The translations under genes were made by a program, and so were the position numbers. Below the pieces are notes generated by a model, which did not search any database, was not told where the DNA came from, and worked only from the letters and a program-made list of their open reading frames with translations. From Syntrophales bacterium (lineage in GTDB: Bacteria > Desulfobacterota > Syntrophia > Syntrophales > PHBD01), in the NCBI GenBank assembly GCA_963668175.1, contig OY764159.1:1664001-1728000 (forward strand): a stretch of 64,000 nucleotides of DNA, written 5' to 3'. Within the stretch, counting starts at the first letter, position 1. Every line of letters begins with the position of its first letter. Positions 1-64,000 of the stretch are shown piece by piece.

Positions 1-798
1 CCTGTTTTCAACCTTAGAGTTCGAGATAATCTTCTTGAGTGGACCGCACAGCAAAGGAAAAAACATCTTGTTAGTTTGATGGATGCCTATGTCCTCGGTG
101 CTGTCCCTCCGTACAATTTTTTATTGTGCGGTAAAATGATTGCGTGCCTGATAAGAACAAGAGAAGTCCGTGACCACTTTTCTGAAAAATATGACAAGAC
201 AACAGGTATTATTTCTGGCGAGAGCAAACATGCGAAATTGGTTGCTATTACTACATCCTCAGCTCTCGGGAAATCATCTCTTTACAATAGATTGACAGTC
301 AACGGACAAAAGTATTTCAAATCGATAGGTTTCACTGAAGGTTGGGGACATTTCCACGTCCCTGATTTGTTATTTAAATCCATCAGAGAATACTTGGAAA
401 TTAAGGGGCACCAATACGCCGGAAACAATCGTTTTGGGGAAGGTCCCAATTGGCGATTACGAGCGATTCGTCAAGTGCTGACATCATTGAAACAAAATCC
501 AAACTTACTCAAGCACGGAATAGCGCGGGAAGTATTTCTTTGCGAGTTTGCTGCAAATAGTAAGTCCTATTTGACGGACAAGGTTAAGCAACCGAAATAC
601 AGTGATCTTTTATCTGTCACAGAGGTTGCGAAGCATTCTCTTGCTCGATGGGTCATTCCACGTTCTTTAAGAAAACCTGAATATTGTAGTTGGAAGAGAC
701 AGAACATACGACATCTTCTGAAACCGTATGGCAACCGAACTGCAGAGGCTGTAATAACCGAACGAAAGGAACTTAAAGTTGGCTCTTGCAAACTTTGA
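1..798 (+). CDS. DUF4338 / Druantia DruA-like protein, 5'-truncated by the window edge
   Basis: Frame 1 is open from base 1 (PVFNLRVRDNLLEW...) into MDAYVLGAVPPYNFLLCGKMIA, ITTSSALGKSSLYNRL and GFTEGWGHFH, motifs recognised from DUF4338/DruA proteins. Stop overlaps the next gene start. Confidence 0.75.
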   Translation, partial: PVFNLRVRDNLLEWTAQQRKKHLVSLMDAYVLGAVPPYNFLLCGKMIACLIRTREVRDHFSEKYDKTTGIISGESKHAKLVAITTSSALGKSSLYNRLTVNGQKYFKSIGFTEGWGHFHVPDLLFKSIREYLEIKGHQYAGNNRFGEGPNWRLRAIRQVLTSLKQNPNLLKHGIAREVFLCEFAANSKSYLTDKVKQPKYSDLLSVTEVAKHSLARWVIPRSLRKPEYCSWKRQNIRHLLKPYGNRTAEAVITERKELKVGSCKL

Positions 799-1945
799 CT
801 TGGATTCTCTTCGAGAAAAAGTTTTGGCAGCCTATAAAGTCGATGACCCTCTTCTTAAGAAGTTCAGGGAATACGCTCGACGGCTTGGCGCCAATGTCAA
901 ACCACTCAGAACATACTCAGTCAATGCAGTGTCCTTTGTATCAGCCGATGGAGGAGATAATCGTCTAACATTCAATCCGGCTATTGTTGAACTCGTTCGA
1001 GTTGTAGACTCTCGTGGTAACCAATGCGCCTTGGATGCTATTGCCAGCACTGCCGGCTCCAATGAGCTGAATGAGCGCATCAAACCAAATACGCCATCTC
1101 TAGTTGCTCCGCTACAACGTCTTTGTAACGACCTTGATATAGAAGATGTTGTCGCGTTATCCTATCTTCTGAAAGCACTCGACGAGCCGGGGAAAAGCAC
1201 AGGAGCAATCCGATGTTATCGTGATATTGTAGAATGGGCTGTACTTTATGACCTCATCTGCAATCCTGCCATTCAATGGGGCAGCGACACAATTCTGATA
1301 AGGGACGGCCTTCTTCGGACGAAGTCATTCAAACGGGAGATATTTCCTAAAATTGATCAAAATATTCGAGAAGGTGTAAAAAAACACCAAGAACGCAATG
1401 TTGCCTTGTCGTTGGTCGGTGTGGCCAAACAGAGCGCAGTTCTTGGTAGATTAGCCGTGGCACTCGAATTAGAAGCGACATTCCACAAACGTTATCCATG
1501 CTTCTGTGAAGTTCCTGAAGACATAGAGAGCGATTGTTACAACTTCGATATAACTTGGCTAAGAACGTATGAATCCTTTGAGTCTGATGATAAAGAAGTG
1601 AAACTTTACCAGTCAATGGGAAAGATGTACCTTGCCAAATTCGGAGACCATCCTTTTGATCCCGTATGGCCGGTTGATATTGCAGTCTGGCAAACGTCAA
1701 ACGCAGAAAAGATTCTTGGTCAACTGACAGTCGATGCACAACAGGGTTTCCCAATTCCTGATTATCCGATGACTATTCAGAAAGCACATGATTTTGCTAA
1801 GCTCAGTGGTTTAGAAGTGGAAGTCCTTCAGGATTTATTAATGCGAGGTATAACTCAAAACCTTGCCCCTGATGAAGCAGAACGAATACTGCGAATGAAA
1901 CATCTTGGAAGAACACTTGCAGCTTTGAGATACAAGGAGGGATGA
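779..1945 (+). CDS. NurA-like nuclease (RNase H-like fold)
   Basis: VSADGG near the N-terminus, ILIRDGLL, VGVAKQS and C-terminal DYPMTIQKAHDFAK match the NurA catalytic motif pattern. Directly upstream of a HerA ATPase with ATGA overlap. Confidence 0.75.
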   Translation: MALANFDLDSLREKVLAAYKVDDPLLKKFREYARRLGANVKPLRTYSVNAVSFVSADGGDNRLTFNPAIVELVRVVDSRGNQCALDAIASTAGSNELNERIKPNTPSLVAPLQRLCNDLDIEDVVALSYLLKALDEPGKSTGAIRCYRDIVEWAVLYDLICNPAIQWGSDTILIRDGLLRTKSFKREIFPKIDQNIREGVKKHQERNVALSLVGVAKQSAVLGRLAVALELEATFHKRYPCFCEVPEDIESDCYNFDITWLRTYESFESDDKEVKLYQSMGKMYLAKFGDHPFDPVWPVDIAVWQTSNAEKILGQLTVDAQQGFPIPDYPMTIQKAHDFAKLSGLEVEVLQDLLMRGITQNLAPDEAERILRMKHLGRTLAALRYKEG

Positions 1946-3145
1946 TGCTTTTCGCCAACTCACAAGTCATGGGAACTTTCAAAGGATTTAATGAAAGAGG
2001 TTTGGAATTCGCCGCCGAGATAATAGCCCCATATGACGCCAGTATGCTTGAGCGCCCTCAACTCGGGCAATTCCTTCTAATTGAACTTGGCTCATTGGAA
2101 GAAGCGGCCCTTGGCCGGATTACCCGCTTTGTTCCTTCAGGTCTTCTAGCCACTGCCGAAGGAGAAGACTATGTCAATACAATGCAACGCAGACAACAGG
2201 CCGTTCCTGAAGATCTGAAACAGCAACGGCTTAAGTATCGAGTTCAGGTCAAACTATTGGGTGCAGTTCGTCTTGTTAAAAAAGAAGGCAAAGACACTGT
2301 TACCTACGTACCATCCCAGAGAAGGCTGCCTCATCTCGGCGCTAAAGTAGCCCTTCCCAGTTCGGAAGTTTTAGCTGAACTCTGCAAGTTAAGTAAGGGT
2401 GAAACCGATCTTGGTGACTATGTGCTAGGGGAGTTTGTTTACTCAGGTTCCGATGTTCCAAATGAAAATCCTATTTTGCGTCCAACGGACCCATCTCTGT
2501 CAGTAAAATTTGATATAGGTAACCTAGTTTCACGTAGATCGGTTGTTTTTGCGCGCGCAGGTTATGGTAAGTCCAACCTCATTAAGTATCTTATCTCTGA
2601 ACTATATAAAAAGGGCCAGCCTAAAACTGAAGGTGGGCAAAACGTAGGTACTCTAATTTTCGATGCTGACGGTGAATATTTTTGGCCAGACAGAGTCAAA
2701 CACCGTCCCGGTCTATGCGACGTGACGCATCTCAAGGATCATATTCTTGTATTCACAAACCGCCAACCCTACAATCCATATTATGGAAGCTGGAAAGCAG
2801 GAGAAGTGAGGCTCGATATCCGTGATCTTCCTCCGCGGGATGTTGTAGGAATCGCTGTGTCTTCTGAGCGGCAGGAACAACAGAATATACTCAAATTAAA
2901 AGGTCTGACGGATACAAATTGGAGACAATTAGTTGATTTAATACACAAAGATCGCCTTCAGGCTTCCGAAATCCAAGTCGGTGAATTGATGGGGTATTCG
3001 GAGAAACAGATTAAAGAAAGCGGTGCAGAAATAGCAGCAGCTAAAAGCAACATGAATAACGTTGTCAGGTTGCTACACGATCCAGCAAGTCAACTTCTTT
3101 CAGGCACTCTTCAGGCACTCATGCAAGGTCACATTGGAGTTGCCC

Positions 3146-3994
3146 CTATTTCACCGGACACTGTTCTAACTTATTTTGATGTCTCCTATACTCCCTGGGC
3201 GACATCATTTTCAATCCCTTGTGCGGATGGTTTTCATTGTAGTCTAAGAACCATCCGGGCAGTTGCTTCATGACCGTTTCGGCATCAGTCAGGATATTCA
3301 GATGAATATAATCCCTCTTGAAGGTCTTGACAAAGGATTCGGCCATTCCGTTCGATTCCGGGCTATAGAACGGGGTCGTGCAAACCTCAAGCCCCATCAT
3401 CTGCCCAAAGCTTTTCGTTTCCCTGGCGGTGTACGCAGGACCATTATCGCTCAGCCACTGGATTCTGTGAGGCAGCCGATTGATCATACCGAAACGGGCC
3501 TCAATGGCTTCCGCCATCAAGTCCCTGACCATGTCGCCGGATACGCCCCCTGTCGTGGCTACATAACTCATGATTTCCCTGTCGCAACAATCCATGCTGA
3601 ACGCTACCCGGAGACGGTCCCCATTCCAGCAGGCAATCTCAAACGCATCGGAACACCAACGAAGATCGCTCCGTCTCGTCGTGACCTTGCCCTCGTGAAG
3701 CCTTGCCGGCCTACCCGTATGCCGCTGAAGAAGCAGATTGTGCATCTTCATGAGACGATAAATCCGTTTGGGGTTAACTCCCGGATGCCCCTGACGTTCC
3801 AGAAACCTGTTGATTCTTGCCGTTACTCTCCGATAGCCGTAACTGGGACGATTATCAATAACCTGCCTGATCAGAAGAAGATATCTGCCATCGTCGCCTC
3901 TCCTGTAATGGCGGCTTCTCGAATCGGCTTCCTTCCCTTGCCTTTCGTACTGCCGGGAACGGGAAACGTCCAGCGTATCGACAACCGTCTTCAT
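3146..3994 (-). CDS. IS3-family transposase OrfB (DDE integrase core)
   Basis: YGYRRV, WCSD, LSDNGPAY and SPESNGMAESFVKTFKRDY motifs. Confidence 0.95.
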   Translation of the reverse strand: MKTVVDTLDVSRSRQYERQGKEADSRSRHYRRGDDGRYLLLIRQVIDNRPSYGYRRVTARINRFLERQGHPGVNPKRIYRLMKMHNLLLQRHTGRPARLHEGKVTTRRSDLRWCSDAFEIACWNGDRLRVAFSMDCCDREIMSYVATTGGVSGDMVRDLMAEAIEARFGMINRLPHRIQWLSDNGPAYTARETKSFGQMMGLEVCTTPFYSPESNGMAESFVKTFKRDYIHLNILTDAETVMKQLPGWFLDYNENHPHKGLKMMSPREYRRHQNKLEQCPVK

Positions 3995-4368
3995 CGGGAA
4001 TCGTCCTCCGGCAACAACGGCAACCGCGAGATCAGTTTTTTTTCACGGGCAATCCGGACAGCCTCTCTTAATATCTCCACCTCCATTGTCTTTTTGCCCA
4101 GAAGACGCTCCAACTCCCGGATCTGCTTCTTCAGTTCTCTGGCTTCCGATGCAGGAACGACGCCTTCATCTGCACCAACCGCCGACAGAGCCCCTTCTTC
4201 GGCAAGCCTGCGCCAGTGGAACAACTGGTTCGGATGGATGTCATACTTCCGGGCTACAGCCGAGATGCTCATTCCCGGCTGCTCCGCCTCCCGCACCATC
4301 GACTTCTTCTCGGCAGCCGACCAGCGACGTCGCCTCTGTACACCGACGATCACTTCTACAGGAACCAT
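3991..4368 (-). CDS. IS3-family transposase OrfA (HTH)
   Basis: RRRRWSAAEK...VARKYDIHPNQLFHWRR and ELERLLGKKTMEVEILREA. A8 slippery tract at 4036-4043 (minus strand) fits a -1 frameshift into orfB. Confidence 0.9.
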   Translation of the reverse strand: MVPVEVIVGVQRRRRWSAAEKKSMVREAEQPGMSISAVARKYDIHPNQLFHWRRLAEEGALSAVGADEGVVPASEARELKKQIRELERLLGKKTMEVEILREAVRIAREKKLISRLPLLPEDDSR

Positions 4369-5376
4369 AAACACCTTCTTTCTGGTTGTAGTAATATCTC
4401 TATATCTATTCCTACAACTTATTTCCAGATTCAAAGTGTCCGGTTCAATTGGGGGCTACTTCACACATCGTTGTTATCGACATAAGCCTCTTGAGTTCTA
4501 CTGCAGGAAATACAATTGCCGGTCTGATCCTCAGAAGAATCTTTTCTCATAATCAAGAAAATTTTACCGGCGGGCAGTCACCCATTCCGGTTGTAACTGT
4601 GATCGAGGAAGCTCAGAGCGTCCTGGGGAGAAACCTCGATGAATCGAGTCCCTTTGTCGAATGGGTTAAAGAGGGTCGGAAATATGATTTAGGCGCAATA
4701 CTCGTTACTCAACAACCTGGATCTCTAGCTCCAGAACTTATGAGTCAGGCTGATAATTGGTTCAGTTTTCATTTGTTATCGGAAGGCGACGCAGGGGTAC
4801 TCGGTAAATACAATTCTCATTATTCCGATGATATCTTGTCGCACTTAATTGGGGAACCTATCCCTGGTAATTGTTTCATGTGGAGTGCCCCGCATCAGCC
4901 ATTCGTTCTGCCCGTTAGAGTTAGAAGTTTCGAGGGGCTTTATAGAGGCAATGTAAAGTTTGATGATGCATCAGGCGCCGTTCCTGACACTCCGGCGTCT
5001 AAGGTCCACAAAGATGTTTCAGCGAGACTTAATGAATTAGCAGGGAGAATTAAAGAGTCACTCAAAGCGCCTAGTACGAAGTTCGTTCAAGTATCTCCGG
5101 ATAAAGTTGGCATTAAGAGTGGACAACTATACTATCTTATAAGAGATGCCAAAAGTCTCAATGACTATGAAACTGCGAATCAGCTAATGGAACCATTATT
5201 AACAATTATACTTGGCGAAGGTAATTTTCAACAAACCGAGTTCAAAGACAAGGAGTTCTTTTGTTCTTCCCAAGAAAATTGGGCGAAAGCTCTCGGGAAA
5301 AATATTAGAATATCAGTCGGTTAATCATGGGCTACAACAGCATTTATTCAAAAGTAATTTAGATGGAGGAACATAA

Positions 5377-6408
5377 ATGTCGGAAAAGGAATTAACAATG
5401 GAAATGGCAAATCTCATATGCCGATTCGGAAGTGAATTCGTCTTGCTGGATATGCTAGAGCCAATTGTTTTCCCTGCTTTTTTCGGTGAATCAAAAATCA
5501 GAGTCTATGGGGAAACAAGCTTTTTCTTTTTTGATGTCAAACTGGTTCGTCTCAAATCATATGAGAATAATCTCAGATTAGGCATAGCCGGACGATTCAT
5601 TAAAGACACAAAAGTGCAGCGGGACCAAATATTCGAAGAAGGAAAAGGAATCATTAAAGATAGTCGTACGCTGCGTAGTTCTCCATCTGCATTATTTCTG
5701 CTGCTACTTAATAATCATCGGCTAATTTACGTTAAAGAAACAAGAGATGCACCTCCTAAAGACACTTTCCGGACCACGCTCCATTATTTTCTCATGGAAA
5801 GACATAAATCGTTTCTGAGAAAAGCCTTCGAAGACTATAAACTACGACGAAAAAGGGAGCCAGAGACGCCTGTCATGAGAAAGATAGACTTTCTTGAATT
5901 GTTTCCTCCGCCGAGTCTAAAGCTGATTCCGCTGACATCTGAAGATAGTATTCAAGAATTCATCAATAAGTACGAACTATTGAGATCAATAGAAATTTCT
6001 ATATCAGATAGAAATAGCGAGATTGATAATGATTCATTCTTTGAGGAATTGAATCGGCGAAAAGAATTGCTCGGAAGTAAAAAATCAGCTGTTAAACATT
6101 CTAGTCGTAACGGCCTGGATAAAGAAATTGCGAAAAACGAAGTAAGAGAAGCAACGAGTCAGGGAAATCAGGTGGTTAATTTAGATGGATACGACACTGA
6201 AGGAAATAAATTACAAGGCAATAATGAAAAATTCCAGTTAAGAAGATCAATTGAAGTGAGCGAAAAAATGGATGAAGCAATATCGCAGCTGGATCAATCA
6301 TTTATGGATCTAGTTAAGGCCGGTGTAGTGAAAGTACCGGAAGAACGTGAAAAAGATAAAGAGATTTTACGTTCAATTTATCGAGGCCATTATGACAAAA
6401 GCCGATAA
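5377..6408 (+). CDS. Hypothetical soluble protein, possibly DUF4747-like
   Basis: 343-aa AT-rich ORF with GGAGG RBS that overlaps a multi-TM gene. The family guess is weak. Confidence 0.6.
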   Translation: MSEKELTMEMANLICRFGSEFVLLDMLEPIVFPAFFGESKIRVYGETSFFFFDVKLVRLKSYENNLRLGIAGRFIKDTKVQRDQIFEEGKGIIKDSRTLRSSPSALFLLLLNNHRLIYVKETRDAPPKDTFRTTLHYFLMERHKSFLRKAFEDYKLRRKREPETPVMRKIDFLELFPPPSLKLIPLTSEDSIQEFINKYELLRSIEISISDRNSEIDNDSFFEELNRRKELLGSKKSAVKHSSRNGLDKEIAKNEVREATSQGNQVVNLDGYDTEGNKLQGNNEKFQLRRSIEVSEKMDEAISQLDQSFMDLVKAGVVKVPEEREKDKEILRSIYRGHYDKSR

Positions 6409-7048
6409 TTTAAATTCTGCGGAATTGACCAGTGAAAAAAGATTATGTGAAATTTATCATAAGTCAAGAAAAATCCCGATGAGTAAATTCAATTTATGGT
6501 CAACTCTGATTGTTATGGTTTCTTTGTCCATCAATGTTTGGATTTCAAATCAGTCAATTGGTGATATGCTCGACATCATCAGAAAATCAGCTGAAAATGG
6601 CTTATCAATTTCTCTCAATACCCTTGGTTTTCTCATCGCAGGATTCACGGTATTTGCTACTTTGTCTAGTCCCGATCTGTCCCTTGAAATGGCAAATCAT
6701 ACGCATTCAGAAAGTGGATTATCATACTTGAAATACAATTATTTTGTTTTATTGAGGGTATTTGTACATTTCATAATTTTTGCAGGATTCTGTCTCGCCA
6801 TAGTGATGTATGGTCACAAAAATGGATTAGTATCATCATTAATAGCATCAGTAATATTAAAGTATCCGAAACTTTCTTTTTTACGTGATTGCCTTGTTGA
6901 AATATCATATGTGCTTATTTATACTGGATATTATTTCCTTCTCGTTCAATTGAAATCTTTCATATTTAACATTTACCATATCGTAATGACTTCTCTAAGA
7001 TGGAAAGCCGAACAAGGAACCGTCAGTGACAGTGCCCACATCGAATAG
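6392..7048 (+). CDS. Hypothetical membrane protein (~4 TM)
   Basis: Four hydrophobic segments, including LGFLIAGFTVFATL. Very AT-rich. ATG at 6392 overlaps the upstream gene. Confidence 0.7.
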   Translation: MTKADNLNSAELTSEKRLCEIYHKSRKIPMSKFNLWSTLIVMVSLSINVWISNQSIGDMLDIIRKSAENGLSISLNTLGFLIAGFTVFATLSSPDLSLEMANHTHSESGLSYLKYNYFVLLRVFVHFIIFAGFCLAIVMYGHKNGLVSSLIASVILKYPKLSFLRDCLVEISYVLIYTGYYFLLVQLKSFIFNIYHIVMTSLRWKAEQGTVSDSAHIE

Positions 7049-7086
7049 AACCGCCAATCAATTATCTATCAATTATTCAGACAGTA

Positions 7087-7115
7087 TTGACAAGGGTTAG
7101 CATATATGCTAACTA
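7087..7115 (+). promoter_or_regulatory. Sigma70-type promoter (TTGACA 7087-7092) with perfect 18-bp palindromic operator GTTAGCATATATGCTAAC (7096-7113)
   Basis: Seen directly. ATG at 7122 has no RBS, consistent with a leaderless autoregulated transcript. Confidence 0.65.
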
Positions 7116-7121
7116 ATCTTC

Positions 7122-7481
7122 ATGGCTGAACTGAAATATAAACCCGTTCCCCACGACCATAAGGCCTTTCTCGATAAGGCCCGGAAGCGGGAGGGATTCG
7201 ATAAGGCATACCGCGATTTGGAAGAAGAATATGCGCTCGTCCGGGCGATGCTGTCGGCCCGGTCGAAATCCGGCCTTACCCAGGAGGCGGTTGCCGCGTT
7301 GATGGGAACGACGAAAAGCGCCGTCTCGCGCCTGGAATCCGCCGGGAAACATTCGCCCTCCGTGGCAACGCTGAAAAAGTACGCCCGTGCCCTCGGCTAT
7401 CGTCTGGAGATTAAATTCAAACCCGGAATCGTTCCCGCAAGCCGAGCGACCGGCGGATTGAAAAAGAAGCAGGCCTTCTAA
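7122..7481 (+). CDS. XRE-family HTH protein, HigA-like antitoxin
   Basis: AYRDLEEEYALVRAMLSARSKSGLTQEAVAALMGTTKSAVSRLES...PSVATLKKYARALG. Confidence 0.85.
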   Translation: MAELKYKPVPHDHKAFLDKARKREGFDKAYRDLEEEYALVRAMLSARSKSGLTQEAVAALMGTTKSAVSRLESAGKHSPSVATLKKYARALGYRLEIKFKPGIVPASRATGGLKKKQAF

Positions 7482-7924
7482 ATAAACCGATTCCTGCAAA
7501 ACCCGTGCGGTCGGCATCGGCAACTCTCAGCCACGCGGCTTCTTGGATGAGCCGCCGGCCTTATCCCGCGCCTGTCCGTTCCCCGTCGCTCCTCACGGCC
7601 GCAGCCGCCAGAACCCCTCTGCAACAAATTTGTTCCCCGCCTGATCGGATCGCCTTTTCCCTTTCAAATCGCCTGCCGGTGTAGCATTTCGTCCACCGGG
7701 GCAGCCGTGCAGGAAGGCCCGTATGATTTCATCCACCCGTGAATCATATGCTCCATTTCCTTGAATCATTCAAATAATACCGGATGTTCCGTGGGATGAC
7801 GCGATGGATTTTTTTCTACAGCGGTTGCCCCGAGCGTATGTTTTCATCCGTTTTTCTCCCGCGGCGGCGGCCTCTCTTTTTGAATTGCAAGCCAAAACAG
7901 CATCTTGCCTCCGGCGGTGATCGC

Positions 7925-7940
7925 TGGCACGCTCATTGCT
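7925..7940 (+). promoter_or_regulatory. Sigma54 (-24/-12) promoter of the CoA-transferase operon
   Basis: TGGCACGCTCATTGCT is a consensus TGGCAC-N5-TTGC, about 150 bp upstream of 8093. Confidence 0.8.
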
Positions 7941-8092
7941 GTGTATCAAGCCATCTGTAAACATAACTATGTTGCGATTGAGCCCGTCCGGGATGCGATG
8001 AGGCAATATGGATGAGTCTGTCTGCTGGACTGTTCCCGCGGACCGGGAGGGGTGCGTCTGATGAGTACTAAATCTACGGGAGGTATCTATTT

Positions 8093-9037
8093 ATGAATAC
8101 GTCGAAGGTCATGACGGCCAAGGAAGCCGTGACCAAGTTCATCGGCGACGGTATGACGGTAGGCGTGGGCGGTTTCTTTCACGCCATTTCCTATGCCATT
8201 ACGCATGAAATCATCCGTCAGCAGAAGCGCCATCTTACGATCTGCCAGCCCAGCTTCAACGATCACGCCGACCAGTTGATCGGCGCCGGGTGCGTGGACC
8301 GCATCGTGTCTTCCTACGTCTGGATGGAAGTCTTCGGGCCCCTGTACTGCTTCCGGCGGGCTATGGAAAAGGGCATCCCCCACAAGATCGAGATGGAGGA
8401 CTACACGAACTTCGCAGTCATGGCGAGATATCTGGCCGGTTCGCTCGGCATTCCCTTTATCCCCATCCGCTCCATGATGGGAAGCGACATGATGAACTAT
8501 TCGGCATGGATGGGCGACAAGAAGGTCAAAACGATCGAGGACCCCTTTAATCCCGGGCAGGAATACGCCGCCGTTCCCGCGCTCACGCCGGATATCGGCT
8601 ATTTCCACGTCCAGAGGGCCGACGCGGAAGGCAACTGCCAGATGTGGGGCATCTGGGGCGACTCACCCTGGAGCATGAGGGCCTGCAAGCAGGTCATCGT
8701 CTCCTGCGAAGAGATCGTGACCCGCGACATCATCGGCCGCGATCCGAACCGTACGATCCTGCCGGGCTACAAGGTCTGCGCCGTCGTGGAAGCGCCGTTC
8801 GGCGCCCATCCCAAGCATACGCAGGGCTATTACGATGTCGACAGGGACTTCATCTTCAAGTACGTCCGCGAATCCCAGAAGGAAGAGGGATGGAAGAAGT
8901 TCATGGACGAGTGGGTATACGGCGTCGAGGACAGGGCCGGTTATCTGAAGAAATATATCGACACCTTCGGCATGAAGCGTTTCCTCGATCTCAAGGCGAG
9001 GGACATCAGCTCCAGCTCGGTCAACTACGGATTTTAA
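8093..9037 (+). CDS. Family I CoA-transferase subunit A (glutaconate CoA-transferase GctA-like)
   Basis: GMTVGVGGF, HEIIRQ, GIPFIPIRSMMGSD, HVQRADAEGN, VVEAPFGAHP. Confidence 0.9.
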   Translation: MNTSKVMTAKEAVTKFIGDGMTVGVGGFFHAISYAITHEIIRQQKRHLTICQPSFNDHADQLIGAGCVDRIVSSYVWMEVFGPLYCFRRAMEKGIPHKIEMEDYTNFAVMARYLAGSLGIPFIPIRSMMGSDMMNYSAWMGDKKVKTIEDPFNPGQEYAAVPALTPDIGYFHVQRADAEGNCQMWGIWGDSPWSMRACKQVIVSCEEIVTRDIIGRDPNRTILPGYKVCAVVEAPFGAHPKHTQGYYDVDRDFIFKYVRESQKEEGWKKFMDEWVYGVEDRAGYLKKYIDTFGMKRFLDLKARDISSSSVNYGF

Positions 9038-9048
9038 GGAGGTTTATC

Positions 9049-9828
9049 ATGGCTGCCCAAAATGCCACATATACGCTGCAGGAACTCATGGCCGTCGCGG
9101 CTTCGAGAGAAATCAAGGACGGAGAGAAGGTGATCATCGGCACGGGCCTTCCCCTCCTCGGGGCCTTCCTGGCCCAGAAGACCCATGCCCCCAACATTGT
9201 AGCCATCTACGAATCGGGGGCCATCGACTGCAAGCCCCTGGTGACCCCTTTCTCGGTGGCCGACTCCGTGCTGGCGCCGGGATCGGCGATGCAGGGCGGG
9301 CTCATGGAGGGCCTCGGCATCGTCCACGCCGGAGATCTCGATGTGGGATTCCTCGGCGGCGCCCAGATCGACAAATACGGCAATCTCAATACGCACGTCA
9401 TCGGCGACTACCGGAACCCCAGCGTCCGTTTCGCCGGCAGCGGCGGCAGCAACGATATCGGCGCGGGCTGTAAGCGGACGATCATCATGATGCTGCACCA
9501 GAAACAGCGCTTTCCCGAAAAGGTAGACTTCGTCACCACGCCGGGCTACTTCGGCGGCGGCAAGGAACGGGAAAAGATGGGCTTCTACGGAAACGGCCCG
9601 AGCGTCGTGGTTTCCACCCTGGGAATCCTGCGTTTCGACCCCGTGACGAAGGAGATGTATCTCGCGTCCAACCATCCCGGCATCTCCATCCAGACGATCA
9701 AGGACAACACCGGCTGGGACCTGAAGATCGCCCCGGATATCCACGAGACCGAACCGCCCACGCCGGAACAGATTCGCATGCTCCGGGAAGAACTCGATCC
9801 CACCGGCGTGTTCCTGGGAAAGAAGTAG
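9049..9828 (+). CDS. Family I CoA-transferase subunit B (GctB-like)
   Basis: ELMAVAASREIKDG, IYESG (catalytic Glu), FLGGAQIDKYGNLN, GSGGSND. AGGAGG RBS before ATG 9049. Confidence 0.9.
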   Translation: MAAQNATYTLQELMAVAASREIKDGEKVIIGTGLPLLGAFLAQKTHAPNIVAIYESGAIDCKPLVTPFSVADSVLAPGSAMQGGLMEGLGIVHAGDLDVGFLGGAQIDKYGNLNTHVIGDYRNPSVRFAGSGGSNDIGAGCKRTIIMMLHQKQRFPEKVDFVTTPGYFGGGKEREKMGFYGNGPSVVVSTLGILRFDPVTKEMYLASNHPGISIQTIKDNTGWDLKIAPDIHETEPPTPEQIRMLREELDPTGVFLGKK

Positions 9829-9891
9829 AAAATGTAACCCGATTCGTAGCGACGAGCATGTGCGGATCCTTTGACGACGAGGAGATGAAAG

Positions 9892-10653
9892 ATGGCAGAC
9901 GTTGTTCTCTACGAAAAAAAGGAAAATCTGGCTTTTATCACATTCAACCGCCCCGAGGCGCTCAACGCCCTTAACACGGAAGTCAACATGAAGGTCGTCG
10001 AGCTTCTGGATAAGGCGGAAGCCGACCCCGAGGTGCGCGTGATCATCCTCACGGGCACGGGCACCAAGGCCTTCGTGGCCGGGGCCGACATCAAGGAGAT
10101 GCTGAGCATGGGCGCCATGGAGGCCCGCGCCCACGCCCTCAAGTTCAAACGGGTGACGGACAGGATATGGAACTTCCCGAAGCCCGTCATCGCGGCCATT
10201 AACGGCTTCTGCCTCGGCGGAGGCCTGGAATATGCGTTGGCGTGCGATCTTCGGATCGCCGCCGCCAACGCCCGGATGGGACTGCCGGAAATCAGCCTGG
10301 GCATCCTGCCGGGCGGCGGGGGGACGCAGAGGCTTCCCCGCATCATCGGCCTCACCAAGGCAAAGGAATTGTGCCTTACCGGCGACATGATCGACGCCGC
10401 CAAGGCTCTGGAACTGGGCCTCGTCAACGCGGTCTATCCTTATGAATCGCTCATGGACGAGACGGTGGCCCTGGCGAAGAAGATTGCATCGAAGAGCGCG
10501 GCGTCCGTCACGCTCATTAAGCTGGCCATGAACAAGGGGACGGAGATGGATCTGGAATCGGCCGCCCTGTTCGAGATCGACAGTTTCGGCCTCTGCTTCT
10601 CCACGGAAGAGCAGAAGCAGGGTATGGCCGCCTTTGTCGGCAAGAAGAAGTAA
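9892..10653 (+). CDS. Enoyl-CoA hydratase (crotonase)
   Basis: NRPEALNALN, AFVAGADI, GGGLEYALACD, PEISLGILPGGGGTQRL. Confidence 0.95.
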   Translation: MADVVLYEKKENLAFITFNRPEALNALNTEVNMKVVELLDKAEADPEVRVIILTGTGTKAFVAGADIKEMLSMGAMEARAHALKFKRVTDRIWNFPKPVIAAINGFCLGGGLEYALACDLRIAAANARMGLPEISLGILPGGGGTQRLPRIIGLTKAKELCLTGDMIDAAKALELGLVNAVYPYESLMDETVALAKKIASKSAASVTLIKLAMNKGTEMDLESAALFEIDSFGLCFSTEEQKQGMAAFVGKKK

Positions 10654-10730
10654 CGTAACCATCTATCCCGGCTGGACCGGACAGAGATATTGAAGCAGCA
10701 CAAAATTCAACATGCGTATTGGAGGTAGAT

Positions 10731-11876
10731 ATGGATTTCAGACTGAATGACGTTCAAACGATGCTAAGGGACACCATCAGGAGGATCGCCCAGGAGCAGT
10801 TCGCGCCCAGGGCGGCGGAGATCGATGCATCCGAAAGGTTTCCCTGGGAAAACTTCGAGGTACTGCGGGACAACGGTCTTCTGGGTGTCAACGTGGAAGA
10901 AGAGTACGGCGGTACCGGCGCCGGCCAGCTGGCGATGCTGCTGGTCCTTGAAGAAACGGCCCGCGCCTGCGGTTCCACCTCGGTCATCCTGACCAACCAG
11001 GGGCTTTCCAGCGAACCCCTCATGATCGCCGGCAACGAGGAACAGAAAAAGACGTACCTTTACCGCCTGGCCACGGGCGAATGCCCCGGCGCTATGGCTA
11101 TCACGGAACCGAACGCCGGTTCGGACGTGGCGGGAATGAAGACGACGGCCACCAAGGTAGACGGGGGCTACGTCCTGAACGGTTCCAAGATATTCATCAC
11201 CCAGGCCGCCGTCGCCGGGATCACGAACGTGATCTGCTACACCGACAAGTCCAAGGGCAACAAGGGTATGAGCATCTTCACCATCGAGAAAGGCGCGAAG
11301 GGACTGGTTATCGGCAAGCCTGAGCACAAATTGGGCATCCGCGGCTCCGACACGCGCGAGCTTTCCTTCGAGGACTGCTTCGTTCCCGATAAAAATCTGG
11401 TAGGTCCCGAGGGAAGCGGCTTCAAGACCCTCATGAAGACCTTCAACTACTCGCGACCCAATATCGCCGCCCAGGCCCTCGGCATCGCCCAGGGTGCGCT
11501 GGACGCCGCCATTTCCTACGCGAAGGAACGCATGCAGTTCGGCAAGACCCTGGCCTCTTTCCAGGGCATGCAGTGGATGCTGGCCGAGATGGCGCTCGCC
11601 GTCGAGTCGTCCCGGACGATGGTTTACCGTGCGGGCACCATGATCGATACGGAACCCGACCATCCCGATATCCCCAAGATCTGTTCCATGGCGAAATGGA
11701 TCGCTTCCGACACGGCCATGAAGGTCACGACCGACGCCGTGCAGATTTTCGGCGGCTACGGCTACACCAGGGAGTATCCCGTCGAGAGAATGATGCGCGA
11801 TGCCAAGATCACGCAGATTTACGAAGGAACAAACCAGGTACAGCGGATCATCATCGGAGGCCAGCTGTTGAGGTAG
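10731..11876 (+). CDS. Acyl-CoA dehydrogenase
   Basis: AITEPNAGSD, LNGSKIFIT, QIFGGYGY, RDAKITQIYEGTNQVQR. Confidence 0.95.
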   Translation: MDFRLNDVQTMLRDTIRRIAQEQFAPRAAEIDASERFPWENFEVLRDNGLLGVNVEEEYGGTGAGQLAMLLVLEETARACGSTSVILTNQGLSSEPLMIAGNEEQKKTYLYRLATGECPGAMAITEPNAGSDVAGMKTTATKVDGGYVLNGSKIFITQAAVAGITNVICYTDKSKGNKGMSIFTIEKGAKGLVIGKPEHKLGIRGSDTRELSFEDCFVPDKNLVGPEGSGFKTLMKTFNYSRPNIAAQALGIAQGALDAAISYAKERMQFGKTLASFQGMQWMLAEMALAVESSRTMVYRAGTMIDTEPDHPDIPKICSMAKWIASDTAMKVTTDAVQIFGGYGYTREYPVERMMRDAKITQIYEGTNQVQRIIIGGQLLR

Positions 11877-12235
11877 GACACCATTACAGGCCGGGACGTG
11901 CTCCGCGTGTTCCGACTGCTGAAGACGATGATCGAAAGGTGTGCCGGAAACGGAGACCCCCGTCCGGCGCACCTTTGATCTTTGACAACGATATAGCAGA
12001 CGATTTTTTACAATTTTGTAACACGTATGGGAATGCATGATATCCTACGCTAATGACGCAAATGCTTCATCGGTTCCGGCAACGGACAATCCTGGCGGAT
12101 AAGCCCGGGGGCCGCAACTCCCGTCCCGACCGACGGCGGGCTCCGAGTGAAGCATTTCATCCAGAACAGCGGCGGCGGCAGGCGTTCCCTGATAAATAGT
12201 GGCATGATATCGGAGCCTTATAAATAATGGAGGAC

Positions 12236-12251
12236 TGGCACGTTTCTTTCT
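12236..12251 (+). promoter_or_regulatory. Probable sigma54 promoter of the MFS operon
   Basis: TGGCACGTTTCTTTCT: perfect -24 box, one mismatch at -12. The same upstream motif as the 7925 promoter occurs at a similar distance. Confidence 0.55.
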
Positions 12252-12349
12252 ATCTCTCATGCGAGCCCTCAAAAAGCATCCGATATCCAGCAAGGCTTTA
12301 ACCTATTTTCCAGTATGGAATAGATTAATTATGTTAAGGAGGAGGGAGT

Positions 12350-13669
12350 ATGGCCAATGAATCAGTAGCAACAGCAACACAGGCATTTGCGAAGCCAGAG
12401 ACCAATACCCGCTGGTATATCGTTTTTATGCTGGCTCTGGGAACAGTCATCAACTACATTGACCGCGTCAATTTCGGTGTCGCGACGCCGACATTGATGA
12501 AGGAGTTCAACTTGGGGGCGGTGGAAATGGGCGTCCTCATGTCGGCCTTCTTCTGGTCGTATACCATCATGATGCTTCCTGCCGGCGCCCTTTTGAACAA
12601 ATTCGGGCCCCACAAGGTCCTGGGCGCCGCGGGGCTCGCCTGGGGTGCCGTCACGATGTCGATGGCGGCCTGCCAGGGTTTCGTTTCGTTTATCGTGATC
12701 CGCGTCGGTCTGGGCCTCACGGAGGCACCCGCTTTCCCGTCCAACGCCCGTGTGGTTTCGGTCTGGGTGCCGAAGCGGGAAAGGACCTTCGCCTCGGCGA
12801 TGTTCGACTGCAGCGCCCGGGCCGGTAATGCCTTTGCGCCCCCGCTCGTCGCCTACATCATCGCGGCATGGGGCTGGAAGGCCTCCTTCGTCGTCACCGG
12901 CGCCCTGGCCGTTGTCTGGGCCATCTGGTGGCTCATGACCTATCACGAACCGTCCAAGCATCCGAGAATCTCCAAGAGCGAACTCATGTATATCCGCCAG
13001 GACGAAGTCATCCATGACGACGGGACGATCAAGAGCCATCCGATTCCCATGTGGCGGCTTATCACCTATCCCACCATCCTCAAGCTGTGCGTCGCCTATG
13101 CGCTCTATCTTTATGTCTGGGTCGTCTTCACGTTTTGGATTCCCACCTTCCTGATGAAGGCCAAGGGCCTGTCGCTGAAGGAGATGGGGCTTGCCGCGTC
13201 GGTGCCGTTCATTGTCGGCGTTCTCATGGAGCTCGTCGGCGGCAAGGTTTTCGACAAATGGTACGATAAGGGCGGCACGATCAACTCCCTGCGCCGGACA
13301 GGCATGGGCATCGCCATGTTCGGGGCGGCCATTTTCATCTACTGCCTCATGGAATCCAACACGGCCTTCTGGGCGGTCTTCTGGCTGAGCGCCTTCATGG
13401 GAATCTTCTCCTTCGGCGCCTCCAACGTCTGGGCCATCCCGAGCGACATCGCCCCTTACGGACAGGCGGGCGGCGTCGGCGGCATCTACAATTTCGCCGG
13501 CAACTTCGGCGCCCTCTTCGGCCCGATGATCACCGGCTGGTTCGTCCAAAATTCGCCCTATGGCTTCAACGGCGCCTTCGGGCTCTGCGCGGCTTTCGCG
13601 GCAATAGGCGGTTTCCTCTACATCTTTACAAGCTATGAACGCCTGATGCCCAAGAAACAGGATATGTAA
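12350..13669 (+). CDS. MFS transporter, anion:cation symporter (organic acid) family
   Basis: INYIDRVNF, SAFFWSY, EAPAFP, W-x-PKRER; about 12 TM. Confidence 0.9.
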   Translation: MANESVATATQAFAKPETNTRWYIVFMLALGTVINYIDRVNFGVATPTLMKEFNLGAVEMGVLMSAFFWSYTIMMLPAGALLNKFGPHKVLGAAGLAWGAVTMSMAACQGFVSFIVIRVGLGLTEAPAFPSNARVVSVWVPKRERTFASAMFDCSARAGNAFAPPLVAYIIAAWGWKASFVVTGALAVVWAIWWLMTYHEPSKHPRISKSELMYIRQDEVIHDDGTIKSHPIPMWRLITYPTILKLCVAYALYLYVWVVFTFWIPTFLMKAKGLSLKEMGLAASVPFIVGVLMELVGGKVFDKWYDKGGTINSLRRTGMGIAMFGAAIFIYCLMESNTAFWAVFWLSAFMGIFSFGASNVWAIPSDIAPYGQAGGVGGIYNFAGNFGALFGPMITGWFVQNSPYGFNGAFGLCAAFAAIGGFLYIFTSYERLMPKKQDM

Positions 13670-13682
13670 ACATTAAGAAGAT

Positions 13683-13716
13683 CCGGGACGGCCGCCCGCA
13701 AGGGTGGCCGTCCCGG
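13683..13716 (+). terminator. Strong intergenic hairpin (GCAA loop), RNA stabiliser or terminator
   Basis: CCGGGACGGCCGCCC-GCAA-GGGTGGCCGTCCCGG; no U-tract. Confidence 0.5.
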
Positions 13717-13837
13717 CCCCTATCGGCGCTTCTCATTGCAAGCGAGGCCCCGCATGAGCGGTCCTGCGGCGCATCCCGTGTAATGATCCGCGATTCTCGA
13801 AAGCAGTTAAGAAATAAACACAGGAAAGGAGTTTGTT

Positions 13838-14977
13838 ATGGAGTTCTCTTTAACGGAAGAACAAACCATGTTTAAGGAGACCGCGAGGAAATTTGCCGAA
13901 ACGGAGATTACTCCTCTCATTCATCAGATGGAAACGACACAGCGGACGCCCCGCGAGCTGATCAAGAAGATGCGGGAGTTGAGTTTTTACGGAATCCAGT
14001 ATCCGGCCAAGTACGGCGGTGTCGGCAGCACTTATCTCGAATACGTTATGGTCCTTGAAGAGATCTGTCGCGTGTACTGCGCAATCGGCGGCCATATTTC
14101 CGTCAACTGTCTCTGCGCAGGGACGCTCAACGATTTCGGCACGGAAGAACAGAAGCTGAAGTACCTGCCCCAGGTCGTGGCCGGAGACGCGGTAGGGAGC
14201 TTTGCCTTCACCGAGCCGGCGACGGGCTCCGATCCCGGTGCGGTCCGGACGACCTGCGTCCGCGACGGTAACGACTGGGTCATCAACGGCGAAAAGATAT
14301 TCATCACCAACTCGACCCTGCCCGGCTATATCGTCGTCTTCTGCAAGGATGTGGAAAAGGAAAACAAGATCACGAATATCATCGTTCCCAAGGATGCCAA
14401 GGGCTATTCTACGCCGAAGCTCGTGGAGAAGATGGGCATGCACGGCATGGAAGTGGCCGACGTCGTTCTTGAAGACGTGCGCGTGCCGTTTGAAAATACG
14501 ACCGGCGGTGAAGCGGGACGGGGCAAGGGCTTCACCATTCTGACCACGGAAATCGCCATCGGGAAGCTGGGCATCTCGGCCGAGTGCGTCGGCATGGCCC
14601 AGGGCGCCCTTGAAGAGGCGATCAAGTATGCCAAGGAGAGGGTCCAGAGGGGAAAGCCGATTTCCAGCTTCCAGACGATCCAGTGGCTTCTTGGCGAAAT
14701 GTCGTCCGATGTCGAAGCGGCGCGGCAGTACCTGTACTACACGGCCTACTGGAAATCCCAGAAAAAGGATATCCTGTTCGATTCGGCGAGGCTCCGTCTC
14801 TTCGCATCGCAGGCTTGTCACCGCGTGACGAGCAACGCCATGCAGGTCCTCGGTGCGTTTGCCTATTCGAAGGAGTTCAACGTGGAGCGGATCTTCCGCG
14901 ACATGAAACTGGCGGAAATTTACGAAGGTGTCAACGAAATCCAGCGCGTCATGGCTGCGGCCGGTGTCCTTCGCTAA
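13838..14977 (+). CDS. Acyl-CoA dehydrogenase
   Basis: FAFTEPATGSD, INGEKIFITN, EIYEGVNEIQR. Confidence 0.95.
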   Translation: MEFSLTEEQTMFKETARKFAETEITPLIHQMETTQRTPRELIKKMRELSFYGIQYPAKYGGVGSTYLEYVMVLEEICRVYCAIGGHISVNCLCAGTLNDFGTEEQKLKYLPQVVAGDAVGSFAFTEPATGSDPGAVRTTCVRDGNDWVINGEKIFITNSTLPGYIVVFCKDVEKENKITNIIVPKDAKGYSTPKLVEKMGMHGMEVADVVLEDVRVPFENTTGGEAGRGKGFTILTTEIAIGKLGISAECVGMAQGALEEAIKYAKERVQRGKPISSFQTIQWLLGEMSSDVEAARQYLYYTAYWKSQKKDILFDSARLRLFASQACHRVTSNAMQVLGAFAYSKEFNVERIFRDMKLAEIYEGVNEIQRVMAAAGVLR

Positions 14978-15011
14978 ATAGATCATAAGTATATCAGGAA
15001 GGAGTACGTTT

Positions 15012-15785
15012 ATGGACATGAAGTATTTGCTGTTGAATGTGGAAGACAAGGTGGCGACCGTAACGATCCATCGTCCCGACAAGGGGAATGCGCTGGCGCC
15101 GGAGGTTCTTCAGGAAGTGGAATATATCTTTACGGAGATCGCAAAGCGTCAGGACGTGAACGTGGTCGTGTTCACGGGCGGCGAGAAATACTTCTCGGCG
15201 GGCTTCGATCTCACGATCATCCGGAAGCTGGAGAAAGTATCGAACGAGGACTACACGGCGCTGTTCCACCGTGCGTACCGTGCGATTATGTTCTGCGAGC
15301 AGCCGGTAATCTGCGCCGTAGGCGGACCGGCGATCGCGGGCGGATTCGACCTGACCTTGATGTGCGATATCCGGTATGCATCCGAGCGGGCGAAGTTCGG
15401 TCAGCGGGAAATCGTTCTGTCGCTGACGCCGATCATGGACCCGCTGTGGCGTATCATCGGTCTGGGCCGTGCGAAGGAAGTGGCGCTGACGGGCCGTATC
15501 TACGACGCCCACGAGGCGGAGAAGATGGGCTACGTGACGAAGGTGTTCCCGGAAGGGCAGTTGCTGACGTCTGTCATGGCGATCGCGAAGGAGATGGCCT
15601 CCTACGACCGTATGTGCCTGAAAGAGACGAAGCAGCTTGCGAACCACATTTTGGACGAAGACCTTGACGGCGCCATGAAGGTCCAGGAATGGCTGTTCAG
15701 GACGTATATCGGCTCCGAGGACAACCACCAGCGCATCGACGCCCTCCAGGCCAAACTGGCGGCGGCGAGAGCGAACAAGAAATAA
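15012..15785 (+). CDS. Enoyl-CoA hydratase/isomerase family protein
   Basis: HRPDKGNAL, FSAGFDL, GGFDLTLMCDIR, FGQRE. Confidence 0.9.
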   Translation: MDMKYLLLNVEDKVATVTIHRPDKGNALAPEVLQEVEYIFTEIAKRQDVNVVVFTGGEKYFSAGFDLTIIRKLEKVSNEDYTALFHRAYRAIMFCEQPVICAVGGPAIAGGFDLTLMCDIRYASERAKFGQREIVLSLTPIMDPLWRIIGLGRAKEVALTGRIYDAHEAEKMGYVTKVFPEGQLLTSVMAIAKEMASYDRMCLKETKQLANHILDEDLDGAMKVQEWLFRTYIGSEDNHQRIDALQAKLAAARANKK

Positions 15786-16331
15786 CGGCCTTGCAGTAAG
15801 GGGGCCCGGGATACCGGGTTTACTGGGCCAGTTCTGCGTGCCGCGAAGGACGGCCGGATGATGCGGACATCCGGCCGTCCCCGCGCGGTGGCAGGACCGG
15901 CCCCAACGAGGCAGAGATGCCGTCCACCCCTTTGACATCGTTCAATCTTTTCTTCCTCTCCGGGCGGACCGACTGACGCGGATATGTGCACCGGCGGAGA
16001 ACGGCCGCCGTTTCTCTGCGGACGAGGAATGAATCAGGAACCGGGGCTCCGCGTGGAATTTCGATCCGGCTCGCTGCAGGCTTGACGTCTGGGGACATCC
16101 GCGGGGACGGGTTCCTGTTGCTTGTCGTGTCTGTCAACGTACCCCTTGCGCGGGCGGGCATTTGCTGGTATGAAGAGCACATCACCCCATCCGTGATGGG
16201 AAGCTGTAAGGGGTGGGACTACTGAGTGCCCTCATTTGTGTCGCCCTGCCACTTTCGGTTCCCTGCGTTGCCTGCATTCCTGCGCTGTTGAGCAGTCATA
16301 TTCTCCTTAGGAAAGGGTTATAATACCCCAT

Positions 16332-16904
16332 ATGAATGCCATATCCGTCGCCGCCATCGTTTTTGCCGCCGCCCTGGTCGTCATTTTCATCCGCGGACAT
16401 CGTATCCTTAAGAAACGAGAGAAGAGGCTCGAAGAGATTGCCCGGGAGGAGCAGAGGGATGTGAGAAAGCTTGCTTACGTCGCCTACCACGGCGGTCATC
16501 CCGACCTACCGGTGCCCCAGAAGCTGACGGCGGCTCTGACGGAGGATGCCCTTGTCCTGGTAACCAACCGGGGAGATAAGACCGTGCTTCCCATGCAAGA
16601 CTGGGTCAAGTTGGAGAAGTTTACGACAAAGCGGAAGCACGATGTGAAGCAGCGGAGCATGGTCCTCTGGGGCCCTTTCAATAATGTCATGTTCAAGGAT
16701 CAGATCCGGCATTTTATAGTCGTCAACTACCGCCACGGCCGGAACGAAGATCCGGACAACCATATCCTGATCGAACTGGGAAACCCGGACGAGAGGGACA
16801 AGGTATTTGCGGAAATCGACCGGACGCTCACGCAATTCAGACGTTCCGGTCCGGTGGCGGAGCGGGGCCGGCCGGCGGAAGCGGATCTGCTGCATACGTC
16901 CTGA
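16332..16904 (+). CDS. Hypothetical protein with N-terminal TM anchor, possible PH-like domain
   Basis: Hydrophobic residues ~4-20 followed by a beta-rich soluble region; host-like codon usage. Confidence 0.65.
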   Translation: MNAISVAAIVFAAALVVIFIRGHRILKKREKRLEEIAREEQRDVRKLAYVAYHGGHPDLPVPQKLTAALTEDALVLVTNRGDKTVLPMQDWVKLEKFTTKRKHDVKQRSMVLWGPFNNVMFKDQIRHFIVVNYRHGRNEDPDNHILIELGNPDERDKVFAEIDRTLTQFRRSGPVAERGRPAEADLLHTS

Positions 16905-16932
16905 CCGGTGCCAGACGGGGAAAACGGGCGCG

Positions 16933-19071
16933 ATGGAAGAGACGGAAAGAGAAAAAAAGCATTTTGACAAGAGATACTTTCGCTCTCAGGAGCATTTGAA
17001 GAAAAAAGTCCGGCTCCTAGCATCCATCTATAAAATCAGCCGGCTGCTCAACCGGTCCATCACCAGGGACAAGATTCTGCTTGCCCTCGTCAAGGAGATG
17101 AAGAAAGTCTTCGATCTCCACCGCAGCATGATCTTTCTGATCAACAGGCGGGAGAATACCCTGGAGATGAAGTACGTCATCGGTTTCTCCCCGGAAGAGT
17201 CCAAGAGGGCCTTCAAATACCCCCTGGACATGGACAAACAGCAGTGCCGGGAGACGCTCGTCGCCAGGACGGGCAAGACCATCTACATCAGGAACGCCCA
17301 GAACAGCCCGATCATCACCGAATTCGACTTCAAGATGGACCGCATCTGGCGCCGGACGTCCTCCATCTCGATGCCGCTCAAAATAAAGGGGGAGATCATC
17401 GGCGTCATCCAGGGCGACCAGACGGAAAAGGAACTCGTCCTGTCGAAGAGCGACATCGACCTTTTTTCGACCTTTGCGAGCCACGCCTGCCTGATCATTG
17501 AGAACGCCCGTCTTCAGGAGCAGTACCAGAAAAAGATCGCCCAGCTCCTCTCCCTTCAGGAAATTACGAAAAAGACGAGCTCCACACTGAACCTCCGGAA
17601 ACTGCTGAATATCGTGACGGTCAATGCCCTCAAGATCACCGGCGCCGCTGTCTGCACGCTCCTGCTTGCGGAGCGGGACTATCTCCGTATCGTCTCCTGC
17701 GTCGGGCATGAGATCGATCCCGAAAAGTTCCGGTTGAAAATCGGCGAGGGAATCGCCGGCTGGGTGGCGGAGAAAGGCGTGCCCCTTCTGATCGGCGACG
17801 TGACCGAAGAGCCGCGATATATCGAAAGCATACCGGGGATCGGGTCCACCCTGGCCGTTCCCCTGGTCAGCGAGAAGAAGGCGCTCGGCGTTCTCGTCGT
17901 GGACAGCTTCAAGAAGTCGGCCTTTTCGCTCGACGACCTGGAACTCCTCATGGTCTTCGCGAGCCATACGGCGGTCGTCATCGACAGCGTCCGTCTCTAC
18001 GAACAGGTGATCGCAGAGAGGAACTTTGCCTCCAACATCCTGGAAAGCTCGCCCAACGGCATCATCACGATCGACGAGAACAAGAAAATCCGGGCGCTCA
18101 ACCGGAAGCTGGAGGAGATCCTCGGCATCAAGCGGAGACTCATGCTGGACAAGAAGATCTCCGAAGTCTTCAAGGACAACGAAATCCTCGCCGTTCTGAA
18201 CCAGATGATCGAAGAGCGGCAGATCGTCGAGAACCACGAAGTCACCATGACGAAGAAGGACGGCTCGACGGTCATCCTGGGGCTCAGTTCTTCCTCCATG
18301 CAAACGGACGAAAAAGGGCTGGCGGCCATGATCATCACGATCCAGGACCTGACTGATTTCAAACGCGCCGAAGCCCTTATCCGCAGGGTGGACCGCCTTT
18401 CCTCGCTGGGGCAGTTGTCGGCGGGCATTGCCCACGAGATCCGGAACCCCCTTGCCAGCATCAACTTCAACGCCCAGCTGCTCCAGAAGAAGCTCAAGTC
18501 CGATAGAAATGTCGAAAGCATCCTCAATGACACCTTCGAGGGAATCGACCGTATCAAGGTGCTGGTGCGGCGGATACTCGACTTTACCAAGACGGGACAG
18601 CCCTCGTTCAGCAAAAGCTCCATCAACAGCGTCATTGCCGACTCCATTTCACTGATCGAACCGCAGCTTAAGAAGCGCAAGGTCGATATTAAAAGATATT
18701 TCGCCGACGGCGTTCCCGATATCCTCTGCGATCCCCACCAGATCCAGCAGGTCTTTGTCAATCTCCTGATGAATGCGATCGAATCGATCGAGGACGCAGG
18801 TACGATCGAAATCAGATCCACCGTGGAAAAAAGGCGGTCGGACGGAACGCGCGTCGTCGTCGTGCTTTCCGACGACGGCGTGGGCATCCCCAAGGAGAAC
18901 GTCGCCCGGGTGTTCGATCCGTTTTTTACCACCAAACCCGACGGGACGGGACTGGGGCTCTCGATCGTCTATAAGATCCTGGAGCAGCACGACGCCCAGA
19001 TAGAAATCAAAAGCAGGGAAAAGAAAGGGACGTCGTTCGTCCTCCGGTTTCCCGTAAAAATGCATACATGA
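16933..19071 (+). CDS. Cytoplasmic sensor histidine kinase (GAF-GAF-PAS-HisKA-HATPase)
   Basis: AHEIRNPL, QQVFVNLLMNA, DDGVGI, FFTTKPDGTGLGL; two GAF-like and one PAS-like segment; no TM. Confidence 0.95.
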   Translation: MEETEREKKHFDKRYFRSQEHLKKKVRLLASIYKISRLLNRSITRDKILLALVKEMKKVFDLHRSMIFLINRRENTLEMKYVIGFSPEESKRAFKYPLDMDKQQCRETLVARTGKTIYIRNAQNSPIITEFDFKMDRIWRRTSSISMPLKIKGEIIGVIQGDQTEKELVLSKSDIDLFSTFASHACLIIENARLQEQYQKKIAQLLSLQEITKKTSSTLNLRKLLNIVTVNALKITGAAVCTLLLAERDYLRIVSCVGHEIDPEKFRLKIGEGIAGWVAEKGVPLLIGDVTEEPRYIESIPGIGSTLAVPLVSEKKALGVLVVDSFKKSAFSLDDLELLMVFASHTAVVIDSVRLYEQVIAERNFASNILESSPNGIITIDENKKIRALNRKLEEILGIKRRLMLDKKISEVFKDNEILAVLNQMIEERQIVENHEVTMTKKDGSTVILGLSSSSMQTDEKGLAAMIITIQDLTDFKRAEALIRRVDRLSSLGQLSAGIAHEIRNPLASINFNAQLLQKKLKSDRNVESILNDTFEGIDRIKVLVRRILDFTKTGQPSFSKSSINSVIADSISLIEPQLKKRKVDIKRYFADGVPDILCDPHQIQQVFVNLLMNAIESIEDAGTIEIRSTVEKRRSDGTRVVVVLSDDGVGIPKENVARVFDPFFTTKPDGTGLGLSIVYKILEQHDAQIEIKSREKKGTSFVLRFPVKMHT

Positions 19072-19077
19072 GGGGCC

Positions 19078-20454
19078 ATGTACCGCTATAAGCTACTCAT
19101 CGTCGACGACGACCGGTTGCTGCAGAATTCTCTGAACAATATCCTTTCGGAGAATTACGACGTCATGATCGCCGGCAGCGGTGAGGCCGCCCTGCAGATC
19201 CTGAAGAAACATACGGTGGATCTGATCCTGCTGGATATCAGGCTGCCCGGCATCGACGGGGTGGAGACGCTCCGCCAGATAAAAAACGGCGACAACAGTA
19301 CGGGTGTGATCATGATGACGGCTTACGAGGACATCAAGACCGTGATCACCTCGATGAAGAACGGCGCCGCGGACTATCTGGTGAAGCCCCTCGATATCGA
19401 GGAACTGGAGATCATCATCGAAAGGGCGCTGGAAAACATCCGCCTGAAGCGTGAACTGGAAGAACTCAGGAAACAGTACATCCAGGAATTCGACATCGAC
19501 CAGATCGTGGCTGAGAGCCAGGGCATCAAGAACGCCCTGAAACTGGCGAACACCATTGCCCAGAGCGACGATACGACCGCGCTGATCGAGGGCGAGACGG
19601 GAACGGGCAAGGAGGTCATAGCCCGGACGATCCACTGCAACAGCCGTCGCTTCGGGAAGCCCTTCGTTAGCATCAACTGCGGGGCGATCAGCAAGGAACT
19701 GATCGAAAGCGAACTCTTCGGCTACGAAAAAGGGACGTTCACGGGCGGCCTGCAGGAAGGTAAGAAGGGAAAGATCGAACTGGCCGAGAGCGGGACCCTT
19801 TTCCTCGACGAGATCAGCGAACTTCTCCCGTACTCGCAGGTCAACCTGCTCAGGTTCCTGGAAGAGAGGGAGTTCTACCGGGTCGGGGGGACGGAGAAGC
19901 GCAAGGTCGACGTGCGGATCATCGCCGCCACGAACAAGAGCCTGGAGGAAGGTATCGCGAAGGGCACCTTCCGGAAAGACCTCTATTACCGTCTGAACGT
20001 GGCCAAGATATTCCTGCCGCCGCTTCGGGACCGGAAGGCCGACGTCATCGCCCTCGTCCGCTTTTTCATGAACAAGTTCAACGAAAAGTTCGGCAAGAAT
20101 TTCCGCGGGGTATCCAAAGAGGCCCAGGCGCATCTCCTCAATTATCCCTGGGTGGGCAACGTCCGGGAGCTCCGTAATTGCGTCGAAAGGGTGATTCTCG
20201 TCGAGAACGACACGGAGATCCGGCCGGAACATCTCCTGTTCTTGAACCACCAGCTCGACACCCATCTGCCCGCCACTTTCGAGCCGGCATGGAGCCTTCC
20301 CCCTGCGGGGATCGACCTGGACGAACTTATCAAGAAACTGATCCTGCAGGCCCTGGAGCGGGCGCACGGCAACAAAGCCCAGGCCGCCAAACTCCTCGGC
20401 ATGTCCCGGCCGACTATGATCTACCGTATCGAAAAGTACGGCATCAAAATTTAG
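19078..20454 (+). CDS. Sigma54-dependent response regulator (NtrC family)
   Basis: REC domain, GETGTGKE, ELFGYEKGTFTGG, LFLDEI, WVGNVRELRN, Fis-type HTH. Confidence 0.95.
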   Translation: MYRYKLLIVDDDRLLQNSLNNILSENYDVMIAGSGEAALQILKKHTVDLILLDIRLPGIDGVETLRQIKNGDNSTGVIMMTAYEDIKTVITSMKNGAADYLVKPLDIEELEIIIERALENIRLKRELEELRKQYIQEFDIDQIVAESQGIKNALKLANTIAQSDDTTALIEGETGTGKEVIARTIHCNSRRFGKPFVSINCGAISKELIESELFGYEKGTFTGGLQEGKKGKIELAESGTLFLDEISELLPYSQVNLLRFLEEREFYRVGGTEKRKVDVRIIAATNKSLEEGIAKGTFRKDLYYRLNVAKIFLPPLRDRKADVIALVRFFMNKFNEKFGKNFRGVSKEAQAHLLNYPWVGNVRELRNCVERVILVENDTEIRPEHLLFLNHQLDTHLPATFEPAWSLPPAGIDLDELIKKLILQALERAHGNKAQAAKLLGMSRPTMIYRIEKYGIKI

Positions 20455-20661
20455 CAGGCCGCGCCCCCTGCATGGGGGCAGTTGAAAAACGCCCATCTGC
20501 AGCGTTGCGTTTCGCCCCGCGGGTGCTCACGTACCTTGTAGTACGCTCCGCTCCGCGATGCTCGCGCGCCTTGCATATGGACATTTTTGAACAGCCTGTT
20601 CAGAATCTCGTTTTAGCAGGCCGCGCCCCCTGCATGGGGGCAGTTGAAAAACGCCCATCTG
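20450..20661. repeat. Exact 50-bp direct repeat (20450-20499 and 20612-20661)
   Basis: TTTAGCAGGCCGCGCCCCCTGCATGGGGGCAGTTGAAAAACGCCCATCTG occurs twice. Confidence 0.95.
20452..20598. mobile_element. MITE-like non-coding element with imperfect terminal inverted repeats
   Basis: GCAGTTGAAAAACGCCCATCTGCA pairs with TGCATATGGACATTTTTGAACAGC (19/24). Internal GTAC...GTAC stem; outer CAGGC/GCCTG. Confidence 0.6.
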
Positions 20662-20675
20662 TCGCACTTCAATTC

Positions 20676-21929
20676 CTATCCCTGCCGACCGCGCACTTCC
20701 TTGACAAAAAGAAAGAAGACGACGGCCGCTCCGGCCATGGCCGCATCCAGCAGGAAGGCCCAATGGTAGCTTCCAAGCGTATCCCGGACGGCGCCGCCGG
20801 CCCAGTGGGAGAGGATGGCCCCCGCGCCGTACAGGGGCGTCCAGACACCGATGACGGTGCCGATCAGCGGCCGCGGAAAATAGTCGCCGGCGCAGGCGCC
20901 GTAGATAGGGAATGTTGCGCCGTAGACGATCGCCAGGGCGCCCACCAGACAGGGGAGTACAATCGTTCCCGTACCGGCGGCGACGATCAGAAAGAGGACG
21001 ATGGCGAGAAATACGTTTGCACAGAGGATAGTTCGCCTCCGGCCCAGGCGGTCCGAGAGGGGCAGAATCGTGAGGACTCCCAGAACCTGAAAGATGCCGT
21101 GAATCGTGGCGAGAAAGCTTGCCGCTCCGAGGGAGAGGCCGGCTTCGCTGCGGGCGTAATCGACCATGAAGGTCGTAAATCCGTAAAGGGCGAAGGCGAC
21201 CGAGAAGTAGGAGCCGCCTATCCACCAGAAGATCGGGTTCCGGAGAACGGCCGTAAATGGTCCGGCGGAGGCCGGACCGGATGAAGGCGGCGGGACTGCG
21301 GCACAGCCGTCCTTATCTCCCCAGGGGACCGTGCCCGAGGATTCGGGAGTGTTCCGAAGGACCGCGGCGTTGACGGCGACCAGGGCAAGGGCAGCTCCTC
21401 CCAGGGCGAGCCATGTCCAGCGCCAGTCGTAATGGGCCGCGACGAAGGGAAAGATGGCGCCGACGGCGGCAAAGCCCAGCCCGTATCCTGTGCCGAGAAT
21501 ACCGAGGGCGAGGCCGCGGCGACGCGGGGAAAACCACCGCTGGATCACGGCCAGGACCGGGGTCCAGATGCCTGCGGCCCCGGCTCCCGCGAGGGCATAC
21601 GCCAGGCACGCCTCACCGAGGCCCGACGCTTTCGACAGGAGCAGAACACCGGAGCCCAGGACGGCAAGACAGACGGGGATGACAAGCCGGACGCCGATGC
21701 GGTCGGCGAGGAATCCGGCGACGGGTGCGAGGCAGATATACGCGCCGAGATAGGCATTGTAGATCGTGCCGCCGGCGGTGCGGGAGAGGCCCATGTCGCG
21801 GATCATCTCCGGCAGGACAACGCCGTAGCCCAGGCGGACCGAGTAATTGATGAAGATGTCCAGAAAGCCGGCGCCCAGGATGATCCAGGCCCAGTGCAGG
21901 ACTCTTCCCTGAGTCGATCGGGATGGCAT
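20676..21929 (-). CDS. MFS transporter
   Basis: GFLADRIGVR, WFSPRRRGLALG, LSDRLGRR; about 12 TM. Start uncertain (21929 or 21974). Confidence 0.9.
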   Translation of the reverse strand: MPSRSTQGRVLHWAWIILGAGFLDIFINYSVRLGYGVVLPEMIRDMGLSRTAGGTIYNAYLGAYICLAPVAGFLADRIGVRLVIPVCLAVLGSGVLLLSKASGLGEACLAYALAGAGAAGIWTPVLAVIQRWFSPRRRGLALGILGTGYGLGFAAVGAIFPFVAAHYDWRWTWLALGGAALALVAVNAAVLRNTPESSGTVPWGDKDGCAAVPPPSSGPASAGPFTAVLRNPIFWWIGGSYFSVAFALYGFTTFMVDYARSEAGLSLGAASFLATIHGIFQVLGVLTILPLSDRLGRRRTILCANVFLAIVLFLIVAAGTGTIVLPCLVGALAIVYGATFPIYGACAGDYFPRPLIGTVIGVWTPLYGAGAILSHWAGGAVRDTLGSYHWAFLLDAAMAGAAVVFFLFVKEVRGRQG

Positions 21930-22070
21930 GCGTTTTTGGAATGAGAGTATATGAGGTGCCGGCCGGGTTGTCAATGGGCGATATGCCGGTCGCCGTTCCT
22001 CGGCAGGAGGGGAGAGGCCTCCGGCCGAAAGGCGGCCGAAGGCGATATTTCCCCGCCCCCCGATTCGTTC

Positions 22071-22490
22071 TTACTGTTTTTTGGCCTTGTTCGGCAGCTT
22101 CATGTCGAACCTGGCGTGGCAGTCGAGACAGTAAACCTTGGACGGCGAATGCTCGTGATGGCAGACCGTGCAGGCGATGTCCCCCAGGTGGGATTTGTGG
22201 GGGTTGCGGTCGGGAAAATCCTTCGGCGTGGAATTTTTAACGAGCTTTTCCATGGGACCGTGGCAGGCGAGGCAGCGCTGGTTCTCCACTTCCGCGTCGG
22301 CCGCGGGAACGGACTTCCCGTGGCAGTTGGCGCAGGCGATGCCGCCTTGCATATGGGGCCCCGCGGCAACCTGGGGCGCTTTGGCAGTCTTCGGCTCTTT
22401 TTTCGCCGCCATAGCGGTGAGATGGCCCGCGGCCAGGCAGATTGCGACCGCCCAAAGGGCGATCCATACGGGTGCGAATTTTCGTTTCAT
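22071..22490 (-). CDS. Small periplasmic tetraheme cytochrome c (flavocytochrome c heme subunit)
   Basis: Signal peptide and four CxxCH motifs (CANCH, CLACH, CTVCH, CLDCH); NPHKSH. Confidence 0.9.
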   Translation of the reverse strand: MKRKFAPVWIALWAVAICLAAGHLTAMAAKKEPKTAKAPQVAAGPHMQGGIACANCHGKSVPAADAEVENQRCLACHGPMEKLVKNSTPKDFPDRNPHKSHLGDIACTVCHHEHSPSKVYCLDCHARFDMKLPNKAKKQ

Positions 22491-22680
22491 CGTTATCTCC
22501 CTTGTGTAAAGAAAAGGCCCGTGAATCCGGCCCATTCACGGACCCTGTATAAAACCGGACGACAGGGACGACGCCGGCGTCGGCCGGGGGTCAATTGAAG
22601 CCCGGACCGGCGCCGACGGTCCCATTCCTGTGGAGACTCCTCCCGCGGACCGCCTCCGGCCCGCAGAAGGAGCATTTCCT

Positions 22681-24291
22681 CTATTTCCAGATTTTCTCCG
22701 TGGCGGCGAACTTTCCCGCCTGGCGTCCGAAGACGATCAGGTCGCAGATGGCCGTCCCGCTGCCGGGATACCTGCCGCCGAAAACGCCGATGGCATCGCG
22801 GCCCGCCGCATAGAGGCGCGGAATGACCTCGTCGAAGGCGTTGAGCACCTGGGCCTTGGTGTTGATGTTGAGCCCGCCGTCGTGGGCGATCATGCCCACG
22901 CGGACGGTGAAGCCGTAGTAGGGAGGCGTCCTCAGGGGGGCCAGGGCTTTCTTCCTGCCGAACTGGCTGTCCTTTCCCGCTTCGGCGTCCTTGTTGTAGT
23001 AGGCGATGGTCTTCTCCACGGCCGCCGTATCGAGACCCATTTTTGTCGCCAATTCGGCGATAGTGTCGGCCTTCCAGAGGTCGCCCGCCGCGGCCTGCTT
23101 GTCGATGTTGTTGGGATTGAGACCGATGGCGATGGTCATTTCGGGTGTGATCCCCCGGGCTTTCCCCGTTTCGGCGATCTCCAGGGCCTTCTTGACGCTG
23201 GTGGAATCCAGGATGCAGTAGGCCGTCGTCGCCTTGTTGGTGATCATCGCCTCGCAGACGAGGACGTAGTAAGTGCCTTCGTCGACGAAGCGCGTGCCGT
23301 CCTTCTTGACATAGATGTTGGGAATTCCCCAAATGTTTGCATAGACGATACTCGCCATCCGCTGGCCGGGGAACATGGTCGAGGGCAGCGGGCAGATCGT
23401 GTTCAGGCCCTTCATGGCGCCGCCGCAGTAGATGCCGATTTTGTAACCGTCTCCCGTGGCGTTGATGTCGCCGGTGGGGATGGTGTCGGCGAGATCGGGC
23501 GAATAGTCCCGAAGCCAGGGAATGCACCCGGGGCTGGACACGATGCCGCCGGTGGCGAGCACGACGGCCTTGCGGGCCCGGACGTTGATTTCCTTGCCGC
23601 GCCTCACAACCTTGACGCCGACGACCTCGTAGCCGCCGTCCGCCTTCGACGGCCGGACGATGGGGCGCGTCACCTGGGCGCCGAGGACGGTCTTGATGTT
23701 CTTCTCGGCCTTCACGGTATTCATCATGACGTTGAACAGATCGCGGCCGCCTCCCTTCACGCGGTGCCCCCGTTTCATGGGCGGGGTGATCGCCGTGTAT
23801 TCCGGCAGAAACTCCATGCCGCTCATGGCGAGGAGTCCTACGGGAAATTCGGCCCCCATGCTCCTGATCCATTCGATGTTCTCGTTCGACATCTCCGCCG
23901 CGAGCTTCACAAGCTCCGGTTTCGCCCCGCCCTTCCCGCAGGCCATGATATATTTGTACATGGCCTCGGGGGAGTCTGAAAGCCCCGCTTCCTTCTGTGT
24001 GCTCGTTCCCGAAGCGTAGATGATGCCGCCCGATATCTTCGTCGAGCCGCCCGGCACCTCCGATTTATCGAAGATGAGGACCGACGACCCTGCCCGCGCC
24101 GCTTCGATGGCGGCGCAGGCCCCGGCGCCCCCGTATCCGGCGACGACGACGTCGGCCTCCATGTCCCATTTCTTCGGTATCGGCGCTGCGTGCGAATCCT
24201 TCATGCCCATTCCTGCCATGGCCAGGGCACCCGTGCCGATGGCCGCTCCTTTCATGAATCCCCTGCGGGACAACTTTCCTTCTTCCGGCAT
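22681..24291 (-). CDS. Tat-exported FAD-dependent oxidoreductase (flavocytochrome c flavin subunit family)
   Basis: SRRGFMK Tat motif, DVVVAGYGGAG, GGSTKISGG, VVLATGG, IPRLYAAG. Confidence 0.9.
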   Translation of the reverse strand: MPEEGKLSRRGFMKGAAIGTGALAMAGMGMKDSHAAPIPKKWDMEADVVVAGYGGAGACAAIEAARAGSSVLIFDKSEVPGGSTKISGGIIYASGTSTQKEAGLSDSPEAMYKYIMACGKGGAKPELVKLAAEMSNENIEWIRSMGAEFPVGLLAMSGMEFLPEYTAITPPMKRGHRVKGGGRDLFNVMMNTVKAEKNIKTVLGAQVTRPIVRPSKADGGYEVVGVKVVRRGKEINVRARKAVVLATGGIVSSPGCIPWLRDYSPDLADTIPTGDINATGDGYKIGIYCGGAMKGLNTICPLPSTMFPGQRMASIVYANIWGIPNIYVKKDGTRFVDEGTYYVLVCEAMITNKATTAYCILDSTSVKKALEIAETGKARGITPEMTIAIGLNPNNIDKQAAAGDLWKADTIAELATKMGLDTAAVEKTIAYYNKDAEAGKDSQFGRKKALAPLRTPPYYGFTVRVGMIAHDGGLNINTKAQVLNAFDEVIPRLYAAGRDAIGVFGGRYPGSGTAICDLIVFGRQAGKFAATEKIWK

Positions 24292-24469
24292 TGCCAATCT
24301 CTCCTTCCTCTCTTTTCTCTTACGTCATAAGTCGGCGGCAATATACCAGCGACATAAGGCCGCCGCGGCCTGACACGGTCGCCTGGGCGACGGTTCAGCT
24401 TTGGGTTTTGTACGGTTAAAAGGCGGGAAAGACAATGACAAGAAATCTTACGTTGATCTTAAAAAATAT

Positions 24470-25759
24470 TTAAGATTCGCCGTAGGACGCAAGGAAAGAC
24501 CGGAGGTTCTGCGTTTTGCTGAGGCCGATCTTCTTCCGGATGTGGTGGCGGTAGACGTTGACGGCGTTTTCCGAGACGTTCACGATTTCGGAAATCTCCT
24601 TCGTTGTTTTGCCCTCCCGGATGAGGCTTGCAACCTGAATCTCCTTATTGGTCAGGTCCAGGTGGTTCACGGTGAGCTTGTGGGCGAAGGGCGAGATGAT
24701 GTCCCGCAGGTTGGATTCGACGACCTTGAGATAGGAGCGGCCCCTTTCGCCCGTCTGGTTCTGCAATTTCTCCAGGTAGGGAAGGACGAGCTGCTTGATG
24801 TTTGCGAGGATCTTGTCCTCCATCTCGCCGCGATCGCCGTCGCGCTGCTTCAGGAGGACCCTGAGGGCCGTGTTCAGATCCTGCAATTCCCCCGCCTTGA
24901 TCTCCAGTTCTTTTTCCTTCCGCCTCAATTCGGTGATGTCCCGGATCGATTCGAGAGCCCCGACGACGTTGCCGTCGCTGTCGTAGAGAGGGCTGGCCTT
25001 GCACCATAGGCAGACCTTCTTCCCTTTCAGGCGGCCGACCCATTCCATGCGCAGGAGGGTTTTGTGTTCCCGGACGACGGAAAATTCCCTTTCGCCCCTG
25101 GCGTCGGGGGCAAGCACGAAGTCGATCAGGATCGGCCGGCGGTTTCCGCAGAAGGGCACGACGTAACTGTAATTCCCCTGTCCCATCATCTCACTCGCCG
25201 GAACACCCGTCATTTCCTCGATCGCCCGGTTCCAGGCGATGACCTTCCCGTCGAGGTCGATCGCCAGTGTGGCGTCCGGGAGGAAGTCGATGACGTCCAT
25301 CCAGCGATGTTCCGATTCCCGGAGGGCCACCTCCGCCTGCTTGCCGGCGGTTACATCGCGGCAGCCGACGACCAGGCCGCCGTTTCCGCCGTTTTCCCGG
25401 ACGGTTTTTCCCGAACAATAGAGCCAGACATAGCGGCCGTCGGCGTGGCGGAAGCGGAAGGATTCGCCCTGCTGTCCGGTCTTGAGGGCCTCCGCGAAGG
25501 ACGCCTTCATCCGTTTGCGGTCCTTTGGGTGCACGTGGTCGGTGACTTCGCGGCCGACGATATGGTCGGCATCGTAGCCGAGAATGCCTTTGATGGAGGG
25601 GGTCACGTACTGGAAAATGCCGTCCCTGTCGAGGAGGGCAACGATATCGACCATGTTGTCGAAGATGACCTTTTGCAGGGCTGCCGCCGTCGCGCCTCGA
25701 TCGGCGGTTCTGCGGCACGGGGATTGAGACGGAGTTTTTTTCTGAATTTGCTTTTTCAT
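24470..25759 (-). CDS. PAS-domain LuxR-family transcriptional regulator
   Basis: Two PAS/PAC segments, NTALRVLL coiled coil, LTNKEIQVASLIREGKTTKEI HTH. Confidence 0.9.
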   Translation of the reverse strand: MKKQIQKKTPSQSPCRRTADRGATAAALQKVIFDNMVDIVALLDRDGIFQYVTPSIKGILGYDADHIVGREVTDHVHPKDRKRMKASFAEALKTGQQGESFRFRHADGRYVWLYCSGKTVRENGGNGGLVVGCRDVTAGKQAEVALRESEHRWMDVIDFLPDATLAIDLDGKVIAWNRAIEEMTGVPASEMMGQGNYSYVVPFCGNRRPILIDFVLAPDARGEREFSVVREHKTLLRMEWVGRLKGKKVCLWCKASPLYDSDGNVVGALESIRDITELRRKEKELEIKAGELQDLNTALRVLLKQRDGDRGEMEDKILANIKQLVLPYLEKLQNQTGERGRSYLKVVESNLRDIISPFAHKLTVNHLDLTNKEIQVASLIREGKTTKEISEIVNVSENAVNVYRHHIRKKIGLSKTQNLRSFLASYGES

Positions 25760-25915
25760 GACGGCTGCATGCGGCAAAGGGGCTCTGCCCGTTTGTTATT
25801 TCAGAGGGTGGAGTATAGAAAAGCCGCCGCGCCGTGTCAACGGAATTATGGCTGCTCTGTCGGAAGGTCGCGCGGAGTGGCTGTTACGCCGGGCCGGCTG
25901 CAGCAGTTCGTGCGG

Positions 25916-26545
25916 TTAACGGACGGTGATCTCCACACGGCGGTTTCGCGGTTCGGAGACGCCGTCGGCCGTCGGGACCAGGGGGTTTCCCTTTCCATGG
26001 TAGGTGATTTCGATGCTGTCGCGGGGGATGCCCTTCGAGAGCAGGACGTTCGCCACGGACTTCGCGCGGCGCAGGGAAAGCATCCGGTTGTAGTCGTCCG
26101 AGCCCACGCTGTCCGTATGGCCGCTGACGATGATGTCCGTCGATTTCCGGACCCTGACGGCTTCCAGGACATCCGGCAGCAGGCGGAGGGATTCGGGCGT
26201 CAGGTCGGCGCTTCCCGACTTGAACTGCATGACGAAGGTCGCCGGGGCCATGGGCTCAGCTTCCAGGGCCTGCCGGACGGCCGTCCGGGCCTGCTGTTCG
26301 CCGATCACTTTAGGCTTCCCCTGGGCTCCGGTCAGCGCGGAGGTTTCCGTCGATTGCCAGGCCTGATCCAGCGTTTGCGATCCTTTTTTGTCGGTGACTT
26401 CGAGGCTGCCGACCTTGCCGTCGGGATTGGGGAGGAGGATGACTTGCGTCGTCGGACCGCAGGCGGCTACGATGAGGGAAGCGAGAATGGAAAAGGTTAC
26501 GGCCTTCAGCGGCTTCAGGCATGATCGCGTAGTCCCCGCGGCCAT
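25916..26545 (-). CDS. OmpA-family lipoprotein
   Basis: IVAAC lipobox-like, GHTDSVG, YNRMLSLRRA, NRRVEI. Confidence 0.9.
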   Translation of the reverse strand: MAAGTTRSCLKPLKAVTFSILASLIVAACGPTTQVILLPNPDGKVGSLEVTDKKGSQTLDQAWQSTETSALTGAQGKPKVIGEQQARTAVRQALEAEPMAPATFVMQFKSGSADLTPESLRLLPDVLEAVRVRKSTDIIVSGHTDSVGSDDYNRMLSLRRAKSVANVLLSKGIPRDSIEITYHGKGNPLVPTADGVSEPRNRRVEITVR

Positions 26546-26546
26546 G

Positions 26547-27083
26547 TTATTCCCCGGCTTTCTTGCCCCGGACCTTGTCCCACAGACCCTTGAGCGTCGA
26601 TTTGTCTTCGCCCTTCGCCGGAGCGGCGTCGTCCTCGTCGGGGGCGTCGACCTTGATGGCGAAGTGCGTTCCCCTGATGCCGCAGACGGCCGTGGGCGTC
26701 TCGAAGCTGACCCCTTTTCGGTTGAGCTTGGCGATGAGTCCGGTGAGATAGGCGATCGTTCCGCGCCGGATTTTCGCCACGAAGGAGAGCTTTTCTTCCG
26801 CCGGATCGAAGGCAAACTGCGACAGGACCACCCGCGAATTGGGTCCCAGGGACAGGACGCTGTTGTCCTGGAGGATGATCCCCATCGATCCGTCGGCCCT
26901 GGTGATCAGGGTGTCGCTGACTTGCAGTTTTTCGTTTGCCCTGGCGGGGATCATCTGCGCCTGGCGTTTTATGAAGGCCTGGCCGGAAACGTTTTTGATA
27001 AAACCGACCTTGGCCTCCACCGCCGCGGCAGGACCCGTATACAGGATCGCCGCCAGGCAAACCAGTATGGTCAAATTTTTCAC
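26547..27083 (-). CDS. Secreted FecR-domain protein
   Basis: Signal peptide, D-x-L-x-T...DNSVLSLGPNS, TPTAVCGIRGTHF. Confidence 0.85.
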   Translation of the reverse strand: MKNLTILVCLAAILYTGPAAAVEAKVGFIKNVSGQAFIKRQAQMIPARANEKLQVSDTLITRADGSMGIILQDNSVLSLGPNSRVVLSQFAFDPAEEKLSFVAKIRRGTIAYLTGLIAKLNRKGVSFETPTAVCGIRGTHFAIKVDAPDEDDAAPAKGEDKSTLKGLWDKVRGKKAGE

Positions 27084-27156
27084 GGATTCACCTTTGGAAT
27101 GGACGAAGTGTAATATATTCGCAGATAAATGCAATATCTTTTTGTCGTCAGGTCGT

Positions 27157-28611
27157 CTACAGCCAGGGGAACCTGACCATCAGGCGGTAGATGCGATCGA
27201 AGGTCCCGCCGTAGGGCGGCGCCAGAAGGGCGCTCGCGGGGAAGGGCGCCTGTTTGAAGACCGGGCGGAGCTTCGAACATTCCAGGAAGCCCTCGTAGCC
27301 GTGGTAATGGCCCATGCCGCTGTTGCCGACGCCTCCGAAGGGGAGGTCGTGCTGGGCCACTTGCATCGCGCAGTCGTTGATGCAGACGCCGCCCGACATG
27401 GTCCGGGCGATGACGCTCTCCTGGACGGTGTGGTTGCCGGTGAAGAGGTAGAGGGCCAGGGGCCTGGGGCGGCTGTTGACATAGGCGACTGCTTCGTCAA
27501 TGTTCCGGTAGGTCTTGATCGGCAGGACCGGACCGAATATTTCCTCCTGCATCAGCGTCATGGCGTCATCGACATGGAGAGCCAGCATGGGCGGTATTTT
27601 CCGCGATGCCACATCGGGGACGGCGCCGGGAAGGAGATCGACGATCTCGGCCCCCTTGGCGCGGGCGTCGTCGATGGCCGCCGTAAGCCGCGCAAAGGAT
27701 TTGGCGTCGATGATGGACGTGTAGTCGGCCGTATCGAGCCGCGGATATCGCCTGGGAACCAGGTTACGGGCCCTGGCGACGAAGGCCTCTGCTTTGTCTT
27801 CGGGGAGAAAGATATAGTCGGGGGCGACGCAGGTTTGTCCTGCGTTCATGTATTTCACGTAGAGGATACGTTCCGCCGCCTTGCCGATGTCGAAGTCGGC
27901 CGCGACGATCGCCGGCGACTTGCCGCCCAACTCCAGGGTGACCGGCGTCAGATGCTCCGCGGCGGTCTTCATGACGGTCTTCCCCGAACCGGGCGACCCG
28001 GTGAAAATCAGGTGGTCGAAGGGCAGCGCGGTGAATTCCCCGGCGGCGATACCCGGCAGGAAGGCCACGAGATCTTCGGGGATGACTTGGGAGACCAGGC
28101 GCTGCAGGAGGCGGCAGAGTCCCTGGGAGTTGGCCGCCATCTTGATCATGCACCGGTTCCCCGCCGCAAGGGCGGATGTCAGCGGGCAGACAGCGAGCTG
28201 CAGGGGATAATTCCACGGTGAGACGATGCCCACCACGCCTTTCGGCTGGGGGATGACGCGGTTTCCCGCTCCCATGAACCAGAGCGACACATGCCGGTGC
28301 TGCGGCCTTGCCCATGCCGCCAGGCGGCGGCGCGCGTCGGCGAGTCCCGACAGGACGGGAAAGATTTCCAGGAGTCTCGTTTCGTGAAGGCTGCGGTTGC
28401 CGAAGTCGCGGCAAACGGCATCGGCGATCTCCGCCTCGTTCTCGGCGATGGCCGTCTCCAAGGCGAGAAGTGTCCGGCGCCTTGCGTCCAGGGAGAGATA
28501 AGGATTGTCCAGGTACGACGCCCGTTGTTTCGTGAAAACGTCTTGCGCCTGATTTCGCCCCTCATTCATAGCCGGGGACCGATCCAAAGGAACCGTTACC
28601 GTCTCGTCCAT
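27157..28611 (-). CDS. Aldehyde dehydrogenase (coniferyl aldehyde dehydrogenase-like)
   Basis: PKGVVGIVSPWNYP, FTGS, LELGGKSP, NAGQTCVAPDY, EEIFGP, PFGGVGNSGMGHYHG. Confidence 0.9.
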   Translation of the reverse strand: MDETVTVPLDRSPAMNEGRNQAQDVFTKQRASYLDNPYLSLDARRRTLLALETAIAENEAEIADAVCRDFGNRSLHETRLLEIFPVLSGLADARRRLAAWARPQHRHVSLWFMGAGNRVIPQPKGVVGIVSPWNYPLQLAVCPLTSALAAGNRCMIKMAANSQGLCRLLQRLVSQVIPEDLVAFLPGIAAGEFTALPFDHLIFTGSPGSGKTVMKTAAEHLTPVTLELGGKSPAIVAADFDIGKAAERILYVKYMNAGQTCVAPDYIFLPEDKAEAFVARARNLVPRRYPRLDTADYTSIIDAKSFARLTAAIDDARAKGAEIVDLLPGAVPDVASRKIPPMLALHVDDAMTLMQEEIFGPVLPIKTYRNIDEAVAYVNSRPRPLALYLFTGNHTVQESVIARTMSGGVCINDCAMQVAQHDLPFGGVGNSGMGHYHGYEGFLECSKLRPVFKQAPFPASALLAPPYGGTFDRIYRLMVRFPWL

Positions 28612-29125
28612 CCTGGCACCTCCCGCTGTCTTTCGCTGGGGGCACGCGTTCCGTCTTGAACCGTTCGCGCCGTGTGCCGGCCCGGAAACCGATTCCCTCC
28701 GGGGCACCGCTTTCCGTGACCGCTCCCCCCCTGCACGGTACGGCGTCCTTCCCTGTTCCTTGAGTCTTGCGATGTTACCAGTATAAGAAGGCCGTTTGAA
28801 TATGTCAAATAAAACATAATATGTCAGGAACGAACGGACGAACGGATCGCCTGTGTCGAACGCCACGGCCGGCGAAACAGGAAAAAGCTATAATTATTGA
28901 ATATATACAATATAAGACCGGAAAGGCGCGTCCGGCTTTGTGTTGCGGGAATGAACGTTCGCTCATGTAGGAACTACAGAGCTTATAGCGATTGATCTTT
29001 TATAAAATATTCAATATAATGCCGGAAAGTGGTTTCCCGCTTGAAAACGTGCCGGTAAGGCCCGGAAGAAAGCCTTGTGCGGTTTCGGCGGGAATCCTAC
29101 GCGAAATAGATCAAGGAGGTTTTGG

Positions 29126-30796
29126 ATGCGCAAGACAAGGATGTTGTTATTGGTGGGCGGTATCATGCTGGTGCTGATATCGTCGTCCGTCGCCGCAGCC
29201 GCCGAGGCGAAGGATGCCCGGAGCGGCGCGACGTCTTTTGAAAAGCTGATGGGCTTCGGCGAAGGCCTGGCTGCCGTTTACGCCAAAGGGCAGTGGGGTT
29301 TTATCGACCTGGCGGGCAAGCGGGTCATCGAGCCCCTCTTCCATGAAGTCAGGGGATTCCGCGGAGACTATGCCGCGGCCCGCCTGGAAAAGCGATGGGG
29401 TTTCATCGACAGGAAGGGCACGTTCGTCATCAATCCCCAGTTCGACGACGCCCGGAATTTTTCCGAAGGCCTGGCCGTCGTGAAGAAAGAGAATGCCTGG
29501 GGTGTAATTAACGAAAAGGGTGCTATCGTCCTCGACTATTCCTATGAAGATCTGAAGAGTTTCAACGGCGGCCTGGCCCCGGCCAAGAGGACCGGCAAGT
29601 GGGGCTACATCGCCAAGGACGGAAGCTTCAAAATCGCCCGGACCTGGCTGGAGGCCGGCGAATTCGCCGACGGCTTCGCCCCGGTGAAGACCGTGGAAAA
29701 CCAGTGGGGTTATATCGATACCAAGGGCCGGTACGTCATCGAGGCCCAGTTCGACGGCGCCGGCGGATTCTCGGGCGGGCTGGCCCCCGTGCAGGAAGAG
29801 ACGAAATGGGGCTTCATCGACAGGAAGGGCAAATTCCGGATCAACCCCCAGTACGCCGGAGCCAGGCCTTTTAAAGACGATCTGGCTGCGGTGCAGTCGG
29901 GCGGCAAGTGGGGTTACATCGACAGGAAAGGGAGGCTCGCCGTCCCCTGTAGTTTCGATGCGTCCGGCGACTTCAGCGGCGGCCGCGCCCTCGTGGAAAA
30001 AGACGGCGTCTCCTTCTACATCGACAAGAAAGGCGGGCAGATCCTCGACGTATCGGCCCGTAAGGTGGTCGCGGCGGCTCCGGTGACTCCGGCGGCTCCG
30101 GCGGCGAAAAGAAGCAGCCTGAAGGACGCGTGTGGCCAGACGCCCTGTCGCATTACCGGCCTCGGCAACGTCGCCTTCGGCGATATCCCCGTCAGCAACA
30201 GGTTAGGGAGTGCAGCGGACAACGATCTCGTGATCCTGAACCTGAGTTCTTCCGATCTCGTTGTGACCGCGAACAACATCTTTGCCGGCATGCCGAACAC
30301 GATCAAGAAAGGGCACAACTACACGTTCTATAACCAGAAGGATACGTTACAGGGTTATATAACCTTCGCGTTCGACGATGCCGCGAACCCCGATCCGTTC
30401 ATGATTTATGGGGATCACGTATCCCAGGACCCGTTTGCCTTTTTCGTGCAGGATCCCTGTCCGCAATCCTCTTTGTCCACCAGGAAGGGACTCAAGGCAC
30501 CGCTGGGCAGTTCGCCTGCAGCCCCGAAAGATTCGGGAAACAGTCCCTATCAGTGGGACGGCCAGATGCACTGGGGCCGGTTCGCCACGAATGTCGCGCC
30601 GGTGGGGCAGTGTCCGGAAATGTGCACGGATTACAGGGCCTATACCGTCGTATCGCCCCGGCGGACCGTCACGATCTCTTCGACGAATTTCAAGGAAAAA
30701 ACCGGCGGCACGCTTTTCCTCATCGTTGCCGATACGAATCCGGGCGACGGCGTTTCGATCTTCTCGCAGCGCATCTCGCCCGTCGTACCCAAATAG
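29126..30796 (+). CDS. Secreted WG-repeat protein with unknown C-terminal domain
   Basis: Signal peptide; tandem F-x-x-GLA...WG(F/Y)ID-x-KG repeats; Ala/Pro linker; ~220-aa beta-rich tail. Confidence 0.9.
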   Translation: MRKTRMLLLVGGIMLVLISSSVAAAAEAKDARSGATSFEKLMGFGEGLAAVYAKGQWGFIDLAGKRVIEPLFHEVRGFRGDYAAARLEKRWGFIDRKGTFVINPQFDDARNFSEGLAVVKKENAWGVINEKGAIVLDYSYEDLKSFNGGLAPAKRTGKWGYIAKDGSFKIARTWLEAGEFADGFAPVKTVENQWGYIDTKGRYVIEAQFDGAGGFSGGLAPVQEETKWGFIDRKGKFRINPQYAGARPFKDDLAAVQSGGKWGYIDRKGRLAVPCSFDASGDFSGGRALVEKDGVSFYIDKKGGQILDVSARKVVAAAPVTPAAPAAKRSSLKDACGQTPCRITGLGNVAFGDIPVSNRLGSAADNDLVILNLSSSDLVVTANNIFAGMPNTIKKGHNYTFYNQKDTLQGYITFAFDDAANPDPFMIYGDHVSQDPFAFFVQDPCPQSSLSTRKGLKAPLGSSPAAPKDSGNSPYQWDGQMHWGRFATNVAPVGQCPEMCTDYRAYTVVSPRRTVTISSTNFKEKTGGTLFLIVADTNPGDGVSIFSQRISPVVPK

Positions 30797-30811
30797 AAAG
30801 GATAACAGAAC

Positions 30812-32896
30812 ATGAACAAGTCCCTTAAATGGTTTCTCATAGTCGCTTTCGGGTTCTGTCTCGGCATCCTGCCGCCTGCCGTCTGCCCGGCGATGCAGGC
30901 CTACGAGCTGGCTCAGAATCTCACCGGCACGGCGTCGGGTACGGTCATCTTCCTCCAGAATCTGTCGCCGTACTCAATCAAGCTGACGGCGCACAATGTT
31001 TCCGATCCCGTGACGGCCAGTTCCCAGAGCACGGTCCTGGTACCCTTGGGCTTCCCGACGGCGCTGCCCGCGACAGTCTATCCCTCGTGTACGGCCGTGG
31101 CCTACACCTCGCCAATGGTTCCCATATTCGTCAACTTTCAGGACTATAATTCGCCGATCGTCAACCTGTTTCAGCTCGATTACCTGATCAGCCAGGTTAC
31201 GGCCCTCGACAACCAGAATCGCCCCGTTACCGCCGACGTCCCGTTCCGTCTCTACATTTCCCATACGGTTCCCCCGGCGCCAGAACGGGGCAGCATGCAT
31301 CTGCTCTGGAATCTGTTCAAGGAAGCCCTGTCCATCACCGATGTCGTTCTGGACCCGGAAAGCAAGATAGGGTGGATCGCCCTGGCGGCCGACACCTACG
31401 ATCTCATCGACGACGCCGCCTTCCCGGACGGCAACAAGAATACGGGTTCGCCGAGCAATCCGAACATCATTGCCGCCTATGCCGTCATGGACTTCACCAG
31501 GGAGACCCCCAGCGTCTTCACTACCGACGGGAGTCTCCAGAATACGGATGCCATCGCCACCCAGGCGGGAGGCATGTCCGCCCCGGCCAACGGCATTATC
31601 GTGACGGTTTCGACGGTCCGCGGCAAATGGGGAACGACCGGGGCCGACGTAGTGCCCTACACTTTCGTGACCATTTACGACACCCCCCATTTCACGGCAG
31701 CCAGCCTCTCCCTGGCCATCAAGGATGCGACCAAGGCGGGGACGCTTACGGCCGATAACGCCACAGCCGGAATGGCGGTCCGCATGCAGAAGAGCGGCCG
31801 CGTGGCGATTATGGAGATCGCCAATGCGTTGAAAGGCTTTTCTCCCCAGCAGTATGCCGCCGTGAACAGCGCCATTGCGAAGATCAGGGGCGGAAAGGCG
31901 CTGGCGTCCGATGAAGCGGCGATCCTGAACGATCTGGGGGCCCGGGCTGACAAGCTGATCCTGGCCCGTGCGACCGATTGCCCGTCGGGGGCTTGCACCA
32001 TGCCCGACGGGACGTGCACGCAGACCAAGCAACTGGACTGCAAGGGCACTTATAAAGGCGACGGGACGACCTGTCCCACCGGGGCCTGTTTCAAGGACGC
32101 CAACACCTGCACCATACTGACGCAGGTGGCCTGCAAGGCGATCTCGGGGGCGACCTACAAGGGCGACAACACGTCCTGCCCCACCGGCGGCTGTTATTAC
32201 CAGAGCACCCAGACCTGCGACACCGGCCTTACTCAGGACGCCTGTATCGCCAAGAACGGCAGCTATATGGGCAACTATACGGACTGCGGCAAAGGCGCCT
32301 GTTACCTTCAGGATAACTGTTCGATTACGTACGGCGGCCTGTGCACGCCGCCCTCGATATATCACGGGACGGGTGCGGTCTGCGGCGCCGTCATGTCGGT
32401 TTCTCCCGTCTATCTCGGCGCCAAGAAAGACCCTTCCGCACAGTTAAGGGGACTCTCGGCCAATGTCCAAAATCCCTTTGCCGCCCTCACCTTTTCCAGT
32501 GAGGATTATCTCATGGCCAACTCTTGTACCGGCCCGATGCTGTCCTGCGGCTTCAGTGTCATGATGGACGCGACCAAGCCTCTCAAAACGGCCTTCACCG
32601 TGTCGGACGGAAAGAAGTCCTTCGATATCAAGGCCACCTGGGGCATGGATCTCCCCCAGACGTCGTTGACGGCGAAGTCTTCAAAGAAACAGTGCCAGTT
32701 CGCCGTTCCCGTCAACTACTCGTCCGGCTCCGTCCAGATCACGGGAGGCCCCGCAGTCGTTGCGAACACCTGCAACGGTTCCCAGGGCGACTCCTGCCTG
32801 GTCACGCTCAAGACGTCCGTGGGAACGTCCACGGCTACCTTGACGGACCCGGTGACGGGGATCAGCGCCGCAGTGAGTCTGAACTGCCAGAAGTGA
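30812..32896 (+). CDS. Secreted hypothetical protein with Cys-rich tandem repeats
   Basis: Signal peptide; four C-x-x-G(A/G)C...C...C...Y-x-G repeats (~31976-32386); host-like codon usage. Confidence 0.8.
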   Translation: MNKSLKWFLIVAFGFCLGILPPAVCPAMQAYELAQNLTGTASGTVIFLQNLSPYSIKLTAHNVSDPVTASSQSTVLVPLGFPTALPATVYPSCTAVAYTSPMVPIFVNFQDYNSPIVNLFQLDYLISQVTALDNQNRPVTADVPFRLYISHTVPPAPERGSMHLLWNLFKEALSITDVVLDPESKIGWIALAADTYDLIDDAAFPDGNKNTGSPSNPNIIAAYAVMDFTRETPSVFTTDGSLQNTDAIATQAGGMSAPANGIIVTVSTVRGKWGTTGADVVPYTFVTIYDTPHFTAASLSLAIKDATKAGTLTADNATAGMAVRMQKSGRVAIMEIANALKGFSPQQYAAVNSAIAKIRGGKALASDEAAILNDLGARADKLILARATDCPSGACTMPDGTCTQTKQLDCKGTYKGDGTTCPTGACFKDANTCTILTQVACKAISGATYKGDNTSCPTGGCYYQSTQTCDTGLTQDACIAKNGSYMGNYTDCGKGACYLQDNCSITYGGLCTPPSIYHGTGAVCGAVMSVSPVYLGAKKDPSAQLRGLSANVQNPFAALTFSSEDYLMANSCTGPMLSCGFSVMMDATKPLKTAFTVSDGKKSFDIKATWGMDLPQTSLTAKSSKKQCQFAVPVNYSSGSVQITGGPAVVANTCNGSQGDSCLVTLKTSVGTSTATLTDPVTGISAAVSLNCQK

Positions 32897-32981
32897 CGCG
32901 GAATGCCGGCCTGCCGGCATCTTGACGCGGACAGCATTGTTCCGGATGCGTCCGGAAAAGGTTGAAAGAAAGGAAGAACGA

Positions 32982-34088
32982 ATGAAAAAAATCAAATGGC
33001 CGACCACGTTGCTTGCGCTTTTGCTGTTCTCTGTCCTGGCCGCGGCGGCGGAGGCCTGCTCCGTCGTTCGCGTTATCGCCAAGGACGGAACCATCATCAG
33101 CGCCCGCACGATGGAATTCGGCATGGATATGAAGTACAACGCCATGGTCGTCCCGCGGGGCAAGGTTTTCGCCAGTCCCGCCCCCGGCAAGGGAACGGGG
33201 CTGAAATGGAAGACGCGCTACGGGTACGTTGCCGTCAATGCCTTGGGCGACGAGACAGTCGCCACGGACGGCATGAACGAAGCGGGCCTGTCCATGAGCC
33301 ATCTGTGGTATGAAAACGACATGGAATGGCAGACTGCGGGTTCGTCGGAAAAGGCGGAGGCCCTGGCCAACGCGATGTTCGGCACGTGGATCCTCGGCAA
33401 TTTCGCCACCGTCGACGAAGCGGCGAAGGCCCTGAAGAAGATCAAGGTCTTCAGCTACAAGGTGGCCGAGGCGGGCAACGTCTCATTCCCCGCCCACTTT
33501 ATCATCAACGACGCCAAGGGCGGCTCCATCGTCATCGAGTACGACAAGGGCCAGCTCCACGTCTACGACAATCCCCTGGGGATTATGACCAACGCGCCGA
33601 ACTTCCCCTGGATGGTCAACAACCTCCGCAATTACGTCGGCATGACCAACGACCAGCGCGGGGCTCAGGACTTCGGCGGCATGAAGCTTCCCGCCACTGG
33701 CCACGGCGCGGGGATGCTCGGCCTGCCGGGGGACATCACGCCCCCGAGCCGGTTCGTCCGTCTCGCCGTCCTGTCGAAGTTCGCCGATCCCCAGGAAACG
33801 GCCGAAGGGGCTTTGAACCTCGCCCAGCATCTCGTCAGCACGATCCATATCGTGAAGGGCACGATCGTGGACCGCGACAAGGACGGCAAGATCGTCGCGA
33901 GCGAAACGACCCAGTGGTCGTCCTACCGGGACCTCACGAACCGCATCTTCTATTTCCGCACCTACGATAACTTCAATATGCGGAAGATCGACCTGAAGCG
34001 GCTCGACTTCACCGGGCCCAAGGTCCGGCAGATCGAGATCGTCCAGGACCGGGAGGCGATTGCGGACGTCACCGACCGTCTGAAATAA
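32982..34088 (+). CDS. Choloylglycine hydrolase / penicillin V acylase family Ntn hydrolase, secreted
   Basis: Signal peptide ending AEA then nucleophile C; ARTMEF, DGMNEAGL, MTNAP, LPGDITPPSRFVR. Confidence 0.92.
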   Translation: MKKIKWPTTLLALLLFSVLAAAAEACSVVRVIAKDGTIISARTMEFGMDMKYNAMVVPRGKVFASPAPGKGTGLKWKTRYGYVAVNALGDETVATDGMNEAGLSMSHLWYENDMEWQTAGSSEKAEALANAMFGTWILGNFATVDEAAKALKKIKVFSYKVAEAGNVSFPAHFIINDAKGGSIVIEYDKGQLHVYDNPLGIMTNAPNFPWMVNNLRNYVGMTNDQRGAQDFGGMKLPATGHGAGMLGLPGDITPPSRFVRLAVLSKFADPQETAEGALNLAQHLVSTIHIVKGTIVDRDKDGKIVASETTQWSSYRDLTNRIFYFRTYDNFNMRKIDLKRLDFTGPKVRQIEIVQDREAIADVTDRLK

Positions 34089-34097
34089 TCACGCATT

Positions 34098-34146
34098 GCG
34101 ACCGTCCCGCGGCTTTCCCGGCCGCGGGACGGTCGCGCTCTTCTTC
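34098..34146 (+). terminator. Putative intrinsic terminator
   Basis: 16-bp perfect stem GCGACCGTCCCGCGGC / GCCGCGGGACGGTCGC followed by a pyrimidine tract. Confidence 0.6.
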
Positions 34147-34387
34147 CGTGGTTCCCTCTTCATGAAGCCGGCATGTGGGGCAAACGGTTCTTCTCCGGCC
34201 CCCTCCCGTCAGATAAAAGCTATCAATATCCCTCCATATAACCCCGATTGTCCGCCCCAGGCCCCGGGAGTAATTTATAAAGCAGGAAGTCCTCCGCGGC
34301 GACGGGCTGCGAACCCGCAGGGTATGGGGATAACGGTTGCCTCCCGGAGCGCAGAGGGTGCACGGGAACGGACAAAGAGGAAAGGAA

Positions 34388-35599
34388 ATGAAACAGGGAT
34401 ACCGCACCACGGCCGTCGTCTGGATCGTTGCCCTGTCCCTTCTTGTGCCGATGCCCGTGCTCGCCCAACAACCGCCGGAAGATGCTGCGGCGCAAAAGTC
34501 CCACGTCTATTCCCAGGAAGAACTCGACCGGCTCCTCGCGCCTATCGCGCTCTATCCCGATACGCTGCTTTCGCAGATTCTCATGGCGGCCACGTATCCC
34601 CTGGAGGTGGTCGAGGCCGACCGCTGGCTCAAGCAGAACAAGGGCCTGGGCGTCGACGCCCTCGATGCGGCCATGATGTCGAAACCCTGGGACGTGAGCG
34701 TGAAGTCGCTGTGCCACTATCCGCAGGTGCTCGCCATGATGAGCGACAAGCTGGAACTGACGAACGACCTGGGCAACGCCTTCCTCAATCAGCAGGAACA
34801 GGTGATGAATACCGTTCAGGATCTCCGCGCCAAGGCGCAGTCCCGCGGCAATCTCACGGCGACCGAGAAGCAGAAGGTCGCCTCCGAGGACGGGGCCATT
34901 ACCATCGTCCCGGCAACCCCCGAGGTCGTCTACGTGCCGGCCTACGATCCCTGCTGGGTTTACGGGCCATGGTGGTATCCCTCCTGCACGCCGTGGTGGT
35001 TCTGGTATCCGGGGATCGTGGTCGGCGCCGGGTTCTTCTTCGGTCCGCCCTGCTTTGTCGGCCCCCTCGATTTCTGGTGCGGTTTCCGCTGGCGGCGTCA
35101 CGAAATATTCGTCAGTGTCAACAAGACGTTTGTCGTCCACAACCCTTCCTTCACCAGGATGCACGGCGGTACGGAGGTCTGGGTACACGATCCCGCGCAC
35201 CGGCGCGGCGTGGCCTATACCCGGCCGGAAACCGCCCGCCGCTTTGGTCAGATGGTCCGTCCGGGTGTGGACGCCCGCCGGTCGTTCCGGGGATTCGCAC
35301 CGGAAGGCATCCGGCCGGGGACACCCGCGGGTTCCGCGGCGCGGCCGTTTTCGCCGTCGCCGGGGATAGGAAAACCAGGCAGGCCGTTTTCGCAGCCGCA
35401 GGGTGTCTCTCCGGCTTTCAGGCCGTCTTCGCCGCAGGCCGGGCACGCTTTTGAGGGTTTCGGAGCGAGCCACGGGGAAGTCGTGCAGCACAGCGAGCGC
35501 GGGCACAGCAGTGTGGGAAGCAGCGGCGGCGGCCGCGTCGGGGGAGGCAGTATCGGCGGCCACGTCGGCGGCGGTCACGTGGGGGGAGGCAGGCGATGA
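34388..35599 (+). CDS. DUF3300 domain protein
   Basis: ELDRLLAPIALYPDTLLSQILMAATYP, WDVSVKSL, VVYVPAYDP; Gly-rich tail. Confidence 0.92.
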   Translation: MKQGYRTTAVVWIVALSLLVPMPVLAQQPPEDAAAQKSHVYSQEELDRLLAPIALYPDTLLSQILMAATYPLEVVEADRWLKQNKGLGVDALDAAMMSKPWDVSVKSLCHYPQVLAMMSDKLELTNDLGNAFLNQQEQVMNTVQDLRAKAQSRGNLTATEKQKVASEDGAITIVPATPEVVYVPAYDPCWVYGPWWYPSCTPWWFWYPGIVVGAGFFFGPPCFVGPLDFWCGFRWRRHEIFVSVNKTFVVHNPSFTRMHGGTEVWVHDPAHRRGVAYTRPETARRFGQMVRPGVDARRSFRGFAPEGIRPGTPAGSAARPFSPSPGIGKPGRPFSQPQGVSPAFRPSSPQAGHAFEGFGASHGEVVQHSERGHSSVGSSGGGRVGGGSIGGHVGGGHVGGGRR

Positions 35600-36555
35600 C
35601 AGGGATATCGGGCAAAAGAAGGCCGATGGCATTCGCTAGGCTGCTTTGCTGTGCGGCGGTTGCAGTCATGGCGATCCACGCAGCCCCGGGTGAAGGCCTG
35701 GCTGCGAAGGCCAGACAGCTCGCGTTCGACTCGCCCGAAGCGGCCTTCAATGCGATGATGCAGGCCATTCGGACCGGCGACGGCGGGCAGCTTAAGGCCC
35801 TGTTCGGCCCGGCCGGTAAAGACATCTTTCCCGCCGACCCGGAGGGGAGCGCCGCCCTGAGGAAGAAATTCGCCGCGGCCTACGACGAAAAATTCCGCCT
35901 GGAACGCCGGGGCGAGGACAAGGCGGTCCTGCACGTGGGCGACAACGACTGGCCCTGGCCCGTTCCCCTGGTCAAAGCCGGCAAACGCTGGCGGTTCGAT
36001 ACGGCGGAGGGCATCCGGGAAATCGTTGCGCGCCGGATCGGCAGGAACGAAATCTCCGCCATCCAGGTCTGCCTCGCCTATGTGGACGCGCAGCGGGAAT
36101 ACGCCGCAGAGCATCGCACCGGGGATATCGGCGAATATTCGCAGAAGCTCGCAAGCGACCCGGGCCTCAAGAACGGGCTCTGCTGGGAAACCAGGGAAGG
36201 GGAGAGGCCGAGCTTTCTCGGGCCGCTGCTCGTCGGGGCCTGCAAGACCGAAGCGACGGGAACGACCCCGCTTGTGACGTCCTTCGCCCCCTATCACGGT
36301 TACTATTACAGGATCCTCAAGCGTCAAGGCCGGGCGGCGCCCGGAGGCGCCTACGGCTACGTCGTGGACGGGAAGATGATCGGCGGATTTGCCCTCGTCG
36401 CGTATCCGGCCGTGTACGGCGCTTCGGGAATCATGACGTTCATCGTCGATAAGGACGGCGTCGTCTACCAGAAAGACCTGGGCCGCTACACGGAGAAGCT
36501 TGCCGAGTCGATGGAGAGCTACAATCCCGACGCCACCTGGAAAAAAGTGGATTGA
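35596..36555 (+). CDS. DUF2950 domain protein
   Basis: WPWPVPLV, RRIGRNE, PYHGYYYRIL, GGFALVAYPAVYG; the usual partner of DUF3300. Confidence 0.92.
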   Translation: MTGISGKRRPMAFARLLCCAAVAVMAIHAAPGEGLAAKARQLAFDSPEAAFNAMMQAIRTGDGGQLKALFGPAGKDIFPADPEGSAALRKKFAAAYDEKFRLERRGEDKAVLHVGDNDWPWPVPLVKAGKRWRFDTAEGIREIVARRIGRNEISAIQVCLAYVDAQREYAAEHRTGDIGEYSQKLASDPGLKNGLCWETREGERPSFLGPLLVGACKTEATGTTPLVTSFAPYHGYYYRILKRQGRAAPGGAYGYVVDGKMIGGFALVAYPAVYGASGIMTFIVDKDGVVYQKDLGRYTEKLAESMESYNPDATWKKVD

Positions 36556-36755
36556 CCATCGGGACCCGCCGGTTATTCTTTTCCCGGTTCCCGGCTTCGC
36601 GCCGCCGGACCTTGCCGGAAAGAAATCCTGTCTGCAAAGGCCTTCCTGTGTTATAAGAAGAGAGTTGCGGCCGGCTGGGCCTCCACGGGCCGCAGCGGTT
36701 CTTCTCTGTCCTTGCGCATCGCGGATGCGGACGACATTCCCTGGAGGAAGGAGGA

Positions 36756-37700
36756 ATGAGCATGCTTCAATCCCCCTGGCTGCGGGCGGCCCGCCTGCAA
36801 CTGCACACCATCGGTTTCGCCCCGCTTCTCCTCGGCAACGTCGCCGCCTGGTACGAGCAAGGTGTTTTCAGTTGGCCGCGGTTCATCCTTTCCCTGCTGA
36901 TCGGGCTTTTCCTCCATATCATCACGGCGTTCGTCAACGACGTGGCGGATGTCGGCACCGACGGGGCCAACCTTTCCCGGACACCCTTTTCCGGAGGTTC
37001 GGGCGTCCTCGTCGAGGGACGGCTATCCCGTGCCGACCTGGCCGCGGGCGCGAGCGGACTGGCCTTCCTTTCTCTGGCCCTGACCTGGGTGCTGATCTTC
37101 GTCCTCCATGTCCATTGGGCGATCGCTCTCTTTGTCGGCTGGGGCCTGTTCTCCGCCGTAGAATACAGCCTCCCCCCCGTGAAGCTCGCCTACCGGGGAG
37201 GCGGCGAATTCCTGGTCCTCGTGACCTACAGCCTGGCGCTGGTATGGGCCGGATATTTCGTGCAGGCGGGCTTCGCCTATTCGCCCTTGATCTGGGTGTT
37301 TTCCGTTCCGATAGGTTTCGCCGTCTTCACGTTGATTACGGTAACGCAGTTTCCGGACCGGGAGGCCGATGCGAAGGCCGGCAAGCGGTCGCTCGTCATC
37401 CTCTTCGGCGAAAAAACGACCCTGCGCATCTGTGCGCTCGCCGTTATGCTCGGTATGGCCGGCATTGTCACGTCCTTCCTGACGGGTTTCGTTCCGGTCT
37501 GGGCGGGGGTGATGTCGCTCCTCGCTTTGCCCCTCACGTATCGCCTGGCGAAAACGATGCTTCGTCCCGACCTGGACGGGACAGCCCTTTATATGAAGCT
37601 CAGCCGGGAGACCTTGCTCCTGACGCTCTGGTTCAGTCTGGCGCCGGCCGCCGGCCTGATCGTGCAGCGCTGGATGGGTTTTCAGGGGTTGTGTGGATGA
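36756..37700 (+). CDS. UbiA/MenA-family prenyltransferase
   Basis: NDVAD...D, TPFSGGSG, YSLPPVKLAYRGGGE, FPDREADAKAGKRSL; multi-TM. Confidence 0.9.
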   Translation: MSMLQSPWLRAARLQLHTIGFAPLLLGNVAAWYEQGVFSWPRFILSLLIGLFLHIITAFVNDVADVGTDGANLSRTPFSGGSGVLVEGRLSRADLAAGASGLAFLSLALTWVLIFVLHVHWAIALFVGWGLFSAVEYSLPPVKLAYRGGGEFLVLVTYSLALVWAGYFVQAGFAYSPLIWVFSVPIGFAVFTLITVTQFPDREADAKAGKRSLVILFGEKTTLRICALAVMLGMAGIVTSFLTGFVPVWAGVMSLLALPLTYRLAKTMLRPDLDGTALYMKLSRETLLLTLWFSLAPAAGLIVQRWMGFQGLCG

Positions 37701-37822
37701 ATGCCCGGTTCGGCCCGGTGACCTCCGCGCGGCATGTCGGGGGAGACCGGAATCCGGCGCTTCGGTGGTTCGTGTAAGGCAAAACTCCGTCGGGATGCGT
37801 CCGGGACGCATCGGGAAAAGGC

Positions 37823-39463
37823 ATGAGGACTTTCCGCATCATATTCGGTCTCATCGTCGATCTGGCCCTCTTCGGAATGTTTGTTCCCTGGGCGACATTC
37901 CGGACGGGACATCTCCTCGACGGCCTCTTTCCGGTTTCCCTTCGTCCGGCTCTTCTTTTTGACGCCGCGGGCTGCGTGTTCGCCGCGGCGGGAGGGGCGT
38001 GGCTGCTCTGGTCGTGGTATCTCCTTGTCCGGGAAGGCCGCGGCTACATGACGGAGCTTTTCCGCATCGAGATTTCCCCCGTGACGGAGCGGCTCGTTGT
38101 CTCCGGGCCGTTTTCCCTCCACCGCCATCCCGTCTGCGCGGGCTACCTCTTCCTCCTCGCCGGCATCGGACTTGCGAAAGGCTCCTTCTGGTCGGCCGCC
38201 GGATGCGCGCCCCTGATTCTCGTCCTTGTTTCCGTCTATCTTCGCCTCTTCGAGGACCCGGGCCTCCGCCGGCGGTTCGCTGCGGAATACGACGATTATG
38301 CCCGACGGGTCCCCATGTTCTTTCCCGGCAGGCCCGGGCGCGTTTCCGTCGCCTACCGCAACCTCATCGCCGACCGGATACGCTTTGCCGTCACCGTCGC
38401 CGGGGTCGCCTTCGCGGTGCTCCTCATCTGCTTCCAGCTTTCGGTCCTCAAGGGAACGCGGAGCCAGATCACGACCTACATCGACCACGTCGGCGCGGAC
38501 GTCTGGGTGATGCAGAAGGGCGTCGACGACTTCGTCGCAACATCCGCCGTTCCGAAAACGAGTGTCGATGCCGTGAAAAAGCTGAATGGCGTCCGGAAGG
38601 CGGAGGGTATTTACGCCGTTTATACCCTGATCGAAGTCAATAAGGTGAAGTCCCGGGTATACGTGATCGGCTACGACACTGCCACGGGCGATGGCGGCCC
38701 GTGGAAGCTGGGAGAAACCCTGCCTCACATCGCCGGGGCGCGGTCGCTCAAAGACGGTGAAGTCCTCCTCGACCGTGACCTTGCCCGCCGCCATCATCTG
38801 AAAGTCGGCGACCGTGTCTCCCTCTTCGGCCAGACGTTCACCGTCGCCGGCTTCACGCTGGAGACGAACTCCATCGGGAGCCAGTACGCCTTCCTCTCCC
38901 GGGATTCCGTAGGCGGGATCATGCCGGGCGGCGGGTCCTTCTTCACCCATGTGCTCGTCTGGACGGACGGGACGGTTTCCGGCCCGGAGATGGTCCGGCG
39001 GATCGCTGCGGCCACGGGCCTCGGCTGCCTCGCGCGGGAGGTCCTCGACGACCACATGCGCGATTTTCTCGGAATGTTCATGCTGCCCCTGCTCACGGCG
39101 GGCGTCGTCATGGGATTCCTCGTCGGGTCCGTCACCATCGGTATTACCCTGTACACGGCCGTTCTGGAGCGGTTCAAAGAATACGGGACGATGAAGGCCC
39201 TGGGGGCGACGGACCGGTTTCTCTACGGCATCCTCCTGAGGCAGGCCCTTATCTCCCTGGGCTTGGGCACGGCCGTGGGCCTGGCGCTCGCGGCGGGTGC
39301 GGACCGTTTCATCAATCTCTGGGTCCCCGGCATGACGGCCGGCCTCGACAGGGACACGGTCCTGCAGACTGTCCTTGCGGGACTGCTCATGGCGGTCCTG
39401 AGCACAGGCCTCCCCATGTGGCGGCTTTACAGGTTGGACCCGATGGAGGCCTTCCGGTCATGA
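37823..39463 (+). CDS. Fusion: ICMT/PEMT-family membrane methyltransferase + FtsX/MacB-type ABC permease
   Basis: LVVSGPFSLHRHPVCAG...EDPGLRRRFAAEYDDYARRVP, then AYRNLIADRIRF...ERFKEYGTMKALGA...LDPMEAFR, all in one ORF. Confidence 0.85.
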   Translation: MRTFRIIFGLIVDLALFGMFVPWATFRTGHLLDGLFPVSLRPALLFDAAGCVFAAAGGAWLLWSWYLLVREGRGYMTELFRIEISPVTERLVVSGPFSLHRHPVCAGYLFLLAGIGLAKGSFWSAAGCAPLILVLVSVYLRLFEDPGLRRRFAAEYDDYARRVPMFFPGRPGRVSVAYRNLIADRIRFAVTVAGVAFAVLLICFQLSVLKGTRSQITTYIDHVGADVWVMQKGVDDFVATSAVPKTSVDAVKKLNGVRKAEGIYAVYTLIEVNKVKSRVYVIGYDTATGDGGPWKLGETLPHIAGARSLKDGEVLLDRDLARRHHLKVGDRVSLFGQTFTVAGFTLETNSIGSQYAFLSRDSVGGIMPGGGSFFTHVLVWTDGTVSGPEMVRRIAAATGLGCLAREVLDDHMRDFLGMFMLPLLTAGVVMGFLVGSVTIGITLYTAVLERFKEYGTMKALGATDRFLYGILLRQALISLGLGTAVGLALAAGADRFINLWVPGMTAGLDRDTVLQTVLAGLLMAVLSTGLPMWRLYRLDPMEAFRS

Positions 39464-40134
39464 CGCCAGTCATAGAAGCCCAGGACGTATCCCGGCGTTT
39501 CGGGCCGGGCGGCAACGAAGTCGTGGCGGTCGACAGCGTTTCCCTGCGCGTCGGCGCCGGGGAAATGGTCATGCTCATGGGGCCGTCCGGGAGCGGCAAG
39601 ACGACGCTCCTGGCGATGCTGGGCTGCATCCTCAGGCCTTCCTCGGGAAGCATCCGCATCATGGGGAAGGAGGCCGGCGGTCTATCTCCTGTCGAGCTGG
39701 CGCGGCTTCGGGCGCAGGCCATCGGCTTCGTCTTCCAGGGGTTCAATCTCCTGGCCGCCTTGACGGCGATGGAAAACGTCGTCCTGGCCGGCGAGTTCGT
39801 CTCTCCGCGCCCCCGCGATATAAGGAAACGCGCCGAGGCCGTCCTCGTGCAGATGGGGCTCGGCCGCCGCCTCCATCACCTGCCGGAGCATCTTTCCGCC
39901 GGGGAGAAGCAGCGCGTGGCCTTCGCCCGGGCGCTCATCAACGGCCCCGGGATCGTCCTTGCCGACGAGCCGACGGCGAATCTCGACGCGGAGAACCGCG
40001 ACCTGGTCGTGAGCCTCCTTTTGACCGCCGCCAGGGAACGGAACGTCGCCGTCGTCATCGCGACCCACGACGACCGCATCGAACACATCGCCGACCGTGT
40101 CATCCGCATGGGCGACGGTAAGATCGTTCCATAA
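39460..40134 (+). CDS. ABC transporter ATP-binding protein (LolD/MacB-like)
   Basis: GPSGSGKT, LSAGEKQRVA, LADEPTANLD. Confidence 0.95.
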   Translation: MTPVIEAQDVSRRFGPGGNEVVAVDSVSLRVGAGEMVMLMGPSGSGKTTLLAMLGCILRPSSGSIRIMGKEAGGLSPVELARLRAQAIGFVFQGFNLLAALTAMENVVLAGEFVSPRPRDIRKRAEAVLVQMGLGRRLHHLPEHLSAGEKQRVAFARALINGPGIVLADEPTANLDAENRDLVVSLLLTAARERNVAVVIATHDDRIEHIADRVIRMGDGKIVP

Positions 40135-40432
40135 TGCCTCATTCGCTTGTTTAATGTCCCGATGCGCCCTCGTCCCCCTCTTTCGTCAATGAGACATCTT
40201 CATGAGGATTCCCGGAGTGCCGATCGCGCGCCTTCGCCGATCGGTATCGTAAGCCCCGCCTGACAGCGTTCCCATAACTCAATACCGCCGGTTTTTTCTT
40301 GGCCGAATCTTCCTCTGTTCCGCGGAACGTCGCCGGCTGCGGGATAGCTGGGCGTGGCGAAGAGAGGAGATAGGGCAAAGAAAGGTTGACAAAACCGGCC
40401 GGAGGGCCCTAGATAGGTCCACGGAAAAAGCG

Positions 40433-41017
40433 ATGCGCTGGAATAATCTTTCGACATACAAGCGGGAGGCTTGGGTGGCGCTGGCCTTTGCGCTCCTCAT
40501 CGCCGCCACGGTGTTTCAGCTTCACGAACAGGGGAGGGGTTTCTGGTGCGCCTGCGGGCAGCCTTACCTGTGGGAGGGCGACATCTGGAGCGCCCACACC
40601 TCGCAGCATCTCTTCGACCCGTACAGCTTCACGCACATCCTGCACGGCGTCCTGCTCTGCGGTCTTCTGACGTTGGCGTTTCCGAAGGTTCCGCTTCCGT
40701 GGCGCATCTTCATGGCGGCGGTCATCGAATGCGTCTGGGAAATCGTCGAGAACAGCCCGTATATTATCCACCGCTACCGTACCGTCACCATCGGCCTCGG
40801 CTACGAGGGGGATTCCATCGCCAATTCCTTAAGCGACATCTCGTGCTGCCTCCTGGGGTTCTACCTGGCCTACCGCCTGGGCCTCAAACGCTCCATCGTC
40901 TTGTTCGTCGTGATTGAGGTTGTGCTCCTCTTCTGGATCAGGGACAACCTGACCCTGAACGTCCTGATGCTCACCTGGCCCATCGACGCCGTCAAACAGT
41001 GGCAGATGATCCGTTGA
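40433..41017 (+). CDS. DUF2585 family membrane protein
   Basis: WCACG, SQHLFDPYSFTHILHG, WEIVEN, YEGDSIANS, IRDNLTLN. Confidence 0.9.
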   Translation: MRWNNLSTYKREAWVALAFALLIAATVFQLHEQGRGFWCACGQPYLWEGDIWSAHTSQHLFDPYSFTHILHGVLLCGLLTLAFPKVPLPWRIFMAAVIECVWEIVENSPYIIHRYRTVTIGLGYEGDSIANSLSDISCCLLGFYLAYRLGLKRSIVLFVVIEVVLLFWIRDNLTLNVLMLTWPIDAVKQWQMIR

Positions 41018-41031
41018 AGGGCGGTGCGATA

Positions 41032-41096
41032 TCGCCGTCGTCATCGCGACCCGCGACGACCGCATCATCCACATCGCCGACGGGCGCGTCATCCGC
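41032..41096 (+). repeat. Degenerate copy of the ABC ATPase 3' end (40046-40107)
   Basis: TCGCCGTCGTCATCGCGACCC(A/G)CGACGACCGCATC...CACATCGCCGAC is shared. Confidence 0.85.
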
Positions 41097-41334
41097 GTCG
41101 CGGACGTGAAACCGGCGGGGAGCCGTGAAGGCCGTTCCCGGATCCCATACATGACGGAGACGTTGCCCGGCCGTGGCTAAGTGATTTGGGGTGAAAACGA
41201 ATTTGTCTTCATCTCACTTTTTTCCCATATGTGACGGGTTGCTGTCCCCGGGCATCCTCTCCCCATCCTTTTGTTGCTTTACACCTGTTTATGTTTTACC
41301 GTAGATCATCTTAGATCGACAAGAGGAGCAGGAA

Positions 41335-41859
41335 TTGACTCTTTCCGATATCCGTCTTCCCCGGGAACTGGAGGCGGATGGCAGCGCCGCCGCCATCCGC
41401 CGCGCATTATCGTCCCGGACGACGATGATTCGGCCCGGGGGCACGCAGGAAGTTCCCTTGATTGCGATGAGTGCATCCTTGGAACAGGCGCTGGTGAGGT
41501 CCCGGTCCAAAGGGCAGATCCTTTACGGGTTCGAAGCCATCCGGGAAAGGCTGGCTTCCGAGAAAAAGGGGATCATGAATGTACTGGAACAAGGCTCCGC
41601 GCCATACGGCAATCGCATCTCCAGGTTGATCCTCTTTTCCGACGACGGCGCCGGGCGCCTCTACCGGCATATCGAGCAGCTCCTGCTGGATCACAGCCCC
41701 AGAATCCTGGGCTGTCTCCTGGATATCGACAGCGGCGTTCTCGGCAGTCTGATTATCGGAAAAGACAGGCCGATCAAAGTCGTGCTGGCGGAGCACAAAG
41801 AGGCGGTGTCCGAACTGCTGCGGGCGATGATCGCCGGACCTGCGCAAACCGATCCATAA
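41335..41859 (+). CDS. Hypothetical protein, L7Ae/YlxQ-like pattern
   Basis: RBS GAGGAG before TTG; GQILYGFEAI...LILFSDDG...LGSLIIGK...VVLAEH. Confidence 0.6.
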   Translation: MTLSDIRLPRELEADGSAAAIRRALSSRTTMIRPGGTQEVPLIAMSASLEQALVRSRSKGQILYGFEAIRERLASEKKGIMNVLEQGSAPYGNRISRLILFSDDGAGRLYRHIEQLLLDHSPRILGCLLDIDSGVLGSLIIGKDRPIKVVLAEHKEAVSELLRAMIAGPAQTDP

Positions 41860-42030
41860 GGAAATCTCCCTGCCACGATTACTGCAAACCGAAGTTACTC
41901 CTGGCGTGTACCACGAACGGCAGCATTATTATATTATCCACACCGTCCAATCTCTCGAATCCGATTAGCGGGAACAAGAAAATAAACCAGTTCTCCATTC
42001 CCCGATTTTGCCGGGACGGAACCGGGTCAG

Positions 42031-42090
42031 ACATCCTGATGACGGCCATGGCCCATCGAGGCCGTCAAACAGTGGCAGATGATTCATTGA
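42031..42090 (+). repeat. Degenerate copy of the DUF2585 gene 3' end (40959-41017)
   Basis: 35-bp core TGGCCCATCGA(C/G)GCCGTCAAACAGTGGCAGATGAT with one mismatch (40976-41010 vs 42049-42083). Confidence 0.9.
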
Positions 42091-42120
42091 GAGATACCGT
42101 TAGAAAACCGGTGCGAGTCC

Positions 42121-42921
42121 TCAATTCTTTGCCTTGCCTTTTTTCACATATTTAAACTGACAGATGTTTATGCTGCCAAATGCAGATCCTTCACGCACTG
42201 AGAATCCTCTATATATCTTGAGTATCCCCGGAAACGAATCCCAACCGAACATGTATGCCTGCCCTTTATACAGCATTATCTCAGCACCGTAAGAAGCATT
42301 AATGGAACCCAGTATATCATTATATCGCCAATCTAGACGAGTATCCGATTTTATTACACCATACAAATCTTTCCATCCTGCTTCGTTACATGATCGCTGA
42401 TTTAACAATACAACCTGTTCAGTACGGCCATCGTAATCAATATCAATCGTTGCGATCTGTAGTTTGATTCGACCGTCAGTAAGATCGGTCTTGTAACCTG
42501 GCTCAATTATCTTCCATTGCCCAACGCGATACTTTTCTCCCCGGCCACTCAAAGCCATGTCCTCAATCAGTCCCCAATGGGCTTTGGGATCAATCAAACT
42601 CCATGCGAGCTTCTTAAACTGCTTTTCCCCAGGCGGCAGAGTCCAGTTGCAAATCAGTTTATCAGGAGATTCACAGGTTCTGTTCAATACCTTTTCAAAA
42701 TCGACACACACGGGCAATTCGCTCCTTTCCCACACTTCCGCGCGCCTGCCATTCCCCAGAGATGTTGTCCGATCTACCCATGAGATGCGTTTCCAGCATT
42801 TCTGCGTCTTTTTAATTTTTTTCTCGATAGCCGTTGCATCCTGTTTTTCGGCCGCCATCAGTGATGGACCCGTTAAACAGAACACCAAGACAATCGCGGA
42901 TAGAATCAATTTTCGCGACAT
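42121..42921 (-). CDS. AT-rich secreted hypothetical protein
   Basis: Signal-peptide-like N-terminus; GC clearly below flanks. Confidence 0.7.
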   Translation of the reverse strand: MSRKLILSAIVLVFCLTGPSLMAAEKQDATAIEKKIKKTQKCWKRISWVDRTTSLGNGRRAEVWERSELPVCVDFEKVLNRTCESPDKLICNWTLPPGEKQFKKLAWSLIDPKAHWGLIEDMALSGRGEKYRVGQWKIIEPGYKTDLTDGRIKLQIATIDIDYDGRTEQVVLLNQRSCNEAGWKDLYGVIKSDTRLDWRYNDILGSINASYGAEIMLYKGQAYMFGWDSFPGILKIYRGFSVREGSAFGSINICQFKYVKKGKAKN

Positions 42922-43031
42922 ATCGCTTAACCTCTCACGGTCTGCTGTCCGGATAGACCATGGCCCGATCTTGCGTCGGGCCATGGCCGTTCAATCGTTT
43001 TCCAAGCTTCACATTTCCGAAACAGACAGCA

Positions 43032-45122
43032 TCAGGTCTTTGCTGCCGCATCCGGCGCCGAGGCCGGTGCAGCCGCGGCGTCCTTCTTCGTGATGAGGCT
43101 GGTGAGATAGGCGGAAAGCAGGCCGCCGATGCCGTCGCCGCCCTGGACCAGGAAGTCCGGCGTGACCTTGACGTTGCCCGCGGCGATCTGCTTGGAGATT
43201 TCGATGGCCGTGACGCCCTGCTGTCCCACCGCCTTGTTCTGCAGTTCGTAGGCCTTCGCCGTGGCCTCGCCGATGGCGAGTATCTTGGAACCCTCGGCGT
43301 CGCCCTTCGCCTTGATACCCTTCGCCTCGCCCTCGGCCCGGAGCCTGATGCTCTCCGCCTCGCCTTCGGCGAAGCGGATCGCCTTCTGCTTGTTCTGCTC
43401 GGCGATCTTGACGCCGATCTCCGCTTCCACGAGGTTCTTCTGCTGGTCGGCCTCGGAGCGCGTCTTCTCGGTGGCGATGCGAGTCTGCTCCGCCTTCTGC
43501 TGTTCCTGGTACATCGCCTGCTGCTGCTGGGCGATGATCTTCATCGTCTGTGTGTCCATGAGGTCCTGGGGCAGCTTGATCTGGCAGATGAGGACGGAGA
43601 CGCATTCCACATGGTATTTCTCAAGCTCCGTGCGGGCCCGCTCTTCGGCTTTCCGCTGCTCGTCCTGGCGGTCCTGCATGAAGTTCATGGCGGACGTGGA
43701 CGAGGCCTGGTTGCGGAAGCTCGAATCGATCATCGGGTGGATGACGTGGCGGATCAGGTTGTCGATGGAGCCGATCTTGGCGACCATGTAGGGCGCCTGG
43801 TCGGGGCGGACGCGGATGATGACCTTGACGGCGACGCTGATCTCGAAGCCGTCGCGGGAGATGACCTTCAGGGGATCGAAGTTCGTCTCCTTGGCGTCGT
43901 CCCAGTCGATGGTGATGTTCGTCGTATCGACGATGTAGGCGATGAACGCCCGGCGGTTCAGGTAATAGATGCCGGGGCCGGCCACCTCCTGCTGGATGCC
44001 GCGGAAGCCCTTGGGCACGACGTAGCGCTCGATGCCGGTGTCCAGCCTTTTTTCGATCAGTTCGACCGGCGGCACGCCCGTGTCCGCCTGGATCTCCTTC
44101 CTGGCCGTTTCCGCGACGATCTGCTTCACCTGTTCGGGCTCTTCGCCCACGTTCGAGATGACGACGGCGACCTGGCCGCGCTCCACGGTGGCTACGTCGT
44201 CAAGCTCCAGCTGGAACATGAGGGTATTGACGTAGTACGTGCCCGGCTTGAGGACGTCGAACTGGGGGCCGCGCTGGCCGCCCGCCCCCAGGAACTTCGA
44301 GGCGTCCTGGTAATCGTTGTGCCCCGGGACGGACTTCGCCACGTATTCGGTCTCCGGCAGGGGCTCGCCGTCCAGCGACGTCACCAGCCCGACCTTGCCG
44401 GACGGGACCACCGTGGCCTCCCTGACCTCCGCGTGGAAGAGGTCGGTGTTGATGCGGTAAGTGCCGGGCAGCAGAATTTCGATCTGCGGCCCCTTCTGGC
44501 CGTGGTTGCGGAGGAACATCTGGCCGTTTTCGAAGTTCGAGTGGCCTTCCGCCTTGTGGGCGAGAAGCCGGCCGACGGAGATCGGCTCGCCGTCCATCGC
44601 CGTGACCATGCCGATCTTGCCCTTGTCGATCACGATGCAGGGGACCTTGCGGATTTTGAACAGGAAGGGGTTGATGCGGTAGTTCCCCGGCGGGAGGATT
44701 TCGATCTGGGGGCCCTTCTCCCCGCCGTTGTGGAGGAAGGCCTCGCCGTCCTGAAACGAATCGTGACCGGAGACTACCTTGGCGAAGATCTTTCCCGGAG
44801 GAATGGCGTCCCCGTCGATGGATTCGATGATGCCGACCTGGTCCTCGGTGATGACGGTGAAGGGCACCTTCGTCGCTTTGTAAAGGAAGGGGATCAGGAG
44901 GTGAAGCCCCGGCCCCAGGGTCCTCGCCTGGACGCCGACCTCGTCCGCCATGGCGACGACGCGGCCGCTGGGCATCTTCTTGCCGAACCAGCGCCGTTCG
45001 AGAACGGCGATCTGCGTGCCCCCGACGTTGACGATCATGTTAGTCAGGATGATGAGAAAGAGGATGAACCCGACGGCGTAGAGGGCGACCATGCCCGGGT
45101 GCTGAAAGATGTAATCGATCAT
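43032..45122 (-). CDS. SPFH/band-7 (flotillin-like) protein with three tandem N-terminal repeats
   Basis: N-terminal TM; three DGE/DGD...GH..F...FL..GG-x-(K/R)GPQ..IL.PG.Y.IN units; SPFH core (SRDGFEI...SSFRN); AEGEA coiled coil. Confidence 0.88.
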   Translation of the reverse strand: MIDYIFQHPGMVALYAVGFILFLIILTNMIVNVGGTQIAVLERRWFGKKMPSGRVVAMADEVGVQARTLGPGLHLLIPFLYKATKVPFTVITEDQVGIIESIDGDAIPPGKIFAKVVSGHDSFQDGEAFLHNGGEKGPQIEILPPGNYRINPFLFKIRKVPCIVIDKGKIGMVTAMDGEPISVGRLLAHKAEGHSNFENGQMFLRNHGQKGPQIEILLPGTYRINTDLFHAEVREATVVPSGKVGLVTSLDGEPLPETEYVAKSVPGHNDYQDASKFLGAGGQRGPQFDVLKPGTYYVNTLMFQLELDDVATVERGQVAVVISNVGEEPEQVKQIVAETARKEIQADTGVPPVELIEKRLDTGIERYVVPKGFRGIQQEVAGPGIYYLNRRAFIAYIVDTTNITIDWDDAKETNFDPLKVISRDGFEISVAVKVIIRVRPDQAPYMVAKIGSIDNLIRHVIHPMIDSSFRNQASSTSAMNFMQDRQDEQRKAEERARTELEKYHVECVSVLICQIKLPQDLMDTQTMKIIAQQQQAMYQEQQKAEQTRIATEKTRSEADQQKNLVEAEIGVKIAEQNKQKAIRFAEGEAESIRLRAEGEAKGIKAKGDAEGSKILAIGEATAKAYELQNKAVGQQGVTAIEISKQIAAGNVKVTPDFLVQGGDGIGGLLSAYLTSLITKKDAAAAPASAPDAAAKT

Positions 45123-45518
45123 GTTTTTGGTCCTTTCTTCTTGTTCTGGGGTTGATCTTGTTTTTTAGCTTCCTGTAACCGCTGTTCCGGAGGCCGGACC
45201 ATTTTCGCCGGCGCATCCCGGCACATGTGTCCGTATACGCGGGAAGCCCGGAACAGGGACGATTTTTGCCAATTCTCGCCTCTTTTATACTAAAGAATAA
45301 GATATTATGCTAATATTTATTTTAGACAGAATCACTATTTTGTAAATAGCTGGGTATTGTAGAGGATAATACACAAAACGATGGGGCGCGTTTCACGCGA
45401 GACGAGGCAAAGGAAAATGGTGGCGTGGGGTGGCTCCGTGATGCGGCCGGGGTGATGCACAGATAAAGCGTTTGCAGGGAATGAAACCTGAGATTATCGG
45501 TGAACGGCCGGTCGCGGC

Positions 45519-47330
45519 CTAGACTAGTTCCGTGAGGGCTTCCCGGATGCGGAGGACCACATCGTCCCAGCCGCCGGGTTCGTTCTGGTTGAAGATGCGC
45601 AGGGTGCCGGGATACCAGGGGCTGTCCTCCCTGTCGACGAACCAGCGCCAGCAGCTGTTGAACCGGTTCAGGAGCCATACGGGTTTGCCCATTGCCCCCG
45701 CCAGGTGGACGACGGCCGTATCGACGCTGATGACGAGATCGAGGTTTGCGATAAGGGCGGCCGTATCGGCGAAATCGCGGCAGTCCGCCGTCCAGTCGAT
45801 GAGCCCGAAGTCGGCCGGGGCCTTCGGCCCGTCCTTCTGCAGCGAGAAGAACCGCACATCGGCGACATCCAAAAGAGGGGCCAGGCATTCGGGGGCGACG
45901 GACCTTTTCCTGTCTGTGATGACGAGATCGGGAGACTGGACCCGAGAGCTTCCCGCCCAGGCCAGTCCGACTTTCATGTCGTCCGATCCCAGGGCGGCAA
46001 TACGTTCCCGCCAGCGGGCCTCGTCGGCGGCATCGGGACGCAGATAGGGGACAACCGCCGGTATCGTTTCGACCTCCGTCCTGAAAACGACGGGCAGATG
46101 CATCATGGGGCAGTGGACATCGAAAGCCGGGATGTCGTCGGTACGCGTGAAAATGGCGTCCACACCGGCGAGTGTCCGGACAATGCGCTGCAACTGGGGC
46201 GGCACGAACATGAGGACGTTGAAACCCATTGCCCTGATCATGGGTACGTACCGGCAGAATTGAATGGTATCGCCGAAGCCCTGTTCGGCGTGGATCAGGA
46301 TCGTCCGGCCTTCTCCCGCTTCTCCCCGCCACTCGGGCCGGTTGAAGCACCGGGAAATATGGCTGAACTGCTTCGACTGCCAGCGCCATTTGTATTCGCG
46401 CCATCCCTCGTCGAAGTGCCCGAGGGCCAGGAGAGACATCGCCAGATTTTTGTGTATTTCCGCATTGCCGGGATCGAAGCGCAACGCCTCCCGGTAAACC
46501 TCGACGGCCTCTTCGTGAAGCCGCGAATCCTTCAGCGTGTTGCCCAGATTGTTGAGGGCGCCGGGATACGTGGGGCGGAGCGTCAGGGCCTTCCTGCTAC
46601 ACTCGACGGCCCCGGCGAGGTCGTCCCTGAAGCGCCGGATCACGCTCAGGTTGCTGAGGGCCTCGGGATAGTCCGGTTGGATCGACAGGGCCTCCCGGTA
46701 AAGGGCCTCTGCGCCGTCCAGGTCGTTCGAAAGGAAGCGGATAACGCCGAGATTGTTGATGACCAGGGGATTGCCGGGAACGAGGTCAAGCGCCAGCTTA
46801 TAGCAGGCCGCCGCTTCGGACAGCAGGCCCATCTCTTTCAGGGTGTTGCCTTTTCCCGTGAGAGTCGCGGCATGATGGGGGTCGATGGAGAGCGATTTGT
46901 CGAAGGCGGTAAGCGATCCTGCCATGTCGCCGGTCTTTCTCAGGGCATGGCCGATGTGGGCATGAGCCCTGGCATGGTCCGGCCTGAAGGAGACAACGCG
47001 CGTCATGAGCAAAAGCGCCGCGGTGTAATTGTTCTGGGCCAGGTGCATGAGGGCGAAGCAGTACATGACAGCCGTCGACCGGGGGACGAGGGCCAGGGCC
47101 TTCTGCATCCAGGCCTCCGCCTCCTTCTTGCGCCCCTCCACAAAATTGACGACGCCCTGCAGGAAGACGAAGGTGTGGTTCTCGGGATTTTTCCGCCAGA
47201 GCTCGATGCAGACCTGCCGGGTCTCTTCGACTTTCTCCTGCCCGCGTCCGCTCATAATCAGGAATTCGACAATATCCTCGATCCGGCTGTCCGTGTCTGT
47301 CCGGCGGTCTGTCATTGCTTCCCGGTTCAT
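45519..47330 (-). CDS. TPR-repeat protein with glycosyltransferase family 9-like C-terminal domain
   Basis: Multiple TPRs, EQGFGDTIQF, VGLAWAG, LDLVISVDTAVVHLAGAMG, DSPWYP. Confidence 0.9.
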   Translation of the reverse strand: MNREAMTDRRTDTDSRIEDIVEFLIMSGRGQEKVEETRQVCIELWRKNPENHTFVFLQGVVNFVEGRKKEAEAWMQKALALVPRSTAVMYCFALMHLAQNNYTAALLLMTRVVSFRPDHARAHAHIGHALRKTGDMAGSLTAFDKSLSIDPHHAATLTGKGNTLKEMGLLSEAAACYKLALDLVPGNPLVINNLGVIRFLSNDLDGAEALYREALSIQPDYPEALSNLSVIRRFRDDLAGAVECSRKALTLRPTYPGALNNLGNTLKDSRLHEEAVEVYREALRFDPGNAEIHKNLAMSLLALGHFDEGWREYKWRWQSKQFSHISRCFNRPEWRGEAGEGRTILIHAEQGFGDTIQFCRYVPMIRAMGFNVLMFVPPQLQRIVRTLAGVDAIFTRTDDIPAFDVHCPMMHLPVVFRTEVETIPAVVPYLRPDAADEARWRERIAALGSDDMKVGLAWAGSSRVQSPDLVITDRKRSVAPECLAPLLDVADVRFFSLQKDGPKAPADFGLIDWTADCRDFADTAALIANLDLVISVDTAVVHLAGAMGKPVWLLNRFNSCWRWFVDREDSPWYPGTLRIFNQNEPGGWDDVVLRIREALTELV

Positions 47331-47354
47331 GGCATTGTTTCCTTATCCGGGCTG

Positions 47355-48080
47355 TCAGGCCGACGTATTGATGGTGCCTGCCTGGGTGCCGGCGTTAAGC
47401 AGGCCCGCCAACATATCCAGCAGTTTTTTCCGGTTGGAGCCGGACATTGAACCAGTCGAAACCGCATCGGAGGCCGAACCGCTCGCGCTCACCGATTGCA
47501 CGTTTTTGAGCAGGTCGGAAAAGGAGCTCTTTGCGCTTGTGAGATCGCCCGACGAGAGGGCGGTGGAGAGTGTGCCGAGTGCCGTGGACAGCTTATTGGA
47601 ACTGTCTTTCGTACCGGAGGACGATGCGGCCGCAGTTACGGTTTTCCCCGCCGTTCCCGAATCGGCGGCCGGCCCGTTCTGCAGGTTCTGCATGACCGTG
47701 GCGAAGATATTTCGGGCGCCGGTCAGGTTCCCCGCGGCAAGGGCCGCTCCCAGGGCGTCCATGTCCTTTTTCAGCGGATTCGAATCGTTTCCGGCCGCGG
47801 CCGAAGACGTCGTGCCCGCCGCATCCGTGGAGCTTGCTCCCTGGATGTCCTGCGTGAGTTGCGAGAGGAACGAATTCTGCGAGTTGAACAGACTGTTGAT
47901 GTCGAGCGCCTGAAGAAGCGAACTCACATCGGTCGAACTGGTATCCGCGGTGCTGGTCCCGAAGACGGCATTGAATGCCGAATCGGCGGATTGACTGCCC
48001 GACGAATCGGTCCGCGAACCGAACAGTGATTTATAGAGCTCGTAAAGATAGTTGCTTGACGAAATTCCGGATATCGACAC
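47355..48080 (-). CDS. Ser/Thr/Ala-rich low-complexity protein
   Basis: AGGAGG RBS before GTG; SISGISSS N-terminus; repeated AL-x-x-G(N/D)L-T-x-A motif. Confidence 0.75.
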   Translation of the reverse strand: MSISGISSSNYLYELYKSLFGSRTDSSGSQSADSAFNAVFGTSTADTSSTDVSSLLQALDINSLFNSQNSFLSQLTQDIQGASSTDAAGTTSSAAAGNDSNPLKKDMDALGAALAAGNLTGARNIFATVMQNLQNGPAADSGTAGKTVTAAASSSGTKDSSNKLSTALGTLSTALSSGDLTSAKSSFSDLLKNVQSVSASGSASDAVSTGSMSGSNRKKLLDMLAGLLNAGTQAGTINTSA

Positions 48081-48157
48081 GATAAACCTCCTTTCTCATC
48101 GCCTGTCCCGGACCCCGGATAGAGGCCGGCGGCGATTGCCTCTGGTGGTTGGACAAA

Positions 48158-48173
48158 AGCAACGAACGTGCCC
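48158..48173 (-). promoter_or_regulatory. Sigma54 promoter of the Ser-rich/TPR-GT genes
   Basis: GGGCACGTTCGTTGCT on the minus strand, about 78 bp upstream of the start. Confidence 0.7.
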
Positions 48174-48520
48174 TGGAGACAACGTTGCGCGCCGAACCGT
48201 CGCATCCCGGCGTGAAGAGTCCTTACGGCCGGACTGACCGGCGGGTTTCTTGCGAATAAAGTTCTTGAAAATCGGATATATAGCCGCTATGCCGGAGAGG
48301 CGGGCTGCCGCGGTTGCCTTTGAAAAATATACAAATCTTAACGGAAGATTCCAGGTGGGATGCGGCAGGGCAGGCCGCCCGCCGGCCGCAAAGAGGGAAA
48401 ATATTGCCAGGGCGGAATTGCCGGGGGAAAATTATGCCTCCGTCCAGCGGCCCGGCCGTGTTCCCGGAAAGAGGGCGTGGCGGCGCGGGAAGTGCGACGC
48501 CTCCCTTCATCTCTCTCCAT

Positions 48521-48730
48521 TCAGGCCGATCGGGACGGCATCGCAACGGAAAATGCGGGCATGGTTCCGTTCGTCTCCCCCGTTGCCTTTGTTATCCGCG
48601 GGAATGCCTCTCCCCGCTTTCCTGCATTCTTCTTATTCCGCACGGACCTCGCGTCCCTTGCCAGACTGGCTGCGGCCTGCTGCAGGGCGCGGATCTCCTC
48701 CGCCGTCAGATAATCGATAGCGCTCCTCAT
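48521..48730 (-). CDS. Putative small protein (69 aa)
   Basis: GAAAGGA RBS before ATG; sigma54-like site TGGCACGTGACATGCA at 48842-48857. Confidence 0.4.
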   Translation of the reverse strand: MRSAIDYLTAEEIRALQQAAASLARDARSVRNKKNAGKRGEAFPRITKATGETNGTMPAFSVAMPSRSA

Positions 48731-48999
48731 AGCAATCCTTTCCCGTGCCGGCCGCCGGCGGCAATTTTTGCTGCCCGCCTGCCCTCGATAAAACATTATT
48801 TGCCGGTTTCACGGCGTACCCACCCCTCAATATACGGATATTGCATGTCACGTGCCAGGAGAAGGGCGGCTTGCGGAAATAAAGAAAGGGCGGTTGTCCT
48901 CGACGGCTCATACGCCGTTCCGCCCTTCTTAAGACACAGGCTTTCGCCCGTCCTTTATTTTCGATTTTCTGCACTGTTTTCGGAATTGGTTTCGCAGCG

Positions 49000-49494
49000 T
49001 CAGCGCCTATTGGCGACGATGTAGGCCATGAGGCCGCCGGCGGCGACGAGTTCCTGCATAAACGGCGGAATCGGTTCGATGCGCCATGTCCCCGAAGCCG
49101 GTGGCGAAGCCGTGACGGTGCCGCTCGCGCTGTCCACCTCGATCTCGCTGCCCTCGGCGACGGCGTCCCATATTTCCGCGGATTCGAAGATGGGCAGGCC
49201 CATATTGAAGGCGTTGCGATAGAATATCCGGGCGAAGCTCTTCGCAATAACGCAGGAGATGCCGGCCGCCTTGATCGCTATCGGCGCATGCTCCCGCGAC
49301 GAGCCGCAGCCGAAATTCTCCCCCGCCACGATGATGTCCCCCCGCGCGATCTTTTTCGCGAACGCGGGGTCCGCGTCCTCCATGCAGTGGGCGGCCAGGG
49401 CCTCCGGGTCCGAAGTGTTCAGGTAACGCGCAGGGATGATGGCGTCCGTATCGATGTTGTTGCCGAATTTCCAGATGCGTCCTTTGTACTTCAT
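49000..49494 (-). CDS. leuD: 3-isopropylmalate dehydratase small subunit
   Basis: NIDTDAIIPARYL, NFGCGSSREHAP, SFARIFYRNAFNMGL. Confidence 0.92.
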   Translation of the reverse strand: MKYKGRIWKFGNNIDTDAIIPARYLNTSDPEALAAHCMEDADPAFAKKIARGDIIVAGENFGCGSSREHAPIAIKAAGISCVIAKSFARIFYRNAFNMGLPIFESAEIWDAVAEGSEIEVDSASGTVTASPPASGTWRIEPIPPFMQELVAAGGLMAYIVANRR

Positions 49495-51071
49495 GATTTC
49501 CCTCCTTTCCCTGCCTCCCTGCCCGTCTCGGCGCCTTCGGCCTTCCGGGTATTGCTCTTCAGCCATTCCAGCCTGTTCAGGGCGTTCACGTAGGCGTTGG
49601 CCGAGGCGACGATGATGTCGGGATGGGCCCCGCGCCCCACGACGCTCCGGCCGTTGTACTGGAGGCGGACAGTCACCTCTCCCAGGGCGTCGGTCCCGCC
49701 GGTGATGGCTTTGACGTTGTACTCCAGCAGGCGGTAGTCCGTACCCGTGATCTTGCGGATGGCCGCGACGGTGGCGTCGAGGGGCCCGACCCCGAAGCCG
49801 GCGTCCTGGACGGTCTTATCGTCCACCCGCATCTTCAGGGTGGCCGTCGGGATGGCGACGTTGCCGCTAATGACGCTCATGTAGATGATGTCGTATTTGT
49901 CCCGGCCGCGGAAGACTTCTTCGTAATAGATCGCTTCCAGGTCCTCGTCGAAGATTTCCTTCTTGATGTCCGCCAGTTGCTTGAAATGGGCGAAGACCCG
50001 CGTCATCTCTTCGCGGGTGAGCTTGTAGCCCATCTTCTCGAAATGCGCCTGGATGGCATGGCGGCCCGAGTGCTTGCCGAGGACGATATGGGTCTCCGGT
50101 ACGCCCACGGAATGGGGCGTCATGATTTCGTAGGTGAGCTTGTTCTTGATGAGGCCGTCCTGGTGGATGCCCGATTCGTGGGCAAAGGCGTTCGTGCCGA
50201 CGATGGCCTTGTTCGGCGGGACGGCGATGCCCGTGATCTGGGTCAGGAGGCGCGACACCTGGTAGATGCGTTCGCTTACGATTCCCGTCTCGTAGCCGTA
50301 GAAATCCCTGCGGGTGGCGAGGGCCATGGCGATCTCCTCCAGGGCGGCGTTGCCGGCCCGTTCGCCGATGCCGTTTATCACGCATTCCACCTGTCTCGCT
50401 CCGTTCTGGATCGCCGCCAGCGAATTGGCGACGGCCAGGCCCAGGTCGTCGTGGCAGTGGACCGAAACGACGGCCTGCGAGATGTTCTTGACCTTCTTGA
50501 AGAGGAAGGCGATCAGGGCGCCGAACTCGCCCGGGACGGCGTAGCCGACCGTATCGGGGATATTGACGGTCTTCGCCCCGCAGGCGATGACGGTCTCGAT
50601 GATCTCGGCGAGGTAGTCCCTGTCCGTTCGCGTCGCATCCATGGGCGAGAATTCCACGTTGTCGGTGTAGCGGCGGGCATGGGTGACGGCCCGGCGTGCG
50701 TCCTCCAGGACCTGCTGACGCGATTTGTTCAACTGGTGCTGCAGGTGGATGTCCGACGTGGAGATGAAGGTGTGGATGCGCGGATTTGCCGCCCCTTCGA
50801 TCGCCTGCCAGGCCCGGTCGATATCCGCGATATCCGCCCTGGCCAGGGCCGCGACCTGCGAGCCGCGGATCTCGCGGGCGATCTGCCGGACCGAATCGAA
50901 ATCCCCCTCGGAGGCGATGGGGAATCCGGCCTCGATGATATCGACACCGAGTCTCTCGAGCTGGCGGGCGAAGCGCAACTTTTCGTTCGGGTTCATGCTG
51001 GCCCCCGGCGATTGCTCCCCGTCCCTGAGCGTCGTATCAAAGATCAGTATCCTCTCCTTTTTCCGTTCCAT
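49491..51071 (-). CDS. leuA: 2-isopropylmalate synthase
   Basis: FDTTLRDGEQSPG, HCHDDLGLA, NGIGERAGN, HESGIHQDG, C-terminal regulatory domain. Confidence 0.97.
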   Translation of the reverse strand: MERKKERILIFDTTLRDGEQSPGASMNPNEKLRFARQLERLGVDIIEAGFPIASEGDFDSVRQIAREIRGSQVAALARADIADIDRAWQAIEGAANPRIHTFISTSDIHLQHQLNKSRQQVLEDARRAVTHARRYTDNVEFSPMDATRTDRDYLAEIIETVIACGAKTVNIPDTVGYAVPGEFGALIAFLFKKVKNISQAVVSVHCHDDLGLAVANSLAAIQNGARQVECVINGIGERAGNAALEEIAMALATRRDFYGYETGIVSERIYQVSRLLTQITGIAVPPNKAIVGTNAFAHESGIHQDGLIKNKLTYEIMTPHSVGVPETHIVLGKHSGRHAIQAHFEKMGYKLTREEMTRVFAHFKQLADIKKEIFDEDLEAIYYEEVFRGRDKYDIIYMSVISGNVAIPTATLKMRVDDKTVQDAGFGVGPLDATVAAIRKITGTDYRLLEYNVKAITGGTDALGEVTVRLQYNGRSVVGRGAHPDIIVASANAYVNALNRLEWLKSNTRKAEGAETGREAGKGGKS

Positions 51072-51098
51072 CGTCCTCTCCTTTCGGCTTCGATCGCT

Positions 51099-51139
51099 AA
51101 AAATAAAAAAAGCCATGGGCTTTTCAACCCATGGCTTTT
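51099..51139 (-). terminator. Attenuator terminator upstream of leuA
   Basis: AAAAGCCATGGG-TTGAAAAG-CCCATGGCTTTTTTTATTTTT on the minus strand. Confidence 0.9.
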
Positions 51140-51163
51140 AAGTGCGTTCTTTTCAGTAAATCT

Positions 51164-51292
51164 TTAAGGTTCGACTAAAAACGACGGGTCGTATGTCGGC
51201 GTATGAAGCAAAAGGCACAAAAGTCCGCCCGCCAGGGAGAGGTCTTCCCGGATGCCGATGCGGATCGCGATGTCGTTGATGCCTGTTGCCAT
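51164..51292 (-). CDS. Putative leu leader peptide (42 aa)
   Basis: MATGINDIAIRIGIREDLSLAGGLLCLLLHTPTYDPSFLVEP*. The Leu cluster immediately precedes an antiterminator-pairing segment. TTGACA at 51369-51374 (minus). Confidence 0.75.
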   Translation of the reverse strand: MATGINDIAIRIGIREDLSLAGGLLCLLLHTPTYDPSFLVEP

Positions 51293-51531
51293 ATCCGTTT
51301 TCTGTAACCCTCGTTTTGCAGTTCCGTTTCCGTAACTTTCTGTAACAGTTACGGCAAATGAAAAGGAATGTCAACGAAAATTTTCATATCCGTGATCCGG
51401 ATTCGATGAAGCGACGTCGATTCCAGATGAAAAATCAATACCTTCCGGATTTCGTTTCCGAGTTAAAGTTCTCCACTTGTGAAGTCTGCGCCGTCAGCCC
51501 CGGTATTCCTGCCTGCCGGCCTGTAAACCGC

Positions 51532-52176
51532 CTAGTTGTTTATATCCCGGCGGTAGGCGACAATGTCCTCGACCGCCACGACAGGGAAGCCGTGTTTGCG
51601 GGCAAAGGCCGCGATTCCCGGCAGGCGCGCCATGGTGCCGTCGGGATTGGTCAGTTCGCAGAGAACGCCGTAGGGCCGCAATCCGGCCAGGCGGTTCAGG
51701 TCCACCGTCGCTTCCGTGTGGCCCGGCCGTACGAGAACCCCTCCCGGCCGCGATCTCAGGGGAAAGACGTGTCCCGGCCGCCGCAGGTCCTCCGGCCGGG
51801 CGCCGTCGGCCACGGCCGCCCTGACGGTGGCCACGCGGTCGGCGGCGGAAACGCCGGTGGTGACGCCCTCCGCAGCCTCGATGGAGACGGTGAAGGCCGT
51901 CTGGAAGCGGCTGGAATTTTCCGCCACCATCATCGGTAGGCACAGGCCGTCCACCTTCTCCGCCGTCAGGCACAGGCAGACGATGCCGCTGCATTCCCGG
52001 ATGAGGAGCGCCATCTGAGGCGCGTCGAGAAAGTCCGTGGAGAAGATGAGATCGCCCTCGTTCTCCCGGTTTTCATCGTCCGTAACGAGGACGCCGCTGC
52101 CGCAGCGAAGCGACTGAAGGGCCTTTTCCACCCGTTCAAACGGTTTGCCGAATGAGGAAAGAATGTTCTGATCCAT
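51532..52176 (-). CDS. ribB: 3,4-dihydroxy-2-butanone-4-phosphate synthase
   Basis: [47 protein letters not shown] riboswitch upstream. Confidence 0.97.
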
Positions 52177-52321
52177 GATAATACTCCTTTGAAAGAGGGA
52201 TTACCCGAATCAGGGCTGAAGAAGAGAAAATGAAACGCGGCGGCGGAAAGTCCGCAGGGGCTTGTCGCCCGTCTGTCGGCGCTTATGTCTTGCCGTTTTT
52301 CCGGCGCCGGTCGCGATACCT

Positions 52322-52468
52322 TATCCTCTTCCATCCGGACTGTAACCGTCGGCCCTGGCTTCGCACCAGGTCTGCTGTCCCCCTGCCGGAAGCAGGGGCG
52401 CTCGCGGGCTCCCCGGAATAGTCCGGGATACCGCCGGTGGGGAATTCCACCCCGCCCTGAGAATAGGC
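52322..52468 (-). ncRNA. FMN riboswitch (RFN element)
   Basis: TCTCAGGGCGGGGTGGAATTCCCCACCGGCGGTA...AGCCCGCGAGCG...CAGCAGACCTGGTGCGAAGCCAGGGCCGACGGTTACAGTCCGGATGGAAGAGGA upstream of ribB. Confidence 0.97.
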
Positions 52469-52703
52469 TGCTGTCCGGATATAGGAAGAGGAGGCCGTTG
52501 TCAACCGAATTATGCCGTCCCGGGAAAAACGAAGGCAGGACGGCCTGTTGTGAGGTCGGCCTGCCTTTAAGCGAATGCACTTTGCCGCGCCTGCATGAAG
52601 CGCGAAAACAGGAAACCGACGTCATCGCGCCTGCTGAAGCGTCCGGACGGCGGGGCATGCCGGAACGGTGCCCGGCGCATATCGGATCACTTGCGGCGTC
52701 CGG

Positions 52704-54245
52704 TTAAAACTCCTCAGGTCCCGTCCCTTTGCGCTTCACCCGGGACAGGACGTTTTGGACCAGACGCCCCGCCGGCCTTTCATCGTGGTCTTCGGCCCGA
52801 CCCATTCGGGCGCCCGCCCCGCCCACGACCTCCATGAGTTCGACCACATACCCCTTCATCTGTTCGGCCTGGGCGTTCATTTCCTCCGAGGCGCTGGCCG
52901 ATTCCTCCGCATTGGCGGCGGCGCCCTGGACGACCTTGTCCATCTCCGAGACCGCCGAACTCACCTGGGAGACACCCTTGGACTGCTCCTTGGAGGCCGC
53001 TTCCACTTCGTCGATGAGCCCACCGATCTTGGCCGATATGGCGACGTTCTCCTTGAATGCATCCCGGGTTTGGAGCGTCAGTTCGCTGCTCTTCCGCACG
53101 GTCGCAAGGGTGTTTTCGATGAGGTCCGACGTGTTCTTCGCGGCTTCCGCGGCCCTCATGGCGAGATTGCGCACTTCGTCGGCGACGACGGCGAATCCCG
53201 CGCCGGCCTCGCCCGCCCGCGCCGCCTCGACCGCGGCGTTCAGGGCCAGGAGGTTGGTCTGGAAGGCGATCTCGTCGATGGTCTTGATGATCTTGCCCGT
53301 CTCCTCGCTGGTCTTCGATACGTCGGCGATGGCCGTCGCCATTTCGCCCATCTGGACATCGACCTTCCCGACGATCTTCTTCGCTTCGTCCATCAGGTTC
53401 TTGGCCTGCGACGTATTCTCGGCATTCTGCTTCGTCATGGACGAGATCTCCTCCATGGACGACGACGTCTCCTGCAGGGCCGCGGCCTGTTCGGATGTGC
53501 CCTGGGCCAGGCTCTGGCTTGCCGAGGCGACCTCGGAGGATGCCGCCGAGACCTGTCCGGCCGCTTCGGAAAGGCCCGTGATAACCCGGTTCAGCGGGCC
53601 CGTGATGCTCCGGGTGAGGAAAAAGGCCATAAGCGTACCCAGGACCAGGGCGGCGATGCCGAGGAACAACATGACCGTCCGCGCCACCGTGGCAATCGCT
53701 TTCGTTTGCTCCCCGTCATTACGGACCGTTTGCTGGACAAACGCCACGAAAGCCCCCACCGCACCCATGAATTTCTCCTGGACGGGCAGAAGCTGAACCA
53801 TGATGACTTCAGCCGCCTCGGCGTTCTTGTTCTGCTTGCCCAAATCCATCGCCTTGTCCGACAGGGCGAGGACGGTCGGCAACTGGTCCGCAATCTGCTT
53901 GAAGAGTTCCTTTCCCTTCTCCGTAACGAGGCTCTTTTCCATCTTTCCCAGGACGGCGGTCAACGCCTCCTTGTTCTTTTTATACTGATCTTCCATCTTC
54001 CGGTTCGTCGCCTCGTCGGAGGTCAGGGAGACGTCCCGTATGGCCCGCGACAGCCCGGCGTACTGCTCCGTTATCTCGCCCAGGAAGCCCAACTGGGCCA
54101 CCCTGACTTCGGCAAGCAGGCCGATCTTTTCGTTCATGACACCGATCCTGTTTACTGAGATAGCCACAACAACGGCCATGAGGACCAGCACCAGAGCGAA
54201 TCCGCCGCCCAGCTTGGTTCCGAGCTTCATCTTTGCTATACTCAT
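52704..54245 (-). CDS. Methyl-accepting chemotaxis protein
   Basis: Two TMs around a four-helix sensor domain; [34 protein letters not shown]. Confidence 0.96.
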
Positions 54246-54471
54246 AGAAACCTCTCATGAATCGTGTATTTGCTGAAGAAAAACTATTCAATTTCCATGC
54301 CATCGGGGGTTCCGTTAAGATTACGAATAATGTGAGCATGTTGCGAATATTCACGGTGGGAGCGGTTGCCGGGCAGGTGTTCGTTGTCCGGTTTTTCCGG
54401 ATGGATCGAGCGCGTGCCCCGTATAGGAAAAAACGGATCTTTGTCCTTTTGAAAAGGGCCGTGATCATGGT

Positions 54472-54717
54472 ATGAAAGGCATCGCCCAGCCCGCCGGAGC
54501 CGGACAGGCCGCCATTATCGGGCAGATGACGACAGGCTTTCCCTTCAGCCCCTTGACGCCGGCGACCTTTCTGCTCATCGGCACGACAAACGTCGATCTG
54601 GCCGACCACCGGAAGTTCACTTTTATTTACGCTTTTTTCGACCGCCATCGTCATGGCGGTCGTATCGATCATCATCGGGTTGTACCCGATCCAAGGACTG
54701 GAGGAACTGCCGCATGA
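54472..54717 (+). pseudogene. C-terminal remnant of a CitMHS-family citrate transporter
   Basis: GQAAIIGQMTTGFPFSPLTPATFLLIG...DLADHRKF, then a frameshift to TAIVMAVVSIIIGLYP; most of the gene is missing. Confidence 0.7.
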
Positions 54718-56054
54718 ACAAGATCAGGATCGGCTCGGGGGCGGGGTACGCGGGCGACCGCATCGAACCGGCCGTCGAACTGGCGGAGAAGGGGGCCATC
54801 AGGTATCTCGTTTTCGAATGCCTGGCGGAAAGAACGATCGCCATTGCGCAGCAGGCCAGGATGAAGGACCCCGGGGCGGGTTACGACGCGCTCCTGGAAA
54901 CGCGGATGGAGGCCTGTCTGCCCGTGTGCCGGAAGAACGGCGTGACGATCGTTACGAACATGGGGGCGGCCAATCCCCTGGCGGGGGCGGCCAAGATCAA
55001 GGAAGTTGCGGGCAGGCTGGGCATCCGGGGCCTCAAGATCGCCGCCGTGACGGGCGACGACATTACCGACATCATCAGGAAGGGCGACTACATCATCGAA
55101 GAGACCGGGGAGAAATCCTCGGCGCTTGCCGACCGGATCGTTTCCGCCAATGCGTATCTCGGCGCCGAATGCGTGGTGGAGGCCCTGCGGAACGGCGCCG
55201 ACGTGGTCATCACGGGCCGGGTGGCGGACCCGGCGATCTTCATCGCCCCGGCCATCTATGAGTTCGGCTGGGATATGGAGAACTGGAACATCCTCGGGCA
55301 GGCCATTGTCATGGGCCATCTGCTCGAATGCGCCGGCCAGGTCACCGGGGGCTACTTCGCCGACCCGGGATACAAGGATGTGCCGGGCATCGGCCGCCTC
55401 GGGTTTCCCATCGCCGAAGTAGCGGAAGACGGCACCTTTGTCGTCACGAAGGTCGAAGGGTCGGGCGGGATGGTGACGCTCGCCACCTGCAAGGAGCAGC
55501 TTCTCTACGAGATCCACGATCCGTCGTCCTATATCACGCCGGACGTCGTGGCGGACTATACGGATGTCCGGATGGTCCAGGCCGGCAGGGACCGGGTACA
55601 GGTCACGGGCGGGAAGGGGAGGCGCAAGACCGATACCCTCAAGGTCTCGATAGGCTACGTGGACAGTTTCATCGGCGAGGGGCAGATCAGTTACGGCGGC
55701 CCCGGGGCCGTCGAGCGCGGCAGGCTGGCCCTCCGGATCGTCGAGGAGAGGCTGAAGGACACCGGCGTGGCCGTGGACGATATCCGCTGCGACCTTATCG
55801 GCCTCAATTCGCTCCATAAGGACAAGCTGTCGGCCGGGCACGACCCCTACGAGGTCCGCGTGAGGGTCGCCGGGCGGACGAAAAGCATGAAAGAGGCCGT
55901 CCGCATCGGCAACGAAGTCGAGACGCTTTACACCAACGGCCCGGCCGGGGGCGCGGGAGCCTGGAAGGGTGCCCGGGAGGTCGTCGCCATGGTGTCGACA
56001 CTCGTTCCCCGGAACCTTGTCCATCACGCGATCCAATACGAGGTGGTATCATGA
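54714..56054 (+). CDS. Acyclic terpene utilization AtuA family (DUF1446) protein
   Basis: IRIGSGAGYAGDR, FECLAERT, SANAYLG, ITGRVADP, GHLLECAGQVTGG, EQLLYEIHDP. Confidence 0.92.
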   Translation: MNKIRIGSGAGYAGDRIEPAVELAEKGAIRYLVFECLAERTIAIAQQARMKDPGAGYDALLETRMEACLPVCRKNGVTIVTNMGAANPLAGAAKIKEVAGRLGIRGLKIAAVTGDDITDIIRKGDYIIEETGEKSSALADRIVSANAYLGAECVVEALRNGADVVITGRVADPAIFIAPAIYEFGWDMENWNILGQAIVMGHLLECAGQVTGGYFADPGYKDVPGIGRLGFPIAEVAEDGTFVVTKVEGSGGMVTLATCKEQLLYEIHDPSSYITPDVVADYTDVRMVQAGRDRVQVTGGKGRRKTDTLKVSIGYVDSFIGEGQISYGGPGAVERGRLALRIVEERLKDTGVAVDDIRCDLIGLNSLHKDKLSAGHDPYEVRVRVAGRTKSMKEAVRIGNEVETLYTNGPAGGAGAWKGAREVVAMVSTLVPRNLVHHAIQYEVVS

Positions 56055-56356
56055 AGCTGCGCGAACTGGCCCATTCCCGGACGGGGGACAAGGGCAACAC
56101 GTCGAATATCTCGGTCATCGCCTACGACCCGGACAATTACCCGCTTCTTTCGAAACACGTCACGGCCGAGCGCGTGAAGGCGTTCTTCTCCGAAATCGTC
56201 GAAGGGGACGTCGTCCGGTACACGCTGCCCAATATCGGGGCGCTCAATTTCGTCATGACCAGGGCTCTCGGCGGCGGCGTAACGCGCACCCTGGCAGTCG
56301 ACCTCCACGGGAAATCCCTGAGTTCGGCCATCCTCGACATGGATATCCCGGCATAG
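56051..56356 (+). CDS. AtuA-related small protein
   Basis: LAHSRTGDKGN, ALGGGVTRTL..DLHGK. Confidence 0.9.
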   Translation: MKLRELAHSRTGDKGNTSNISVIAYDPDNYPLLSKHVTAERVKAFFSEIVEGDVVRYTLPNIGALNFVMTRALGGGVTRTLAVDLHGKSLSSAILDMDIPA

Positions 56357-56477
56357 CGCGCCGTGGAGGCGTCCCCCCCACCGGTGTCTGCCTCCTTTGC
56401 GCCTTGAAAAAGTGGGAACGATCGGCTAGTTTAGAGACGGATCGATCCCTTCAAAAAAGTGCAAGGAGGCCATCGCC

Positions 56478-57128
56478 ATGCAGGTCATCGCCGTCAACGG
56501 CAGTCCGCGGAAGAAGTGGAACACGGCGACGCTTCTTCGGAAAGCGCTGGACGGCGCCGCGTCCCGGGGTGCGGCCCCGGAGCTGGTCCATCTCTACGAT
56601 ATCGACTTCAAGGGCTGCATAAGCTGCTTCGCCTGCAAGACGAAGGACGGCAAAAACTACGGCCGGTGCGCCGTGAAGGACGGCCTGACACCCCTCCTTT
56701 CCCGCATCGCCGCCGCCGACGTCCTCATCCTGGGGTCGCCGATCTATTTCGGGACCGTGACGGGGGAGATGAGGTCCTTCCTGGAACGGCTCCTGTTTCC
56801 GTATCTCACATACACCGATCCTCCGGGGTCCATCTTTCCCGGGAAACTGCGGACCGCCTTCATCTACACCCTGGGAGCCGACGAAGCAATGGCGGAGGCC
56901 CGGGGCTTCGGCAACCATTTCGCCCTGAATGAAATCTTTCTCCAGATCGTCTTCGGGAATACGGAGACGCTCTGCAGCTACGACACATACCAGTTCGACG
57001 ACTACGCCAGGTACGCAGCACCCCGGTGGAACCCGGAGGCGAAGGCGAAACGGCGGGCTCAAGTCTTCCCGGAGGATTGCGCAAAGGCCTATGCGCTGGG
57101 GGAAAGGCTTGCAGGAGGGCAGGGCTGA
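56478..57128 (+). CDS. Iron-sulfur flavoprotein / multimeric flavodoxin family
   Basis: NGSPRKKWNT, CISCFAC...C, GSPIYFG. Confidence 0.9.
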   Translation: MQVIAVNGSPRKKWNTATLLRKALDGAASRGAAPELVHLYDIDFKGCISCFACKTKDGKNYGRCAVKDGLTPLLSRIAAADVLILGSPIYFGTVTGEMRSFLERLLFPYLTYTDPPGSIFPGKLRTAFIYTLGADEAMAEARGFGNHFALNEIFLQIVFGNTETLCSYDTYQFDDYARYAAPRWNPEAKAKRRAQVFPEDCAKAYALGERLAGGQG

Positions 57129-57167
57129 GCCGGGAGCGGATGTCTTAAACATAAACCGGGATGCGCG

Positions 57168-57530
57168 ATGAAGCGGAACTGGGACACGATCAGGGAAATT
57201 CTCCTGCGGCTCGAAGAGGCCGTGCCGGGGGAACCGCCGTTCCCCGGGGAGCGGGCGGAGGAAGCGGACTATCACCTGGACCTTTTGCTCGAAGCGGGCC
57301 TCGTGACGGGACCTGCGGCGAAAGCTTCCGGGCCGGGATCGCCCCCGTTCGCCGCCATGCGTCTCACCTGGCAGGGGCACGAATTTCTCGACATGATCCG
57401 CAGCGACATGGTCTGGCAGCGGACCAAGAGGTCCTTCGCCGCAAGCGGCCTCGCCATGACCCTGGACCTGGTCCGGGCCGTCGCGGCGAATATCGCCGCC
57501 TCGATGCTCAAGTCGCCCATGAGCGGCTGA
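57168..57530 (+). CDS. DUF2513 domain protein
   Basis: MKRNWDTIREILL, YHLDLLLEAGL, LTWQGHEFLD. Confidence 0.85.
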   Translation: MKRNWDTIREILLRLEEAVPGEPPFPGERAEEADYHLDLLLEAGLVTGPAAKASGPGSPPFAAMRLTWQGHEFLDMIRSDMVWQRTKRSFAASGLAMTLDLVRAVAANIAASMLKSPMSG

Positions 57531-57654
57531 ACGGGAGCGTGAGCGGCCGAACAATCCCGCCCTTTTTTATCTTTATGCAGCAGTCCTGCTTCGGTTATCA
57601 TGAAGGCGTCAGGACATTCCACGGGATAGATTTCTCAAGTATTGAGGAGCATTT

Positions 57655-58137
57655 GTGAGCGTTCACAGCGGCGGCATTCTCTTGTACCGGTACCGGGAGG
57701 GGCGCCTTCAGGTCATGCTCGTCCATCCCGGCGGACCTTTGTGGGCGAGGAAGGACGAGGGCGCCTGGTCCGTGCCCAAAGGGTTGTTCGATGCTCATGA
57801 AAGCGCCCTGGATGCCGCCCGGAGGGAGTTTGAAGAGGAGACGGGCTTCGCCGTGGACGGGGAGTTTGTCGCGCTGGGCGAACTGAAGCAGGCGAGCGGA
57901 AAGATCGTCCACGCCTGGGCCGTGGAAGGAGACTTGGATACGGCGAAGATCAAAAGCAACACGTTCACCCTGGAGTGGCCGAAGCACTCCGGCATTCTTC
58001 GGGAATATCCCGAAATCGACCGGGGCGGCTGGTTCCATGTCGACGCCGCCCGGCAGAAGATCGTGAAAGGCCAGGCCGCGTTCCTCGACCGCCTGCTCGT
58101 GCGTTTGGGGTACGTCCCGCCTCCCGGAAACGGGTAG
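57655..58137 (+). CDS. NUDIX hydrolase
   Basis: LVHPGGP, WSVPKG...AARREFEEETG, PEIDR. Confidence 0.92.
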   Translation: MSVHSGGILLYRYREGRLQVMLVHPGGPLWARKDEGAWSVPKGLFDAHESALDAARREFEEETGFAVDGEFVALGELKQASGKIVHAWAVEGDLDTAKIKSNTFTLEWPKHSGILREYPEIDRGGWFHVDAARQKIVKGQAAFLDRLLVRLGYVPPPGNG

Positions 58138-58414
58138 AATCTCTCCGTTCCCCGACACGCAATGATGCCTGCCTCCCCCCGACGAGACCTCAAAAAAGCT
58201 TGCAATGCCTTCCGAAGCCTGATAATTGACACAATATAGATGAAATTCTATGTGAATAATAGCTATTCTATACTTTGAGAAGGTATTATGATCCTTTGCC
58301 TTGCAACCCCGTCGCGTGAAAGTGGACGGGGTTTTATTTTTGAGCGGTTTTGGGGTGGAACACCGGGATAAGCGGTGGAGTCGGCGAGAATTCATTTGGG
58401 AAAGGGAGGTCTGC

Positions 58415-59020
58415 ATGAACGGAAAGCGCGTTTTCGTTATGACATTGCTGGTTCTTGCCGTATTCGCCTGCGGTCCGATGAACTCGGCCATCAGCGTACG
58501 GCTCAGCCTGGACACCTATCAGCCGCTCATCGATCCTGCGAAGTACGCCGATTACAAAGGGCAGACGGTCGTCTTCCAGTCGATCGACATCCTGGCGGAC
58601 GACATCGCGAACCTCTATTTTACAAGCGGCGACGGCGAGGTCGGCTATCTGCTCTTCCATGCGCCCGACAAAATGCAGACGCCTGTGGCGTCCTTCTTCT
58701 GGTACGCCCTGGACAAGACTTTCAAGCACGCCGGGCTTGACGTCAAGGAGGTGGTGCCGGTCACGAACGCCCCGGACCTGCTGATCGGAATCAGGTCGCT
58801 CACCGACCAGAATATCAGGTTCCGGGTCAGCCTTTCCCGGAACGGCAATCTGCTTCTGCAGAAAGAAATGATCTGCACGAAGGTCCTGCCGCCGACGAAG
58901 ACGGATGTGCCGGAGCTGCGAAGGAGGATGTTCGCCATGATTGACCTCATGGCCGAGACGATCCTGTCCGATCCCGATTTCAAGCGGGAATTCTTCTCCG
59001 ATAAATACAGAATCAATTGA
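58415..59020 (+). CDS. Hypothetical lipoprotein (paralog 1)
   Basis: GGAGG RBS; VFAC lipobox-like; homologous to the next ORF. Confidence 0.8.
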   Translation: MNGKRVFVMTLLVLAVFACGPMNSAISVRLSLDTYQPLIDPAKYADYKGQTVVFQSIDILADDIANLYFTSGDGEVGYLLFHAPDKMQTPVASFFWYALDKTFKHAGLDVKEVVPVTNAPDLLIGIRSLTDQNIRFRVSLSRNGNLLLQKEMICTKVLPPTKTDVPELRRRMFAMIDLMAETILSDPDFKREFFSDKYRIN

Positions 59021-59090
59021 GCCCGAGGATTGCCTGCCTGCGGTAAGCCGGGAACACTCGAATACACATTTCTCAAGAGGAGGGGATATC

Positions 59091-59693
59091 ATGAGAAGAA
59101 AACTGGATATTGTCTGCCTGTTGGCGCTGGTCATGTTTGTATTTTCTTGCGAGGGAACGATGAGCACGCCCATCAAGGTGAGTAGGCATGCCTATACGCC
59201 TCGTCTCGATCAGGCGAAATTCGCCGAATACCGGGGACAGACGATTATCTTCGACTCGATCGACTCGCAAGCGACGAACGTGACCAACTTCTACTACTTC
59301 AGCCCCGACCGGGAATACGCCTATCACCTGTTTTACAGTCCTTCGCACATGCAGCAGCCTCTCGCCTCTTTCTTCTGGTACGCGCTGGAGAAGACCTTTA
59401 CGTCCGTCGGCCTGGTCGTCAAGGATATCGGTCCCGTGAATAACGCCCCCCAGATCCATGTGAAGATCGTGTCTCTCTCGGACCAGGAAGGGAATTTCGT
59501 CGTGAGCATTTCGAGAAACGGGTATCTCATCCTGCAGAAGCCGATCGTCTTTACAAAGAAGCTGCCGCCCACGAAGGACGTGGCCGAACTCGAGAGGCGC
59601 CAGTACGACTTCCTCGATCTGATGGGGGAGACGATCCTGTCCGATCCCGACTTCAAACGGGAATTCTTCTCCGAGAAGGGCAAAGTCAATTGA
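59091..59693 (+). CDS. Hypothetical lipoprotein (paralog 2)
   Basis: GAGGAGG RBS; VFSC lipobox-like; shares ASFFWYAL and ETILSDPDFKREFFS with the previous ORF. Confidence 0.8.
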   Translation: MRRKLDIVCLLALVMFVFSCEGTMSTPIKVSRHAYTPRLDQAKFAEYRGQTIIFDSIDSQATNVTNFYYFSPDREYAYHLFYSPSHMQQPLASFFWYALEKTFTSVGLVVKDIGPVNNAPQIHVKIVSLSDQEGNFVVSISRNGYLILQKPIVFTKKLPPTKDVAELERRQYDFLDLMGETILSDPDFKREFFSEKGKVN

Positions 59694-59908
59694 ATCCGTG
59701 CCGCTGATATATGATGCCCGGGAAAGAGGTGGATTCCCCTTTTTTATTCGGAGAAACGGTTGCTTCGTTTTGCGCGTGAAACAGGTTCTGCCGGAGGAAT
59801 CTGCGAAATTTTTCGTAACGGGCAGGTCGATTTTAACGGCATTTATACGGCGAGATGTGGTATACGGCAGCATCCTCGGATAAAAATGAAGCAAGGGGCG
59901 TTCATGCC

Positions 59909-60643
59909 ATGTACCTGATCTTGAAGAAAAATCGTATCTGCTTATATACGGCCGCCTGTCTGGTCTTTTTTCTTTTCTTTTACCCTGCTCAGGCCGTGAC
60001 GGCTCAGCCGGAGGCCAAGGAAGCGAAGTCGTCCATTGAGAAAACGCTGACGAACGCGGTGCATGGCGTGTACGCCAGGCTTCCGGCCGACGTGCAGAAG
60101 ATGCTCAAGTCGTCCGTCGTGCTTTCCATAGCCGTGAACGGTTACAAGGCGACCAAGGAGACGTATTACCGGAACGTGCGCGGCCAGCAGGCCCATCCGT
60201 CCATGGTGACGGCAAGGGCGGTCATCGGGTTTGCCGGGTGCTTTGCGGCTGCGTTGTTTCTGGGAAAGATATTTTTCCTCGTCTTTTCGGCCATCCCGTT
60301 TGCCGGCCGGTTTCTCGGGCCGCTCTTCGGCCTTGTGGGCGTGGCGAGCGGATGCATCGCGGGAGCCATCGGCGCCGAATGGCTGTTTGAAATGATCATG
60401 CCTCTTCAGGGGGCGGGATCGAAAGTGAGCAATGCCCTCCTCGGCGGTGCCCTGGGTGGCATCATCGGGGCGGTGACCGGTCTGCTCATGGAAATGACGT
60501 TCGCGTCGAACAAGAAAGGCGGCCTGGCCGGTTTCTTTCGTTCGATGGTCCCCACGCTGATGGACGCCTTTGCCGGTCTGTTCTACGGCGGCCTGTTGGG
60601 GGCGCTTGCCGGTGCGATCGCGTTCTTCTATATTTTCCTGTGA
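59909..60643 (+). CDS. Hypothetical Gly-rich membrane protein
   Basis: Signal-like N-terminus; several GxxxG/glycine-zipper hydrophobic helices. Confidence 0.65.
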   Translation: MYLILKKNRICLYTAACLVFFLFFYPAQAVTAQPEAKEAKSSIEKTLTNAVHGVYARLPADVQKMLKSSVVLSIAVNGYKATKETYYRNVRGQQAHPSMVTARAVIGFAGCFAAALFLGKIFFLVFSAIPFAGRFLGPLFGLVGVASGCIAGAIGAEWLFEMIMPLQGAGSKVSNALLGGALGGIIGAVTGLLMEMTFASNKKGGLAGFFRSMVPTLMDAFAGLFYGGLLGALAGAIAFFYIFL

Positions 60644-60766
60644 GCGGAGCTGCGGAATGCTTGGGGGCGGGAACAGCGCCCCCTTCATGAAAGGTCCGTG
60701 GTCCGTTCGCCGTGCCGGAGCGGCCGCAGTCTTCTCGCCGCAAGGGGCTCTCCGGCCGCGTTGCCC

Positions 60767-61318
60767 TTATCTCCCGCCCCGTTTACCCTTCTTGTGCATC
60801 CCTTCGCGGAACGACGGCCGTTCCCCGTCTTCTTCCCCCGTCCGGAATTCGAACAACTGGTCCGGTTTGGACAGATAGACCAGGAGGAAAAGGGCCAGGA
60901 TGCAGCCTGCCTGGATTTGCGCCATGTCCCACATCGACCCGGCTTCGAGGTCGAACGCTTCGGGAAGCGCCCCGCCGAAGAAACCGACACCCAGGGCCAA
61001 GACGGCCCGGACGATGAGGGTTTGAACGGGGGTGGGGTCGGGATTAAAGAGGGACGCGATAAGGAGCGCAATGAGACAGTTTATGCCGATAAGCAAGAGG
61101 ATGGCTGCAGGCGCGGGATACTGCGGCTTCGCGTCCGGGGCGGCATCGTCCCCGCCGGGTGCGGACTCGATCCGGTCTGCCGTGACGGCTTGCGGCTGCG
61201 GTGCGGCGTCCACGGCCCATGCCGGCGACGCGGAAATGGTAAGGAGAACAAGCATGGAGCATATCCATGCCCTCCAGCGGCACGGCGGCCGTACATCTAT
61301 GAAATGGTCCTGCAACAA
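60767..61318 (-). CDS. Hypothetical membrane protein
   Basis: Signal-like segment plus three hydrophobic helices; start uncertain. Confidence 0.55.
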   Translation of the reverse strand: MLQDHFIDVRPPCRWRAWICSMLVLLTISASPAWAVDAAPQPQAVTADRIESAPGGDDAAPDAKPQYPAPAAILLLIGINCLIALLIASLFNPDPTPVQTLIVRAVLALGVGFFGGALPEAFDLEAGSMWDMAQIQAGCILALFLLVYLSKPDQLFEFRTGEEDGERPSFREGMHKKGKRGGR

Positions 61319-61721
61319 CGTACTTCTCGATTTATATCAGCCGCCAACGACGGCCTTATCAAATGTATGCGGTCCCCTGATTGATATTCTTTCAGGATAC
61401 CCGTCTTCGGCGGAGTCCCTGCTCTCGATCGACGTGCAACCGATAGCCGGAGGAGGAGTAAACCGGGATGAAAAACAGGGAGATGCTTTCAGCGGGATAT
61501 GTTTACCCGGTGCTTCGGAAGCGGCGACTCGCGGCCATAATGATGTTGGAAGTATTATGTAAGACTTTTCGGGATAAGTCAAGTGAATTGTATGGAAGAT
61601 TGTATGCAGTCAAGGGGGCTCAAAACGGCCTGGCGGTACGGATCGGGGGAGGGCGTATCCCGTCCGCCGGGGCGAAGTTCCGCGCCGGCCTTTCCTTTCA
61701 TGATACGGCTGCTGTTCCGGA

Positions 61722-63302
61722 TTAACGGCTGGATCTGGTCCCGGCAAGTTTCGCCACGACCTTGTCCTGCAGGACGACGATTTCCCTGATTTTCATGAGA
61801 CGGCCCGCCGCGAGGAAAATGACGACGAACAGGGCACCGTTGATGGCTGCGCTTGCGAGGCTGCCGGTAAACGTCCCGATATTGAGGACCGGCAGGAGAT
61901 AGTGCCTGCATGCTTCCAAAAAGAGGCCGATGGCGATGCTGAGCAGGGTCATCCTGCCGATGAAGAGGTAAACGTCCGTGCTGCCCGGGTTTTCCGTCCT
62001 CCGGTTCCAGAGGGCATACAGGATCGCGATCTGCAGGGCGACTGAGGCGGTTACGGCGAAGGCGATGCCGGAAAGCCCGAAGGCCTGCATGCCGTAATAA
62101 TAAACCGGTATGCTCAGGACGACGGCAGCGGTGCTGAAGATCGCCGGGAAGAGCGTGTCCTCCATGGCGAAGAATCCCCGGACGACGACGTTCTGGGCGG
62201 CGAAGAAGAACGCCCCGGCGAGCAGAAAGGCCATGACCTGCGCCGTCCACGCCGTGGCGACGGCGTCGAACCGGCCCCGCTGGAAAAGAATGACGACGAT
62301 CTCGTGCCGGACGACGATGAGAAGCGCCGAAATCGGGATCACCAGGGCGAGGTAGCGGAGCGTGCCGTTCAGAAGGTTGTTCATCTCCGCGAATTTCGCC
62401 TCCTTGGCAAGCCTCGCCAGGTAGGGATAGGACGCCGTGCCCACGCCCTGCCCGAAGAGCGCCACCAGCATCAGCGTGACCCGCAGTCCGTAGTTGAGGC
62501 TGGCGATGCTTCCCGAAGGCAAATAGGAGCCGAATATCCGGAAAAAAATCTCCGTCGAGAAGGTCATCGTGAGGCCCAGCATCAGCGGCAGCGTGAGCTT
62601 GACGTAGTGCGCGAGCTTCGGATTGCGGATGTCGAAGACGAAGCGGTACCGCATGCCCGCCTGCTTCGCGCCCTTGTACTGGAGGAGGAACTGGCCGATG
62701 AAGGCGCCGGCGAGGACGCCCCAGGAGAAGCCCTCGATGCCGAGCCAGGGGTGGAGCAGGAGACCCCCGGCGATGATGCTCAGGTTGTAGATGACGGGGG
62801 CCGCCGCGGGGACGGCGAACCGTTCCTTCGTGTACTGGACGGCCATGAAAAGGGCGCCGGTAAAGAAGAAGAACTGGGCGGGGATGATGATCCTCGTCAT
62901 CCGCACCGCCTTGGCGATGACGGCCGGGTCGTGCGTGCCTGGGACGATGAGGGCGATGAAATCCCCGGCAAAAACGAAAGAGACGGCGATGAAGAAAAGG
63001 ACGACGGCCCCGAAGGTGTTATAGACGAGCGAGAATATCCGCCAGCCCTCGTCTTCCTCCTTGTTGACGAGATACGCGGTGAAGATAGGGATGAACGTCA
63101 CGGACAGGAATCCCGCCGCTCCGATATGGTTGAGGATCTCCGGGATGACGAAGGCGATCTGGTAGGCGTCCACATCGCCCGTCGCGCCGCCGATGTAGGC
63201 CAGGGCCATCTCCCTGAGCAGGCCGGTGATGCGGCTCAGAAAAATGGACGCGGTCGTGATGAGCGTCGCTATGCCGACCTTCCTGAAAAGCGATTTGGAC
63301 AC
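61722..63302 (-). CDS. murJ: Lipid II flippase MurJ (MviN)
   Basis: LSRITGLLRE, DAYQIAFVIP, SVTFIPIF, LFQRGRFD, RGFFAMEDT; many TMs. Confidence 0.92.
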   Translation of the reverse strand: MSKSLFRKVGIATLITTASIFLSRITGLLREMALAYIGGATGDVDAYQIAFVIPEILNHIGAAGFLSVTFIPIFTAYLVNKEEDEGWRIFSLVYNTFGAVVLFFIAVSFVFAGDFIALIVPGTHDPAVIAKAVRMTRIIIPAQFFFFTGALFMAVQYTKERFAVPAAAPVIYNLSIIAGGLLLHPWLGIEGFSWGVLAGAFIGQFLLQYKGAKQAGMRYRFVFDIRNPKLAHYVKLTLPLMLGLTMTFSTEIFFRIFGSYLPSGSIASLNYGLRVTLMLVALFGQGVGTASYPYLARLAKEAKFAEMNNLLNGTLRYLALVIPISALLIVVRHEIVVILFQRGRFDAVATAWTAQVMAFLLAGAFFFAAQNVVVRGFFAMEDTLFPAIFSTAAVVLSIPVYYYGMQAFGLSGIAFAVTASVALQIAILYALWNRRTENPGSTDVYLFIGRMTLLSIAIGLFLEACRHYLLPVLNIGTFTGSLASAAINGALFVVIFLAAGRLMKIREIVVLQDKVVAKLAGTRSSR

Positions 63303-63463
63303 GCAGTCTCCCTTGCGATGTGAAAATGGCATGCTGTGGATGTCTTTTAGTGATTTTTTCAGGATTTGTCAAAGGTTGCCTGTGACGGCCCCGGCGACGG
63401 GCGGGCCTTCATCCGGGTATACGGGCGATGGCCCCGCCCGGCGCGGAAAGCGGAATAACCGGT

Positions 63464-63493
63464 TTGACAAGACGGGAACGACTGGAATACAAT
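63464..63493 (+). promoter_or_regulatory. Sigma70-type promoter upstream of the thiolase gene
   Basis: TTGACA-18 nt-TACAAT. Confidence 0.5.
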
Positions 63494-63632
63494 ATGACCA
63501 TCCATCAATTGAAATCATCCTTCCGCTTAAGTTTTTTTTTGACGATGCTTTGAAGTTTCAGCAAAATAGGGCGGTATTCGCTCTGAACGGCTGTTCGAAA
63601 CAGAACATGGATGCCATGGGGGTGGGACGGAA

Positions 63633-64000
63633 ATGGACTGTCGGCGTTTGCGGAACAAGTATGCGATTGTCGGCGTGGGATACACGCCGCAGGGCAAGGT
63701 GCCCGGAAGGACGGCGCTCAGCTTCCATGTGGAGGCCTGCGCGAACGCCATCCGGGATGCGGGCCTGAGTAAGGAAGACATCGACGGGCTTTTTCTGTAC
63801 CGTCATTTCCGGCCCATGGGGAACGATTATGACGTTACGGCCTTCCTGGTTGCGGAACAGCTCGGCATCCGCCCGTTTGCGCTCAACCAGGAGCATGTCT
63901 GTCATCGCAGCTGGCTGACGCACGCCATAGGGCTCCTTGAGGCGGGATTCTGCCGCTACGTGCTGGTGTCGTACGGGGACAATGCGCGGTCCGTGAAACG
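63633..64000 (+). CDS. Thiolase-family protein (SCP2-thiolase-like), 3'-truncated by the window edge
   Basis: Not in the ORF track. Translates MDCRRLRNKYAIVGVGYTPQGKVPGRTALSFHVEACANAIRDAGLSKEDIDGL... Confidence 0.85.
   Translation, partial: MDCRRLRNKYAIVGVGYTPQGKVPGRTALSFHVEACANAIRDAGLSKEDIDGLFLYRHFRPMGNDYDVTAFLVAEQLGIRPFALNQEHVCHRSWLTHAIGLLEAGFCRYVLVSYGDNARSVK

Follow-up and report, generated by a model that had tools for sequence, protein, structure and literature searches.

The 64,000-nt window, i.e., the whole stretch of Syntrophales DNA that was analyzed, begins with a cassette of three overlapping genes on the + strand (1–5324): a druA-like gene, a gene for a NurA-fold nuclease and herA (Table 1). 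The first reading frame is open at its 5' end, and the third (1942–3273) resumes at 4449–5324 past an insertion. The druA-like gene and the nuclease gene overlap by 20 nt: the TTG start of the latter (779–781), preceded by AAAGG as read directly from the sequence, lies inside the former, which ends with the TGA stop at 796–798. The junction between the nuclease gene and herA is ATGA (1942–1945), with AAGGAGG just upstream. The GC content of the cassette (0.44 for 1–3134 and 0.43 for 4469–5324) was lower than that of positions 8000–20000 (0.575) and of the whole window (0.58); that of the insertion was 0.52. Thus, the first-pass annotation was correct in that the three genes overlap, point the same way and lie in an AT-rich block. 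A tRNA gene marking an island was not found, and scans for promoters and terminators gave background level only.

Table 1. Features of the cassette and of the insertion in herA (window coordinates).
Feature	Position	Strand	Remarks
druA-like gene	1..798	+	3' 265 codons; GNAT-fold (probable) DUF4338 protein; 5' ~146 codons outside window
NurA/TdpB-like nuclease gene	779..1945	+	388 aa; Foldseek TdpB/NurA matches
herA, 5' part	1942..3134	+	codons 1-397 and two bases of codon 398; DUF87, Walker A
Target-site duplication CACAT, left copy	3130..3134		sequence read
IS3-family (IS2-group) insertion sequence	3135..4463	-	1329 bp, TG...CA ends; NCBIfam/Pfam matches
Target-site duplication CACAT, right copy	4464..4468		sequence read
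herA, 3' part	4469..5324	+	Walker B-like VIEEAQ (IEEAQ 4602-4616); stop 5322-5324
HerA C-terminal extension	4944..5321	+	~126 aa past ..FEGLY core end; unknown type

The IS2-like element carries orfA (3991–4434) and orfB (3146–3994) and has imperfect inverted repeats at 3143–3162 and 4435–4454. It matched the NCBIfam models for IS2 TnpB (3.4e-76), IS3 transposase (1.1e-57) and IS2 TnpA (1.8e-34) as well as Pfam rve and HTH_Tnp_1, and its end sequence is present as a single copy within the window. The 5' part of herA aligned with full-length homologs as far as ..GHI, and the homologs run ..GHIVVIDIS.. uninterrupted across the insertion site. After removal of the element and one copy of the duplication, herA encodes 682 aa with no stop, the homologs having 668–696 aa. 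The element separates Walker A from Walker B in herA, and the cassette is dead in the Syntrophales genome. For the gene at 5377–6408, an assignment as DUF4747/DUF6731/RexA-like from Atlas cluster likeness was dropped, as sequence searches gave no support.

The herA product matched the Pfam family DUF87/HerA (5.5e-20), with its Walker A motif GYGKS encoded at 2560–2574. The 3' part matched PADLOC HerA models down to 2.1e-14, weakly and below the cut-offs, and NCBIfam HerA models also below cut-offs; the alignment of HerA homologs showed that Walker A and B are kept. Among PDB sequences, TdpA (8wet_A) was the best match of the HerA homolog from locus L001 (6.4e-23), followed by the ATPases of Sir2-HerA and DUF4297-HerA (4.2e-10 to 4e-4). 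The TdpA match stops at residue 552 of 668, and no family model in Pfam or PADLOC covers the tail beyond, so that the extra C-terminal domain noticed at first pass was borne out. The tail is less conserved than the core, yet it was present in 22 of 22 full-length homologs aligned, those from druA-less loci included.

No model of Pfam (NurA included), NCBIfam, PADLOC or PHROG matched the nuclease gene product, for which 751 homologs were found. Its AlphaFold model (pLDDT 76.7), compared with the PDB by Foldseek, was closest to TdpB (8wfd_G; E 1.6e-12, TM 0.64/0.69), followed by NurA 2ygk, 3tai, 9x1n and 7f6d (NurA E 6e-6 to 5e-4). Hence, it was the fold, and not Pfam NurA, that upheld the earlier description of this gene as NurA-like. 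Identity to TdpB was only 17–18%, and the profile of the nuclease family (NUR) found repeat-protein noise among PDB sequences, plus a weak TdpB match at 0.059. In the nearest Atlas clusters, PF09376 (NurA) was present on 17–30% of the members. Candidate catalytic residues are D57 (SADGGDNR, 941–964), E152 (VEWAV, 1229–1243), D176 (IRDGLL, 1298–1315), D300 and H337, i.e., D57, E151, D/E175, D299 and H336 in the numbering of the L002 homolog. These acidic/His residues, which on the strength of the NurA literature we take to be catalytic, did not vary in any of 28 sequences, apart from position 175 (L002), which is D or E. The ATPase and the nuclease are nearest to TdpA and TdpB, a solved complex of a published phosphorothioate-based R-M-like system. 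No solved structure is closer to either protein than TdpAB, so that two genes of the triad represent a known kind of effector.

The druA product matched Pfam DruA (PF14236; 1.2e-49, profile 105–296 of 297) and PADLOC DruA1 (1e-114, profile 147–399 of 407), in line with its initial description as DruA-like. Since the latter match begins at profile position 147, about 146 residues lie upstream of base 1. DruA is 52–59% identical to its counterparts in close loci with the order DRU-NUR-HER, where DRU and HER denote the DruA and HerA families (L001–L007, L009–L011, L014, L018, L020 and L022), 41–44% to those in the remaining intact loci of this order and 37–42% to those in the decayed loci L041 and L044. 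It is also about 50% identical, over the full length, to the DruA proteins encoded by canonical type I Druantia loci on plasmids of P. putida and N. watsonii. In the DruA tree, these two canonical proteins fell inside a triad clade (16 = 14 triad + 2 Druantia, SH-aLRT 98). Judged by identity and tree, the gene that accompanies the motor and the nuclease is a true DruA, common to type I Druantia. With the Druantia proteins placed within the triad ones, DruA is a module common to two effector machines.

Structure matches of a DruA model (L002 homolog, pLDDT 86.4) were GNAT-type only and weak (none ≤1e-3, the best at E 7.5e-3). Among them are malonyl-CoA decarboxylase, acetyltransferases, phage Mu Mom and NAT10, with Mom being one of many and not especially close. 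DUF4338 is likewise assigned to GNAT in the available text of a published analysis, and together with the weak structure matches this indicates that DruA probably has a GNAT fold. The DruA profile found nothing meaningful among PDB sequences. No function was found assigned to DruA in the literature searched, and it is unmentioned in a preprint on YprA helicases and in one 2026 preprint on Druantia.

Related loci were collected by scanning a single genome from each species, which yielded 45 loci, all in metagenome-assembled genomes. When all ORFs of these loci were clustered, the recurring families were NUR (44 loci), HER (42 loci) and DRU (40 loci), followed by a fourth family in only 8 loci, linked solely by an HTH domain. 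Thus, the triad presumed at first pass is conserved in other genomes. The three families were adjacent in 39 of the 45 loci; the order was DRU-NUR-HER in 22 loci and NUR-HER-DRU in 17, while druA was convergent in one. The cassette measured 4.3–4.5 kb in 32 of 36 loci. The triad is a conserved operon, with reading frames that overlap or abut. Its loci are patchily spread over at least 14 phyla, the copies are often decayed, and near-identical cassettes occur in unrelated phyla. Across phyla, NUR and HER were 54–80% identical in 41 of the 45 loci. Such conservation is unusually high for a defense system and counts against a defense reading. Identity between the two gene-order classes was 28–32% for DRU as compared to about 61–64% for NUR, and the stem branches of the NUR-HER-DRU class measured 0.74 and 2.29 in the DruA tree, but 0.23 in the NUR + HER tree. 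By these comparisons, the rate at which DruA evolves or is replaced far exceeds that of NUR and HER.

A PADLOC match at ≤1e-12 was found for 31 of 150 nearest-neighbor ORFs, in 18 of 43 loci (raw counts, no background control). One match (IstB to DrmD) is probably spurious, which leaves 17 loci. The defense-type neighbors include type I R-M, GmrSD-like genes, GajA+GajB, a dGTPase and a DruE-like gene. A Sir2 or DUF4297 domain was found neither in the window nor in the conserved families.

Taken as a whole, the triad looks like an unnamed defense system. Its novelty as a combination, suggested at first pass, held up, as full-text literature searches gave no description of a druA-nurA-herA triad. 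The reading that we somewhat favor is that of a three-gene, horizontally spread anti-phage/anti-plasmid cassette in which a TdpAB-like motor-nuclease would be combined with DruA for self/non-self discrimination. The HerA-type ring ATPase would pump double-stranded DNA into the NurA-fold nuclease, which would degrade it. DruA, probably a GNAT-fold transferase that uses acyl-CoA, would provide the discrimination, most likely by marking host DNA covalently, with the mark stalling the motor-nuclease as phosphorothioate reportedly stalls TdpAB. This DNA-marking step is the weakest link, and we rate its chances slightly short of even. According to the available text of a preprint, an 'm6A' motif depends on Druantia I, a system without a methylase domain, and is not assigned there to a responsible gene. 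It is conceivable, if on the unlikely side, that DruA is a Mom-like writer of an acyl-type DNA mark (e.g., on adenine N6) that serves two unrelated restriction machines, DruBCDE and the TdpAB-like HerA-NurA pair, the Druantia 'm6A' being this mark misread by the base-caller.

The most serious rival retains the effector and changes the role of DruA, which would sense infection or act as an activator, or else serve as a back-up co-effector acylating protein, tRNA or a small molecule, while the motor-nuclease would be inert or regulated until infection. In three loci from two independent lineages (L036 and L038; L039), NUR and HER seem to be intact and no druA lies next to them. Under a strict R-M model, NUR-HER lacking druA should be lethal, unless druA resides elsewhere in those genomes; therefore, these loci weaken that model and speak for the rival. 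The fast divergence or swapping of DruA relative to its partners also fits a component exposed to phage proteins, and DUF4338 fused to DndF is described, in the available text of a published analysis, as a protein-targeting co-effector and not a DNA modifier. However, if any mark stalls the motor, the modifier could shift its specificity freely with the effector still conserved. Furthermore, no sensor-type domain was identified in DruA, and the Druantia-I-dependent adenine modification of the preprint still lacks an assigned enzyme there. On balance, this role of DruA seems possible and rather unlikely.

It is improbable that the cassette is mobile-element machinery, e.g., a HerA/FtsK pump that transfers or packages DNA, instead of host defense. 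HerA/FtsK ATPases work in DNA transfer, and the cassette has spread horizontally with high conservation. Against this, no recombinase, relaxase or structural gene was conserved beside the cassette in the 45 loci, and terminal inverted or direct repeats around it showed nothing consistent in 36 loci, two of which had long direct repeats. In addition, NUR found no match by tblastn in 72,556 plasmid records or 50,697 phage records.

Still less probable is a housekeeping HerA-NurA end-resection machine, as in archaea and Deinococcus, with DruA as an unrelated neighbor. The first-pass annotation had described NurA-HerA as mainly known for end resection, and the NurA and HerA-NurA structures among the fold matches agree with this; it missed, however, the published defense precedent TdpAB, and no NurA or HerA from repair is as close as TdpB and TdpA. 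Its statement that no Mre11/Rad50 partners are in view was corroborated, with none among the 150 nearest-neighbor ORFs of 43 loci, nor was there any other conserved neighbor. An end-resection role also conflicts with the druA gene adjacent in 40 of 45 loci, the AT-rich block, the patchy distribution with near-identical cassettes in unrelated phyla, the tolerated decay and IS insertion, and the defense genes next door.

A canonical type I Druantia locus or remnant, with nurA-herA as chance neighbors and DruB-E upstream of base 1, would suit the strong DruA1 match and a window that begins inside druA, yet it is the most improbable reading, since DruB-E come after druA in canonical loci, where NUR follows here with a 20-nt overlap, conserved upstream genes were found in 0 of 22 DRU-NUR-HER loci, where those upstream were unrelated, DruB-E were never conserved beside the triad among 45 loci, no DruE was found in positions 1–9000 of the window and just 2 of 43 loci had a DruE-like helicase in the vicinity, on the opposite strand, so that the first-pass reading was not refuted on this point.

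The signature gene of type I Druantia, druA, is wired in the triad to an effector of quite another, far simpler kind. With only three genes, the role of DruA can be isolated, and the solved homologous complex of its two partners can guide mutants. The TdpAB-like reading would add a second member to this kind of motor-nuclease defense, spread over many environmental phyla as compared to the few thermophiles of the TdpAB kind. If DruA marks DNA, this would be a new epigenetic self-mark and would explain the Druantia 'm6A' observation; a Mom-like mark would be of a kind so far undescribed among bacterial self-marks.

Among known systems, the HerA-NurA end-resection complex of archaea and Deinococcus combines the same pair of folds in adjacent genes, whereas the triad lacks Mre11/Rad50, is mobile and patchy, has defense-island neighbors and includes a linked druA. 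The defense systems Sir2-HerA and DUF4297-HerA likewise pair a HerA-family ATPase with an effector, but the effector is Sir2 or DUF4297 there and a NurA-fold nuclease here. DndFGH with DUF4338-fused DndF and BRC systems with GNAT and TGT place a GNAT domain with a HerA/FtsK-superfamily pump in defense loci; as described in the available text, they are built from many more components, none of them a NurA-fold nuclease. The DUF4338 of HerA/FtsK-anchored capture systems is only distantly related to the triad DruA (25–28% over about half the query). Large DUF4338-containing proteins were also seen near FtsK-like genes on Hymenobacter and Halobaculum plasmids.

Type I Druantia (DruABCDE) has in common with the triad a DruA that is about half identical over its full length. 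There, druA comes first and DruB-E after it, whereas in the triad NUR follows druA, DruB/C/D are absent, DruE is not conserved and a HerA-NurA type pair holds the effector place. PADLOC Druantia type IV was ruled out as a match, as it consists of DruE+DruF+DruL. TdpABC is said to have been described by An et al. (2025, Nat Chem Biol) as a phosphorothioate-based system of thermophiles, with phosphorothioate reportedly stalling TdpAB. It likewise has three genes, with a HerA-type ATPase and a NurA-fold nuclease as restriction pair (PDB 8wet, 8wfd, 8y1k), TdpA being the best sequence match of our ATPase and TdpB the best fold match of our nuclease. TdpA has no tail, while the triad HerA has its extra ~126 aa. 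The third gene is TdpC in the one and DruA, with its probable GNAT fold, in the other; TdpC is set apart by its description, in the available text, as a single gene for phosphorothioate synthesis.

The three genes of the cassette, a druA-like gene (DRU), a gene for a predicted NurA-fold nuclease (NUR) and a herA ATPase gene (HER), formed a conserved, self-contained module. One genome per species was scanned, and 45 related loci were obtained, all in metagenome-assembled genomes and from at least 14 phyla. With the window proteins as tblastn queries, DruA was found at 40 of the 45 loci, the N-terminal part of HerA at 41 and its C-terminal part at 42. Clustering of all 615 ORFs from these loci gave NUR (44 loci), HER (42) and DRU (40) as the recurrent families; the next commonest family (8 loci) was joined through an HTH domain alone, and all others occurred at three loci or fewer. 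Thus, the conservation in other genomes that the first-pass annotation had set as a check on its proposed defence operon was observed. The gene order was DRU-NUR-HER, as in the window, at 22 loci and NUR-HER-DRU at 17, and druA was convergent at one archaeal locus. The cassette measured 4.3-4.5 kb at 32 of 36 loci, and terminal inverted repeats were found around it at none of 36. Exact direct repeats of 37 bp and 31 bp lay within 450 bp either side of the triad at L030 and L032, respectively; they might stem from duplication of an insertion site or be intergenic repeat elements, and comparable repeats were absent from the other 34 loci checked.

Five loci were missing druA. L024 is a 1.6-kb contig and L045 retains a nuclease fragment alone, while L036, L038 and L039 carry apparently intact NUR and HER without an adjacent druA, next to unrelated genes (a CoA-transferase gene, a HEAT-repeat ORF). 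Five of the 45 loci had decayed (L037, L041, L043, L044 and L045), with a split herA, fragmentation of all three genes or a nuclease stub alone; together with the IS-disrupted window copy, this makes six broken copies among the 46 known. The distribution of the triad is mobile, patchy and decay-prone.

The overlapping plus-strand genes of the window operon lie, as originally described, in an AT-rich block (1-5324), with a GC content of 0.43-0.44 in the triad genes versus 0.575 at 8000-20000 and 0.58 in the whole window (Table). Gene 1 matched Pfam DruA (1.2e-49, profile positions 105-296 of 297) and the PADLOC DruA1 model (1e-114, positions 147-399 of 407); since these matches begin mid-model, about 146 N-terminal DruA residues lie outside the window. 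The gene 2 protein had no match in Pfam, NCBIfam, PADLOC or PHROGs. The two genes following herA were more AT-rich still (GC 0.36), likewise had no match in these four collections, and occurred beside the triad at none of the 45 loci (tblastn). Judged by eye, the 233-aa product resembles a multi-pass membrane protein, and the Atlas neighbours of the 343-aa gene were clusters in which a minority of members carry DUF4747, DUF6731 or RexA; there are hints of a RexAB-like pair. The 343-aa protein did not match the DUF4747 gene next after the triad in L035 (BLASTP). At the Xre-type HTH gene on the right edge of the block, which gave weak MqsA/Xre-antitoxin matches and had no evident partnering toxin ORF, GC stepped from about 0.35 to about 0.55-0.60.

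The window herA is interrupted by an IS2-like element, whose two ORFs matched IS2 TnpA/TnpB and IS3-family transposase models. Target duplications of 5 bp are typical of IS2-group elements. Full-length HerA homologs were uninterrupted at the insertion site (..GHIVVIDIS..), and scripted read-through of herA without the element and one CACAT copy gave 682 stop-free codons, the homologs having 668-696 aa. Since the insertion falls between Walker A and the Walker B-like motif, the window ATPase, and hence the whole system in this copy, should be inactive.

Positions of the features in the window and at related loci
Sequence	Feature	Position	Strand	Remarks
Window	druA-like gene 1	1-798	+	Pfam DruA and PADLOC DruA1; 5' end beyond window edge
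Window	NUR gene 2, 388 aa	779-1945	+	TTG start 20 nt within gene 1
Window	herA gene 3	ATG of ATGA 1942-1945 to 5324, with insertion	+	Pfam DUF87/HerA 5.5e-20
Window	Walker A, GYGKS	2560-2574
Window	CACAT duplication	3130-3134 and 4464-4468		flanks of IS2-like element
Window	IS2-like element, 1329 bp	3135-4463	ORFs on -	TG...CA ends, imperfect inverted repeats
Window	Walker B-like, VIEEAQ	4602-4616
Window	gene A after herA, 343 aa	within 5377-7048	+	overlaps gene B at 6347-6408
Window	gene B after herA, 233 aa	within 5377-7048	+	overlaps gene A at 6347-6408
Window	Xre-type HTH gene	7122-7481		HTH_3 2.8e-13
L020	DruE-type helicase	11232-16316	-	PADLOC DruE3 6.2e-86
L031	DruE-type helicase	12406-17115	-	PADLOC DruE3 8.3e-69
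L048, Meiothermus plasmid	DEAD-box helicase gene (1,807 aa) and druA	5318-13143
L049, Hymenobacter plasmid	protein annotated DruA, 1,052 aa	11130-14288
L050, Halobaculum plasmid	protein annotated DruA, 877 aa	8692-11325

The AlphaFold model of NUR (alignment of 22 sequences; pLDDT 76.7, pTM 0.79) best matched TdpB, the nuclease of the phosphorothioate system TdpABC, in the TdpAB cryo-EM complex (8wfd_G; E 1.6e-12, TM 0.64/0.69), followed by NurA of Sulfolobus, Pyrococcus, Thermococcus and Deinococcus, and then by PIWI and EndoV domains. The sequence-profile match to TdpB was weak (0.059), and the Pfam NurA family was present on 17-30% of members in the Atlas clusters nearest NUR. All 28 sequences compared, one of them archaeal and 35% identical, kept residues D57, E151, D/E175, D299 and H336 (L002 numbering), which fit a D-E-D-H type of RNase H-like site. 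The middle gene product is thus predicted to be a NurA-fold nuclease closest to TdpB. For a full-length HerA homolog, the top PDB sequence match was TdpA, the ATPase of the same complex (6.4e-23); archaeal HerA and the HerA ATPases of the Sir2-HerA and DUF4297-HerA systems ranked lower. Both the NurA-like assignment of gene 2 and the extra HerA C-terminal domain of unfamiliar type proposed in the first-pass annotation stood: the latter is real because the TdpA match stops about 116 residues before the C-terminus, and no family model covers the tail.

NUR had 751 homologs in a large protein collection, the best 120 of which had identities of 69-100% and, with few exceptions, a length of 387 aa. 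Against 1.84 billion 50%-identity representatives, the NUR profile matched 415 proteins at ≤1e-3 versus 98 at ≤1e-30; therefore, the conserved NUR core lies within a more diverse family. There were zero NUR matches on plasmid or phage records.

Among neighbouring ORFs of 100 aa or more, the closest two on either flank of the triad were considered. Of the 153 so obtained, three short ones were dropped, leaving 150 from 43 loci. PADLOC matches at ≤1e-12 were obtained for 31 of these at 18 loci, or 17 after removal of a probable false match (IS21 IstB to DrmD). They included type I methylase and restriction subunits, PDC-S02, dGTPase, a full GajA and GajB pair, DpdE, HNH, KwaB, DruE-like helicases at two loci and, at four loci, GmrSD-like HEC-05; Pfam was in agreement. 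Many other triad loci had housekeeping surroundings. Being raw counts without a background control, these results make defence-gene proximity suggestive and are not a measured enrichment. At L020 and L031, a DruE-type helicase with DEAD and MZB/DUF1998 domains adjoined the triad on the opposite strand; either chance proximity within a defence island or cooperation of DruA with such helicases could account for it. DpdE also lies upstream at L031. In Bacteroidota loci, HTH-IrrE proteins like PD-Lambda-2_B or CapP were encoded directly upstream of the cassette. At L019, L021, L026 and L045 (and L024 and L037), a small HigB-like gene and a gene combining HTH and IrrE/M78-peptidase domains, the latter similar to PADLOC PD-Lambda-2_B and CapP, stood directly 5' of the nuclease gene, and L037 had a CapP-like gene (1.6e-58) downstream. 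Damage-responsive regulator pairs are known for CBASS, and by analogy the HigB-like and HTH-IrrE genes could be such a pair.

Plasmids of P. putida, N. watsonii and Ralstonia encode proteins annotated as DruA, to which the full-length DruA of triad locus L001 was 50-51% identical. The P. putida and N. watsonii plasmids show the canonical Druantia layout: downstream of druA come hypothetical genes (two or three) and the gene for a DEAD-box helicase of 1,840 aa. In the DruA tree (42 rows), these two canonical Druantia DruAs fell within the DRU-NUR-HER clade (14 triad and 2 Druantia sequences, SH-aLRT 98), and the NUR-HER-DRU class formed a separate deep clade with stem branches of 0.74 and 2.29. 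In the concatenated NUR+HER tree (38 rows), this class was one clade (support 100) whose stem was short (0.23) and whose sister was the group containing the window (support 93), and the druA-less loci represented two separate losses nested among druA-bearing loci. Both trees came from a quick search with SH-aLRT support only, and some rows were flagged for long branches or odd composition. Given the long DruA stems versus the short NUR+HER stem, DruA is either swapped or evolves several-fold faster than its partners, and it moves between two effector machines. On L048, transposase genes flank druA, which lies about 1.2 kb past the helicase gene, and the interval between helicase gene and druA has no annotated DruB-D; either the Druantia locus has been rearranged or its annotation is incomplete. 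The L049 and L050 proteins have a distant DUF4338 domain and FtsK/SpoIIIE-domain genes a few genes downstream, in agreement with published DUF4338-DndF fusions.

The model of the L002 DruA homolog was confident (pLDDT 86.4), and its PDB matches were weak throughout (best 7.5e-3, none at 1e-3). All were GNAT-type: malonyl-CoA decarboxylase, acetyltransferases, the CurA loading domain, NAT10 and, in sixth place, Mom of phage Mu (E 0.024), a GNAT-fold enzyme that modifies DNA adenine. Among viral models, the best matches were uncharacterised giant-virus proteins (2.8e-15, 1.2e-11), with DruA-like folds in Faunusvirus (E 2.8e-15), Yasminevirus and Dasosvirus (BFVD), then a tailed-phage fragment (1.5e-7, 23% identity); a Mom homolog reached 0.02. 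PHROG 19197, which has no assigned function, matched the GNAT core at 3.9e-9. Carriage of DruA-like enzymes by viruses would be consistent with a mark that protects DNA. DUF4338 was mentioned in just four papers of the full-text literature searched; the portion of a published comparative analysis concerned with it independently calls it a GNAT domain.

The triad likely has a role in defence, and its effector is probably TdpAB-like: on the pattern of TdpAB and HerA-NurA, a HerA-type hexamer would drive duplex DNA into the NurA-fold nuclease. Less securely, DruA would supply self/non-self discrimination; it sits where the modifier TdpC sits in TdpABC. Phosphorothioate on self DNA reportedly inhibits TdpAB translocation and cleavage, in work attributed to An et al. 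in 2025. TdpABC is R-M-like, and in the section of PMC12914056 that covers it, tdpC alone makes phosphorothioate. In a preprint, a modified 'm6A' motif is seen in E. coli solely in the presence of type I Druantia, a system without a methylase domain, and no gene is assigned to the motif; a 2026 preprint cites the report as host-genome modification. Together, the TdpABC parallel, the Druantia report and the Mom chemistry make a DNA mark written by DruA a coherent hypothesis, and a generic read-out of the mark would account for a conserved effector alongside a varying DruA. In a later paper with an approach similar to that of the comparative analysis, GNAT and TGT proteins are proposed to modify DNA in BRC systems, which are centred on HerA/FtsK. 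However, the comparative analysis, in the same portion, reads DUF4338 fused to DndF as a protein-targeting co-effector, the GNAT and Mom matches are weak, and L036, L038 and L039 lack druA, so that a marking role for DruA is put forward tentatively, as a possibility. A HerA-NurA repair complex is very unlikely, since Mre11/Rad50 was not found among the 150 neighbouring ORFs and the triad has a mobile setting.

PADLOC 2.0.0 contains no model for the NUR nuclease, and no description of the DruA, NurA and HerA combination was found in full-text literature, a coverage that leaves out most subscription journals. Without DruB-D and a conserved DruE, the triad does not belong to type I Druantia, and without TdpC it does not belong to TdpABC; it has the DruA module in common with the former and the motor-nuclease module in common with the latter.
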